This document shows positions 1-64,000 of a stretch of DNA of 64,000 nt, one piece after another. The notes beneath the pieces are model-generated. The model had not been told where the DNA came from, searched no databases, and saw only the letters and a list, made by a program, of their open reading frames with translations. The stretch comes from Cetorhinus maximus (Eukaryota): contig NC_135901.1 in NCBI RefSeq assembly GCF_964194155.1, positions 11,966,001-12,030,000 on the forward strand, given 5' to 3'. The stretch's first letter is position 1; each line of letters starts with the position of its first letter. A program made the translations under genes and the position numbers.

Positions 1-189
1 TCTCCTATCGGATACTTAATGCTGTGACTGTTACAATCTCTGATCAAAGCCGCTATCTGAAGTGTTTTATAAAGCCCACGGCAGCCCCGGTCACAGATTC
101 CATTTGCTGCACTCGTACTGAACCGTCTTGCCTCCCCTGTGTTATTGGAGAGGTCGCTGCAGTTGTTCAATGGCTGTGAACAGGAGGGA

Positions 190-228
190 GGTTTTTGTAC
201 AGCGACTGCCGCCTTTCCTCTCAGTGTG
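190..228 (-). other. 23-RSS of V segment at 229-646
   Basis: Minus strand: CACACTG (222-228) + 23-bp spacer + ACAAAAACC (190-198). Confidence 0.92.
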
Positions 229-646
229 AGGCTTTATCGCACAGTAATACACAGCGGTATCCGCGCTCTCCGTCTTCTCAATAACCAATTGGCCCCGTTT
301 GTCCGCAGTGGAAAGTTCCAATTCGAATCGGTTTTGTCTCTCTTTGCCAGCCGAGAACCTGCTTATAATAAACTCCAGTCCCTGACCAGATTTCTGTTTG
401 TACCAGTACATTCCGTTAGTGTTGGACATGTCATAGCTGCAGTTTATCTGCACTGAAGCCGCGCTCTGTACGGTTCTCGCAGTGGGAAATTGGGAAACTT
501 GTTCCGAGCGACATCGACCTGTAAAAACATTCAGACAATGAGACATTGGAGCAACGTGAGTATAAATAGACACTCTCTACATGTTACAGAATAAATCCCC
601 TATACTTACAAGTTAGCAGCACTAGAATGACAATGAGTAGATTCAT
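229..646 (-). CDS. TCR alpha/delta V gene segment, family A, apparently functional (leader 610-646, V exon 229-518)
   Basis: Leader MNLLIVILVLLT ends at a GTAAGT donor; phase-1 intron; AG acceptor at 519-520. Open V exon EQVSQFP..INCSYD..MYWYKQKSGQGLEF..DTAVYYCAIK with both Cys and Trp. Followed directly by a 23-RSS. Confidence 0.9.
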
Positions 647-778
647 TTGTGTCGCGTAATGCATCCTTGCCATTAACGTGTCAGTAAGAAAAGGAAGCAG
701 AGCTCACATCAGCAGAGCACGGAGAGTCTGAACGAAGTCAATCGTCGGTTAATGTGACAGGCAGGGATAATGTTCCAG

Positions 779-836
779 TCACGTGGTTTTGCTGCTCTTG
801 GATTGGTTGGAAATAGGCTTTGTTCTCGTGACGTAA
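779..836. promoter_or_regulatory. Putative V promoter motifs (E-box CACGTG, CCAAT, CRE-like TGACGTAA)
   Basis: Lie 130-190 bp upstream of the leader ATG. The TCACGTGG and GATTGG motifs recur upstream of the paralogous V at about 4334-4366. Confidence 0.4.
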
Positions 837-1379
837 GGATGTCGTTTTGGACCCCCTGCTCCTTTCTCCATCGGTTCCCATCGGAACATGCCAACTGTCG
901 AATCGCCAGGAATTTCCTTTACTCCTTGTGGCGGATTCTCCAAAGGGACAAACTTGGGATCCTGGTCTTTGTGAATATTTGAAACTCTACTACGATTGTC
1001 TTCAGGAATGAAGGCAGCCCGTTGTTAAAATCCCATCTTATCAGCTCTTGTGCTGGAATTGTACATTCAAACTCCCATAGCTGTAAGATTTCTGAATCTG
1101 GATCGGGAAAGAATTGAAGGAGAAACGCATTGGCGCTTTTCAGTAATTAATCATGCACCTGTGTACAGCTGCTGGGAGCATTGACAGTGGAGCTGGTTCA
1201 AAGCCCCCTAGGGCCAGGGATAGGGTGTGGTCCAGATAAGAGGAAGGGAGCGAAAGCTGGGTATGAAAGTCTGCCCTCGCAGCTTTTACACAAATTAGCA
1301 AAGGATGTGATGCGGGAAAAGAAACCAAATGCAGGATGGTGTCAGTTTATCATTTTCCATTTCCGCTCACTTTCCCATG

Positions 1380-2560
1380 GAACACTTCTCATAATTTATG
1401 ACAGCGGTTTTGGCCCTTCTGCACAATAATTCCTCTTGATCTCTCGCCCATCGTGGTTTGCTCTAAGAAACCCCTGTGAGTGAACTTCACTCGATAAGTG
1501 GACGTGGTTGCATAAAGAATTCTGAATCATCTTCGAGAAATTCCGGGGCCTGTAGAAGAACGTGTTCGTCAGCAGGTGGCGACAGTGATCTATTGACATC
1601 TGAATGATAGAGAAACCAATTTTGTTGAACACATAGCAGAAAGCAACATCCCATTGTTACCAATATTGTTATTACATAGATTGCTGCTCAGCCTAATTTC
1701 AGGAGAACATTTATCGCTTGAAATTATCTGAAGGAGAAATAATTAATGAGTTTATTTGAATCCACACCTTCAGAAGCATGTCATCGTCTTGGGGTGAGTC
1801 GAGAATAGATTTACGAGAATTATACCAGGGATGAGGGACCTCGGTCATGTGACGAGATTAGAGAAACTGGGATTGGCCTGCTTAGAGAAGAGAATGTGAA
1901 AGGGTGATGTAATTGATGCGTTTAAATTTATGAATGCTTTTGACAGAGTTGTTCGTGAGATATTGATACTTCTGGTAGGATGATCAGTAGCCACTGCACC
2001 CAGAATTCAGACAATTTGTAAAGAATAAAGGGAAAAATTAGATTTTTTATGCAGCGAGTTGTTATGAGGTGAAGTATGTTTCCTGGTATGGAGAAGGAAA
2101 CATAATCAGCTGTAATTTTCAAAAGGATATTGTATTTATACAGGAAAATGAAAGATGTTTGGAGCTCTGGAGGAAGTGGAGAGGGGAGCTAATTGAATAC
2201 CTTTATTCAGAGTGAGGAAATAGTTCTTGTGAGATGAAGATTTTCCATCTTTGCTGTGACCTTTAATAATTGTGAAATGAAATTTCTATTAATCAAACGT
2301 TCTATAATTGTGCTTTTGACGTTGTTATTCGCGATATTAGCAAAGGGAAGCTTAACAACAATTGCATTACCGAATGCTATGGCACAATTGTAGGTATAAT
2401 GTATTACCTTAAACCTTTCAGCAGTTTAGTAGCTGAAGTAACTTGACTCTGACTTCAGAATCAGTAGATTGTGGATTCCACATCAAATTCAGAATCTGAA
2501 CATAATTGCCAGTATTGCAGTCTTGGCACTAAAAAGGCATTATCTTTTCCGGGACGTCAT
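1380..2560 (+). repeat. Segmental duplication copy 1 (direct paralog at ~25030-26310), includes a CR1 3' remnant
   Basis: Shared blocks such as TTCACTCGATAAGTGGAC, TTCGAGAAATTCCG, GCATTACCGAATG, TTGACTCTGA and CATTATCTTTTC occur in the same order in both copies. Boundaries approximate. Confidence 0.75.
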
Positions 2561-3760
2561 GAACCTTGGCTGTTGGGGTTGGAATTCTAAGATATCTGCA
2601 CACTTTTGATAATGAATATATAGTGTGTAGATGAGTGAAAATCTTCTATAGAGGCGATCAGACTGATGAGTGTCAGGCAGGGGGGCAGCGGCCTCTCGGA
2701 GCCTTGGTCATTCCTCCCTCTGAAAGGAGGCGTTCCATCACCCTGGATTAATCTTCATTGAGGCTGAGAAAGGAATCACTTGAAACAGGGGAATATGAGG
2801 GGAAAACACAATGACACTCCAGAGCCTTGTAGGAAAAATGAACACGGGCACCCGGCTCTAATTTAACACATATCTGTAGAAGGGGCTGTAATTCCCCTCC
2901 GAGGAATTACCAACCGATTTGAAAGTTACTGGTAAGAGATGATATCAAAGCTGACAAAATGTAGCTTTGAATATAGGTGACCCATGTTCGGGGGAGACGG
3001 AGGCATAATGGTGTCACTGGACTTGAAATCCAGAGGCCCAGTGTAATGCTGTGGGGACACGCGTTCAAATAGCAACTCTGGGATATAAATCATTAATATT
3101 GACCACGGCTACTATCACCGATTGTTGTAAAATCCTATCTGGTTCACTAAAGTCCTTGAGCAAAAGTAAGCTGCCGTCCTTACCTGGCCTGGCCTACATG
3201 TGCCTCTAGAAATATCTCAATCACTATAACTCAACAGACTGAGATGATTCATGCGATACACGAGGGGAAATTTCCTTTGGCCTCTCCGGGCAAAACTCAA
3301 AGTTGTTTTAACGTTGTCACAATGTCATCCTTTTCGACAGTTTTTTCTTTGTTTCAGGTGCAGAGGGTAACTGTAGCGCATTGTGAATACTTCAATGTAA
3401 ACGCAAATGTTGCAATAGAATTATGTTGACGCTTTCAATGAGTCTCCAAACACCGTAATGAAATAGACCAACACTCAGTAAAGTGACCGCGGGATATAAT
3501 CCCACAATGATAAAGCTTTCCTCACATTAAAGACTGCACTCACTGAGTTACTGTCTTTTCAGTCCGATACTTTATGACGTGACCGAGATTTCTGATCAAA
3601 ACAGTACTTAACTGGGCGTTAGATAGACGCTTTGCGCTGTCATTGCCCACGGAAGCCCCGCTCACAGCCTCTTTCTGCTGCTCTCGTTCTGTACCTTTTT
3701 GCCTGCCCAGTGCTATTGAAGATATTGCTGCAGCTGTTCCAGAACTGCAAACAGGAGCGA

Positions 3761-4210
3761 GGCTTTTGTAAAGTGACTGCAGCCTTTCCTCTCAGTGTGA
3801 GGCCCTATCGCACAGTAATACACAGCGGTGTCCGCGCTCTCGTGTTCTCAATAACCCCGTTTCTCCGCAATGGAAAGACCCAATTGAAATCATCCCCCCT
3901 TTTTCCCCTGCCAGCGAATGCTCGCTCTATTTCCCAATCCAGTCTGTGACCGGATTTCCGTTTGTATCAAAGCAGGGGCGTAAATACTGGACACGTCATA
4001 GCTGCAGTTTATGTGCACCAAATCCCCGCTGAAGGCTGTTCTAGAAGCGGGAGACTGCAGCACTTGGCCCGAGAGACATCGACCTGTACAAGCATCCAAA
4101 CAATGAGACGCAGGAGCAAGGTGAGTACAAAAAATAAACCCTGCGAGTTATTGAGTACAGATCCTGTACCTACATGTTAGCAGAACCAGAATGACGAGTG
4201 ATAGATTCAT
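3761..4210 (-). pseudogene. TCR V pseudogene, family A (leader 4174-4210, V exon 3800-4083, 23-RSS 3761-3799)
   Basis: Paralog of 229-646. Intact leader MNLSLVILVLLT. Frameshift near CDR1, conserved Trp codon changed to TGA, 8-bp deletion in FR3. RSS is CACACTG-23-ACAAAAGCC. Confidence 0.88.
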
Positions 4211-6399
4211 TACATCCCTGCAATTCAAATGTCAATAAGAAAATGACACACAACTCACATCAGGAGAACACGAACTGAGGGAAGCACATTGAATGGTCTA
4301 ATTAATGTCAGAGCCACCCAATTGAATTCTCTGTCACGTGGGTTTTCTGCTTTTGTATTGATTGGAAATGGACATTCTTCACTCACGATGCAGTATGATT
4401 GATTGACTGCTCCCTTCACCAGCGGTTTGTTCTCTAAAGACCACTTTGTCCTTGTGGAGGGTAGTGAGGGGAACAGAATCCCTTTGGGATGGTGACCGTT
4501 GAAATTGATTTGTCCGGCGCCCTAAGTTCGAATCCAGTAAAATCCTTTCCTACAGAGTAGGTGGAGCATGTTTAACTTTACCGTGGAGAGGAGTAAACCC
4601 ATTCAGCCCAGCCTGAATAACCATTTTGTTCTAGGGTAAATAGAGTTGTAAAACCACATGCCATAAAGGAGTAAGCATATTCAAGACAGTCTGAACAACT
4701 TATTCTGTTAGGATGGATGTGGAACTGTACATCATATGTGAGTCAAAACATTTGGGAGAACACGTAGACGTGTAGAGGTTGTCTGACAGGAGCCTGCGGT
4801 AGATACTGTATTGGAGCACTCAATCTTTGCCTCACAGTGCCTCGTTGCACAGTGTTACACTCCAGCATCTGACACCATGGTGCTGCCAATACCGAGAATG
4901 TTCTAACTTCTTGTTGGGTCAATAAAGAGCGTGAACCGACCGTCAGTGGTGTTGCCGTTGAAAGCATATAGGATAAATTTCGGGACACGGTTCTCTAGTT
5001 GCCTGTATCAGCTGTTGCTGTCCATAACTCTGGTCTTTGCATTGCACCAGATTTCAATCGATTGTCCCTCTTGTGCAAACATCTGCTGTGGTTGGTGAAT
5101 CGCTGCCTAACTATTGAGAATGAAGGACAAGGAAATGAGAAACAAAGAAATAACAAAAAAAAATCTAACACCGAATTCAGCACAAAACACTCACCTAAAA
5201 TCAACAATTTTAAAGTCACTATTTCATTCATTGCGTTTTCCTGGATTTTACGCCGGCTGGATCTGGAATATTATAGGAAAATCGATTTAGTTTGGGATGA
5301 TTTTGATGCGCAATCGATTATATTATTTCCAGCTTGATATGAAAGTAAGTGCCTCTTATACGTTCACCGAGGGACAGGGAACAAAACAATCATGAGATCT
5401 GTACCTCTTAGTCTCACTGACACGCCCTCTGGTGGCCTTATTTCTCATTACTTGGTTTCAAACAGTAGTGCTCTCTCAGAACCAGCAGAAAATTGTGACG
5501 TGGTTAGTCAGACGCTTGCCCTTTGAAAATATTGGACCTAGGTTGAAATATAGCCTAGGCTGAGTGTGATGGAAGCCTCTGATGGGAACCGATTAGGTCA
5601 ACGGGACAAACAATGGCCTTTCACCAGCACCAATTTGGTTCAAAACCGAATGGAAACACCAATTACGGGCATAAGCTTTCTGATGGGGAATGGGCACATC
5701 AGTGCTGTTGACTCTAGTAAACTCCTCCATTCAAATAGAAGCCATGAATCGAGTAAAGCAGCATATAACTTTGGGTGGGAAAGGTCTTAACTTCAACAGT
5801 GCGGCTTTGAGGCTTGTTCTTGTGGCAGAGCCCTGTACACGTGTGGCGCAGATTGCACTGGCTACAAAGGCGCAACATTAACGGTCACCCAACCCAGGCA
5901 AAGAAATGCAATGGAAATATTTTCAAAGCATCACAAACCATCGATGCGCCAGCTGGTTGCCCAAAGAGGTAAGTACTTGTTCTTGAAGCATGTCACCGTC
6001 ACTGCAGGGCTTGAGTGCAAAGTCAATGCTGAAAATCCACTCTATTACTGAGAGAGTCCTTCACTGTCCGAGATGCCATCTTTCGGGCGAAGCTTCAATC
6101 AGAGGCCCCATCTGCCATTTCTGGTGGATGTAATTTGACTCCTGGCAGCATTTTGAAGAAGTGAAGTTATCCCTAATGCGCTGGACAATGTTTAATCCTC
6201 AATCAACATCACAATGACAGATTATCTGGTCATTATCACGTTGTTGCTTGTGGGATCTTGCTGTGCGCATTTTGGCTTCCTGCATTGCAACAGTGAATAT
6301 AGTTCAAAAGCACTACATTGGCCGAAAAAGCGCTTTGAGACACCCGTTTGCCTAGAAACAGGGAAAGACATTGGGGAAGTGACGGAGGGCGAGATACAC

Positions 6400-6800
6400 A
6401 AAGCAACACAGAAATGGATGCCGGGAGAAAGACTGAGGGAGAGGCAGGCAGGGAGACAGAGACACTGGCAGGAAATGAAGGAGGGAAGTGGAGAAGAAAG
6501 AGATAGAGCAACAAGGATACAGGGAGAAGCAGGAGAGTAAAGGGGCAGAAGTACAGGGAGAAGGGCCGAGGTAGAGACGGAGAAAGAAGAAAAGAGAAAT
6601 AAAGGAAATCAGAAAATGTTGGAGAGACAATGAGATAAAAAGAGGGAGAGGTAGTGAGAGGCGATAGATCAAGGAGGGAAATAGACGAAGATACAGTGAG
6701 GGAGGAAACCTTAGGGTCTGAGAAACGTAAAGAAACGGTAGAAGAGTCAACGGGAGAAACAGGGGGAGAGACAGTGAGACAGACAGTGATTAAGATGGAA
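6400..6800. repeat. GA-rich low-complexity tract
   Basis: Purine-rich degenerate (GA)n/(GAGACA)n sequence; source of spurious ORFs. Confidence 0.7.
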
Positions 6801-7620
6801 GCAGGAAGTCCAGGAAAGGGAATTAGATCAGTAATATGGGGAGATAAAAATAGCACATCATCTGGAAAGAGTTTATCTCGAATGATATTTTAAGTTAAAC
6901 TGCGACCGCAAGGCAAGTTGACACGGATTCAATCCAATAAATTATAACTTTAGGACTAAGATCAAGAGATAGACGGTCGCTTTGAGACCCGCCAGAGATT
7001 CGCTTGTAATGGCTTCTTCTCCTGCTCCTGCACCTCTGTTGTCCCCCAAAGATCTATCCTTGGTGCCCTTCGATTTCTAATCTACATGCTGCTCCTTGGC
7101 GGCAACATTTGAAAACACAACCTTCGTTTTAACATGTACGCTAACAACGCCAAGCTCCACCTCACCACCACATCCCCCGACTCCTCTCCTGCTGCTAAAT
7201 TATCAAACTGCTTATCCAACTTACAGTGAGGCATCGCCATGATAGGCCGAATGGCCTCATTACCTTGCTCTAAGATTCAATGATTCTAGTTCTTTCATGT
7301 CCCTCCCACCTTATTTGTTCTCAGTCCCTTCAAGATGAGCAGGTGCAGGATGATCACTGGCCTTGAAGATTCAACCGTCGCTATTTCCGCTCCATCTGTT
7401 CCGAGGGCCGCACACTTCGCACAACTTTGAGCCTGCGATCTCCCCGCCCACAGCTTCCGTTTGCTGTTCTCTCTCTGACCGGATTGTCTTCTTGGAGAGA
7501 TTGCTGCCGCTGGTCTATTCTTGACATTTGTTGGATCCGCAGTGCAGTGGGACGGATGTCTGTATTTCCGCTCCGACAGATAATTTCTCGCACTGCAGAG
7601 TTACACACTCAGAAATTATC

Positions 7621-8156
7621 ATAGGGAACCGTCTCGCTCCGCTCCTCATCGTAATGTCACTTCTCATTAAGTATTTCCTTCCCAGTAAAAAAAAAATCCC
7701 CTAATTAATGTCACACATATTATTGTTGGTACAATAACGGTGATGGTTTTGATTCCGATTATATTGATCAATATGAGGCTGACCCTGATTTTTGTTCATG
7801 CTATTGTTTTATATTAGAATGGAGCCACCAAGACACAATGGAACTGTTGCTGAAATAACGGTTGAAGGGGAAAGTAAGGCCACATTAGCCTGCACCTTGA
7901 AAACAAGCGATTCTATCCCTTATGTGTTGTGGTACAGTCAGAACCCCGGGCAGCCTCCACAGTACATGCTTCGTGTCCTGGGATGGAAACTATGCAGACA
8001 CACCGACATCACTAATCGCTTTTCAGCAACGTTCAATAAAACTGCCAAAATTGCAGAGCTAATGATCAGCAACACTTTAATCTCTGACAGTGCGATATAT
8101 TTCTGTGCCATGCAGCCCACACTGCAGCAGAGATATCGCGGATCCCGTAGAAACCC
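7621..8156 (+). pseudogene. TCR V pseudogene/ORF, family B (leader remnant 7621-7666, V exon 7818-8117, RSS 8118-8156)
   Basis: V domain ATLACTLK..VLWYSQNPGQPPQY..RFSATF..SDSAIYFCAMQ is open. Start codon is ATA, the canonical donor is mutated (TTAAGT), and FR1 has a 4-nt deletion relative to the paralog at 42.5 kb. RSS is CACACTG + 22/23 bp + degenerate nonamer. Confidence 0.82.
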
Positions 8157-8182
8157 CCCACAATGAGAGTTCCAGTTAGTGC

Positions 8183-8196
8183 TCAGCAGAGGGCGC
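8183..8196 (+). promoter_or_regulatory. CTCF-like motif just downstream of V RSS
   Basis: TCAGCAGAGGGCGC matches the CTCF core consensus. Same motif at the same position in paralogs at 9508-9521 and 42106-42119. Confidence 0.55.
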
Positions 8197-8986
8197 CCTC
8201 ACACCGATAAACAGAAACAATAATCCCGCCTCCACAGTCAGAGTCAGAGGGGCCGTCGTAACATTGCAACAAAACACAACCCTCTACAAGAACAGACAAT
8301 GACCACTTCAGCAGTAATATCAATGTGCGATTTGAGCTCGCACATCTAAAAAAAATGAACATTACGAATCGATCTATGGCGCTTGAACTCACCTTTATTT
8401 TCTTTGGATGCCTTTCCCTATGGACTTGTTCTTTCTCAACCCCTGACTCCATCTGTGACCCATAATTTCAGACATTTCCTTCTGCCAGTCTTTGGCTTAA
8501 ACGTTTCAGACCATTGATATTTGTTTATAATTCAGCTCAGGACTATTCTAGCCGAGTTGCCCTTAGATTCAGCCCCAGTATTATCCGAGGTTGCTAATGA
8601 AGATTTCCTTCGTTATTGAGCAAATTACTAACCCTGGTACGCCAGTGTCCACCCTGCCCTCACCCAATATGGAAGGAATGTGAAAGTACCGCAAATCTTA
8701 CCGACAGGCATAATTATATGATTTTCGAAGGGGACATTGTTTTTGAATTCAGATCCTTACAGATGGATTCGATTTGTGTCGTCACTGCTTGCTCCAATCC
8801 CGCACACATTTTCCGTTTGCTGCGGTCGCTCTGGCCCGCCTTGCCTGCCCTGTGTTATTGGACAGATTACTGCCACAGTTCTCAGTTTGGCATTGTTTGG
8901 GGCAGCATTTCAGTGGAGCGGGAATCTGTATTTCTGCTCTGACAGAGGATTTCCCGGACTGCAGAATTACAGAAAGAAGGATCATC

Positions 8987-9483
8987 ATGTAGAAACATAC
9001 TGGATCGCTCCTCATTATTATATCACTTCTCAAAAAGTATTTCTTTCCCAGTTAAACTCTATTCTCCCCCTCAGCGCTGTAACTCACATTTTATTGTTAA
9101 TGCACTAATGATGATGTTGTTGATGATGAGACCGTGACTATTAATAATATATATGTCAGAATTGAGCCACCAACAAACAGTTGCTGAAATGACGGCTGAA
9201 GAGGGAGGTAATATCACCCTGAACCGCACCTTCAAACCAAACTATTCTAAGACCTATGTGCTGTGATGTAATCAACATCCCAGGCACCCTCCACTGTCAC
9301 CCTCTCCATAGATGAATAGAAAACTGGAAATTCTACTTTGCGGACCGATTCTGTTCTAGGCTTAGTAAAATTGCTAAGATCACCGAGTTAACGATTAGTA
9401 TAGCTCGGACCTCTGACCGCGGTGCATTTCTGCATCTTGATCCTACGCTGCTGTAGGGATACAGCGGATGTCGGCCAAAAACC
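8987..9483 (+). pseudogene. TCR V pseudogene, family B
   Basis: Leader ATG-TAG with lost donor. Exon from 9160 (VAEMTAEEGGNITLNR..YVL*) has first Cys>Arg, Trp>TGA and further stops. Degenerate heptamer TACGCTG and nonamer CCAAAAACC. Confidence 0.8.
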
Positions 9484-11251
9484 TACAGCGACAGTTCCCG
9501 TTACTGCTCAGCAGAGGGCGTTCTCACAATGGCAAACGGAAGCAATAATTCAACCTCGTTGCGAGCATCCGAGGTATCTTTCCAAAAGTGCAATAAAACA
9601 CAAAACGCAACAAGAACTGGTGAGCTCCACTTGCAGGACAATATTGCTTTATGGTTTCAATTCGCAATTGAACTAAAAATAAACCTCAGAAATGCAGCTA
9701 TGTAGCTTTAACTGACGAAACCAGAAACTACTGGGGAAACTCAGTACCTCCGGCAGCATCTGTGAAGAGAGAAGCGGAGTTAACGTTTGGAGTCCAAAAT
9801 CACTCCTGGTCAGGGCTGAGGAGGGGTAGGAATGTGAAGGGTTTTATGCGGTTGCAAAAGACCTTCAACTGACCGTGCCTCTTTCAATTTATTTGCCCTC
9901 TCTGTCTCTTTTTGCCACCTGTTTCCAGAGTTCACACAGAATTGTTGAACACTCCTTCTTCCAGTCTTTATTTGAATGATATTAAAACCTTTGTTTCTAC
10001 TCGGAAAATGAATTGAGAACTTCCACACAGCAGCTTCCCACAAACATGGACTGTCTGATCAATCTTTCAAACTCGATCCATTGACATCTGAACACTTGCA
10101 GAATATCCAGCAGAGGGCGGCGGATCACAGCATCCTTCTTGCTGATCACAGCACAAGCAGTGATCTAAAAACACTGGAATAAAGAGAAGTTTAATAAGTG
10201 AAATCAACTTGGCTTAATAGGTTGGAGAAGGTATGATCATCACAAAAAAAATTGCATATAGATGGTTTGGAAGCTCTTATTATGCAGAGGGCAGAGTAAG
10301 TGAGTAGAAGGTGCAGCTAATGGGGAAATAATGTGAAAATGTGAATGGAAAACCCGCCCTGAGGTCTGTTTTCTGAAGTCTTTGACTGGAACGATTTCGA
10401 CGCCATATCTATTTCCACTATGAGTGAAAATTATATGGAAAGCCTTTCCTGGGGGCTGGCATTGAGTTCTAGTTAAAGAGGTCTCGCTCTACACGTCCCC
10501 TGGGAGTTGTGAACCTGCTCTCTGAGCTTAGACCCCGTGCATTTGAACAGATGAGTGTCAAATTGCTGAAAAGCGCAAACCCGGCTCTCCCGCCATTCTC
10601 ACTCACAGCAAATCTAAAATCTGAGAGTCATTGCTGATTAAATGAATGAGTAATGATACAACGAGGACTACAACAAACCAAATAGAATTTAATCGTTCTA
10701 AACTGAAGGGGGCAGTGAGCAAATGTCTGTTTACATTAGGAGAGTATTTTGCCTGTTCAATTATTTGCACCGTAACAATGGGTATCGGTGTTCTAATATT
10801 AGAACTCCATAAAGCACTCCACAAAACATTTAATCATAGCCAGATTACTGGTTAAGTGGTTCACCAGGGAAATCTCACTGGAGTCACGGTTCCCAGTGTC
10901 CTGACAGTAAGACTGAAAGAATTATAGTGAACGAACTGACCTGGAAAAAAAAATCAAATCTATGAAAAATGCTGTGTTTGACAGTTAAAATATCGAGACA
11001 TTGCTTTAATTGTCACCGTCTCTCCTGTAAAACGGAAACAGTCCCCCTATGAGGCCAGTAACGGAATCCCAGCTCAGGGCGTTTCCATTCACTGGCAGCT
11101 AGCTCACCATCTACTGGTTTCACAGCACCACCGGGGACATAAGGAAGTGAGGTGAGAACATCCAGAGACATGACAGCAGGTTATTGAGGGTGGAGTTTAG
11201 AACGGGTGTCTTCAAATATTCAACTCCCCCTTTACAGAGCGGACAGCCACA

Positions 11252-11719
11252 ATGCGGCTGCTCAGCATCTGGGTGGTGTGGGGAGTATTTCTGACAGGTA
11301 ATTGTGGATTAAACACCTTTTATCTTTTCTCTCATTTTTAAAACATGCCTTAAAATTGTACTTTAAACAGTTTTCTATCTGATCTTTTTCTGTTTGAACA
11401 ATGTATTTTCAGATGTGATTCATGGAGATTCTGTCACTCAGCCGCTGTCCTTAGATGTTAAGACAGAAGGAGAAGCGGTGACTTTAAACTGTAACTATGA
11501 TACTACAGAGGGCAGCTATTATTTATACTGGTACCGGCAACACCCAGACTCCCAGCCTGAGTTTATACTGTGGAAACACTCAGGCGGTACTGAAGATAAA
11601 GCAGATTTTGCTAAAAGCCGTTTCTCTGCAGAGCTCCAGACCTCCACTAAATTCACCAGTTTGAGCATCTCGGATCTACAGCTGACTGACGCTGCCGTGT
11701 ATTACTGCGCTCTCAGACT
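11252..11719 (+). CDS. TCR alpha/delta V gene segment, apparently functional (leader 11252-11297, V exon 11413-11719)
   Basis: Leader MRLLSIWVVWGVFLT, GTAATT donor, TTTTCAG acceptor. Exon DSVTQP..VTLNCNYDTTEGSYYLYWYRQHPDSQPEFIL..RFSAELQ..LTDAAVYYCALR is typical of TRAV/TRDV. Confidence 0.93.
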
Positions 11720-11758
11720 CACAGTGATGGAAAGCAGCCTCACGCCTGTACAAAAACT
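11720..11758 (+). other. 23-RSS
   Basis: CACAGTG + 23 bp + ACAAAAACT. Confidence 0.93.
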
Positions 11759-13529
11759 GCCTTTAGACTGTGGATAGGAGCTCCTGTCGATTGGGGTTTG
11801 CTTCGAATCTCGGGCAGGTGCAGCCACAATGTTCAGCGGCGCTCTCAGCCACTCAAACACAAACCGAGTGGAAACCACATTCACCTCGGATCAAACTGTC
11901 ACCAATTATTTCCAGGAGCGGCCGAGAAAACAAACTTCAGAATCCAATCCGATCAACAGATCTTCACAGAATCAAGTTTCAAAGCGCCCGTTCTAATCCC
12001 CCACTCTCAAAAATATGCTGCCATGTCTCAGGATGTTCTCACCTCACTTCCTTGTCTCTCTGGTTCTGTGAGATGTGTCGGTGGTGAGCTGCCTGACATG
12101 GAATGGAAACACCCCGAGCTGGACTACAGTCAGTGTCCTGATAGGGTGATGGCTGCACTTTTAGAGACGGGGGTGGGGGGGGCGGGGGGGTGGGATGTAA
12201 TCCTGGCCTCTTCATTATCGTCAGAAAACTCGGGATTATTAATGGTGACAGGACACATTCCAAAATTAAGGAAACATTCTGAAGCTCAACAGTCACTGGG
12301 CGAACTTTGTACTTGGAGTTTGTCCGACCTCGTGTCAGTCACTACCTGGTGAACCCTGTTCATTGCGTATAACCTGTCTCTGGCCCAGCAACACACTCTG
12401 ATCAAATCAACCCTGCGAACAGGCCGCGGTCAAAGACTGCAGGGAACTGGCAGAAGAAATGGAGAAGAGTTGTTCAATAATGCAGGAAGGCACGGAAACT
12501 GCACCCAAAGCCAAAGATTAAATAAAAGTGATCAAATAGATTTATGAAGGTCGCTTTTAGTAAAAATGCGAGTTTAAATCAACTAATATAACTCCGCAAG
12601 TGATTCTCCCCTCTTTTTGTTGAGTGTTGTGTTTTGTTATTTTGTTTCAGGAAGGTCCCTATGACTCTCATTTTGGAGGCTTTCTCTGATTGGTTCTCTT
12701 TCTCTAATTGGTTCTCTTTCGCTGATTGGTTCTCTTTCTCTCTCCGACTTCCTCAGTGTCTCTTTGTGTCTCTGCCTCTCTGGTGAGCCAATCAATCCTT
12801 GATATAAGGTTCCTCGGTGCTGTAAAACACATAGAAATGAATACAAGTAACTCAGGGAGTGAATGCAGAGTTTGACAAATTCCACATACACACAGTTACC
12901 CGAAACCAGCACAAGCGGTGTGACCGTCAGTGTAGAGTTTTCACATTGATATTTGACAATCAATAAATGTCGTTTCTGTTTGTCCCATTCAATTAAACCA
13001 TACTGACCAGAGACCATAGGGATGGTGAATATAAACTGGACGAATATGGAAAGGAAATAGGAAGTAAATATGCATTTAAAGGTAAAGGAGCAAAAGTGTT
13101 TAGGGGTTCCTGTACCGCGAATGAGGAACAAGCAAATATTGTTGTTAAATTCTATGATTCTAAATCGGCGATGACCATTTGAGTTAGAAATACGACAGAT
13201 CAAACCTTCTGCTTCACAGCAAGAGAATGAGGGAGAAATTCCTTCCCAGTGACTGTTCAAGAGTCCTTTACTTTGAGACGGCCAATCCTTGAGTGGGACT
13301 CTTAATGACGTCTGGTGACAACATCCCATAATAAGCCAATTGGTGACAATGTCACCCATCACTATTCGCCATTCAACGTACGAGGAGAATGTGATGCTGT
13401 CCCGTCCCCTCCCCCTTGCCACCATTGAGAGACCGGGACTCGGCAGCAAGTCCCAGTCTGGAAATCAGACCCTGATTGATCCGCCTTTTGTCCACATTCA
13501 TCGTCCTGAACAGAAACTCCGGCAAAAAC

Positions 13530-13965
13530 CTGTTTCCAGTTGGAACCTTGTTGCTGTTGATATTGTGTGAGTTTATTTCTCTGATCAGATCCGTTGTTTC
13601 CTGATCTCCTGTCGTGGTTTGAGTGATTTTCTCTTTATTCATAGCCGTTCAGTGTGAGGGTCAGAGCTCCCACCGTTAGCAGGTGGTGTCCCGGGAAGAG
13701 CAACGGGTTGAACTGGACTGCCGGATCTCTGTTGGTACTGGATATTCCGTTGCCTGGTACAGACAAACACTGACGGGGAACACGGCATTTATTGGCTTCA
13801 GTTACCATGAGAATGTGACCAAAGGACGCTCCACATTGTCCTTTGACCGAACAAAGGATTCCAAAACCGCCTCTATAGATGGCATCGCGGCCGAGGCCGC
13901 CGGAATGTATCACTGTGCGATGGGCACAAAGCGAGACAAAGAGCGGATCCGGCTGTGCATTATCC
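13530..13965 (+). pseudogene. Divergent V pseudogene (leader 13530-13566, exon from 13645, degenerate 23-RSS 13927-13965)
   Basis: Hydrophobic leader (C)TG-FPVGTLLLLIL with GTGAGT donor but start codon CTG. Exon VQCEGQSSHR*QVVSREEQRVELDCRIS..VAWYRQ..GMYHCAMG has an in-frame TAG. RSS is CAAAGCG-23-GCATTATCC. Confidence 0.75.
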
Positions 13966-14584
13966 TGTTTGCTGTCGTGTCTCCCGCTAATCCTTTAAAC
14001 TTTCCCCAAAACCAAGACCTTTAGAAATGCTGATGATATTCAGAAATGCTACTTTCTCATGTTTAAAATTCCATCTGGATGAAGTTACAACATCCTATAG
14101 CTGTTACTACAGATACGGAGTATCGAAACATATTAAGTAAGATTTTCTGTTTTGTTGTTCAACACAAAAAGTAAAGAGGCGGTTAGAAAAACAGCTCTGA
14201 CTCTCACATACCTCGAAACATAGATACAGTGAGAGAAAGGTAGAAAAACGCGGAGGTATATAGNNNNNNNNNNNNNNNNNNNNNNNNNNNNNNNNNNNNN
14301 NNNNNNNNNNNNNNNNNNNNNNNNNNNNNNNNNNNNNNNNNNNNNNNNNNNNNNNNNNNNNNNNNNNNNNNNNNNNNNNNNNNNNNNNNNNNNNNNNNNN
14401 NNNNNNNNNNNNNNNNNNNNNNNNNNNNNNNNNNNNNNNNNNNNNNNNNNNNNNNNNNNNNNNNNNNNNNNNNNNNNNNNNNNNNNNNNNNNNNNNNNNN
14501 NNNNNNNNNNNNNNNNNNNNNNNNNNNTCCGCAATTCATTTAATTCTGCTTTCAAATATCATTAAGTTGATTTTATTGTTGTTC

Positions 14585-14832
14585 TGGCAGCTGCTTCTTG
14601 TCACTCGGAGAGATTTCAGATATTGACGTATCGGAGAACTTTCAGGCCAGAAATTTGACTCTTGTACTGACATTTCCCCAATCAGACTCCCGAGTGTCTT
14701 ACCTTCACATACAGGGATGAAAGAGTTGAGGGAAATTTAAAGTATCTGAGGACCATGAGAAAGGCTCCACCTCTCTCACTGTTAACACTGTTCAGCTGTC
14801 AGACTCTGTGATGTGTTACACTGCACACAGAT
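14585..14832 (+). pseudogene. Highly decayed V segment remnant
   Basis: Across a frameshift it reads LY*HFPNQTPECL...KFKVSEDHEKGSTSLTVNTVQLSDSVMCYTAHR, resembling V FR2/FR3. No clear RSS; followed by (CA)n. Confidence 0.55.
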
Positions 14833-16862
14833 ACACGCACACAACAGACAAACACACACACACAAACACACACACACATAAAAATAGCAAAATACCCATC
14901 ACCCTTCATTCATGGATCTGTTCAATTGTGATTTGTATCCACTTTTAATGATTAAGGAAGTAGGAGGACTTATGAGTATTTATGAATTTGCAATCCAACC
15001 TTATAATGGTGGTATTATTAATCTCAATGCAAATGAGCATGCATTGTATTAGTCAATTAGGCCCACGAGAGGACTGAGCCAAATAATCTCATAATTTTTG
15101 CAAAAGAGCAACGGCATGAAATGGAAAATAAGGAACAGACAAGTTATGCTAATAATGAAATCAAAGTAATAACATTCATAATAATCTGACGTAATAATAC
15201 TTCAGCAAAATCATGCAGCAATATTCGGGTAGAAATTAAGGATCATTGTTTTCCGCAGGTTACCACTGGATGGCGCTCCAGCGCTTCAGCTTTGGCTAAA
15301 ATTTGCAGAACTGTCAGTTTACCGGTGTCACGGCTCACAGATGGAGATTACAGAAAATATCCTTGTTCCGTGTCACTTCACTTCATAGAATGGCACATTC
15401 AGGGCAAGAGTTTGTACATAAATTGCAGGTGTTGTGGCAAAGAAGAATTAGATGGTGGACTTTGGCCGAATAGCACCGGGTAGTCAGAAAAAAAAGGGCG
15501 AGCAATTTCGTAATCTGAATTGTTGAGATATGTTGATCACTTTGTGACAGGATTAATTGTTATCATTGACCACACATTTATTATTGACCACAAATTATTG
15601 TACATTGCCGCCTCCTTCTATTTAAATAACATTTCCTGCATTACAATATCGACTATATTTGAAAATTAGTTGAGACTTAGCGCTTTCTGAGGTCCTGAGG
15701 ATGTAATGTTTGGTTGAAAAGTTGGGGTGAATCTTTTAACAATCTCCGANNNNNNNNNNNNNNNNNNNNNNNNNNNNNNNNNNNNNNNNNNNNNNNNNNN
15801 NNNNNNNNNNNNNNNNNNNNNNNNNNNNNNNNNNNNNNNNNNNNNNNNNNNNNNNNNNNNNNNNNNNNNNNNNNNNNNNNNNNNNGTGATTGTGATTGTG
15901 TCTGTGTGTGTGTGCTTTAAAGTTAACCATGTGCGCATGTGTTGCATTATGCATGTTTACTTATTTCGTATGTATTTGTGTAGAAAGCAAGTAACACATC
16001 ATCCTGAATATTTGCAAAAGCATGTTACTTTTAATATCACAGTAGACTCTACCTTATTTCATACTGTGCAAGGCAATGCCTTGGTTTAACTTACCCACAA
16101 TCCGTTTTCAATTATGATTGTACTTGAGTGTGTCTCTGTTTATATAATGCAAGTCCCTTTCTCAGTTTTCAGTGAATCATGTCCACTTTTATATTTGATT
16201 AGTTCCTATCTCTGTTATTTACCTATCAGATCTTGTCCCTATTACATTAAACCACATCAGCTTTGATGAGATTATATCTTATCCTGTGATTATGTCAGGA
16301 CATATTTTGGCTCGGTTCATGTTGCGCTGGAGAATTCTTTAGTTCCTATCACACTAGGCCGCTCTATGTCGTTGTTTATATTACACCAGACCATGTCATT
16401 GTCATTCTGTGTTTCAAACCTCCAAAACCCATCCACACTCTCTCGCCAAACATATGAAAATACGACCATGGGACTTAGGAGCAGGAGTAGGCCATTCAAC
16501 CCTAGGGGCCTAATCCACCATTCCATCCGTTCCATAGCTGATCTGCTTGTGGTCTCATCTCCACTTTCCCGCCTGCGCCTTAAAACCCCTGTCTATCAAA
16601 AAACCTGTCTAACTCATGGTATTAGCACAATATAATTCACCCTTGAACACATTTGTTGCTCAGCCTCCACTGCCTTCTTGGAAAGAGCATTTCAAATACC
16701 AACGACCCTCTGAGAGAAGAACAAGTCTCCTCATCTCCGTCTTAAAGGTAGGTCTCTTATTCCTAAACTCTGCCCCCTAGTTCTGGTCACTCCCACAAGT
16801 GTAAACATCCTCCCGGTATCCACCCTGTCAAGACACGCCACACCACCCCACAACCCCACAAC

Positions 16863-16893
<31 letters not shown>

Positions 16894-17042
16894 ACTCACC
16901 GCCACCTTCCGCCTCAGGATCCTATATGTTGCAGTAAGATCACCTCTCATTCTTCTAAAATCCACTGGCTATTGATTCAAACTATTCGCGATTTTTAAAA
17001 TAAGATTTGGACCTCACCGCAAACAACGATGAACAGGTGGAT

Positions 17043-20000
17043 AAAAACAAAAAGCTAAAAGCTACTGCGGATGCTGGAAATCCAAAACAAAATAAAAACA
17101 GAATTACCTGGAAAAACTCAGCAAGTCTGGCAGCATCGGCGGAGAAGAAATCAGTCAACGTTTCGAAGATGGGGTGAGGACGGAGGGACAAGCAGGGGTG
17201 GAGGCTCCCCGATGGGTGTTGGAGTCGATGAGTTGTTGGAGCTTGCGTTCCTTAGCACTTGAGAGAAAGAGAAAAAGTTTCTTGTTGAGGCGACGGATGA
17301 GGCGAAGAATAAAATGAAACTGGGGGCACGCGCAGCTTTGAAAAAGGGTGCGGCGGTGCTGCTGGAGGGAGAGGTCAAGTGTGTTCATATGGCGGCGCAT
17401 GGCACTGAGTGTGGATCTCAGAATGCGACGGGAACAGCAGTCCGAGAAACGTTTTATGTCCCGGAGATACCTGTAATCCTGGGTGGGTTCGAAACAAGAG
17501 GGATGGAATTTCGGTTGAAATCCACGTGGGCATCTTCCAATCCCAGCCCCAGCCGCGTATTCACTATACCCCCTGACCTTCCCCTCTCCGATGCTGAACG
17601 TTCAGTGCTCAGCAAAGGACTTAGTTTCATACCCTTACGCCCTCATCTCAATGAATTTCGGGCTCGGCATGATGCTGAACTCTTCTTCCGCCGTCTTCGT
17701 CTCCGTGCTCACTTCTTTGGGCAGGAGTCCTCTCCCCGTTCAACGGATCCTTTTACCCACCTCCAATATTCTCCCTCCACTTGGACCCCTCCCTCTGGAT
17801 TCTTACCTTCTCTTGATCTTTTCATTGAGAAATGTCGGCGTGACATTAGCCATCTCAATTTCTCTGCTCCTCTCACCCATTCTAATCTGTCTCTCTCTGA
17901 ACTCACTGCACTCCGTTCTCTCAGGTCCAACCCCAACATTGTCATCAAACCCGCTGACAAGGGTGGTACTGTTGTTGTCTGGCGCATTGACCTCTACCTC
18001 GCGGAGGCTGAGCGTCAACTCGCAGACGTTTCCTCCTACCTCTCCCTGGACCATGACCCCACCTCAGAACATCAAGCCATTGTTTCCAGGACTGTCACTG
18101 ACCTCATCTCCTCTGGAGATCTTCCTCCCACAGCTTCCAACTTGATAGTCGCCCAACCTCGGACGGCCCGCTTCTACCTCCTACCCAAAATCCACAAACA
18201 GAACTGTCCTGGCAGACCGATCGTGTCAGCCTGTTCCTGCCCCACGGAACTCAGTTCTCGTTATCTTGACTCCCTTCTCTCTCCCCTTGTCCAGTCCCTT
18301 CCCACCTACATCCGTGATTCCTCTGACACCTTACGTCACATCAACAATTTCCAGTTCCCTGGCCCCAACCGCTTCCTCTTCACCATGGATGTCCAATCCC
18401 TCTACACCTCCATCCCCCACCAGGATGGTCTGAGGGCCCTTAGCTTCTTCCTTGAACAGAGGCCCCAACAATCCCCATCCACCACTACTCTCCTCCGTCT
18501 GGCTGAACTTGTTCTCACACTGAACAATTTCTCCTTTAACTCCTCTCACTTCCTCCAAATAAAAGGTGTGGCTATGGGTACCCGCATGGGCCCCAGCTAT
18601 GCCTGTCTCTTTATGGGGTATGTGGAACATTCCTTGTTCCAGTCCTACTCCGGCCCCCTCCCACAACTCTTTCTCCGGTACATCGATGATTACTTCGGTG
18701 CTGCTTCATGCTCTCGTCGGGACCTGGAAAAATTTATTAATTTTGCTTCCAATCTCCACCCCTCCATCATCTTCACATGGTCCATCTCTGACACTTCTCT
18801 TCCCTTCCTTGACCTCTCTGTCTCAATTTCTGATGATAGACTGTCCACCAATATCCATTACAAGCCTACCGACTCCCACAGCTACCTCGACTACAGCTCC
18901 TCACACCCCGCTTCCTGTAAAGACTCCATCCCATTCTCTCAGTTCCTTCGCCTCCGTCGCATCTGTTCTGATGACGCTACCTTCAAAAACAGCTCCTCGG
19001 ACATGTCCTCCTTCTTCCTTAACCGAGGTTTTCCATCCACGGTCGTTGACAGGGCCCTCAACCGTGTCCGGCCCATATCCCGCGCATCCTCCCTCACGCC
19101 TTCTCCTCCTTCCCAGAAACATGATAGGGTCCCCCTTGTCCTCACTTATCACCCCACCAGCCTCCGCATTCAAAGGATCATCCTCCGCCATTTCCGCCAA
19201 CTCCAGCATGATGCCACCACCAAACACATCTTCCCTTCACCCCCCTTGACAGCATTCCGTAGGGATCGTTCCCTCCGGGACACCCTGGTCCACTCCTCCA
19301 TCACCCCCTACTCCTCAACCCCCACTTATGGCACCTCCCCATGCCCACGCAGAAGATGCAACACCTGCCCCTTCACTTCCTCTCTCCTCACCGTCCAAGG
19401 GCCCAAACACTCCTTTCAAGTGAAGCAGCATTTCACTTGCATTTCCCCTAACTTAGTCTACTGCATTCGTTGCTCCCAATGCGGTCTCCTCTACATTGGA
19501 GAGACCAAACGCAAACTGGGCGACCGTTTTGCGGAACACCTGCGGTCTGTCCGCAAGAAAGACCCAAACCTCCCTGTCGCTTGCCATTTTAACACTCCAC
19601 CCTGTTCTCTTGCCCACATGTCTGTCCTTGGCTTGCTGCATTGTTCCAGTGAAGCCCAACGCAAACTGGAGGAACAGCACCTCATCTTCCGACTAGGCAC
19701 TTTACAGCCTTCTGGGCTGAATATTGAATTCAACAACTTTAGATCTTAAACTCCCCCTCCCCCCATCCCCACCCCGTTTCTTTTCCCCCCCCCCCCCACC
19801 CGCCTTTTTTTTCAATAATTTATATAGATTCTTCTTTCCCCACCTATTTCCATTATTTTTAAATCTAAAACTAAAACCTTTAGTCTTTCCACCCCACCCC
19901 CACTAGAGCTGTACTTTGAATATCCTGTCTTGCATTCTTAATTAGCACTTTTCTCAGACAAAGACCACCACCTTCAACACCTCTTTGACCCTTTTGTCTC

Positions 20001-20208
20001 TGACATCTTTTGATTATCTGCTCACACCACACCCTCAATGTATCTCTTCCCCCCCACCCACCTTAAACCAATTTATATTTCTCCCTTGTTGAAACTATGC
20101 TTCAGTTCTGCTGAAGGGCCATGAGGGCTCGAAACGTTGACTGATTTCTTCTCCGCCGATGCTGCCAGACTTGCTGAGTTTTTCCAGGTAATTCTGTTTT
20201 TATGTTGT
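17043..20208 (+). mobile_element. Penelope-like retroelement (PLE) with inverted terminal pLTR segments and 15-bp TSD
   Basis: TSD GATGAACAGGTGGAT at 17028-17042 and 20209-20223. Perfect 75-bp inverted repeat 17092-17166 / 20129-20203. Internal RT + GIY-YIG ORF. Confidence 0.92.
17531..19749 (+). CDS. PLE reverse transcriptase + GIY-YIG endonuclease (5' part inverted)
   Basis: Motifs IKPADKG, LPKIHK..GRPIVS, TMDVQSLYTSIP, GVAMGTRMGPSYA, LRYIDD and LVYCIRCSQCGLLYIGET. No stops. The first ~72 aa of the listed ORF 17314-19749 are antisense of the inverted N-terminal segment. Confidence 0.88.
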
Positions 20209-21235
20209 GATGAACAGGTGGATGCTTTACGGTGATAAGAATGAGATGAGGGACCTGCCGCTGCACAAATTTGTTGCAGCGTTTCTCAAAAAAATAAACA
20301 CTTTATTCACCGAGAAAGATGGTTCGGGTGGCCTGAGGTCGCGAATATCGCAGTTTATAACCAAAGGGAATGGGGTGGATCTGTTGGTCACGGCGTGTAT
20401 GCCGGATCTCTGAAAGAGCAACCCAGTTAGTTGAGTTAGTTATTCTTAACAAGATGTCGCCTTAGTGTTTGTTAAACTAACTTTTGAAATTTACGATTCA
20501 ACGTGCTTCCAGCTCCCTTTCAGGCAGCAGAATCCAGATCACAATTCACTTCTTAAAAAAACCACTTCCCATCCCATAAAAGTGTTAAGTGTTAAGAGTA
20601 ACGTGAGCGGAAATTGTGTCTGNNNNNNNNNNNNNNNNNNNNNNNNNNNNNNNNNNNNNNNNNNNNNNNNNNNNNNNNNNNNNNNNNNNNNNNNNNNNNN
20701 NNNNNNNNNNNNNNNNNNNNNNNNNNNNNNNNNNNNNNNNNNNNNNNNNNNNNNNTCTCATGGTTTCCCAAAGTGCTTTCCTACCAATCAAGCGTTTCCA
20801 CCAGTGTAATGTAGGAAACACATCAGCAAATGTTCACAGAGCAAGATTCCACAAATGTTAAAGGAAAAATAAGCAGGTCGCTGGTTTCAATGGCGTTAAA
20901 TGAAGGACAATTATTGTAGGAAGCTGGGGAAAGGTCTTCCTGCTCATTTTTGCAATTGCCACCGTGGGGTATTCACATTCCACATGAGAGGGCAGATACT
21001 CACTGTGGTTTCGCATCTCAAACAGGAAGGCAGCAAGTCCGATAGTTCAATATTCACTCAGGGCCACAGGGGCACGGCCGGCACTGGAGTATGGGCCTGA
21101 CATCTCTCAAGTAAGGGAGCTGCAGCCCAGGACTTTCTGGTTCTGGAGAAAGAGAAAGTGAGAGAGAGAGAGAAAGAAAGAGAGAGAGAGAGCGAGCAAG
21201 AGAAAAAGAGAGAGAGAGTGCTGCTACACACTGAA

Positions 21236-23750
21236 CTACTGTGTTCGAAGGGAATTAGAGCGAGGATGTTTTAGGTGTTTTAACTGTTTAAAAGGACCAG
21301 TGACCGTGGTGAATGGATACATCAGCACCTTCTTCAGCTCCTCCCGGAACTTGCTCTGAGCCATCGCATAGATGAAGACGTTGTTGCAGGAACCAAGCAT
21401 GTTGGTTGTCTCCTGAAGGATGTACTGCGGGTCATTGAAATCCAGGCTGGTGATGTAGCCCTCGCCTGTGATCCGCAAGTAGAGGAAATGTGCGCGATAG
21501 ATGGCCCACAGGAGGAGGAAGCTGAGCGAGATGGCGAAAAGCAGGACAATGGACTTCTTACGATTGACCATCTCCGCGTCTCCACGACTCTCGGCGCACC
21601 GCAGCCTCCTGCGGGCTCTGCTGGCCGCTAAGATGTGTCTTACGGTCAGGGCGTTGAGCAGCAGAATGAGGAGATACGGGAGGAAATGAGTTAAGATGTG
21701 GTCTAGCCAGTCGTAGGGCTGCCAGATGGGCAATGTGCAGTAGGTGGACTTGAGGTCGCAGAACCAGGGCACCCCGTCCAGGATGTACAAAGGCTGGTAG
21801 GTGAAGTAGTATGGGATGTTCCTCAAGCAGCTCAGGCCTATAACAGCCCTATAACCAGCAACGCAGTTTTCTTGGTGCAGTATCTGGTTTTCAGGCTCTG
21901 ACAGCAGATGGCCAAAAAACGGTCAATGGTGAAGGCCACAGCTGGCCAGACTGAGCCATCCCGGGTGACAAAGACCAGCAGGTTGCTGAGTGCGCATGCG
22001 GGAGTGGTGGAGAGGACACTGTCCTGAAAGTAGATGCGGCCGATCCGGTTGAGGATGACGGCGGTGATGATGACCAGGAGATCGCTCACTGCTATCGCCA
22101 CCAGGTAGTAGCTGATGCACCGGGAGAGTCCGCACCGTCCTCGGGATAGGATTATGATCCCCAGCAAGTTGGCTGTAAGAGATCGGGAGAGAGAGATGTT
22201 ACTGAGCGGACTCCAAACAACAGCTACTGCCTCATTCAACCTCATCCCTCCTGATCCAACCCTCTGCCATTCCCAGACTCCAGCTGTTCCAAAGCCTTTG
22301 GTCAGTGTTCGGTATCCAATGCTGCATGAAACACTTGTCAATGCAGACGGCATTTCAATCGGTCCCCGCCACAAATTCTGCTCTCTGGCCACTGAGCCAA
22401 TCCCAAGGCCTCGCTGTCCAAATTAAGATCATCCGAAACATGTGCTTCCATTGGTCATAGTCAAAGCAATGCCCACCCTCCCATTAAGCCTATACTCATT
22501 GACATAGATTGGTTATCAGGCCGCAACGTCTCAGTTTTAATAATCTCCCCCTTCCAGTTTTGGAATCCCTCCGTTTCCTCGCCTCTCCCAATCCCTGTAC
22601 GACTACAACAATCTGAGATCTCAGTGTACGTCCTATTCTGCTCTCTCGTGTATCCCTTAAATTAACCTTTCCATTATTAACGGTTATGCCTGTAGCTGCT
22701 GAGGCTCTCGTCTCTTTAATCCCCTCTCTAAACTGCTCCCGTTCTCATTCCTTCTTTTGGACGTTCCTTATTTTCAAAATCTTTTATCACACTTTGGGTT
22801 AAATATCTCTTCCTGGTGTTCGGTATTAAATGTATTTGTTCAGGCTCCTGTAAAGCATCCCCACCATACGCGCTGCAGTGACTGAAGAAACAAGCGCAAC
22901 TCCACCTTTCAAGTGAGAAATAAAGATAAGCGATATACGTTGACCTTGTCAGTTACACCCACACCCCGCGGATGATTAAAATATATTATTATTCAAAATG
23001 TGCAAAACCAGTTAGCAAAAATCAAAAAAATAATAGATAAACAATTTCGAATCTCCACTAACATCATTCAATTGTTTCCATAATGAATTGCTTAGGCTAG
23101 ATTAGCAATCGGGATTGTCCGGTGAGAACTCGCTGTACTGTAACTATTATAATCTTTCACAGGTTGAAAAGTACATTAGTGCAATTACTAAACTTATTTT
23201 TATATTGCAATTCATCTAATATAATGATTTCACTGTAATTCGTTTTCTGATGCTGTAGTAAGATACGTGCACGAAAATATATGTTACTACACTGTGATAT
23301 GCTCTTATTCCGGACAACGCTTAAAACACTGGATTGTATTTGACTACCTTAAAATAAGTGTTCAACGATATAACAGGTTAACGTTCATGCAAAGCCACAC
23401 ATTACAATTCATACTTCAGCCATTCAATAAACGGTATTCCTATAAATCAATTGAATAGTACCTTGTAATGCTGCACAATGCAAGTACAAGTTATGCTCTA
23501 TAATTCACCATAACACAGTATAATCCCAGATAAGACATCGGAACCCGGTTGAGGCCCTTAACACTCTGACAGCACTGAATATTAGAGAAAAACATCATCC
23601 CAATCCTGAACGGGACGAGACAAACTTTCTGGGGATTTTCAACAAAATCATAAATAACATATTTGAGATCCATCACTTACCAGGGGCACCAATAACAGCG
23701 AGAATGGGATAGCAAATGGCAAAGAATAGGCCTTTCGCTGGCCTGTGCAT
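21236..23750 (-). pseudogene. Two-exon class A GPCR pseudogene, GPR139/GPR142-like (exon 1 23681-23750, exon 2 21236-22172)
   Basis: Exon 1 MHRPAKGLFFAICYPILAVIGAP with GTAAGT donor. Exon 2 ANLLGIIILSRG..YLVAIAVSDLL..AFTIDRFLAIC..LPYLLILLLN..FLLLW..NVFIY..KFREEL gives a 7TM pattern. Stop/frameshift at ~21836-21840. Confidence 0.85.
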
Positions 23751-24446
23751 CGTCTCTCAGAAACGAAATGGATTCCCGAAGCTGTATACTTTAGTCCTGT
23801 GAGGCATTCAAAGCCTCCGTCATTTATTCCGAATGAGAGTCTCCAGAGGGACAATTAAGTTACAACATGCACCTTAGCTACAGTTCAGTAAACAAACAGA
23901 TTAACCCAGTTTTATGCCCCCCATTCGTAACATTGGCAAGGTGGATGATGCCATTAGACACTTGGACGAAGAGCTGGCTGCAAATTCTGCGGTGCCCCCT
24001 CTCCACAAACCAGGCCTTTGCGTTTACATCAAGTGGAGCTGATGATGGAACATACTGACTTGGACCCTATCTCTAGCCAAAACACGTCTCTTCCCATGAC
24101 TGCCACTACGCTGGGCGGGGTTTGTGTGTGATAATTTACCCCATCATCACCGCCTCAACCCTCTTGCTCAAACAATAATACTCGTGTCATGGAAGACAAC
24201 TGTTGAAAACCATTCATATTGCAAAATCAGAAAAAGAATTAACGTATGAGAGTGCACAAGAGAAAGTGGGAGATAAAGGAGAAAGACTGATATAGAGAAA
24301 AACAAAAACGAAAGGGAAGAGTACAAATATGGAGTATAAGTGAACGAAAGAACGAATGACAGAAATCAAGTAACAAAGCACCTGGTGTATGTCATTCTGT
24401 GCCTGCTGTTTCTCGCATTACTACACATTAATTTTGCCGTAAAATT

Positions 24447-24537
24447 CGATTCTCGTGGGATTCGCACCCACAACCTTTGAATATCTTAGTCATCAAAGAC
24501 TAGAAGTCCAACGCGCTGCCCATTGCACCACAGAGAC
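24447..24537 (-). tRNA. tRNA-Arg(TCT) with 18-nt intron, probably a pseudogene
   Basis: GTCTCTGTGGTGCAATGGGCAGCGCGTTGGACTTCTA[GTCTTTGATGACTAAGAT]ATTCAAAGGTTGTGGGTGCGAATCCCACGAGAATCG, then TTTT. Matches the vertebrate Arg-TCT layout, but the T-loop TTCG is TGCG and the acceptor stem has mismatches. Confidence 0.8.
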
Positions 24538-25029
24538 ACAGCTCACGGGCCATTGAACGATAGTTGATTATATAAGAGTATCTTTATTTTCTTTAGAATA
24601 TTTTATATTACATCAAGCCCTGCGCCAGATTTACTGCATAAAAACATGTCATTATTTACATTACATCAGATGCTGTGTCGAGATTTATAATACGCTAGAC
24701 CCTGTGTCTGGTTATATTACACCAGACCATTCCCCTGATTCGATCACACGAGTGTCTGTCTCGTGCAATGGAAATATGTGTAAAAGGGGAAATTCGGTCT
24801 CTTGGCGAAGAAAGTCGCCACATTGCAATCGTGCTTTGAAAACATCTGTCAAATGTGATCCGCTTCGATTCGCTTAGCGTTCATTGCGGCAACTTTTAAC
24901 ATGGCATCAGCAAGTGAATCGCCGCCACAAGAAACTTTAATATCGCTGTTCACCCCACTCCACCAGCAGAGGCATATTGGTTTCTTTCTTCATTGCCAGT
25001 TTCTTGTTAAATAAGTTAACAATTTCCCA

Positions 25030-26310
25030 TTGAAAGCTTCCCAGAATTTTTAACTTTAATATTGGCTCTACCGCACTTAATTCCGCTTGACCTCTTACCC
25101 CTCGTGGTTTGCTCTGAGACACGCCTCTGAGTGAAATTCACTCGATAAGTGGACAAGGTTGCGGATAGAATTCTGAGTCATTTTCGAGAAATTCCGCGGC
25201 CTGTAGCAGAAGATGTTCATCAGTGGCCACAGTGATCTTACTGACATTTGAATTGGAGAGAAATCAATTTGTTCAGCACACAGGAGAACGTAATATCATA
25301 TTGTTACTGCTCATCTTAATTTGAACTGAGTATATTTCGTTAAAAATTATCTGCAGGAGATTTATATTTTGAATTGATTTGAATCGACACTTTCCAAACA
25401 ATGTCACAATCTTGGAACAGGTTGAGAAGAAATTTACGGGACTTGTACCAGGGATGAGGGACCTCAATTATATGAAGAGATTAGAGAAACTGGGATTGGC
25501 CTTCTTGGAGCAGAGAATGTCAAAGGGTGATATAATAGAGGCGTTTAAATTTACGAAGGCTTTTGACAGAGTTAGACCATAAGACATAGGAGCAGAAATT
25601 AGGCCATTCGGCCCATCGAGTCTGCTCCGCCATTCAATCATGGCTGATAAGTTTCTCAACCCCATTCTCCCGCCTTCTTCCCCGTAACCTTTGACCCCCT
25701 TACCAATCAAGAACCTATCTATCGGTTTTTGGTGAGGTATTAATTCCACTGGCAGGAGGATCCGTAGGCAGAAGAACCAGAGTTGTCGACAATTCGAATA
25801 AGTGAATATAGAGTGATATTAGATCTTTTCATGGGGCGGTTGGTATGAGCTAGAGTGTACTTCTGGAAAGGGAGATAGAAGCATATTCATTTGCCACTTT
25901 TATAAGGGAAGCTTATATATACTTGAAATTGAAAAAGATGTGCAGGGCTTTACAGAAAGAGTAGGAGAACGGAGCTAATTGGAGAGCATTTCATGGAGAG
26001 CGGGCACAGTTCTGATGGAATGAACAGTCTCTATCTTTGCTGTAAGCTTCTCATGATTTTATGCATTGAAATTGCATTAATCATTGACCTTGGCGTTGTT
26101 ATTTTTCTTATTGAAAGCAACTGCATTACCGAATGTCATCGTAAAATTGTAGGTATTACGTATTACATGAACCCTTTCAGCAATTTAGTAGCTAAAGTGA
26201 ATTGACTCTGATTTCAAAATCAGCAGATTGTGGATCGCAACTCAACTACAGAATCGGAGCAGACTTGTATTCGGGGTACTGAAAGGTCATTATCTTTTCG
26301 GGACATCATG
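25030..26310 (+). repeat. Segmental duplication copy 2 (paralog of ~1380-2560) with an extra younger LINE 3'-end insertion at ~25575-25725
   Basis: Collinear similarity with copy 1. The extra block GACCATAAGACATAGGAGCAG...AAGAACCTATCTATC is absent from copy 1. Confidence 0.72.
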
Positions 26311-27918
26311 AGCCAATAATCCAATTTCATCCCTTGCCTGTTGAGGTGGGCCCTGCACTATGTCCTGGTCGATATTCCTTCCTTCAACCAAAATAATCAA
26401 AGATACATTACTCTGATGCGAGACCCTTTGCTCCACCGCTGAAACTTCTGTGCTTAAATCAGAAACGTTTATCTGCAATTAGTTGCATTCTAAATCCATT
26501 TTGACCTCCCACAGAGCGTGATGGGGTGGCAGGTCAGTGTTTGTTGATCTGATAACGTGACAAACAATAACTTTCATCACCATTTTCTCAATGGTTAGGC
26601 GGTAAACTTCGGATCAGTGCTGATAATAAACGCACGTGTAGAAATGACAAGGCAGATCTGTACTGGTGCTAAGGAAAACTGTAATCACCTAGTGGCAGCA
26701 AAACGGTGTTTCTGTTCATCGTCCACGAGGATCTATTTCTGTTATTACTGCACTGGAGTACGTAACCGTTTGTTTCAGTTGCACTGCATCATATAATCTT
26801 TTTATGTTGTACGAGACATTGTAACATTAATTAATGCACCAAACTACGCCTTTTATTTGATGGAGAAATAATGAGGCAGTTCTACATAAAAACTTAAGAA
26901 AAAGGAATAGCTTAGGCTATCGATCCTTCAAGTCTTCACCACTTAGCAATAAATACATGGCTGATCTTCTATATCAATTCCACAATCCTGTACTTTCCCT
27001 GTATCAATTCCTAATTCTGCACGTATCCTTTCATCCTCTTTATATCCGAAAGTCTATCGATCTTTACCTTTTATATATGTAAACACTGAACATTCACTGG
27101 GGTGCAGAAACCTCAGTCCTAAATGTTCGACCCATTATTCTGGGAATGTGAACCTCAATTCTAGATTCCCCAACCAGGGTAAATTCCTCCCAGCATCGAT
27201 TCTATCAATACCCTTAAGAATTTCCATTGAATATGCGCACAGTCGGATTCACCTCCCCTCAGGGGACAAACACCTCATGCCAGGAACCAATCCAGTCAAC
27301 CTTCGTCACACTCCCTCCAAGACTAGCATATCCTTCCTTAGCTAAGGAGACTAAAACTGTACACAGCACTCTAGGTAATCTCACCAAGGCCCAATATAAT
27401 TGCAGAAAGTCTGCTTAACATTTGAACGATCATCCACTGTTAAGAAAGGCTAATGCAGCTCATGGTTTCCTAATTTATTGCTGTGGCAGCATGTTAACTT
27501 CCTGTGACCTACAGAGCACACAGCTCCCACTGATTGCCAACATTTCCCAGTCTCTCACAATTCGCAATGCCCTGTTCTTTTTTCAAATTTTCCCTCCTAA
27601 AGTGTATAATTTCACAATAGGTCAATCTTCTATGGTTTTCTACTCACGTAATCTGTCGGTGTTCCTTCTCAAAATTTTAGCGTCTTCCTCATTAATTATG
27701 TTTCTAGCTAACTTGTAACGTCAATTAACAAGTTTCGTCGTAATCTGCGTCCACCCGGTGCCAGTGGACCATACCTTTGTCTCTTAGTGCAGAACTTGGG
27801 AAACCTGTCCAGTTCTACAAACAACAACAAGAGAAGAATGCAAGAATAGAGTCAGCAACGCACGTTTTAACTGCTGCGAGTTAGGAAGGTACCTTGGAAA
27901 ACTAAATAGGCCTTGAAC

Positions 27919-28046
27919 ATTGCTGAAAAAAGGGAAATGCTGTCGAAGCTTTTGGTCTCGCACTTAGCAGGACAGATTCTTGTTGCGTATCTGTCCTGAT
28001 GAGTGCTAGGTGAAAAGCTGCGACAGCATGTCGCTTTTATCGCAAT
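27919..28046. other. ~128-bp imperfect palindrome containing hammerhead-ribozyme core motifs
   Basis: Arms ATGCTGTCGAAGCTTTT..GCACTTAGCAGGACAGAT and ATCTGTCCTGATGAGTGC..AAAAGCTGCGACAGCAT. CTGATGAG (27996-28003) is followed by GAAA. Confidence 0.55.
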
Positions 28047-30838
28047 ACCTCCGTTTCTATTACAGTAGGACTTTTCTATTTAAAAAGGCACTAAACCATG
28101 CGGCTCGTTTTTAAATGATGTCCTTTCTCAGTTTTTACCGCACCAGACAATGACTCCAATCAAAAGCACAATACTGCTAACGCTAGAAACCTGAAATAAA
28201 GGATGAAGACGCTGGAATAACTCTGCAGGTCTGTCAGCGTCTGTGGAGAGAGAAACAGAGTTAACGTTTCGAGTCCGTGGAGTTTCGAGACCTGCAGAGT
28301 TTTTCCACTATTTTCTGTCTTTATTTATTATTAAAGCCTCCGATAATTTCTGGACAGGCCATGCTTCTGGTAATATAGCACTGAGTCCTCTGGTATTACA
28401 GCACGAGACTCGGCTTCTACTTATATCACGCTCGGCCCGGCCTCATTTGCTACTGCACCAGGTTATAGCTCTGTTTAATTTACATCCTGCCTTTGTTAGT
28501 TGTAAACTAAAAGAATGTCTCTTTGCAGATTATTCCAAGCTTTATCTCAGATATAATTACACTGGATGCTCTCTCTGTCCATTTTACCCGAGGCCTTTGT
28601 CTCACCTCATATCACGCTAGATCACGTTTCTGTTTATATTACTTGACAATATGACATTTTTTTATTTCTACAGAGCGTGTCCCAGTTTTGTATTGCACTA
28701 GGTCCTCGTTCGATTATTACTGCATAGATGACATATCAGTGCATATTTCACTGGACCCCGTCTCTGGCCTCTTTGCACTAGCGTCTATCTCATTTCCTTC
28801 TGCTCTAGAACATGTGTCTATGTAAATTCAGATAAGCCCCCTCTAAGTTATTACTCCGCTCGACTATGTCTCTGTGTGCTTGAGAGGAGAAACGGCATCA
28901 ATTATTACTGCAGCTGAACATATACCTGTTGACATTACAGTAGGCCAGGTCTTAGATATTAAGGCGTTTACTTATGCTTCGGCCAAATTACACAAGTGGC
29001 TGATTCAGTTACTTGTACAGTCGGCCATCTCTTGTTTTATGTTAAAGAAGACGCTGTTCCCGTTTACATGACGCGAGAACTTGACTCTTCGTATGTTACT
29101 CTTGGCTCTGTGTTCGTTATTATTTGACTGGATCAGGCCAGTCTTTATAATACTTGAAACCCTGCCTAGTTACTACTATTCTAGAATCTATCGCTGTTCA
29201 TACTACACAAGATCCCATCTCTGCTTATGTTACACTAGATGCTGATCTGTATATTATATTCTTTTTATTCATTTTTGGGATGTACACGTCCCTGGATAGG
29301 CCAGCATTTATTGCCCATCCCTAATTGCCCTTGTTCAGAGGGCATTTAAGAGCCAACCACGTTGCTGTGGGTCTGGAGTCACATGTAGGCCAGTCCACGG
29401 GAGGGCAGCAGATTTCCATCCCTAAAGGAAGGAAAGGTTAGTATTGAACCAGATGGGTTTTTACAACAATCGACAATGGTTTCATGAGAGCGATTTTGCA
29501 AAAAAAAAAAGCAGTTCATCATCCGAGTAATTTCATTGAATGAAAATATTTTTTATTATTTCATAATAATATAACACAGATTAACCAATTGCATAAAAAA
29601 TAAATCACACATGGAAAGGACCTTTCCTCTTGTGGGAGAATCTAGAACTAGGAGTCACTGTTTAAAAATTACGGGTTTCCCATTTAAAACAGGGATGAGA
29701 AGAATTTTTTTCTCTCAGAAAGTAATGGGTCTTTGGAAATCCCTTCCTCAAAGGGCAGGGGAAGCAGAGTCTTTGAATGTTTTCAAGGCAGAGGTAGATC
29801 GATTTTTGATAAACAAGGGAGTGAAAGGTAACCGGAGGTACGTAGCAGGTTACAGCCAGATCAGACATCAGCATATTGAATACCATTGCACTGCCTGACT
29901 GTCTATAATAACCATGTTCAAATGTATGTAGTGTACATTGATTGGATGGAAGCACCTCATGATCTATGTGGAAAACTGGAATATGATTGCACTTTTTGTG
30001 ATGGCCATTTTGGAATGTTTTGTAATGTTCTTTCAGCTATTTTATGAATAAAGTATCTTTTTTCCAAAAAAGGAAATAATCCGCTTCCTCTCAACGGGCT
30101 TTGGAAACCTTTACAACGAGTCGCCTGTCGAGGGCAGTACCGGTTTGTGGTATAAAAACAGAAAATTATGGCCATACTCGGCAGGCCGGGAAGCATCGGT
30201 GCAGAGCGAATCAGAGTGAAAGTTTCATGTCCGCGACATTTCACCTGAACTCAGTCTGAGGAGCTGCTGATTTCTGGTGAAATGTCACAGACTGGAACCT
30301 TCACTCTGTTTCTGGTTGTATTTCCAGCATTTTCTGCTTGTGTTTCGAATTTGGTTAACTTTCTGCTACGAGACACAAGAAGGGGAGGGAAAAATATCAC
30401 CCACAGGACGATCGCAGGTGTATTCTTTTAGATAACTATTTGGTCACAACTAGGGACGAGAGTAAATATGCCCACATTGCGGACATTTCAGTTTAAGGGC
30501 GGATTTTGCTGTATAATTATACTAATGTTCTTTAAGAATCGTCACACAACGGCATAAAATAAACACTCAGGATCTCTCTCGGTTGCCTGGGACACAATCA
30601 GACAATGATGCTCCCCACGTAGCAAAGACCGCAATGACTAACTGCCCCCTCAGTCCGACACTCTCTGCTGTGACCATCAGTATCTCTGATGAAAGATCCT
30701 CTCTATTAGCATTTACTAGACAACCAGCGGCAGCCCAGCCCGTCTCTCCCGTTAGCTGTTCATGCTCTGAGACTCCTGGCCCGCCTTGTGTTATCAGAGA
30801 GATTGCTGCAGCTCTCCCGGAACTGTAACCAGAAGCGA

Positions 30839-31296
30839 GGTTTTTGTACAGAGACTGCCGCGTTTTGTCTCAGTGTGGGGCTCAGCCACACAGTAATAAA
30901 CCGCGGCATCGACGTTCCCCGTGTCTACAACGAGCAATTGGCCGCGTTTCTCCGACTCAGACAGATTCAGTTCAAATCGTCGGCTTCGCCCTTTGCCGGT
31001 CGATATCTGCCTTATAATCCACTCCAGTCCCTGACCGGATTTCTGTCTGTACCAATGCATCACGTAGAAGTCGGACAACTCGTAGCTGCAGTCCATCTGC
31101 GCCGAATCCCCGCTCTGGACTGTTTTCGAAGCCGGACAATGAAGCACACGGTCCGAGAGACATCGGCCTGGAAAAATATTCAGGGTATGAAACACTGGAA
31201 CAGAGAGATTAATAATGAAAAGCTCACCCTGGGTCATTGGCTCCCTGTCCTGTGCCGACCTGTTCGCATCGCCAGGATGATGGACAATAGCTTTAA
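30839..31296 (-). pseudogene. TCR V segment, family A: intact V exon (30878-31167) and 23-RSS (30839-30877), leader start lost
   Basis: Exon DRVLHCP..MDCSYELSDFYVMHWYRQKSGQGLEWII..DAAVYYCVAE is open and 290 nt, like the 229-518 exon. RSS is CACACTG-23-ACAAAAACC. Leader remnant 31260-31296 begins TTA instead of ATG. Confidence 0.82.
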
Positions 31297-31619
31297 CTGT
31301 GCAACAAAACATATGTTTGCTATGAGAATGTCAGTACGAAAACGGGACACAACTCACAACAGAAGGAAAGGAGTCGTGTGAAGAGATTAAATTGTTGGCT
31401 GATTAAAGTCAATGATGGATATTGAATGTCTACGCTATATATTTATTTTTCCCGCTCCTAATTGGCTGGAAATTGATATTGTTCGCCGGATATAAGGAGG
31501 CGGGTTGTTGGTCCGCTGCTCATTTCCCCCGCGGTTCATGTCTGAACCGATCAGTTGTCTGAAGGCCAGCAGCTTCTTCCGCTCCGGATGGAGGGAAGTG
31601 AGGGGAAGCACATCTCTTT

Positions 31620-34065
31620 ATGAGAGTCACTCTCATAGGCGACCAACCAGACACTATTTCTATTTCTTTGTCCATAACAAGCTTAAGATGTACCATGTTG
31701 TGGTCGCAATCACTAAAATGCTCCCCCACCACCACCTTAGGCACCTGTCCGGCTTCATTCCCTAGAATTAGGTCCAGCACTGCACCGTCCCTTGTAGGGT
31801 CCTCTACATATTGACCTAAAAAGCTCTCCTGTACACATTTCAAGAAATCCACTCCATCCAAGCCCTTAACACTATTTCTATCCCAATAAATGTGGGGAAG
31901 TTGAAATCACCTAATATAATTACTCTATTGTTATAGCTTTTACACACCTCCGCAAATTGCGCACATATTTGCTCCTCAATGTCCCGCTGACTATCTGGGG
32001 TCTATAATAAACACTTAACAATGTGGCTTCCCCTTCTTTATTCCTAAACTCTACCCAAAATGCTTCATTCAATGCCCCCCTCCAAGATATCATCTCTCCT
32101 TACTGCAGTAATTGACTCCTTAACTAATAATGCAATGCCTCCTCTTCTTTTACCCCCCTCCCCTGTCTCGCCCGAAGATTCTATATCCCGGAATGTTGAG
32201 CTTCCAATCCTGCCTCTCCCTCAGCCACGTCTCTGTGATGGCTACTATATCACAATTCCACGTGTCAATGCTCACCCTTAATTCATCCGTTTTACCTGTA
32301 ATACTCCTGGCATTAAAGTAGAGGTCATCCAGCCGTGCCTTACTCCCTTGAAGCTTAATGCAGTTGTTCTCCCTCTGACTTGATTGTTTTACTGTATTGT
32401 GATGCGTCCCTATTCTTCTAACATTGTGTGTCACCTCCCCCTGTCGAATTAGTTTAAACTCCTCCCAACAGCACTAGCAAACCCGCCCGCAAGGATGTTA
32501 GTTCATCTCTGGTTCAGATGTAGACCGTTCTGCGTGCACAGGCCCCATCTTCCCCAGAAACGTTCCCAGTGATCCAGGAATCTAAAACCCTCCCTCCTGC
32601 ACCAACTCTTTAGCCACGTATTCATCCGCGCTATTCTCCTATTTCTGAGCTCGCTCGCACGTGGCACTGGGAGTAATCCAGAGATTACAACTCGAGAGGT
32701 CTTGCTTTTTAGTCCACTGCCTAACTCCCTGAATTCTTGATGCAAGATATCATCGCTCTTTCTACCGATGTCATTGGTACCACCATGCACCATCGCCACT
32801 GCCTTATCCTCCTTCCCTTTCAGGATGCCCAACAGCCGCTCAGTGACATCTCGGACCCTGGCACTAGGGAGGCTACACACCATCCTGGAGTCACGTTAAA
32901 GGCTACAGTAGCACCTATCTGTTCCCCTGATGACAGAATCCCCTATTACTATTGCTCTTCCTCCCTTCCTCCCCTCTTGTACAGACAGGCTGCTTGTGGT
33001 ACCAGAAGCTTGGCTCTGTCTGCGCTCCCTGGAGGAACCAGCACCCTCATCAGCCTCCAAAATGGAATACCGATGTGCGAGCGGAAGCCCAGGGGACTCC
33101 TGAACTACCTGTCTGTTTCTCTTGGACTGCCTGGTGGTCACCCATTCCCTTCCTTCCTCGAGTCCCTTCAGCTGTGATGTGACCACCTCTGTAAACGTGC
33201 TATCCACGATGCTCTCAGACTCGCGGATGCTCCAGTGTCCCCAGCCGCCGTTTCAGCTCTGAAACCCGAGATTCCAGGAGCTGCAGCTGGATACAATTCC
33301 TGCACACATGCTGGTCCCAGGCACTGGAAATGTTCCCGGCTTCCCACATGAAGAACGAGGAGCACATCACGGCATTGAGCTCTCCTGCCATGTTATATCC
33401 CTTTAAATTAAACCTTTTAAATAAATTACTCTAGGGCACTTCTTTCCTGATCCTCGTTGCTACATAATATACAAACTACAAACCACAAAAAGACCCTAAA
33501 CTATAAGCGATAAAAATAGTAAATACTTACCCGACCTTACCCACTACTTACCAGCCATTACTTTCCCTTGTAGTCTGTACTGCTGCAGCAGGGTAAGGCC
33601 ACACTCTGAGGATTTAAGAAGTTGGATAGCAAAGATAAAATGCAAAGAGCACCTCTTCCCCTCTGCGCCAAATTCCCACTGTGCCAATACCCACACTCAC
33701 TCTGGCTGTGTCTCCCTCAGGATGAGGTCTCTTCCCTGCTCTTGTGCATGCACACTGTCGTGTGCTTCTAAATAGTCCCTTTCTTAATTAGAGCTGAAGT
33801 GAGCTGAAATGACTCACACTAGTTAAGCTTCAAATAGCAATCAATACCTATTAAATCCCTAATCAGGCATCAGGTGATTGACAGTTAACTGTAATACAGT
33901 CAGTTGACTCAGCTCCCTTACCAAACTTTTAACTAGACTACTGTGGTAACAAAAATTAAAGAGAAATGAAAGAGAAAGATTTACCAGTTCAATTCCCACT
34001 GTGCACCAAATTGCCAATACTCACACTCACTCTGGCTGTGTCTCACTCAGGCCGAGGTCTCTCAC
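31620..34065 (-). mobile_element. CR1-type LINE 5' half (5'UTR, ORF1 SGNH esterase-like domain, ORF2 AP-endonuclease), degraded and missing RT/3' end
   Basis: ORF1 motifs AIVIGDSVIRG, VHGGTNDIG and GLHLN. ORF2 motifs LYFNARSI..DIVAITETWL..IPGYRIFGRDR, QYVEDPTR..LDLIL and SDCDHNMV. Confidence 0.85.
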
Positions 34066-34091
34066 CTGTTTGTGTGCAACCACCATGTTCA

Positions 34092-34440
34092 GGTTTTTGG
34101 ACAGCTCTCTCCGTGCTCTGTATCACTGTGTGTCTGTAATCCCACCATGTTCAGGTTTTTGTACAGCTCTCTCCGTGCTCTGTATCACTGTGTGTCTGTA
34201 ATCCCACCATGTGCAGGTTTTTGCACAGCTCTCCCCGTGCTCTGTATCACTGTGTGTCTGTAATCCCACCATGTTCAGGTTTTTGTACAGCTCTCTCCGT
34301 GCTCTGTATCACTGTGTGTCTGTAATCCCACCATGTGCAGGTTTTTGTACAGCTCTCCCCGTGCTCTGTATCACTGTGTGTCTGTAATCCCACCATGTTC
34401 AGGTTTTTGTACGGCTCTCTGCGTGTTCTGTATCACTGTG
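34092..34440 (-). repeat. Tandem array of six 23-RSSs (62-bp unit) downstream of the supporting V-delta
   Basis: Heptamers (CACAGTG on minus) at 34124, 34186, 34248, 34310, 34372 and 34434. Each has a 23-bp spacer and a nonamer: ACAAAAACC in four units, GCAAAAACC and CCAAAAACC in one each. 23-bp linker TGAACATGGTGGGATTACAGACA. Confidence 0.95.
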
Positions 34441-34746
34441 CTGTGCGCCGACTCAGGTCACAGTAATACACAGCGGAGTCGCTCAGTTGTAGTTTGGAGA
34501 TATTTAACCAGCCGATTTTCTTGGCAGAATCGACAGAAGCAGAAATTCTCCCCCCAGCAACGTTTTCTTTATTCTCCTCTCCTGAAGTGTGTCTCTGAAG
34601 CAGATATTCCGGAGCCTGTCCTGGGGACTGACGGTACCAGTGTACTGTGTACTGACAGAACCCTGAATATTCACATCTTAAAGTAACGGTGTCACCGGCA
34701 GGAGAGGTGTGTAGAGGCGGATTCCGGGAAATTATGGAACTGGAAT
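34441..34746 (-). CDS. NAR-TCR supporting V-delta exon (leaderless, extra CDR1 Cys), intact
   Basis: Polypyrimidine + CAG acceptor at 34747-34748. Open frame (D)SSSIISRNPPLHTSPAGDTVTLRCEYSGFCQYTVHWYRQSPGQAPEYLLQRHTSGEENKENVAGGRISASVDSAKKIGWLNISKLQLSDSAVYYCDLSRRT. Phase matches the J donor at 37653-37658. Absent from the ORF track because it has no start codon. Confidence 0.9.
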
Positions 34747-37658
34747 CTGGAGGACAAAAAAAATGAACATTTTATTTTTGTTTAACCTCTGTTTGTCCAG
34801 GTAAATATGTCATCCACGTGAATAGCTCTGCTTTTTGAAGTAATTTTATTTGCTGGAAGCCTGTTTGAACCATGTTCACTCTTATGAAAATATGATCAAG
34901 TGGGGAATGAGGTGATATTTTAGTTTACATGGCGAACTCTTCCGATTAGGACTGCACTGTCTGAATCGGTGTTGGGAACAGATTCCATTGTAACTTTCAA
35001 ACGGGTAATGGATCTGTGCTGGAAATGTAAATACAAATATAGAACGTTGGAGAAAATTCATGGGCAGTGGGAAAAATTGGATTGCACTTTTAAAGGGTCA
35101 GCACCTACACGAGGGGCCGAATGTCATCATTCCGTGCTGGATAATTCTATGAATTATATTACATTCCCGTTTCTATTTTCCTTGGTGAGACACAAACCCG
35201 AGGGAGCATTTTATGTTCAGCGAGGCAACCAGTTTCCAAAAAAAAAAACATGTTTGTTGGAGAGAAACACAGCTGTGTGGCATCACTGCGCACAGCAAAA
35301 TCCAACACAAACTGATGGGAATCATCAGCACCGATTGGGCAAAACAGAGAGTGAGAACCAGTGGTCAAAGGTCAATCATTTACTGCGGTTTAAAACTACT
35401 CGGGAAATTCTCTCTGCCTTTTGCTGTATTTCTCCATGTTCTATCAATAGTGTCCTATTTTCTCCAGTTCAGCTTAATTTCAAATATGTACAATTAATTT
35501 CATCTTATTTCTCTAATTTCACGTTCCCTTTATTTCACATTTTCTTTGTGTTGTTTGTGCTTTCTGCAATCGTGGGAACTTGCCCCAAAGTCTCTCAGTT
35601 GTCGGTTGGGTTCAGTCTGTTCAATTTCCGCAGTGGTTTTACTGTTACTCACTGGGAACTGCCTCTTCTGGCTCTCTGACAATTTCAATTCTTTCCGCAC
35701 GTTAACTGATTCTATCCCGGGTTCACTGGGTGGAGTTTTCTCTTAATTTTACATTATAGAGGAAGAAGAATACAGAAGAGGAATGCGCCAGTCAGCCTGT
35801 GTATATCATCAATTCCAGCCGCACCCCACCAGAAATCTGATTGACCATTTACATCCAGCTCCCTGTGTTGGTCTGTTCCGTTCTCCCTCCTGTGTTTTCA
35901 AGTGTTTCAATAAATATATCAATGCCAACTCCAACCTCTCCCTGTGGCAGCAAGTTCCACATTCTGACCTGCCTTTGTTTAAATTCATTTGCCTTAAATG
36001 TTTTATTTGTTCTGTTAATGACTGTCATATGTTGACGGCTATTGCTTTGGACTCAGCCACAAATGAACAATTTATCCACATTAAAACCGTTCATTATTGT
36101 AAAACATTCTATGGATTCTCCTTGTGGTTCTTTTTTCCGGAAAAAAGAGACCCAGCCTGTTCAATCTTCCCAAGAGATGTGGATTGTTGCTGATTTCTTG
36201 TTTCATCAAAGTAGAGAATCGAATCAACAGAAGCAGGAGCCCCGATATCACCATTTAAACCCGTTCAGCCATTCAGTAATATCCTGGCTGATTTACAACT
36301 TCAACAACACATTCCCGCATTCTCCCCATATCCCCTGTTCCGTTTAGTGTCCGAAAACCTATCGAATATTGTCTTGAATGGACATAGATTATGAACATCC
36401 ACCGCTCTCTGAGTTACAGAATGCCACAGATTAACAACAATGGTTCTACAGAAGATATTTTTTCCTTCTCAGTTCTAATGGATGAAACTTTATTCTGAAG
36501 CTGTGACGCCGAGTTCTATACTCCTCAGTCTGGGGAAACTCCGAGCCAGAATCTGCCCTGTCAAAGCCCTTCAGAATATTATATGTTTTCATGAGTTCAC
36601 CTCTCATTCTTCTAAACTCGAGGAACTATAGACCGAGACGACTAAATCTCTTCCCATTGGACAATCACTCCATCTCAGGAATCAGTCTGATAAACCTTTG
36701 CTGCACTCCTTCCAATGCAGATTGATCTCTCTTCAGTAAGTAGGCCAAAACTTTACACAGAATTCCAGACTGGAGTCCATTTCAGTCTTTCACTCATAAA
36801 CCTCACGCATCCTGGGGTCAGAAATCATCCAATCCTTCTCTCCCTTTCGATTTTTTTTTTCTTGCTGGTTCTAAATGAGCATTCTCCTAGTTTATAATTG
36901 TTTCCTTATGTTTCTGTTCTCCTTCATAAGATTAATGCATCATCCTCACTCTCTCACTGCACTGTATTGCTTATTCCACAGTAATCAGGGATGCAGATAA
37001 ATTACAGCCATCCCATCTCTCAAACATGTACAGTCAATATGGAGAAGTGTCTGCAGTTCCAAACTTTCACATCTCGGTCTGAGGGCGGGAAAGGAGGAAA
37101 GTGACTGGTTGAAGACAATTGAAAGAAATGGGGAGGGGGGCAATGTCACTAATTTCAGTCACCGATTGTCCAATAATAAAATTCCATCTGGACCCACATC
37201 AGGATCTCTTATATCTGAAGTCCCTTGTGTCACTCGCCCGTTTCTCTCCCGGGTCAGGTATTGAACGAGCCGCTGCAGGTATCCGAACTGGCCGCAGTTG
37301 TGTTGAGTTTATTCACTCGGTTTCTGATTCACATAGCGCGGCTCGGACTGCAATCTGCTGCCCAGGAGAGAGCTCTGTGACCCCGCTCCCGGGCTCCAAG
37401 GGACAGACAGAGCTCCCTCGGTCACAGTTAACACCGGGAGTGGAGTCCGGATTGCCGACCATCTCCGCTCATTAAAAGCGATTCAGAGTGTGAGAGTCCG
37501 TGATGTTGAGGTTGTCTCCGATGTACCCGTTAAACCAATAATGGTCCAGATTCCGTCAACTCCCACAACCCACCCAAACTCCACTGATATCAATAATAAA
37601 CTGACGATGAACATTACCCGAGACAGTCTGTAACCCGGCGGGGTTTGGAGCTACTTAC

Positions 37659-37750
37659 CGGCTGTGACAGTCACCACCGTCCCGGACCCATCCGCATAAT
37701 CAGTGTACCACCACAGTGACTCCGCTCTGAGTCTCTCCGGCACAACAACC
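37659..37750 (-). CDS. NAR-TCR J segment (37659-37711) with 5' 23-RSS (37712-37750)
   Basis: Encodes WYTDYADGSGTVVTVTA followed by G|GTAAGT. RSS on the + strand: CACAGTG-23-ACAACAACC. Confidence 0.9.
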
Positions 37751-38065
37751 ACCGACACCTCAACCTGCCGGGAAATCATCATCAGACAGTAGAAACTGCC
37801 CAATTATTCAGCGGGTTTAAATAAATAAAAAATATTCAATGTTTCAAAGTCTCTGTCGGTTCAAATTGTTCTTTGTGAGGCCCTGAGCTCAGAGTAAATG
37901 GTTCCCGGAACGAGATGTTCGCATCATATAAGCCGATAAAAATATCAAAGAAAAATAACTGAATGGTGGAAATTACAATGAAATTTAACCAGATTCCAGC
38001 GACAATAACATGAGCCCGACAATTCATTATCTGGGCCCCGAGAATTTATATTGTGATCGGACAGA

Positions 38066-38136
38066 AGTATTTGCTCGGGTCTCTCCCACTGTGACTGTCC
38101 CAAAATAACACAGTGTTACAAGTCAGTATAAGATCC
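38066..38136 (-). CDS. NAR-TCR D segment (38094-38108, TTATTTTGGGACAGT) flanked by two 12-RSSs
   Basis: 3' RSS CACAGTG-12-GCAAATACT; 5' RSS CACAGTG-12-ATAAGATCC. D is open in all three frames (LFWDS/YFGT/ILGQ). Confidence 0.88.
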
Positions 38137-38461
38137 CCCGGGTACTTGGTGAGATGTGGGGACATTAGTTAAACAGAGGGAACTGCGGTTCCCGGTTCCA
38201 GCTTTAGACCGGGGTCACATCTGGTGTTAGGGGTTTGTAACTGTGATCAGTCATTCCCAATCCCCATTCACTGACATCAATCGCGGAATAGACATCACCA
38301 TCCGCACACACTCGGCATTTATAAATCTCAAGATGTTAACGGCAATAATCCAATCCCATTATAAACTACACTGTGGGGCAGCCCGTGTGAGGCGGATCTG
38401 TGAGGGTTTAACTGCAGATTCACTCGCATTTTCATTTGTTTCTGTGATAATCTGCAGTGAG

Positions 38462-38976
38462 AGTTTTTGTATCGCGAGAAGCCGAGGCCCATCACTGTGT
38501 GTTTTGTACTTGTACTGAGCTTTACAGTAATAGGTGGCCGTGTCTTCAACTCTCACATCCCGAATTTCCAGCGAAAATGTCTTTTCTGCTTTATTCACCG
38601 ACACAACAAATCTCCCCCCACTGGAGATCTGCTCCCGCTCTGTCCCGGTCTGGGTTTGTCTGAAGAAATCCCCGCCCGTCAAAGGACGAGCGAAAAAACC
38701 ACCATAGAAAACACAGTTGATGGTGAGAGACTGACACTCCTTCCTGGTCACCGCTGCCGGGGTCTGCACCACTGACTGACTGAAAGAGCCTGGAAATTAA
38801 ACAGAGAGAGTTTAATGGACTATCAGAGCCGAACCACAGAACGGGGTTAAAACTCCAGTTTCTGTAATTGGGATGGACTCGGGCAGCTTTATATTAAATC
38901 CACACAATGTCGGTTTGTTTGACGGGTACTCACAGGGTAAACAGACACACAGGGTGAAAACAAGGAGGATTCCCAT
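38462..38976 (-). CDS. NAR-TCR V (IgNAR-like V): leader 38934-38976, V exon 38500-38789, 22-bp-spacer RSS 38462-38499
   Basis: Leader MGILLVFTLCVCLP. Exon QSVVQTPAAVTRKECQSLTINCVF..FFRQTQTGTEREQISSGGRFVVSVNKAEKTFSLEIRDVRVEDTATYYCKAQYKYKT shows VNAR hallmarks (SLTINC, short CDR2 region, ISSGGR, YYCKA). RSS is CACAGTG-22-ACAAAAACT. Confidence 0.92.
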
Positions 38977-39000
38977 CGCTCTGCTGCCTGGAGCTGAGGG

Positions 39001-39132
39001 TTTATATGACGGGGAGCTGGAGACTGCAGCCCTGGACTGCACTGGGAGACCGGACCTCAGAGCTGGACTGAAATGCTTTAGGTGGGGGGCGGGGGGGGGG
39101 GGGGGGGGGGGGGGGGACAAGTTGATTTGCAC
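39001..39132 (-). promoter_or_regulatory. Putative NAR-TCR V promoter: TATAAA (39001-39006), poly-C tract, octamer-like GTGCAAAT (39125-39132)
   Basis: Motifs lie upstream of the leader ATG. The octamer is one mismatch from the Ig promoter octamer ATGCAAAT. Confidence 0.4.
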
Positions 39133-42100
39133 AGGGCAGCGTGGTAGAGGTCATTGATTTGCCGCACGGTCCCCGGGTCGCTGGCTAAGTGTTGTGTGAA
39201 TAAGAGACAGGTTTATAAAAGGAGGCTGCAATTTTCTGACTCTACATTTGGATTGTGAACCGGATGTGAAATCCCCTCCCACAATACTCTGGTGTACAGG
39301 GGTGGGTGGGGGGAGCTTTTCTTTCTGCCAGTTGTGCTGTCGCCTTCCTTTCCCCACAGCAATGAACTGGGAGGTCGGTGCATGTGTTTGTATTGGGTGG
39401 TGTTTGTTAAAGGTGGGATGTGGGCCCAGGACACCAGAAGAACCCCCCGCCCCGCTCGTATTACAAAATTCCCGATATTGTTTAACATCGCCCTGAACAG
39501 ACTGGCGTCTGTTAGAACGTCAGTTAGACTTCTGATCTGAAGGTCGGCGCCTCAGACCCGGCATCTTTCCTGGCCCGGCAACTGGGGGCCATGTTACAAT
39601 ATGAGGGAGTCCAGTGACATTACCAATATCCTGGCAGATGTACAAAACATGCACAAAGACTAAGTGGCAGCTCGTTACCTTACTTGGCTATGTGGCTGGT
39701 GTCTGCTTCGGAATAATGCCAATAGTACGGGATCTGGAAGAATAGGAACATACGAACAGGAGAAGGCCATTCAGCCCGTCGAGTCTGCTCCGCCATTCAA
39801 TACAATCATGGCTGATCGAACACTTCAAAGCCTTTTTAAGCAGTAGTAATTCAGGCATGCTCCAGCGTAATGCAAGCAGAGGCATGTGTAATGCCGCAAT
39901 AAATGAGATTGGGTCAGAGACACAGGCTATTGTAATATAAAGAGTGACATTATATTGTGTAATACTGGGACAGGTTGTTGCCTAACACTAATGGAGATGA
40001 CCTCTTGCAATAATAACTGAGATATGACCTAGGATCACATAGACAAAGATGCAATCTATTGCAAATAACTGAAAAAAGGGACGAATGCAATATAAAGTGA
40101 GATGTGGTCTAGTGTAGTTCGATTGGGGCAGTGTCTAGTGTAATATATACATCAGCATTAAAATGTTGCAGTCAGTAATAACAAAAATAGGGCATCGTCT
40201 AACATAAGTGGAGGCATATCTATTGCAGTAATAGCTAAGACATCATCTAGTGTAACAGTGCAGTGCAGTAATAAATGAGGTGACCTCTGGTTTAATATAA
40301 ACAGACGGATTGTACAGTGCACTAATAAATGAGTATTGCTTAATCCTTGAGTAACTGTGTACGACCAGGCACTGAGTTTATGCACTGAGGTGGCCGTCAC
40401 TCAAGTCACAGTAAAGGTGCTCAGATTCCCATACCACGAGTTTGTTTTATTTTAACTTGCTGTTTTTTCTGTTAGCTGTGTGCTAATGTTTGCCTTTGTT
40501 TCCCATTATTTCCTTTAGCGTCACCCCCATTTTGCTGATTAAAATCCCCAGGATTCTCCAATTTTCATGTTTCCTGGTGTTGCTGAGGAGTCTACAGACT
40601 GTATGTGCGCCCCAGAACTTCAGTCAGGGTTAGTCTCTCTTGTCCATTTGTATTACAAAGAGCAGTGATGATCCCTTTACCGCAGTTCACTGCACCAAAT
40701 GTCATATCGGAGAATAGCCATTATCAACTGTTTACTTTCTGTGCCTTTATATTTATAAATACATTTCTGCATCAATGCCCTTCTCCAATTCTCGATTTGT
40801 ACCACCAACTGTCCTCACCTCAGCATTATCCATCTCTCTCTCTGTTAATATGTCCCTCTACCACTCAATGTAAGCAATCTCACCTTCATTTATGTCCCAC
40901 TGTTAGTGTTTCTCTGCATTATCACCATACTGAGTCTCATTTTTATCAAACTCCCTATGCATCGCCCATTGTTCTTCGTCTCAACTTTATATTCGGCATT
41001 GTGTAGGTGTCTGAAAGCATACAGACAGACACAGGGCTAATCTGTAGACGAGGTACACATTCGCCTGTCACAGCTCAATCTTTCAAATCTTTAACTAGTG
41101 AGAGCAGACGGCACTGAAATTATTCACCATGGGGACCTCATTCGCTGATCTTCACAGGTAAATATCTCAGGCCTTTAACCATTGAGACCAGACAGGTACT
41201 GAGCCGATATACGACGGTGATGGTGGAGGCGGTGGCGGAAGGAGGGGGTTTCACTCACCGTCACCCGGAACATTGTTCAGGTTTTAAACACTCGGTATAA
41301 AGTGTGGGGCTGATGTACCGTGGAGCAGGCGGCACTCGAGTGCACAGGGACATTGTTCAGATCTTCCTTTCAACCACTGCCATTGCACGATTCAATAATT
41401 TTAACCGGCTCTCTCCTTTTCTGCTTTCTGCCTGGATTTGTAAACTCGATTTATTTATATCACTTCTGCTTTTATTTATGCTTCTTTCTCCCTGTCTCCC
41501 TCTTCTGTTTACAATCCACAGGATCCCCCGCTGCCAGGCGGTGAGAAATTCTCCGTCTATTTACTGAATTCGCTGGACTTTCTTTATATAAGGAGCTGGG
41601 TTTGGGCGGCTGGGAGTAGTCGTGAGTTGCGGGGAGTCCCCTGGGGTTTCGGGGGTTGGGGGTGTTCCGTGGGGGGAGTTGGAGTCTGAGAGGTGGGGGT
41701 AGTATCTGGGAGTTCGGGGTTGTGGAAGGAGACTCGTGGGCGTCGATGTGGCTCTGTACAAAGTTACCCAGAAGCTAGATGTGGTTTTAATTCTAACTTT
41801 TCCTGGTCAACTCTTGATGTAGGACAGTCGAGGTTTGCAATGTAAATTGTATTTCTGTTTGTTCCCAGTACAGAGCAATTGCCCTTGGGAAGTTTCCACA
41901 TCCCGGACAATTGCCGTGCAAACCTTGCCTCGGAACTCCGGGCGGGGTGTTCCCCGGCGCACCTTTGGTGTATCCTCCACTTACACGGCCTTGGAGCTCG
42001 GAGGTCATGGCCCAACAGAATGTTGCGGTTTCTTGCTCCTTTAAGGAAGCTCCGCCTGAATCTGACACTAAGGCTGAATATTTGCCCTTGTTTCCCGGTG

Positions 42101-42139
42101 TTCGAGCGCCCTCTGCTGAGCATTAACTGAGCCGCTCGT

Positions 42140-42792
42140 TCTGGCATTTTGACTGGGATCCTCCGTATCTCTGCCATGGGGCTTGTGCACAGAAATACTC
42201 GGCTGCGTCGCAGTTCAGAGCCTCAGCTCCGTTATCTTGGTAGTTCTGTTAAATGTAGAAGAGAATTGACCAACAATGTCTGTCTTCTTGTTTTCATTCT
42301 CACCGAACAGATTATTTGGGAGCTGTGGATGTTGCCCGGGCTGCTGACTATACCAGAACAAATGGTTATTGAGCAAAAATAAAAATACTTGGAAAAACTC
42401 AGCAGGTCTGACAGCATCTGCGGAGAGGAATGCAGTTAACGTTTCAAGTCCGTATGACTCTTTGTATGGTTATGGAGATATGTTTTCAAGATTCATATCA
42501 CGTGGTGTTACTGCCGTCTTCGGCATCATTTCAGCTTCGGCATCATTTCAGCAACCAACTCGACCACTGTGTCTGGATGGCTCCATCCTAACATAAAGTA
42601 GTTGGGTAGATGTCATCATTATCAGGATCATCATCACTATCATTTCAAGTAGCTTCATCATCAGCAGTATCACCTTACAATTAATAACATGTGGGTTACA
42701 GCAGTCAGGGGGAGAACGGATTTTTTCTGGGAAGGAAATACTTACTAAGAAGTGATATAATGACGAGGACCGGGTGTGATGTAATTCCCCAT
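42140..42792 (-). pseudogene. TCR V pseudogene, family B, interrupted by a PLE pLTR fragment
   Basis: Frameshifted leader 42746-42792 with GTAAGT donor. Exon from 42587 WSHPDTVVELVAEM has a short internal duplication. After the insert it reads LFWYSQQPGQHPQ..FSSTFNRTTKITEL..DAAEYFCA. Heptamer partly deleted. Confidence 0.8.
42374..42465 (-). mobile_element. Short PLE pLTR fragment inserted in V exon
   Basis: GGAAAAACTCAGCAGGTCTGACAGCATC..AACGTTTC matches the pLTR at 17092-17166. 12-bp TSD ATGGTTAT(T/G)GAG at 42362-42373 and 42466-42477. Confidence 0.75.
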
Positions 42793-43501
42793 GATGCTCC
42801 CTGAGTCTGTAACTCGACAGTCCGCCAAATCCTCTGTCAGGGCAGAAGTGCAGAGCCCCGGCGCACTGTACTGCTGATCCAACCAACGTCAAACTAGGAA
42901 CAGTGGAAAACAACTTTCCAAATCACAGGAAAGGCAAGGAAGGTCAGAACGAGAGAAACAAACAGAACTATGGGGGAGGCGGCCGCGGGCACTGTTGTCG
43001 CTCGTAAAATCTATCTATAGTGTGCTGAATTCAAGACTAATGCGCTCAACAGAAATTATATAATTCTGCCGGTCTGTAAGGACTGCGTTACATTCATGGT
43101 CATTTCAAATCTGGGGAAAACAGTCTGACGACAGGGATTAGGGAATTGTTGTATTATTCTGTAATTACAGATACCTTCATAGTTTAAATCAGTTAAAACA
43201 AGGGGCTGAATATGTCGTGGGGAACAGAACAACTGGGCATCCCATCCCAATGTACTGGATCTGGGCTGTTGATTAACATTGAAATAAAACTTCCCAATTA
43301 TGGGTCTCTAAGGAAACGTCACACTAATGGGCATAAATAGGAGATCAAACGCCATTTCTCCTCAAGTATTTTTAAGAAAGTATCTGTCAGGAGGTGGGAA
43401 TCCACGGCCTGATCCGCCACCTGGTGGCCGAATTTAATGAATCTTATTTTCACTGATCTCACAAAACACGGGAACGGTGCGAGTTGCCCCGAGGCCTTTC
43501 T

Positions 43502-43801
43502 CACTGAGGGTCTCAGCACACAGTGATACACGGGGCTGTCAGCGACCTGAAGCCCAGTCAAGGTAGAAGCAGCCATATTCTTGGGGTATTTTTCGAAAGA
43601 CTGAAAGGCGACCTTTAATGTTCTTTCCACCAGATTGTGCCCGAATTACGAAAGCTGGAGCCGGGTTCTGGTTTTGACGATGAAGCTGCAAAAAATAATT
43701 CACATCGGAAGTTGAATAGATGCAATTTATGCTCATCGAGATTCCTTCCAGTTATTGGGCTTCTGTTGACCACTGTCTGACTGAACCTCCAGAACTCACT
43801 A
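43502..43801 (-). pseudogene. TCR V pseudogene
   Basis: GSVRQWSTEAQ*LEGISMSINCIYSTSDVNYFLQLHRQ.., a frameshift, then LTGLQVADSPVYHCVLR. Degenerate heptamer CTCAGTG. CTCF-like CCACCAGGTGGCGG downstream at 43414-43427. Confidence 0.75.
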
Positions 43802-43879
43802 CTGCAGAAAATATTTCATGGTTAACCATGGAAACATAATGAACAACAGATAACAAATAGATGAATTATTATATAGATG

Positions 43880-44030
43880 GCGGTATGTATAGGTAGATAG
43901 ATGGATGGATAGATGGGAAGATGGGTGGATGGGTGGATGGATAGATAGACGGGTGGAGGGATGGACGGATGGAGTGATGGACAGATGGACAGATCGGGGT
44001 TTGGAGAGATGGATGGATGGGCGGATGTAA
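43880..44030. repeat. (GATG/GATA)n microsatellite
   Basis: Degenerate GGAT/AGAT tetranucleotide repeats. Confidence 0.75.
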
Positions 44031-47000
44031 AAACAGAAAATGCTGGAAATGCTCAGTAGGTCTGTCAGCATTTGTGGAGAGAGAACCAGTGTTAACGGTT
44101 TAGAGTCCGTATGACTCTTCTTCAGATGGATGGATGGGTCGGTGGAGTGTGGGTGTATGTGCCTGAAAACTGCTGTTCCACATTTTCATCTTTACGATTG
44201 ACTGCTCCATAACTTACAGCAGGCCCTTTATTCCATTTGTGTCTGTCTGGTGCTTTCAGTCCTTCCCGATTTTCTGGATCATTCCAATTCTTTGGCTGTT
44301 GACAACTGACGATCTGAATGTCACCAAGTGCAACCTGGCGATATCCCTGCGGCACTGATTATCCTTTTCTGGTGATGCTGAATCTTCCTCTCAAAGTTAG
44401 AAAGCGGTTTCATGACTGTGATGAGAAATGGGGATTATGACATGTGCAACATGCGGCCTTTTCACGTACAACACTCAGCATATCCTCAACCAAATTGCTT
44501 CAATCGCAGCAGAAACATAGCAGATGTTTGAATACATACATTTTTTTTCACATTTCCCTGGTATTTTCTTGCTGCTCTGTGATTCTGGTGCAGTCACAAC
44601 ATTCTGAACAGCACAGGAAAAACGTGCATGAACTGTGACTTTCTTTACGGCAAAATATTGATTGAAAACCGATTGTCACAATGAAATATATCCGATGGGT
44701 ATTACAGATTGTTGTCGCAAATTCAAAGGCCCTTAACCCCTTTAACCATACTCCCGAGAAGCTTTCCATTCAGTACATTCGTGCAGAGAATCAATTCTTC
44801 ACGAGTTGGATGGGTGAGGTCATTACTCCGATGACATGTGCTCAGGATCGCCGCGATGGAGATTCTGATTAGATCGGACATGGTGCATGAATTGGACAGA
44901 ACTGAGTCGGTGAAGTGACTGAAGTGATTTGAATCACAGTTTTGAACATGAATACAGAGTCAGTGCTCTATGGGACGATATGAATCCAAGCTCATGGTTT
45001 TCATACGGTTGCAGTTGCATTGTGAGACGTTTTAGGATCGGAGAGAAATGGCGTCGTGACATGAAGCCTCCAACGAGGAATCAGTGTGGGAATATTCAGT
45101 AATTACCTTTCCACATAAATTTCTGCTCTGAATTTATACCTTGAAACCCTTTGCGAATGTTCAAAACTACGGCAAAATTAATTATTAATATTGTTATTAA
45201 TAGTCATTAATATTGTATTGGGAAATGTTTTTAGGTAAACAGCACAGAGTTCCTTAATACACAATTGATCCTCCCTCATTGCAGAAGAGGATCTCTACCT
45301 TTAACGAGGATAACTACCTGCTCTGTGCACATTGCCATTCATGTTCAATGTCCCACGATCAGGAGTAACTGTCGCTGTGCCAACTAACAGAAACAGTGAC
45401 AGACAAATGGAGAGATAGTTCCAGATCCATGTGTTATGGCGTAGCAGATGATATGTGGCAGGCCGACCAAATCCACAAGGCAAACGTGGTCACGCCATCA
45501 CAAAGGTTTTCAATTTGTAATTATTATGAGAAGATGAGTGAACTGCCTTCAGAGGTGAAGAGTCCACTAAGGTTTTTAGAGATTTTAAAAATTAAATTCA
45601 AATACATATTGACAAAATAAATGATTTCAAAAACATACATAATACTGCTATTACACAATGCTGTAGCAAATCCTAAAATTCTGAATTTACCTGACTCTCA
45701 GTTACACACCCCCTTTAAGGCAGCAGTCCAAAATCATAGAATCACAGAATAACACAGTGCAAAAGAGGCCCTTCGGCCCATCGAGTCTGCACCCACAAGT
45801 GAGAAACACCTGACCTACCTACCTAATCCCATTTACCAGCACTTGGCCCATAGCCTTGAATGTTATGACGTGCCAAGTGCTCATCCAGGTACTTTTTAAA
45901 GGATGTGAGGCAACCCGCCTCCACCACCCTCCCAGGCAGGGTGATTTTAGATTTCAAAGAAAACCAGCAAGTTAACCCAGTGCTCACTTGGCAGTGGAAT
46001 TGCAAATGGTTTGCTCCAGCTTCTGTTACTGGACATAGCTGGCTTATGGACAAAAAGTTGGTGGCTTCTCGAAGGCTGTTTCACACACTCCTGTTAGATC
46101 TTACATGGTCCTCGCCTCACATAGCCTTTCATTCTCCTTTATGTAATTTTATCTGTCTTTATTACGTAAATTCTATTGTTCCATATGACTTTGGAGTGGT
46201 ACCTTTCCCATAATAAAGAAAAATTCATGTTCCAATATTATCAGTAACCTTTGGGAAAAATAAACACACTCCTTAGCCTTGCTTAGCTGGCTACTTGTGA
46301 ACTTAAAATCCATACAACCCTTTCATTTATCTAAAAAGGCAAACTCCCTTCCCTCCTTGCATGCTAAGCCAGCGCCCATATTTATTCATTCGCATTTCAA
46401 ACATATTTCTACACCTAGCTTCTTTTGATAATTCCAAGCTTGCAGTCGATCTGACTCCAAATGCATTTAAATTACACAGGCAGAACCAACTATACTCACT
46501 CCCATAAACCTACTTTACGATAAACCAGAAAAATATTATTAAATTATTCTACTTTCGTAACAATAGGTGTTCCCAGGCTGTCATATTGCAAACCAATTTA
46601 TATTTCTTGGTATTTTTGCCATTGATCGTGTTTAATAAACATCAGCTGTGCCTCAATCTATGAATGGTTTGATCTATTGATAGTTCCAAACCTTCAACTT
46701 TCCCATGCAATCGATGGCTTGCAACTGAATGATGTTTCTCACTGTATCAATAATCCTCAACCCTTTCGCCACTCCTTATCGATTGGTGTTTCACAATCTA
46801 TTAATGGTCTCCAATTCTGTAACGATTCAAGACCCAATGAATGTTCTTTTGTTTAAGGAAATCAGCTAGTTGGCCACAAATCATTTGAATTACTGTGAAG
46901 TTCTGGTTAACCTACAAACTGGTTGGATCTTAGAGTACAACTCACACAGTGAAGGAGCTATTATGTTGTCAGGTTCAAGATCACACCTACAGTCAGTGCC

Positions 47001-48509
47001 TGTACTACCAGCGGAACTCTACGATAGGGTTTGTGGTACCGTTGGGGCCAGCTTCAGTCTGATTTAATTATGTACCTATGTATAAAGTTGAGCCATTGGA
47101 TGCCTGGATTTATATTTATTTATGTCATATTCATTCACAAGGGACTTTGGTTGTCAGCTGTGGCTCAGTTGGCAGCACTTTCCCCTCTGACATTAAACTG
47201 GGGGTTATCTGCCCTCTCAGGTCGATGTGAAAGAGCCCATGGTACTATTCCATCTGGAAGTGCAAGGGAGTTATCCCCGGTGCCTTAGCATTTATCAGTC
47301 AATAAACATTTTAAAATACGCAAAGGCGCAGATAACCTGGTCATTATCATATTGCGGTTTGTGGGAGCTTGCTGTGCTCAAACAGGCTGCGGTGTTTCCT
47401 ACATTACAACCGTGAATACATTTTTGGTTGTAAAACACTCGGAGACTTCCGGTGATCGTGAAAAGCGCTGTAATATATATATATATTCTTTTTTTTTCCT
47501 TTTCCTTTTTATGAAGTATAGGGGCAAATTGAAAAGTGTTGGATTGACCCAATTATTCATAGACTTCTAGAATGAACCCGTGCTCCCGGCTGGGAAGGAG
47601 GTCTTTCAGTTCCTCAGGATTGTACCAGCATTTTTTAAAAAAACCATCAAATTTACCTCATGCACTCTCACCAGCCCCACCACACATCCTGCAGCCCCGC
47701 CACCTCCCCACCCCCCACCCACACCACCACCCATGCTGTTTCCCCATAGTCCAGCAATTTATGCCCATTGGAGATTATGTCTTCGTTGATAATGGATCAG
47801 ACTCTGTCCAGTTGTCCCACTTATATTGCTCTGGAGCATGGGGCCTTTTATATTATGTAAAGCTGCTTTTTTAACTATTATTTCACTACATCATACCCGA
47901 GGATTTGGAAGACATTGAGGCGGAAATGATGAATGTAACGTGACAAGAGAAACAGTGTAAAACTTGCTGTAGAGCAGCAAATGTTTCAGTCCTTTCCAAG
48001 CAAGGGAAATAATAAATCGGGATTTTAAAACTGAGTAAATTTAGGTCAGATATAGGTAGTATCACTCGCACAACTTATCACACTCTCAACGTTTATGTCA
48101 GGAGCTTCTATTTAATGCTGAGCGAAGCACTTAAAACTGAACCGCAGAGACTGGTGGGTATATGCTCACCATCCTTGGAATAATTTAGTCCTTTTGCCAA
48201 CAGAATTCTAGGAACAGAGGTATTCCTTGGTGAGGGAATGCTCAATGTCTTCTCAATCAATGTTAACGACATTAAACGAACAGCAAATACATTTTCAATA
48301 AAATAAAACCTGGAACATAATAGGTAACAATGGTTATTTATCTTTGTGGACTTCACTTGTAAGTAAATCTGATGCGTTCGCTCACACACACACATTTCAG
48401 CTTAAGATCCCATCTTTCCGACCTCGGAGGCTCTGTAGCACCTGAAGAATCGGAGTAAATCACCGCCACCACATTTCAGGTGGTTCCATGAAGAAAAAAT
48501 CTCTGAGAT

Positions 48510-48750
48510 AAAAACAAAAAACTGCGGATGCTGGAAATCCAAAACAAAAACAGAATTACCTGGAAAAACTCAGCAGGTCTGGCAGCATCGGCAGAGAAGA
48601 AAAGAGTTGACGTTTCGAGTCCTCATGACCCTTCAACAGAACTGAGTAATTTTAGGAGAGGGGTGAAATATAAGCTGGTTTAAGGTGGGGGGTGTGGGGG
48701 GAGAGAAGTTGGGGGGGGTGGGGTGGTTGTAGGGACAAGCAAGCAGAGGA
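48510..48750 (-). mobile_element. PLE 3' end/pLTR fragment
   Basis: Near-identical to the 17060-17166 pLTR and reverse complement of ~20050-20203. Confidence 0.8.
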
Positions 48751-48769
48751 GGATAGTTTAGAACTTCAA

Positions 48770-49590
48770 AAAGACGTCGAGAGGTTGGTCGAAAGGGCGG
48801 ACAAGTGACAGATGAAATTTTGGTAGGAAGAACGCAGAGAGACAATATAAAAGAAAGGATATGATTCCAAAGGGGCTGCTGGAGCCGAGTGACCTGGGTG
48901 TTAATGTATATAAATTATTGAAGTTGGCAGGACAAGTTGAAAGAGCGCGATTAATAAAGCATGCAACATCCTGAGCTTTATTAACAGAGGAAAAGCGTAT
49001 AAAAGCAAAGAGGTTATGTTAAACGTGTGTGGCACACTGGTTAGGCCTCAACTGGAGAATTGCATCCAATTGCGGGCACTACATTTTTGAAAGAATTTGA
49101 AGGCATGAGAGAGGGCACATGAAAGATTCATGGAAATTGTTCCAGGGATGACGAACTCCAGTTATGTAAAAGAATGGAGCAGTTGGCTTTAATCTCGTTT
49201 GAGGAGGGAAAGTTTAGATGAGATTTGATAGAGGTATTAAAAATCATGAAGGGCCTGTGCAGAGTAGATAGGGAGAAATTGTTCCCATTGGTGAAAGGAT
49301 TGAGAACCAGACGGCTCAGGTTTAAAATAATCTGGAGAAGAAGCAATAGAGACAAGAGGAAAAACATTTCACGCAGTGAGTGGTTAGGATCTGGAATGCA
49401 CTGTCTGACAGTGTGGTGGATTGAGGGACAATTGATGCTTTCAAAATGAAACCGGATCCTTATCTGAAAAGAAAATAAAGATGCTGGACTACGGGGAAAG
49501 CTGTGGCGCAAGGTCAATTACTCCTTCAGAGGGTTAGCACGGACAGTAGTGGCCGAATGGCATCCTCCTGCGCTGTAAGAATTCTATCAT
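48770..49590 (+). mobile_element. CR1 LINE 3' fragment (RT C-terminus and 3'UTR)
   Basis: Encodes DLIEVLKIMKGLCRVDREKLFPLV-type motifs. Similar 3' remnants at ~1800-2250, 16460-16970, 26900-27700, 29610-29900, 36200-36800, 56380-56680 and 59140-59420. Confidence 0.75.
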
Positions 49591-49699
49591 TCTATCATTA
49601 ATGTCGGAAGCAGCAACGAAAATCGACATTTTCACAACATCTGCAATAGTAGAGTCCGTCCAGTAGATGGCAGTGAAACAGTGAATACTGACATAAAAT

Positions 49700-51400
49700 G
49701 AAACAAGCACTGTCTCAATCATTTCTGCACTGAACCCTTTCCAAGTTCATATTAAACTTGACCTTTGACTATATATATTACATTCAGTGACGTCTCTGAT
49801 CATATTACAACAGGTTGTGTCTCAGTTGTTTCTATAATAGGTCAATCTCAGTCAATATACAGGACAAAGACCATGTTACACTATACATTCTCTCAGTTAT
49901 CACTGCACTAAACCATGTCTTGGCTAATATGACAATAGTCCATGTCTCAGTTGTTACTGCACTGGTACTTGTCTCTACTTATACGAAACCAGAACATGTT
50001 CCTGTTTACATGACAGGAGGCTCTGTCTCAGTTATTGCACTACTGGACTCTGCCATATTTATACTAAACTAAGGGTTGTGTTGGCGAACGCTGCACCAGT
50101 CTATGTTTCTGTTTATATCACACGATGCCATGTCACTGTTATTATTGTATAATACCGTGCCTCTCTCTTATTGCTGCACTTGCCCACATCTCTGTTTATA
50201 TTAATCCAGGTCCTGTGTTGGTAGTTATTGCACTAGGCTCTGTCTCAGTTTATATTCGACAAGGTCCTATATCAGCTGAAACTGCAGCAGACCCCGTGTC
50301 AGTTTCCTTTCACTAGATCCTGCCTCAGTTATTACTGAACTAGACCATGTCGGTGTTCATATTACACAAGACACTGTCTCAATTATTACTGCACTCGGCA
50401 CAGCCTCACTGTTTACTCCACTACATCATGCCTCTGTTTATATTACCCTAGATCACCTTTTTGCTTATATTCTGTTAGATCCTATCTCAGTTTACATAAC
50501 ACTCGACCTGTCTCAGTTTATATTACATTAGACTCCGTCTCAGATAATATTACACTGGAGCCCGTCTCGGTTTATATTACACTAGAGCACGTCTGTGTTT
50601 ACATTACAATAGACCCTGTCTCAGTTTATATTACACTAGACCCTGTCTCAGTTTATATTACACTAGATCCTGTCTCAGTTTATATTACACTAGACCCTGT
50701 CTCAGTTTATATTACACTAGGCATTGCCTCTGTTTATATTAAAATAGGTCCTGTCATTGTTATTTCTGTGTAGGCCATGTCTCTATTTATACTACACAAG
50801 GCCAAGTCTGCTATTACTGCACTAAATCCTGGCTCAATAATTGCTGATACTAGGCCCAGCCTTCGTTTGTATTACTGTGTATGCTGTATCAATAATTGGT
50901 GCACTCGGCCCTGCCTCAGCATTACTGCACCAGACCCTGACTTTGTTTCTACTGAAATAGATTATGTCTATGATAATATTACACCAGTTCCTGCCTCAGT
51001 TATTTCAGTGCTCGGCCTCGCCTCAGCTGCTCCTGAATTCGGCCGTGGCTTTGTTTGTATTACATGCGGTAAGTCTCAGTTATTACTGCTCTGGGCCCAG
51101 CGCCTGTATATACAACGCTAAACCCTGTCTTAGTTGCTGCTGCACTAATCCAGACATCTCCTTTTATTACACTCGCCCTGTCCCTGTTTTTATTCCACTA
51201 GATCATGTTTTTGTTTATCTTACACTTTAGGCAATCTGAGATATTATTGCACAAGACCCTTTCTACGGCGTTATTAATCCATGTGCCGAATCAATCATTA
51301 TTGTTCGAGCCCCGAGAGAGGATTAATATCAATTGACCCAATACTTAGTGCGCTAACCCTGCCTAGTTATTTCTACGCTGGGCCATGTCTCTGTGATTAC
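49700..51400. repeat. 27-bp minisatellite (TAGACCCTGTCTCAGTTTATATTACAC) with degenerate flanking copies
   Basis: Near-perfect tandem copies at ~50560-50720. Degenerate tracts at ~28350-29260, 39900-40320, 52570-52900, 61600-62030 and 63300-64000. Confidence 0.8.
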
Positions 51401-54400
51401 TGCAACTGTGAGTTGGAGAGATAATATTATACACAAAGATGTTGAGGTGGGATTTGTTCCCTGGCGTTGCCCTAAAACGGGCGGTATTGGAGGACCCGTT
51501 CTTTGAAGCACCTGATAGTTATTTTCATTTAGTTTTAGTCAAAGAAGTTATAGATCAGATCTGGTCAGTTATGTGTGCCGTATAGAAAAAAAAAACATGC
51601 TTCTTGCTTATACCGCCGTTTCTCAAAGATAAATGATGATCTTTACCTGAGCGTTTCAATATTTAATTTTCTTTTACTCAAACTGTCACTGCGGATTATT
51701 TAGTGCTGTAAACATTTATTGATAGCATGTTTCGTTGTGTACTTTTGCTTAGAAAGTGATGTCATACTGACACTTCCGTCACTAAGACCAGCATGTTTAT
51801 CACCAAACTCATTGAATGTCCCTTCTTTCTCTATCTGAGGCAGCGTCTTACTCACTGAACCTCTTCTCTCTCTCTCTCTCAATCTTTCTTTCTCTCTCTC
51901 TCACGCTCTCTCTCCACCCACCATCTAACTCCCGCCCCCACACCCCCGCTCTCTCTCTCTCTCTGAGACAGTCCCTTATTCATTTTGAATCTCTTGTTGT
52001 CTAATAACACTCTTTGGAGATTTTTTTCCGCAAGTTCTCTTCATTCCTCCCAGTGACAACTTTCAGTCCATTCCAGCCTTCAGTGATTGTGTTCAAATCC
52101 AAAACTATGCATTTATTTAAATTGTAGATTGTTTAATACTGTAAGTATTTATTGATAACCAGTCTGTTGTGAGCATTTGTTTATAAAGTGATGTCAGACT
52201 GACGATTTCGTTTCTAAGGTGCTTTATCTGTCTCCGGTGATCAGTTGGAAAGCGGAGTAAATCACATCCAGAATAACCTGCAGTTTATTAACAAATGATC
52301 ACCTCAATATCTCACAGAAGCTCCTGATAATCTCGAATGTGTGATGATTTGTGCAAGTGATGGCAAATATCAAACTTTTTCTACACCTGACATGAGACTA
52401 ATACACCTGTAATTCTCCGATTTATTATTCCTGTTGATGGGAAGGATTGAAACTCCTGCTGCTCTCCAGAGACTTTCACTATTTCTATTTCCACTTTTTT
52501 AACTGTTATCTTCACAAATTCCACCACAACCGCTCGAATCATGTTTGGAGGGATTGGTGTAACTGCAGGTTGTATATTCAATGTAATCTTAACGAAAATA
52601 AACTAGGGCCTAGTCGAGTATAAACGGAGACCGAACTTGGTGTAACATAAGCAGAGATATGGGTTACTGCATTAATAACAGAGACAGTATCTGGTTTAAT
52701 ATAAAAGGAGATATCAGCTAATGAAGTAATAACAGAGACAAGGCCTGGTGTTATATAACCAGGGATATGGGCCCGTGCAGTAATATCAGAGACAGGACTT
52801 GGTGTAATATAAACATATGTATCGGCTAGTGCAAGTAATAACAGGCACAATACCTAGTGTAGTACAGACAGAGGCATGTGCTAGTGCGGTGATAACACAA
52901 ATTGGCCCAAGGAGTCAAATAAACAGAGAAATTGGCGAGTTCAGGAATAAGAGAGAGGGAGGACTTGGTATAACATTGAATGAACCGATATTTGTATGAT
53001 CATAATAACAAAAACACTTTGTATAAAATAACAACTGAAAGAGGTCATGGCGAAACACTAGAAGAAACAGGGTCAACGTTAACAATATCAGAATCAGGTT
53101 ACTATTGAAAACTGATCGGCACAAGGTTTTCAGAAATAAAGAGAGAGGTTTGCATTAGAATTTGAATGATATGTAGGCTCTTCGTGCAACCATTACAGAG
53201 ACAGCGTTTTTTACAATGAGATTGAATATAGGGAACAGATTAAAAACGGTAAAGCTCTGTGTAATTAGTGCAATGTTTGATGATCACAGAGGATAGCAGG
53301 TTGCAGTGCATCACTGAATACATCACTGGGTCCAATGTGATAACGACACGGTCAGCACCTGATCCACCCAAATCGAAGTTGGGTCTGATATAATAGTGTG
53401 TGTGAGGCAGCGCCAATTGATACAGTAGCAAGTCTTTTGCATAATGCCCAATAACAGAGTCAAGCACCACTGAAATATATGAATGGGATGGAGTTGGTGC
53501 AATAACAATGACACAGTCTAGTGTAATGGCTAATAAAACATAACATTCTGGAATGACTCTGCAGGTCAGGCAGAATCTGTGGCGATAAACAGAGTGAACG
53601 TTTCATGGTGATGACCCTTCAGCAGAACCGGGGTAATCGATTAGAAACTTTAACTCTGCTTCTCTCCACAGCCACTGCACTCCCGAGTGGTACAGTTGGT
53701 GGTCCTCCTGCTTTTGAGCTGTAAGATCCGTGTTCAAATTCCTCTCCCGGCTCCGTTCACCACGGGAAGAGTGTTCGTATGACAGAACGCCGGTTTTTAA
53801 TTAGCCTCCAAAATCCTCCCGCCTCTCCACACTTTCCCCAAGGCTGCAAAAAATATGACGATCCGGAAAACATAAAGGCTCGACACCTGCTGTCTGACCT
53901 GTTGAGGATTTCCAGCACATTCGGTATTTATTTCAGATTTCTAGCATCTGTCATATGTTGCCGTTGTACTAATGCAATGGGAACTGGGGATACATCATGT
54001 CAGCATTGACGAATTAGCGTCACTTTTACCCCTGGGTCAAACGGTTGTGGGTTGAAGCCTCAATCCAGAGAGTTGACCATTTAATAACGCCCAGTGCTCA
54101 CGGTGAGAGTTTATATGTCAGCCTTTCTGTTCTCTTATCCATTATTTTCTTACACTCAGGAGGAGGAATTAAAGACAGAGAAACTCTGGACAGTTTCTCC
54201 ATCCAGCAAAGGACGTGTTCCTGGGACATTGTTGCTGCTTTCACCTTCCCGCCCTCTCCAAAAATACAAACAACATCTCCCTCCTTGGATTTGCAAAGGG
54301 AATTCTGACTGCCGGGCCCGGGCCAGACTGGGGCCTGGTCCAATAATATTCACAGAGGCCGGCTCCGGTGTGTCAATAACAGAGGCTGCTGGTAATCTTA

Positions 54401-55097
54401 CATAAAGAGAGGCAGGGGTTCTAATAAACATCTGACTGTTATAGGATGTGAAAGTGCGAGGAAGCAATGATGTTTAGGGCCTTAGCGCAGGCTTCTGTGT
54501 TATAGTGAGTGACCCAGGGATTTGTGTGGTAAAAACGGAGCGGAAACATCATGACAGAGGCCCGTGTGACTGACTCCACCTGACTGAGAGCTGTTATACC
54601 CAAGGGGAAGACAATCATGGCGGACTCCAGAGATTACTGATATCTGCAGGGTCAATGCTGCATCTCTCAGAGGAACAGAAAATAATCTGCTCCCTCTCAT
54701 TCTTACCGACAGTTCTCCATTTACACAGACACGCAAGGGCCGGACCCGGCAGCTTGTCGAAACCAATGTTTAAATCTTCAGCTTGAGGCACATGATGACT
54801 GAAAGGATTGAACACAAAAACCTCACCAGAGGAACAATTCAGAGCCGTAAATGTTAAAGATAATCGTGCTTTCTCCTAAACGAGCTCTATTCAGTGTTAT
54901 TATTTTGTTCAAAGTAGTCGTTTGTAAACAGTAGTGAACTTCTGAATGATTCCTGACAATTATCGACACACACACACTCAAGTACTGTCAAAAGACAGGA
55001 TTAGCAGAAGACGAAAGCTGTGTAATTATTGCATTTTATTTGGGCTCAATGAGGGACAGAGGTGGTTATAGGAAAGGTGCTGGGACAATGAGATGAC
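50690..55097 (+). repeat. Left arm of large inverted duplication
   Basis: Reverse complement of ~59430-64000. Mirrored ORFs include 53779-54009(+) / 60513-60743(-), 54045-54308(+) / 60214-60477(-) and 54500-54766(-) / 59756-60022(+). Confidence 0.9.
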
Positions 55098-55469
55098 NNN
55101 NNNNNNNNNNNNNNNNNNNNNNNNNNNNNNNNNNNNNNNNNNNNNNNNNNNNNNNNNNNNNNNNNNNNNNNNNNNNNNNNNNNNNNNNNNNNNNNNNNNN
55201 NNNNNNNNNNNNNNNNNNNNNNNNNNNNNNNNNNNNNNNNNNNNNNNNNNNNNNNNNNNNNNNNNNNNNNNNNNNNNNNNNNNNNNNNNNNNNNNNNNNN
55301 NNNNNNNNNNNNNNNNNNNNNNNNNNNNNNNNNNNNNNNNNNNNNNNNNNNNNNNNNNNNNNNNNNNNNNNNNNNNNNNNNNNNNNNNNNNNNNNNNNNN
55401 NNNNNNNNNNNNNNNNNNNNNNNNNNNNNNNNNNNNNNNNNNNNNNNNNNNNNNNNNNNNNNNNNNNNN
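55098..55469. other. Assembly gap (372 N); other gaps at 14264-14527, 15750-15885, 20623-20755, 57799-57998
   Basis: Runs of N. Confidence 0.99.
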
Positions 55470-55720
55470 CTGTATCACTGTGTATCTGGTATCCCCACTT
55501 TGTTCAGGTTTTTGTACAGCTCTCTCCGCGCTCTGTATCACTATGTGTCTGTAATCCCTCCATGTTCAGGTTTTTGTACAGCTCTCTCCGCGCTCTGTAC
55601 CACTATGTGTCTGTAATCCCACCATGTTCAGTTTTTTGTACAGCTCTCTCCGCGCTCTGTATCACTGTGTGTCTGTAATCCCACCATGTTCAAGTTTCTG
55701 TACAGCTCTCTCCGTGATCT
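55470..55720 (-). repeat. Second tandem 23-RSS array (same 62-bp unit), at least 4-5 units, abutting an N gap
   Basis: Plus-strand heptamers at 55476 (CACTGTG), 55539 and 55601 (CACTATG) and 55663 (CACTGTG). Nonamers at 55507, 55569, 55631 and 55693. Confidence 0.9.
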
Positions 55721-55808
55721 AACCCTGAACATTCACAGCTTCAAGTAGTGGTGTCACCGACAGCAGAGGTGTGTAGAGGTGGGCACCAAGACACCAGGGA
55801 ACTGGAAT
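55721..55808 (-). pseudogene. Truncated supporting V-delta of second NAR-TCR cassette
   Basis: (D)SSSLVSWCPPLHTSAVGDTTT*SCECSG is homologous to ~34660-34746. The rest of the V and the proximal heptamer are deleted. Confidence 0.85.
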
Positions 55809-57229
55809 CTGGAGAATAGAAAAATGAACATTATTTGTTTGCTTAGCCATTGTTTACCTGGGAGAATTTGTCAATGACATGAAAAGTTCGTTTTTCTTAA
55901 CTTGAAGCCTGTTACAACCGTATTCACAGTCATTCAAATGTGATTAAGTGCAGAGATGATAATTTTCTTTTGAATCGAGAATTTTTCCAATCTGCACTGC
56001 ACAATCAAAATGGTTGGTGCGAACAGACTCAGTGGGAACTTTCAAACGGATGATGTATCTCTACTGCAACAGGAAAAATGTACAGCCTCATGAGGAAATA
56101 CATGCGTTTTGGTAAAAATTCGATTGCGCTTTGAAAGGGATAGCACCTCTACGATGGGCCGAATATCATCCTACTTCTCGGCATGGTTCTATGATGTATG
56201 TTACATTTGTGCTTCTATTTTCCTTGGTGAGCGACACCCCGAGTGAACATTTATTTTCAGTGAGGTAATCAGTTTCCAAAATTGACTGTCCGGGACAATA
56301 AGTATCAGCATCACTGCGCCCAGCATGATCGAAATGAAAGCGATTGTGATTAATCAGCATTGACTGAAACTTCTCTCTTCACAGTTCTAATGGCCGACCC
56401 CTTATGTTGAAACTGTGGCTCCCAGTTATAGACTTTCCAACCTGAGGAAGCTCCCACCTAGAATCTTCCCTCTCAAGCCCCTTAAGGATATCATGAGATC
56501 GCCCCTCATTCCTGTAAACTCCAGGGAACACAGGCCCAGCCTACTCAATCCCTTCTCATAAGGCAATCCCTTTACCTCAGGAATCAGCCTGATGAACATT
56601 TGTTGCAAAGCATGTCGAACCTTCCCTAAGTAAGAGGCCAGACTTTACACAGCATTCCAAACTGGAGTCCTTCTCTCCATAAACACCACCCACCACCCTG
56701 GGCTCGGATTGTACTTTGAACGGCCCAGAGATAATCCAATCGTTCTTTCCCATTCGATGAATTATTTCTTGCTGGTTCTAAATGAACATTCTCTCAGTTT
56801 AGAATTGTTTCCTTATGTCCCTGTTCTCTTTTATAAGATTAATGCATCATCCTCACTCTCTCACTGCACTTTGAGTTTTTAATTCACAGTAATCAGAGAT
56901 ACAGATAAATTACAGCAATCCCATCTCTCAAACATCGACATTCAATGTAGAGAAGTGTCTGCAGATCCAAACTTTCACATTTCGATCTGAGGATGGAGAA
57001 GGAGGAAAGTGATTGGGTATATGAAGACAATTGAAGCAAATGGCGGGTAAAATGACCCGACTGTCGAATAATTTCCTGTTCCCAAATCGAAGCCTGCAAA
57101 GGAAAAGATCCCTTAAAAATCGTTTTTTTTTAGCTTCGATGTGATTGACACGATGTTGATCACAATAATAATCTGACGGTGAACATTATCTGGCACAGTC
57201 TGCAACACGCGGGCTTTAGAGTCACTTTC

Positions 57230-57301
57230 CGGCTGTGACAGTCACCACCATCCCGGAACCATCTACAAAATTAGCAGACCACTCTCACAGGTACAAGAAC
57301 C
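57230..57301 (-). pseudogene. NAR-TCR J pseudogene
   Basis: ANFVDGSGMVVTVTA; donor GT>GA; heptamer deleted; nonamer ACAAGAACC retained. Confidence 0.85.
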
Positions 57302-57609
57302 ATTGACAACTCAACCTGCCGGGAAATCATGATCAGGCAGTAGACACCTCACAATTATACAGCGGGTTTAAATGAATCATAAATATTCAATGTTTCAAAG
57401 TCTCTATCGGTTCAAACTGTTCTTTGTGAGGCCCTGAGCTCTGAGTAAACGGTCCCGGGAATGCGATATTCGCTCCATATAAACTGAGAAAAATATCAAA
57501 TAAAGAAAACTGAATGGTGGAAATTACAATGAAATATAACCAGATTACAAGGATATTAACATCAACCCGACAATTCATTATCCGGGCCCGGAGAATTAAT
57601 GTTTAAAAA

Positions 57610-57670
57610 GATATTTGCCCTGCTCTCTCCCACTGTGACTGCCTATGTTACAAGTTAGTATAAAATACCC
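57610..57670 (-). pseudogene. NAR-TCR D remnant
   Basis: Homologous to 38066-38136. The 3' 12-RSS is retained (heptamer 57631-57637); half of the D and the 5' heptamer are deleted. Confidence 0.8.
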
Positions 57671-59429
57671 GCGGGTACTTGGTGAGATGTGGGGACATTA
57701 GTTAAACAGCGGGGACTGCGGTTCCCGGTTCCAGCTGTTAGAACAGGATCCCATCTGGTGTTAGGGGTTTGTAACTGGGATCAGTCATTACCAATCCCNN
57801 NNNNNNNNNNNNNNNNNNNNNNNNNNNNNNNNNNNNNNNNNNNNNNNNNNNNNNNNNNNNNNNNNNNNNNNNNNNNNNNNNNNNNNNNNNNNNNNNNNNN
57901 NNNNNNNNNNNNNNNNNNNNNNNNNNNNNNNNNNNNNNNNNNNNNNNNNNNNNNNNNNNNNNNNNNNNNNNNNNNNNNNNNNNNNNNNNNNNNNNNNNGT
58001 CAAGGAAAATACATCTTTCAAATGACTCACTGAACTTCTTCCCTCTCTTCCTCTGTCTCAGACTACACCTAAATCAGTTAACCTATCTTCCCTCTCTCAG
58101 ACTTCACTTATCTCACTTACACAGACTCACAAGGGCCGCATCTGGCAGCTACGAGGAACCAATGTTTAAATCTTTCGCTTAAAGCACATTATCACTGAAA
58201 AGATTAAGCGCCAAAACTTCATCAGAGCAAAATTCAGTGCCATAAAGACACAGCTCACTCACTTAACCTCTCTCCTCTCTTTCTCTCAGGCAGCACCAAA
58301 CCCTCTTAAAACTTTCCATTTCAGAATAACCGCCTGTGAACAGTATTATTGTTTTAATTTCCCCTCTTTTCTCCCAGTGATAACCTTCAATCCATCTCGC
58401 CTTCAGTTAAAATGTTAGAACCAAAACAATCTCATTTATTTAATTCTTTAAAATGAAAATGGAGGTGAATGTAATGCTGAGGCCGGCAGCACTCTGTGTG
58501 GTTGTTCTTGATGCTGTCAGAGTGAGTTCACCCTCACAGGCAGGAAGACTGTTCACGGTGATAACATGAAACTGACGCCTGTTGTTTCATTCTCAGGTAA
58601 CACAACTTCCTGTTTCTCTGCTGCCGGTTCCAAACCGCACATCTCACTTCTGAGCAGAAAATAAATCCAGGGGCCACAATCTGGTGAGAACATCTGTCAA
58701 GGCGGCCTATATCTGGCCACAGAGTCAGGGCAGAGTCACACAGATCACATTGCGGTGACATTTACAAATGAGCCTGTGTGATCCGTTTCGAGCTTCCATT
58801 TCCAGGACATAACTGGATGGTCAGTCACTGAGCTCCCTCGAGTCCCTGAAGCGGGGAAATGAGATCTTGCTCCCTTTCATTTTTCGTTGTCATACTCCAC
58901 CACCCGCCCCCACTCTAACTCCCCCTGCACACCCCACCAACACCGCATCCCACCACCACCCTCCCGCCACCCGCCACGCGCACACACTCCCTGAACATAC
59001 ACTTTCCCTCCAAACTTGTTTCCTCTGTTTCTCTGCAACATTCCGTCTCCCTTTTTTCATTTTAAGTCTCCTTCCCTTAGTTTTATCTCTGTCTATCTCT
59101 CTGTGTATCTCTGTCCACCTCTCTGTGTGTCTATTAAATAGAAGCGTTCAAAATCATGAAAGTTTTGATAGTGTGAATAAAGACAGACTATTTCAATTGG
59201 TAGGAGGGTCGGTAACCAGGGGACGCAAATTTACTTTATTGAACAGGAAGACAGGAGGATAATTGCTTATTTTTTTTAACACGGCCAGTTGTTCTGAACT
59301 GGAATGCGCAGCTTGAAAGGGCGATGGAATCATACCAATAGTAACTTTGTAAAATGAATTCTATAAATACTTAAAGGGGTTAAAATTTGAAGGATGACAG
59401 GGAATAGGGTCAATTGAAATGCTCATCTA

Positions 59430-62400
59430 TATCATTGTCCCAGCACCTTTCCTGTATCTACCTCTGTCCCTCATCGAGCCCAAATAAAATGCAATAATTA
59501 CACAGCTTTCGCCTTCTGCTAATCCTGTCTTTTGACAGCGCTTGAGTGTGTGTGTGTCGATAATTGCCAGGAATCATTCGGAAGTTCACTACTGTTTACA
59601 AACCACTACGTTGAACAAAATAATAACACTGAATAGAGCTCGTTTAGTAGAAAGCACGATTATCTTTAACATTTTCGGCTCTGATTTTTCCTCTGGTGAG
59701 GTTTTGGTGTTCAATCCTTTCAGTCATCATGTGCCTCAAGCTGAAGATTTAAACATTGGTTTCGACAAGCTGCCGGGTCCGGCCCTTGCGTGTCTGTGTA
59801 AATGGAGAACTGTCGGTAAGAATGAGAGGGAGCAGATTATTTTCTGTTCCTCTGACAGATGCAGCATTGACCCTGCAGATATCAGAAATCTCTGGAGTCC
59901 GCCATGATTGTCCTCCCCTTGGGTATAACAGCTCTCAGTCAGGCGGAGTCAGTCACACGGGCCTCTGTCATGATGTTTCCGCTCCGTTTTTACCACACAA
60001 ATCCCTGGGTCACTCAGCATAACACAGAAGCCTGCGCTAAGGCCCTAAACATCATTGCTTCCTCACACTTTCACACCCTATAACAGTCAGATGTTTATTA
60101 GAACCCCTGCCTCTCTTTATGTAAGATTACCAGCAGCCTCTGTTATTGATACACTGCAGCCGGCCTCTGTGGTTATTATTGGACCAGGCCCCAGTCTGGC
60201 CCGGGCCCGGCAGTCAGAACTCCCTTTGCAAATCCAAGGAGGGAGATGTTGTTTGTATTTTTGGTGAGGGCGAGAAGGTCAAAGCAGCAACAATGTCCCA
60301 GGAACCTGTCCTTTGCTGGATGGAGAAACTGTCCAGAGTTACTCTGTCTTTAATTCCTCCTCCTGAGTGTAAGAAAATAATGGATAAAAGAACAGAAAGG
60401 CTAACATATAAACTATCACCGTGAGCACTGGCCGTTAATAAATGGTCAACTCTCTGGATTGAGGCTTCAATCCACAACCGTTTGACCCAGGGGTAAGAGT
60501 GACGCTAATTCGTCAATGCTGACATGATGTATCCCCAGTTCCCATTGCATTAGTACAACGGCAACATATGACAGATGCTAGAAATCTAAAACAAAATCCG
60601 AATGTGCTGGAAATCCTCAACAGGTCAGACAGCAGGTGTCGAGTCTGTTTGTTTTCCGGATCGTCATATTCTTTGCAGCCTTGGGGAAAGTGTGGAGAGG
60701 CGGGAGGATTTTGGAGGCTAATTAAAAACCGGCGTTCTGTCACACGAACACTCTTCCCGTGGTCAACGGAGCCGGGGGTGGAACCTGAACACAGATCTTA
60801 CAGCTCAAAAGCAGGAGGACCACCAACTGTACCACTCGGGAGTGCAGTGGCTGTGGAAAGAAGCAGAGTTAAAGTTTCCAATCGATGAATCCGGTTCTGC
60901 TGAAGGGTCATCGCCATGAAACGTTCACTCTGTTTATCACCACAGATTCTGCCTGACCTGCAGAGTCATTCCAGAATGTTATGTTTTATTTGCTATTACA
61001 CTAGACTGTGTCAGTGTTATTACACCACTCCATGCCATTCATATTGCAGTAGTGCTTGACTCTGTTATTGAGCATTAGGCAAAAGATTTGCTACTGTATC
61101 AATTAGCGCTGCCTCACACACACTATTATATCAGACCCAACTTCGATTTGGGTGGATCAGGTGCTGACTGTGTCGTTATCACACTGGATCCAGTGAGTAT
61201 TCATTGACGCAGTGCAACCTGCCATCCCCTGTTATCATCAAACATTGCATTTGTTACACACAACTTCCCTGTTTTTAATCTGTTCCCTGTGTCCAATCTC
61301 ATTGTATAAAACGCTGTCTCTGTAATGGCTGCACTAAGAACCGACCTGCTATTGAAATTCACATGCAAACCTCACTCTTTATTTCTCAAAACCTTGTGCC
61401 TATCACTTTTCAATAGGAACCTGTTTCTGATATTGTTAACGTTGACCCTGCTTCTGTTAGTGATCCACGATGACCTCTTTCATTTGTTGTTTAATGCAAA
61501 GCATTTTTGCAATTATGCTTACATAAAAACCTGTTTACTCGAATGTTATACCAGGTCCTCTCTCTCTCTTATTCCTGAACTAGCCCATTTCTCTGTTTAT
61601 GTTACTCCCAGGGAAAGTTCGTGTTATCACTGTACTAGCACATGTCTCTGTCTGTATTAGACCAGATATTGTACCTGTTATTACTGCACCAGCCGATTTC
61701 TCTGATAATATTTGACCAGGCCCTGTCTCTCCAAATTACTAAACTACTCCATATCTCTGTTTCTATTACACCAGGTCCTGTTACCGTTATTACTGCACCA
61801 GCCTATAATTCCATTTATATTACACCAAGCCTGTCTCGATTATTACTGCACTAGCCCATATAATTGGTTACATTACATCAGGCCCTGTCTCTGTCATTAC
61901 CTCATTAGCCAATATCTCTTTTTATATTGCACGAGCTCTCATCTTTGTTATTCTGCACTGGTCCATATCTTTGCCTATATTACACCAGGTCCGCTCTCTG
62001 CTTATGCTACACTTGATCCTGGTTTATTTTGGTTAAGATCACATTGAATATATAACACACAGACAGACCAATCAGGCAAAAATGATTCGAGTGGTTGCGG
62101 AGGAATTTGTGAAGATAACGATAAAAACAGTGGAAGCAGAAATATTGGAATTTCTCTGGAGAGCAGCAGGAGTTCCAATTCTTCTCATCAGCAGGAATAA
62201 TAAGCCGGAGAATTACAGGTGTATTTATCTCATGTCAGGTATAGATAATGTTTTATTTTTGCCAACATTTGAAGAAACAACCTCACATTCGATATATATC
62301 AGGAAATTCTGTGAGATGCTGAGTGGTCATGTGTTCATAAGCTGCTCGTTATTCTCGATGTGATTTAATTCACTTTCCAACTGACCATCGGAGACAGATA

Positions 62401-64000
62401 AACCTACCTCAGAAACTAAATAGTCAGTCTGACATCATTTTATCAACAAATGCACACAACAGAATACTTATCAATAAATTGTTACATCGTTAAACAATCT
62501 GCAACTTAAATAAATGCGTAGTTTTGCATTTGAACACAATCACTGAAGGCGGGAATGGACTGAAGGTTGTCACTGAGAGAAATGAAGGGAAATTACTGAA
62601 AAAAATGGATTTTCTCCTCAGAGTGTTATTAGATAACAGCAGATTCGAAATGAGTAAGAGACTGTCTCAGAGAGAGAGAGAGATAGAGGGACAGAGGGAG
62701 AGAGAGGGAGAGAGAGAGAGAGACAGAGAGAGAGCGGGGGAGAGAGACAGAGAGAGAGAGAGGGGCGGGGGCGGGGGGTGGGTGGAGAGAGACAGAGACA
62801 GAGAGAGAGAGAAGAGGTTCAGTGAGTTAGACGCTGCCTCAGACAGAGAGAGAAGAGACCTTCAGTGAGTTTGATGATGGACGTGATCGTCTTAGTAACG
62901 ACACAGTCAGTATGACATCACTTCCTAAACAAAAGTGCACAATGAAACATGTTATCAATAAACATTTACAGTACTAAATCATCCGTAGTTATATTTTGAG
63001 TGAAAGAAAATTAAATATTGAAACATTCTGGTGAAGATCATCGTTAATCTTTGAGAAACGACGGTATAAGCAAGAGGCATGTTTTTTTTTGCATACAACA
63101 CACATAACAGGCGACACCTGACATACAATTTCGCTGACTGAAACTAAATGAAAATAACTGTCAAGTGCTGCAAAGAATGGGCCATCAAATACCGCCCGTT
63201 TTAGGCCAACTCCGGAGAAAAATTCCCACGTCAACATCTTTGTTTGTAATATTACCCCTCCAACTCACAGAGACATAGAGAACTGCAGTAATAACAGAGA
63301 CATGGTCTAGTGTAGAAATAACTGAGGCAGGGTTAGCGCAGAAATTACTGAATAAGTACCTGGCTTAATATCAATTGATATTAATCTACTCTCGGGGCTA
63401 GGACAGTAATTATTGATCCGGCGCATAGATTAATAAACTCCTAGAGAGGACCTGGTGCAGTAATAACTGAGATTGCCTCTCGTGTAAGATAAATAAAAAC
63501 ATGATCTATTGGAATAAAAACAGAGACAGGGTGTGTGTAATATAACATGTATGAACTCGTGCAGCAACAACTAAGACAGGCTTGACTGTTGTATATACAA
63601 ACACTAGGTCCAGAGACTTTGCCGCAGGTAATGCAACCAGAGACACGGCCGAAATCGGAAGAGCTGAGACGAGGCCGAGCACTGAAATAACTGCGGCAGG
63701 AACTGGTGTAATATTATCATAGACATAATCCATTTCAATATAAACAAAGTCAGGGTCTGGTGCAGTAATACTGAGACAGGGCTGATTGCTCCAATTATTG
63801 ATACAGCACCGACAGCAATATAAACCGAGACTGGGTCTTGTCTCAGAGATTGCTGAGCCAGGATTTAGTGCATTAACAACAGACTTGGCCTTGTGTAATA
63901 TAAACAGGGACATGGTCTGCACAGCAATAACAAAGACAGGATCTATTCTAATAGAAACTGAGACAATGTCTAGTGTAATATAAACTGAGGCAGGGTCTAG
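59430..64000 (-). repeat. Right arm of large inverted duplication (runs off window end)
   Basis: Begins near TCATTGTCCCAGCACCTTTCC, the reverse complement of ~55070-55090, and stays collinear to the window end. Confidence 0.9.

Follow-up and report, generated by a model that had tools for sequence, protein, structure and literature searches.

The window, a stretch of 64,000 nucleotides of Cetorhinus maximus, contains on its minus strand a NAR-TCR cassette whose intact, leaderless supporting V-delta is followed by six head-to-tail 23-RSSs (recombination signal sequences with a 23-bp spacer) in units of 62 bp, at positions 34092-34440. The ladder consists of tandem copies of this V segment's own 23-RSS, and such arrays stand behind nearly every NAR-TCR cassette examined. 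The features concerned are as follows (window coordinates).

34441-34746, minus strand: supporting TCR-delta V exon, leaderless, open frame, CDR1 cysteine; splice acceptor at 34747-34748
34402-34440, minus strand: RSS1, V-proximal 23-RSS with perfect heptamer and nonamer; the heptamer supplies an in-frame TGA
34379-34401, minus strand: 23-bp linker, repeated at 34317-34339, 34255-34277, 34193-34215 and 34131-34153
34340-34378, minus strand: RSS2, perfect 23-RSS
34278-34316, minus strand: RSS3, perfect 23-RSS
34216-34254, minus strand: RSS4, 23-RSS with nonamer position 1 A>G
34154-34192, minus strand: RSS5, perfect 23-RSS
34092-34130, minus strand: RSS6, terminal 23-RSS with nonamer position 1 A>C; the repeat stops 12 bp into the next linker
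37657-37750, minus strand: NAR-TCR J (37711-37659) with GT donor and its own 23-RSS (37712-37750)
38066-38136, minus strand: NAR-TCR D (38108-38094) between two 12-RSSs
38462-38789, minus strand: NAR-TCR V exon (38789-38500) with a-b loop cysteine, without the canonical Trp; single RSS with 22-bp spacer
38934-38976, minus strand: NAR-TCR leader exon
55470-55815, minus strand: end of a second cassette, which is dead; what is left of the 5' part of a supporting V is fused within a ladder unit, and 3.9 copies of the 62-bp unit follow

The heptamers of the ladder read CACAGTG on the minus strand and start at 34440, 34378, 34316, 34254, 34192 and 34130. All six spacers are 23 bp long; four of the six nonamers are perfect (ACAAAAACC), and the other two deviate by one mismatch at position 1. 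The unit is composed of heptamer, spacer, nonamer and linker (7+23+9+23 = 62 bp), and TRF describes the ladder as 5.8 copies of a 62-bp unit with 95% matches and no indels. Each of the five distal units thus has a CAC heptamer, a 23-bp spacer and a consensus or near-consensus nonamer, and the first-pass annotation, which had claimed six tandem 23-RSSs of exactly this make-up, is borne out on these points. The RSS scan of the window yields just 11 other RSS-like matches, none of them tandem, and the exact 30-mer of linker and heptamer has 70 matches in the genome (all in C24 0-24 Mb or on small contigs) versus 0 for the reversed control; the ladder is therefore far beyond chance. A looser nonamer-gap-heptamer pattern gives 515 matches genome-wide versus 172 in the control, and none of the first 100 listed lies in the locus. 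No match to an E-box, RUNX, AP-1, Ikaros, GATA or CTCF core motif occurs in the ladder unit.

The cassette begins with an intact NAR leader, which together with the NAR V (22-RSS), the D between 12-RSSs and the J with 23-RSS lies 3.2-4.5 kb upstream of the ladder; the ATG is 4,536 bp upstream of RSS1. The supporting V carries the CDR1 cysteine (...CEYSGFCQYTVHW...) and ends in ...RRTAQ*, with the stop falling inside heptamer 1. These features fit the definition of a NAR-TCR supporting V-delta by its CDR1 cysteine, as given in the available part of PMC1845163, and both the identity assigned to the gene at first pass and the in-frame stop ascribed to the first heptamer hold. In the parts of PMC1845163 and PMC12227049 at hand, NAR-TCR cassettes of cartilaginous fishes likewise combine a leader, a NAR V with the a-b cysteine and without the canonical Trp, a D, a J and a leaderless delta V with CDR1 cysteine. 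The nearest named proteins are those of lamniform sharks (85-92% and 78-86%). Among NAR-TCR proteins sought as cDNA-derived sequences for a comparison of CDR3s, all 76 matches are models predicted from genomes. A contig end of run X4, from another organism, contains a spliced boundary of NAR J and supporting V that matches the acceptor at 34747-34748; the ladder contig of the same run may derive from a germline transcript, its RNA label being a guess. Contigs of runs X1 and X3 (other organisms) have junction-like loose ends at the end of the supporting V, the only ones of this kind among the listed ends; none of the runs listed for this part of the window is an RNA run. The 5' nonamer of the window's NAR D (38128-38136) has one mismatch more than in most paralogues.

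Other TCR V segments of the window are situated at 228, 3799 and 30877 on the minus strand and at 11720 and about 8109 on the plus strand. Four of these five possess a single 23-RSS, three of them with a CACACTG heptamer; for the V near 8109 the scan, within its limits, gives no RSS. The dead cassette end possesses a TRF array at 55470-55714, with a CAT heptamer in two of its three full RSS units. It belongs to a subfamily (L090, L094, L096, L098-L100) in which a deletion has joined the supporting V, cut back to its first ~100 bp, to the interior of a ladder spacer, with the loss of heptamer 1; in the six paralogues obtained, two of the four subsequent heptamers have lost CAC.

A search with V and ladder gave 40 scored places out of 114 candidates. 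Searches with the V only, with the protein of a diverged paralogue and with a short pattern, made to avoid a bias towards ladders, added 60 stretches, six of which have lost the V 3' end and were excluded; the 54 kept bring the number of parsed cassettes that possess the 3' end of a supporting V to 94. This number is a lower bound for the family, and some of the small contigs may be second haplotypes. The 94 cassettes fall into 36 subfamilies at 98% identity, and a NAR V lies within 6 kb of the supporting V in 91 of them. Two to twelve RSS-like units are present in 93 of the 94 cassettes, distributed as follows.

RSS-like units and number of cassettes: 1 unit, 1; 2 units, 11; 3 units, 19; 4 units, 16; 5 units, 11; 6 units, 12; 7 units, 9; 8 units, 2; 9 units, 1; 10 units, 10; 11 units, 1; 12 units, 1

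At least one near-consensus distal RSS is kept in 87/94 cassettes. The second unit is a near-consensus RSS in 77/93 cassettes and possesses CAC in 91/93, the third is near-consensus in 33/82. Near-identical paralogues of the window's cassette (V identity 99.4-99.7%) have 4, 5 and 6 units, and six is no special number. Same-kind stacking is found in 0 of the 223 other RSSs of the retrieved DNA, a set that includes the NAR V, D and J signals of these very cassettes; the 11 close RSS pairs among the 223 consist of a J 23-RSS beside a D 12-RSS in one deleted subfamily. The first heptamer supplies an in-frame stop in 92/94 cassettes. The two exceptions, L093 and L097, have an RSS1 heptamer CACAGCG and have lost the stop. 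The first-pass annotation had seen the ladder at this V; it had overlooked its family-wide, and probably elasmobranch-wide, occurrence.

NAR V-D-J are joined in the germline in 26 of the 94 cassettes (L035, L036, L038, L041-L052, L057-L062, L064, L067, L068, L078 and L083, on C24 and small contigs), and 25 of these 26 still possess 2-10 units. The idea raised at first pass that the ladder concentrates RAG at a V needing two VDJ events is weakened by this. Six further cassettes (L022, L023, L025, L032, L039, L085) have joined V-D only. Germline joining is known for shark immunoglobulins. Some of the joins may predate these species, since the Carcharodon model P0009 has a nearly identical joined CDR3. 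The largest subfamily (12 near-identical copies, L009-L021) has a frameshift in its NAR V and a defective splice donor at its J, yet its supporting V is open, it carries 7-10 units, and it is still being amplified. Cassettes of the pseudogene class possess a mean of 5.3 units versus 4.7 in intact ones, the classes being crude regex assignments in which some germline-joined cassettes are possibly misfiled.

A single constant gene of the C-delta type is located at C24:14.233 Mb and is called delta because D segments precede it. Upstream of it there are two D segments of the 12-D-23 type and 11 J 12-RSSs. The D-J-delta region is duplicated (L109-L115, C24:14.243-14.292 Mb), with D-J-J, V segments with single 23-RSSs, a second D, nine Js and C-delta. 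The NAR-TCR cassettes, at least 94, and other V segments extend over about 24 Mb (C24:0.04-24 Mb) on both sides of C-delta and in both orientations, which makes this either a giant bidirectional locus or a scaffolding error. The window's cassette, as assembled, is located on the 3' side of C-delta and shares its strand, so that its coding joint would go to the excised circle. Among the 72 placed cassettes, 23, including that of the window, are of this coding-joint-excised type, 41 are inversional and 8 deletional; unit numbers differ little among the three classes. Either the scaffold is misoriented in a repetitive region, or many cassettes are unable to give stable chains.

Evidence from other species consists of the tails of read-through predicted proteins and the contigs of sequencing runs. 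The first-pass annotation had proposed to look for tandem RSSs behind the supporting V-deltas of other sharks and rays, and a second unit is seen in protein tails of carpet sharks, a sawshark and a sawfish and in the contigs of other runs. It follows after 55-63 nt in the tails of Hemiscyllium (4 tails), Rhincodon (2), Stegostoma, Pristiophorus and Pristis; this evidence is indirect, as compatibility at the codon level is easily achieved and a few of the single second units score no better than the best shuffle. Contigs span V-RSS1-linker-RSS2 in organism A (X15, X17) and organism C (X3), and RSS1-linker-RSS2 in organism D (X4); organisms B and F yielded pieces of a ladder, E the V only. In the distant relative P0048 there are five units of 61 bp, each of them compatible with a perfect heptamer, a 23-bp spacer and a nonamer with at most one mismatch. 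The second heptamer cannot be CAC in 6/7 orectolobiform (carpet-shark) tails, i.e. in 5/6 besides P0049, plus Stegostoma, and some carpet-shark supporting Vs read through without a stop. In the single model of the chimaera Callorhinchus (P0002), possibly spliced and thus uninformative, no second unit is detectable behind the supporting V. Sharks and rays separated more than 250 million years ago. The tails and the shared period point to an origin of the ladder before this split, and the ladder is probably an elasmobranch-wide trait.

Substitutions were counted along a spanning tree over unique complete units, with 16 signal and 21 spacer sites in the comparison by rank. RSS1 is strongly constrained (1 signal versus 41 neutral changes, p=4e-5; ratio 0.35 in the comparison by rank). 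The pooled distal units, with 63 signal versus 214 neutral changes, have no significant conservation of the signal (p=0.08), and the ratio is 0.98 in intact cassettes alone. Split by rank, changes that occur in the second unit alone number 6 at the 16 signal sites versus 24 at the 21 spacer sites (ratio 0.33, p=0.007; post hoc, substitutions only), those in the third and later units 54 versus 65 (ratio 1.09), and the two groups differ with p=0.012 (Fisher's test on a post hoc split, gaps ignored). Free mutation of heptamer and nonamer relative to the spacer, named at first pass as the mark of a neutral minisatellite, is hence found from the third unit onwards and not, on this post hoc split, in RSS2. 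The pattern of RSS2 could also be inherited from RSS1 via duplication or conversion. Counted by subfamily (n=36), perfect heptamers occur in 32/36 RSS1, 32/35 RSS2 and 62/99 later units. Where RSS2 is old and distinct (28 cassettes), its heptamer is held in 27, and its nonamer is off consensus before the last base in 12. Spacers of RSS-like internal units contain no indels (one dead terminal unit with spacer insertions is left out by the filter), whereas in the linker, which is of the same length, at least 12 different indel patterns are counted once terminal and duplicate ones among the 21 listed are dropped. A Markov model of copy number fitted to the cassette tree puts the rate of collapse to a single unit at 0.13 times neutral (LRT 6.6, p=0.01); the scarcity of single-RSS cassettes may reflect only that stretches of 62 bp recombine poorly or that gene conversion refills the array. 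The net result lends weak support to a selected floor of two signals with neutral drift above it.

The interpretation that we favour, tentatively and at somewhat below even chances, is that of a capture amplifier, in which any signal of the ladder makes the long-range join, RSS1 finishes on the next 12-RSS, and length above two drifts. It is drawn from the survival of RSS1 and of the 12-RSSs in a distal join, together with the known retargeting of rearrangement and the known use of alternative RSSs in the mouse. Under the 12/23 rule, any intact 23-RSS of the ladder is a potential partner for a D-delta or J-delta 12-RSS, even at a distance of megabases. Joining at RSS1 could give a productive gene immediately, whereas a join at a distal RSS would retain the heptamer-1 stop, which is seen in the sequence, and give no chain. 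If distal signals are cleaved, such a join would bring the cassette next to the D-J-C recombination centre and leave RSS1 uncut. RSS1 could then recombine over a short distance with the following D or J 12-RSS, which would remove the used-up segment and complete the gene. The outcome would be a larger share of delta rearrangements for a leaderless V whose RSS is 4.5 kb from the start codon, a distance that may explain why this class of V gains from a ladder.

Several observations are consistent with a capture amplifier: at least two units in all cassettes but one, 54 of the 94 having been found by ladder-independent or short-pattern searches; the lack of stacking in other RSSs; the low modelled rate of collapse to one unit; the post hoc substitution pattern of RSS2; the constant spacer length; the five consensus-compatible signals of P0048; and the D and J 12-RSSs before one C-delta as downstream partners. 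Against it stand the pooled distal test, the off-consensus nonamers among old RSS2 units, the mostly dead second heptamers of carpet sharks, and the ladders kept by pseudogene and germline-joined cassettes. Distal coding or signal joints, or loose ends at the border of linker and heptamer, are absent among the listed ends of eight runs, which is no counter-evidence, as these are contigs from which rare variants are dropped. Serial re-rearrangement, suggested at first pass, is allowed by the structure, with two D-delta 5' and 11 J 12-RSSs available, and finds no distal joint in these contigs. On the favoured interpretation it is likely that the second signal is kept by selection and that the extra length drifts.

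A neutral, long-lived minisatellite comes close behind the capture amplifier and likewise stands somewhat below even odds. Slippage would early have duplicated RSS1 and its flank, unequal exchange and conversion between the dozens of cassettes would regenerate the array from the selected first unit, and distal joins would be tolerated noise. This agrees with the neutral mutation of units 3 and higher (ratio 0.88-1.09), with the fast change in copy number (4-6 units among Vs with more than 99% identity, 3-12 within one clade), with the variable distance from RSS1 to RSS2 (62, 50, 60, 63 bp), with terminal units decayed as array edges predict, and also with the dead carpet-shark second signals seen in protein tails and the long ladders of pseudogene-class cassettes. 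It accounts less well for a single RSS in just one of 94 cassettes (tree model p=0.01), the conservation pattern of RSS2, the lack of spacer indels despite a GA run in the spacer, the unexpanded state of other RSS classes in the same duplicated cassettes, and P0048, whose linker ends have diverged although its five signals remain compatible with the consensus. The fixed spacer, present in all RSS-like units and even in those without CAC, would also suit a RAG loading pad without cleavage, whose extra signals bind RAG or stall a scanning recombination centre and pass it to RSS1, distal cutting being rare. As a change at heptamer position 3 stops cutting and not the formation of the paired complex, according to the portion of PMC7337519 at hand, units that appear dead could still bind; yet the nonamers, the binding element in that same portion, are not spared in units 3 and higher (35 changes at 9 sites versus 85 at 21), and the CAC that RSS2 retains in nearly all cassettes is consistent with cutting. 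We regard such a pad as improbable.

Decoys that throttle NAR-TCR usage, another first-pass idea, are very improbable. Distal joins would here be dead ends that limit the output of a hugely amplified family, and the frequent heptamer-1 stop, the size of the family and the long ladders of its largest subfamily speak for this. However, a distal join leaves RSS1 intact and adjoining the J cluster, where many J 12-RSSs survive, and the process would end there only if the second step were blocked; the largest subfamily has a broken NAR V anyway, and unit number above two looks neutral. An assembly artefact, i.e. a collapsed or duplicated single RSS, is finally the least probable of all, with next to no chance. 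The region is highly duplicated and the orientation of 23 of the 72 placed cassettes suggests scaffolding errors, but ladder units are distinguished by diagnostic bases, contigs of other runs span V-RSS1-linker-RSS2 (X17, X15, X3) or RSS1-linker-RSS2 (X4), and the protein tails of other species share the period. An artefact is thus largely refuted, while the exact count of six at the window's locus rests on the assembly.

Each unit of the ladder resembles the canonical V 23-RSS under the 12/23 rule, as far as the accessible part of PMC7337519 describes it, in its consensus heptamer, 23-bp spacer and nonamer; it differs in that a V normally possesses one such signal, whereas the ladder strings several head to tail, and coding DNA adjoins the first unit alone. 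Alternative or cryptic RSSs of mouse TRBJ genes (PMC6857471, available part) include a usable second RSS 39-47 bp from the end of the gene, which leaves the normal RSS in the joint, as in the proposed distal join. Such nearby signals are used in vivo at a low rate and leave germline DNA in coding joints; according to the same part of PMC6857471 they are single, dissimilar, rarely used and due to chance, whereas the ladder consists of near-perfect copies across a whole class of V and several orders. In the mouse Tcra-Tcrd locus, according to the available text of PMC8679779, the initial rearrangement redirects subsequent ones towards the closest segments still present. The successive V-alpha/J-alpha rearrangements primed by a Tcrd join are, in that text, alike in relocating the recombination centre and then using the nearest signals, but each round uses a new V, whereas the spare signals of the ladder belong to one V, so that this V itself would outlast the first round. 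VH replacement through a cryptic heptamer is comparable in that an extra signal allows a second round on the same allele; there the signal lies inside the V, which is replaced, while the ladder lies outside the V, which would be preserved. All extra signals sit downstream of the first RSS and none inside the coding 3' end of the V, and a cryptic RSS of the VH-replacement type is ruled out.

Repeated RSSs are not mentioned in those parts of PMC12227049 or PMC1845163 that were available, in contrast to the supporting Vs with 2-12 signals in 93/94 cassettes here. The literature searched contains no description of RSSs stacked behind a class of V, a passing mention in the main NAR-TCR papers or their supplements being possible, and the first-pass view that the arrangement had no prior description stands within that literature. 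Judged from sequence, ordinary RSSs and a known cassette are combined in an apparently undescribed and old arrangement. One RSS per V end is a near-rule of antigen-receptor loci, from which stacked consensus signals in a whole class of V depart. Kept across shark orders, the ladder offers a natural experiment on RAG choice among adjacent signals and on RSS number versus gene usage, and it bears on the competition of the doubly rearranging NAR-TCR with ordinary V-deltas. It is conceivable, albeit rather unlikely, that sharks and rays possess a "two-step capture" device more than 250 My old, in which sacrificial spare RSSs dock the cassette through a join that is long-range and non-productive by design, the proximal RSS completes the same V, and copy number tunes V usage. 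If so, a share of the repertoire would be set by RSS copy number, which is not known to be described for any antigen-receptor locus. If the ladder is neutral, it is a very old minisatellite made from a recombination signal, awaiting annotation pipelines in every elasmobranch TCR-alpha/delta locus.

The ladder shares with minisatellites (VNTRs) its unit of 60-62 bp, the rapid change in copy number and the decayed terminal units; it differs in a unit that is a recombination signal anchored to a selected first copy, and in an apparent floor of two. The window also contains a degenerate minisatellite family with 27/54-bp period, located by TRF at 50226-50755, 52623-52844, 61765-61891 and 63285-64000. 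A role of the ladder in lengthening CDR3 is rejected in this genome, where the first heptamer brings the stop in 92/94 cassettes, and is possible in carpet sharks whose supporting Vs read through.

Follow-up and report, generated by a model that had tools for sequence, protein, structure and literature searches.

The window analysed here, a 64,000-bp stretch of the Cetorhinus maximus genome, is a portion of the cartilaginous-fish TCR alpha/delta V region. It contains a complete NAR-TCR cassette on the minus strand (cassette A), made up of a leader, an IgNAR-like V, a D, a J, and a leaderless V-delta. The NAR V was placed at about 38500-38792, within 38462..38976, with one 22/23-RSS, and its leader exon at 38934-38976 from the DNA reading. 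In a search of solved structures, the top matches to this V were VNARs (E=8e-20), and its translation contains KECQ, with the a-b loop cysteine, and DFFRQ, without the WYRK tryptophan. The NAR D (38094-38108; 38066..38136 with its RSSs) has a 12-RSS on both sides, while the NAR J (37659-37711) has a 23-RSS at 37712-37750 and a phase-1 splice donor whose frame matches the supporting V. The RSSs of the cassette, 22/23 at the V, 12/12 at the D, and 23 at the J, are 12/23-compatible. The supporting V-delta (34441..34746) is intact, carries a CDR1 cysteine (FCQY), and is preceded by a splice acceptor at 34747 in a phase that fits the NAR J donor; it was called leaderless because of this arrangement, in which the acceptor is spliced in frame to the NAR J. 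Among named homologues, those of Cetorhinus (up to 92%) and Carcharodon (up to 86%) match it best, and the second V of P0046, a two-V chain, is 69% identical to it. A leader-bearing NAR V that has the a-b loop cysteine but not the WYRK tryptophan, and a leaderless supporting V-delta, are the features given for NAR-TCR in the available text of PMC1845163. By its sequence, cassette A is a NAR-TCR cassette whose doubly rearranged delta chain is a predicted product; D-delta, J-delta, and C-delta lie beyond the window.

Elsewhere in the window, conventional TCR V segments and pseudogenes lie in both orientations, at 228, 3799, and 30877 on the minus strand and at 8119, 11720, about 9440, and 13900 on the plus strand. 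The three minus-strand segments have one RSS each, with a variant heptamer in which position 5 is C. An intact 828-aa open-reading frame at 17263-19749 on the plus strand was taken by eye to be retroelement-like, with a reverse transcriptase and a GIY-YIG endonuclease, and frameshifted reading frames at 21236-22422 on the minus strand, among the V genes, look by eye like a GPCR pseudogene.

V segments are expected to have one RSS. Behind the supporting V-delta of cassette A, six 23-RSSs follow one another on the minus strand with a 62-bp period (34080..34440), each unit of this ladder consisting of a heptamer, a 23-bp spacer, a nonamer, and a 23-bp linker, arranged head-to-tail. Tandem Repeats Finder, run on the whole window, returned only two arrays of a 62-bp unit, at 34080-34440 (array A, 5.8 copies) and at 55470-55714 (array B, 3.9 copies, score 397), with the same consensus, and the 23-nt linker motif occurred eight times (five in A and three in B) against an expectation of 0 in 100 shuffles. 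This bears out the observation in the initial annotation that the same unit and linker lie behind a second supporting V. A standard 23-RSS has a consensus heptamer, a 23-bp spacer, and a consensus nonamer; the ladder units match this canonical form, and RAG cleavage at them is predicted. In array A, all six heptamers are consensus and four of the six nonamers are exact, with one change each in A4 and A6. Consensus heptamers are expected to be cleavable, which applies to all five distal heptamers of this array. Higher-order repetition, with a period of 124 bp, links A2 with A4 and A3 with A5. Within the window, a ladder follows both supporting Vs and none of the five other Vs with a recognisable RSS, in which the best match to a second RSS had at least 5 mismatches of 16, compared to 0 for the supporting Vs.

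All ladder RSSs are on the minus strand and no plus-strand RSS was found inside the two arrays; with no opposed RSS, the linker was ruled out as a D gene segment. An origin of the ladder as an assembly artefact was also ruled out, by its presence in other species. Homology among the units begins at the heptamer border, and the linker weakly resembles the 3′ end of a V (12 matches; 710 of 20000 shuffles). The best explanation for the origin of the ladder is a tandem duplication of a 23-RSS with about 23 bp of adjoining sequence. At its distal end, array A includes just 12 bp of a linker before it meets a repeated element (33600-34079), which has very high contig depth and a second copy near 33680-33760, and the array may have been truncated there by an insertion. 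In the frame of the supporting V of cassette A, heptamer 1 and the first spacer base form a stop (CAG TGA), so joins at a distal RSS would be non-productive in this cassette. This stop ruled out a lengthening of CDR3 by use of distal RSSs in the window.

The second array belongs to cassette B, a 2.3-kb piece between two N runs within an inverted duplication, in which D, J, intron, and supporting V are in the same order as in cassette A, in BLAST segments of 72-81% identity. Its ladder (55470..55720, minus strand) has five visible units, one more than first annotated: a partial B0 (55670-55720) that has lost its heptamer, B1 (55608-55669) with an intact heptamer, B2 (55546-55607) and B3 (55483-55545) with the same C3>T heptamer change, and the first 13 bp of B4 at the gap edge, with its heptamer intact. 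Two of the four visible heptamers (B1 and B4) are exact. The two mutated heptamers of array B and the six perfect ones of array A were both as described in the initial annotation, but the two mutations probably represent one event, since the heptamer change common to B2 and B3 and a spacer change common to B1-B3 indicate that B1-B3 expanded within B. The two degraded nonamers that had also been pointed out in B have two mismatches and one mismatch, respectively, and the single mismatches of A4 and A6 had been omitted from that comparison.

The supporting V-delta of cassette B is dead, as first described, with only its 5′ 88 bp left (55721..55808, minus strand) and an in-frame stop. The deletion removed at least 229 bp, comprising 218 bp of V, the heptamer, and the start of the spacer, and its junction was absent from the 15 contig joints listed, beyond which there are 90 further joints. 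The NAR J (57230..57282, minus strand) has a 20-bp deletion from the RSS heptamer to the coding border, and its splice donor has changed from GT to GA, while the NAR D (57610..57668, minus strand) has a deletion of about 11 bp over the 5′ heptamer/D border, with the 3′ heptamer intact. An N run of 200 bp (57799..57998) lies at the expected start of the NAR V, and no NAR V was found beyond this gap within the window. As a member of the NAR-TCR family, cassette B is dead on several counts, and its ladder is decaying. Its deletions end at (J, 57283-57300) or span (D 5′, 57638-57650; supporting V, 55720/55721) RAG cut sites, with a post hoc p of about 0.004 for the two small ones, and could be germline open-and-shut RAG scars or could reflect selection against RSSs in a dead cassette.

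The N run that flanks array B (55098..55469) is 372 bp long, which had been noted as exactly six 62-bp units. The length is correct, and its agreement with the unit is probably coincidence: the chance is 1/62, it was noticed post hoc, and the left edge of the gap lies in an arm of the inverted duplication and not in an in-phase array, so the length was rejected as a unit count. The other four of the five gaps in the window have lengths that are not multiples of 62. Since the right edge falls inside a ladder unit, further units are expected in the gap, which probably hides them together with the junction to the duplication arm. The left arm of this inverted segmental duplication (50690..55094) has its partner at 59429-64000 and encloses cassette B with it; identity is 84% overall and 96% over 1344 bp. 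Identity between the arms climbs toward the centre, and a third partial copy lies at 58114-58246.

Compared to the A consensus, B1, B2, and B3 differ at 2, 4, and 7 of 62 sites, whereas the aligned flanks of A and B differ at 340 of 1831 sites (18.6%; p=3e-4, 0.006, and 0.09 for the three units, which are not independent). Spread of the array by conversion, one of the possibilities raised in the initial annotation, is on these figures probably also true. Among contigs from three related organisms, 5, 6, 18, and 12 have one RSS1 spacer variant in common, across many paralogous cassettes. We judge the ladder units to be older than the split between A and B and to have been kept alike by conversion or constraint, two processes that are not separable here. 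The proposed check for excess conservation of the motifs in the functional array was run and gave none: two of seven independent changes in array A fall in a heptamer or nonamer, motifs that together account for 26% of sites (p=0.74; the power is low).

The distribution of the ladder was followed in a set of homologous gene models, in which 71 of 78 matches were kept as chondrichthyan or without an organism name, and six bony-vertebrate matches and one distant unnamed match were dropped. Automated models of unrearranged cassettes continue until a stop, so the tails of such models translate the DNA behind the V. By eye, 27 of the 71 models have a terminal Q placed eight residues beyond the V cysteine position, which is what CAG-TGA at heptamer 1 would give. 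A further 15, chosen by their RSS1 match, read through RSS1, and 11 of these reach the position of a second unit while four end earlier; such models are visible only where the frame is open, an ascertainment bias, and paralogues from one genus do not count as independent. Because frameshifts left an ungapped test for a second RSS underpowered, a frameshift-aware alignment against the window ladder was adopted, with 500 shuffles of each tail. Ten of the 11 informative tails aligned with the ladder past RSS1 better than shuffles (0-1 of 500): P0022, P0026, P0033, and P0051 from Hemiscyllium, P0048 and P0064 from Rhincodon, P0056 from Stegostoma, P0035 from Pristiophorus, P0062 from Pristis, and P0050. 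The eleventh, P0031, was matched by 110 of 500 shuffles, its tail being too short. None of 15 control tails, spliced or rearranged, beat the shuffles (lowest 27 of 500). Carpet sharks, a sawshark, and a sawfish, and with them Galeomorphii, Squalomorphii, and Batoidea, are represented among the positive tails, the batoid evidence being one model, P0062, flagged as low quality by NCBI. The holocephalan models P0001 and P0003 were uninformative on the ladder. In P0010 (Carcharodon) and P0011 (Heterodontus), two NAR V-J units precede one supporting V; these are possibly three-V cassettes, or annotation merges.

At the DNA level, cassette A (33950-38850) was compared with contigs of four of the 24 runs listed, from three organisms. 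One contig of run X5, from a related shark, contains a joint at which one unit and a further 4 bp are missing; at least 50 letters flank the joint on either side, and the depth is 380. This contig therefore contains two head-to-tail RSSs with a 19-bp linker, 4 bp shorter than in the window. The second linker is also covered by contigs of X1 and X9, at a distance of 73 and 76 letters from the contig ends, from which we infer that these organisms also have ladders. The summed contig depth in the array bin was about that of the V in all four runs, although such depth is not a copy number. Since the ladder is found in Galeomorphii, Squalomorphii, and Batoidea, it predates the split between sharks and rays, dated to at least 200 Myr in the accessible part of PMC2193156. 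We read the ladder behind the NAR-TCR supporting V-delta as ancestral in elasmobranchs, older than that split. The models from Hemiscyllium, Rhincodon, Stegostoma, Pristiophorus, and Pristis, five genera, together with the X5 contig, also uphold the original suggestions that the array recurs in this type of cassette and that it predates the cassette duplication.

Other contigs of these runs contain joints within the NAR part of the cassette. In X5 (at least five joints, depth 12-357) and X9, the NAR V is joined to a D-like stretch (38093-38108 to 38504-38514) with the D 3′ heptamer kept, and contigs of X3, X1, and X9 have a V-to-J joint (37686 to 38513). It looks as if relatives carry germline-joined NAR-TCR VD, and possibly VDJ, genes. 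The ladder itself might likewise derive from RAG in germ cells, through re-insertion of signal ends, and have no somatic role. RAG transposition is expected to leave head-to-head signal joints or target-site duplications, however, and the ladder units are head-to-tail with neither; the linker is possibly a diverged V end, and re-insertion would account for the origin of the ladder but not for its persistence. Despite the unit homology that begins at the heptamer border, the cassette B deletions at or across cut sites, the multicopy depth of the V-D joints in relatives, and the germline RAG activity documented for sharks in the available text of PMC2193156, all of which would fit such an origin, we regard it as highly improbable.

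Across these species, the ladder shows gain, loss, and homogenisation of units, with a period of about 58-63 bp and from 2 to at least 6 units. In carpet-shark cassettes with an open V, the second heptamer reads Q (the P0022 family, P0048, and P0056) or Y (P0064) and not H (CAC), and several distal spacers are frameshifted, while some third units look intact. Dead second heptamers beside open Vs indicate that decay is not confined to pseudogenes and, together with the motif changes in array A, leave unsupported the earlier proposal that the array is maintained only where the V is functional. This pattern is also what a near-neutral minisatellite might produce, if unequal crossing-over and conversion among dozens of cassettes refreshed the copies from a selected RSS1 and the distal units were useless, tolerated or slowly disabled. 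The variable period and unit number, the recent lineage-specific expansions (A2/A4 with A3/A5, and B1-B3), the dead distal heptamers beside open Vs, the lack of excess motif conservation in array A, and the many paralogous cassettes in all three contig organisms are consistent with such a process, and the weak likeness of the linker to a V 3′ end fits ordinary duplication. Collapse to one unit would, however, be an absorbing state, yet a ladder is present in 10 of 11 informative tails; the ladder is confined to supporting Vs, and five cleavable decoys per V are presumably unlikely to be cost-free. We consider neutral turnover possible, if somewhat unlikely, and a close rival of the capture model described below.

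In P0050, a ladder of five units is open throughout; its heptamer and nonamer residues are intact, its 61-bp period takes it through all three frames, and W stands at the three positions that are stops in the window unit. When its tail was searched with phmmer against 1.84 billion representatives, two proteins were found, P0050 itself and Rhincodon P0064 (E=2e-4 between the tails), and a word-index search found only itself. In open-frame ladders of this kind, distal joins might lengthen the stretch from the supporting V to D-J by about 20 residues for each unit, and so provide new length for a loop or stalk. Such a coding role would suit P0050, open over five units with intact-looking signals, and the several carpet-shark tails that are open for 2-3 units, but in the window a TGA blocks it, as is probably the case for at least 27 of 71 models, the read-through models were ascertained by being open, and two rearranged-looking chains, P0046 and P0052, contain no ladder sequence. 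As the general explanation of the ladder, we find it very unlikely.

Our tentative preference, at somewhat less than even confidence, is that the extra RSSs raise the capture by RAG of a promoterless supporting V, with RSS1 making the final join. Because its leader is missing, the supporting V presumably lacks its own promoter and would be a weak competitor for RAG at the D-delta/J-delta centre, with the spacer arrangement of D-delta and J-delta presumably as in other vertebrates. Several 23-RSSs in the same direction would multiply the targets for RAG. A cut at a distal RSS would join the linker to D-delta, giving a stop-containing intermediate that parks the cassette at D/J with RSS1 still intact, and a second join, of RSS1 to a remaining downstream 12-RSS, would then yield a productive chain. 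A unit whose heptamer is dead could serve only for docking, through its nonamer. That P0046 and P0052 join at the V end is consistent with this capture model, and RAG is able to occupy neighbouring RSSs simultaneously, although in a different geometry, according to the available text of PMC4315296 and PMC6509286. Against capture, the non-CAC second heptamers in carpet sharks indicate that cleavable distal sites are not universally kept, array A has no excess of motif conservation, and distal joins use up D segments without any possible gain in the proportion of final joins that are in frame. A selected RSS1 could also refresh neutral copies by conversion, and cartilaginous-fish genomes evolve slowly, as stated in the accessible portion of PMC12227049.

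The same stop-containing joins could instead be the purpose of the distal RSSs, which, as decoys akin to delta-Rec or the kappa-deleting element, would absorb the first rearrangements and thereby limit the output of the expanded NAR-TCR family or hold back the join of the supporting V until a NAR VDJ exists. Attenuation of this kind agrees with the stop in frame at heptamer 1, which 27 of 71 models match, with the position of the distal units closest to D/J, and with the multicopy nature of the family. RSS1 outlives any distal join, however, so that such a join is not a dead end while a downstream 12-RSS remains, and distal heptamers are disabled in several functional cassettes, while P0050 lacks the stop; attenuation is, in our estimate, decidedly unlikely. 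Returning to capture by distal RSSs, its fullest form, in which the ladder is a selected device predating the shark-ray split that works in two steps, capture by a distal RSS and then commitment by RSS1, and in which open-frame lineages also obtain receptors lengthened in steps of about 20 residues, is doubtful.

RSSs beside non-coding DNA are known from delta-Rec/psi-J-alpha and the kappa-deleting element, where joins are non-productive, but those elements are single and free-standing, whereas the ladder RSSs are in tandem and belong to a functional V that keeps its own RSS. In VH replacement, a cryptic RSS at the V 3′ end permits a second event. The ladder is similar in offering more than one usable RSS per V (its use being predicted) and different in that its full consensus RSSs lie downstream of the V, while the cryptic site lies inside the V and serves to replace it. 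Successive TCR-alpha rearrangement, or receptor editing over many J-alpha, likewise involves same-direction RSSs and sequential joins on one allele, but in the available text of PMC5931798 each RSS has its own coding segment, whereas in the ladder one V owns all RSSs and the first alone gives protein in most cassettes. Mammalian TCR-mu, of convergent origin, resembles NAR-TCR in being a three-domain TCR whose supporting V departs from ordinary rearrangement, being germline-joined in marsupials and D-less in platypus, and no RSS ladder is mentioned for it in the accessible part of PMC3457774. The NAR-TCR cassette of cartilaginous fishes (Criscitiello 2006, via PMC1845163, PMC3457774, PMC12227049, and PMC5931798, each in the text available) has the same IgNAR-like V, D and J of its own, and leaderless V-delta with a CDR1 cysteine; a ladder of 23-RSS units behind the supporting V, as in the window, is not mentioned there.

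A ladder behind the supporting V is likewise unmentioned in the accessible portions of PMC12227049, PMC1845163, PMC6795676, PMC3457774, PMC9248892, PMC4315296, PMC2193156, PMC5931798, PMC3964593 (including one supplement file), and PMC6509286. Tandem RSSs at a shark V were not described among the literature matches listed, a search outside which lie the primary NAR-TCR locus papers and some supplements, where a prior mention is possible. The RSS ladder is a real and ancient, and probably undescribed, variant of the known NAR-TCR cassette.

NAR-TCR needs two coordinated rearrangements on one allele, one of them with a leaderless supporting V, and how that V is selected is not addressed in the NAR-TCR literature covered here, as far as its available text goes. 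A conserved RSS ladder specific to supporting Vs is a concrete candidate answer. Its units, live or dead, open-frame or stop-containing, also form a natural series on the choice of RAG among adjacent signals. If the ladder is neutral, it is an annotation trap and an unusually long-lived minisatellite of RAG targets; if the two-step reading is true, a V gene that carries several RSSs would add a new layer of V(D)J control.
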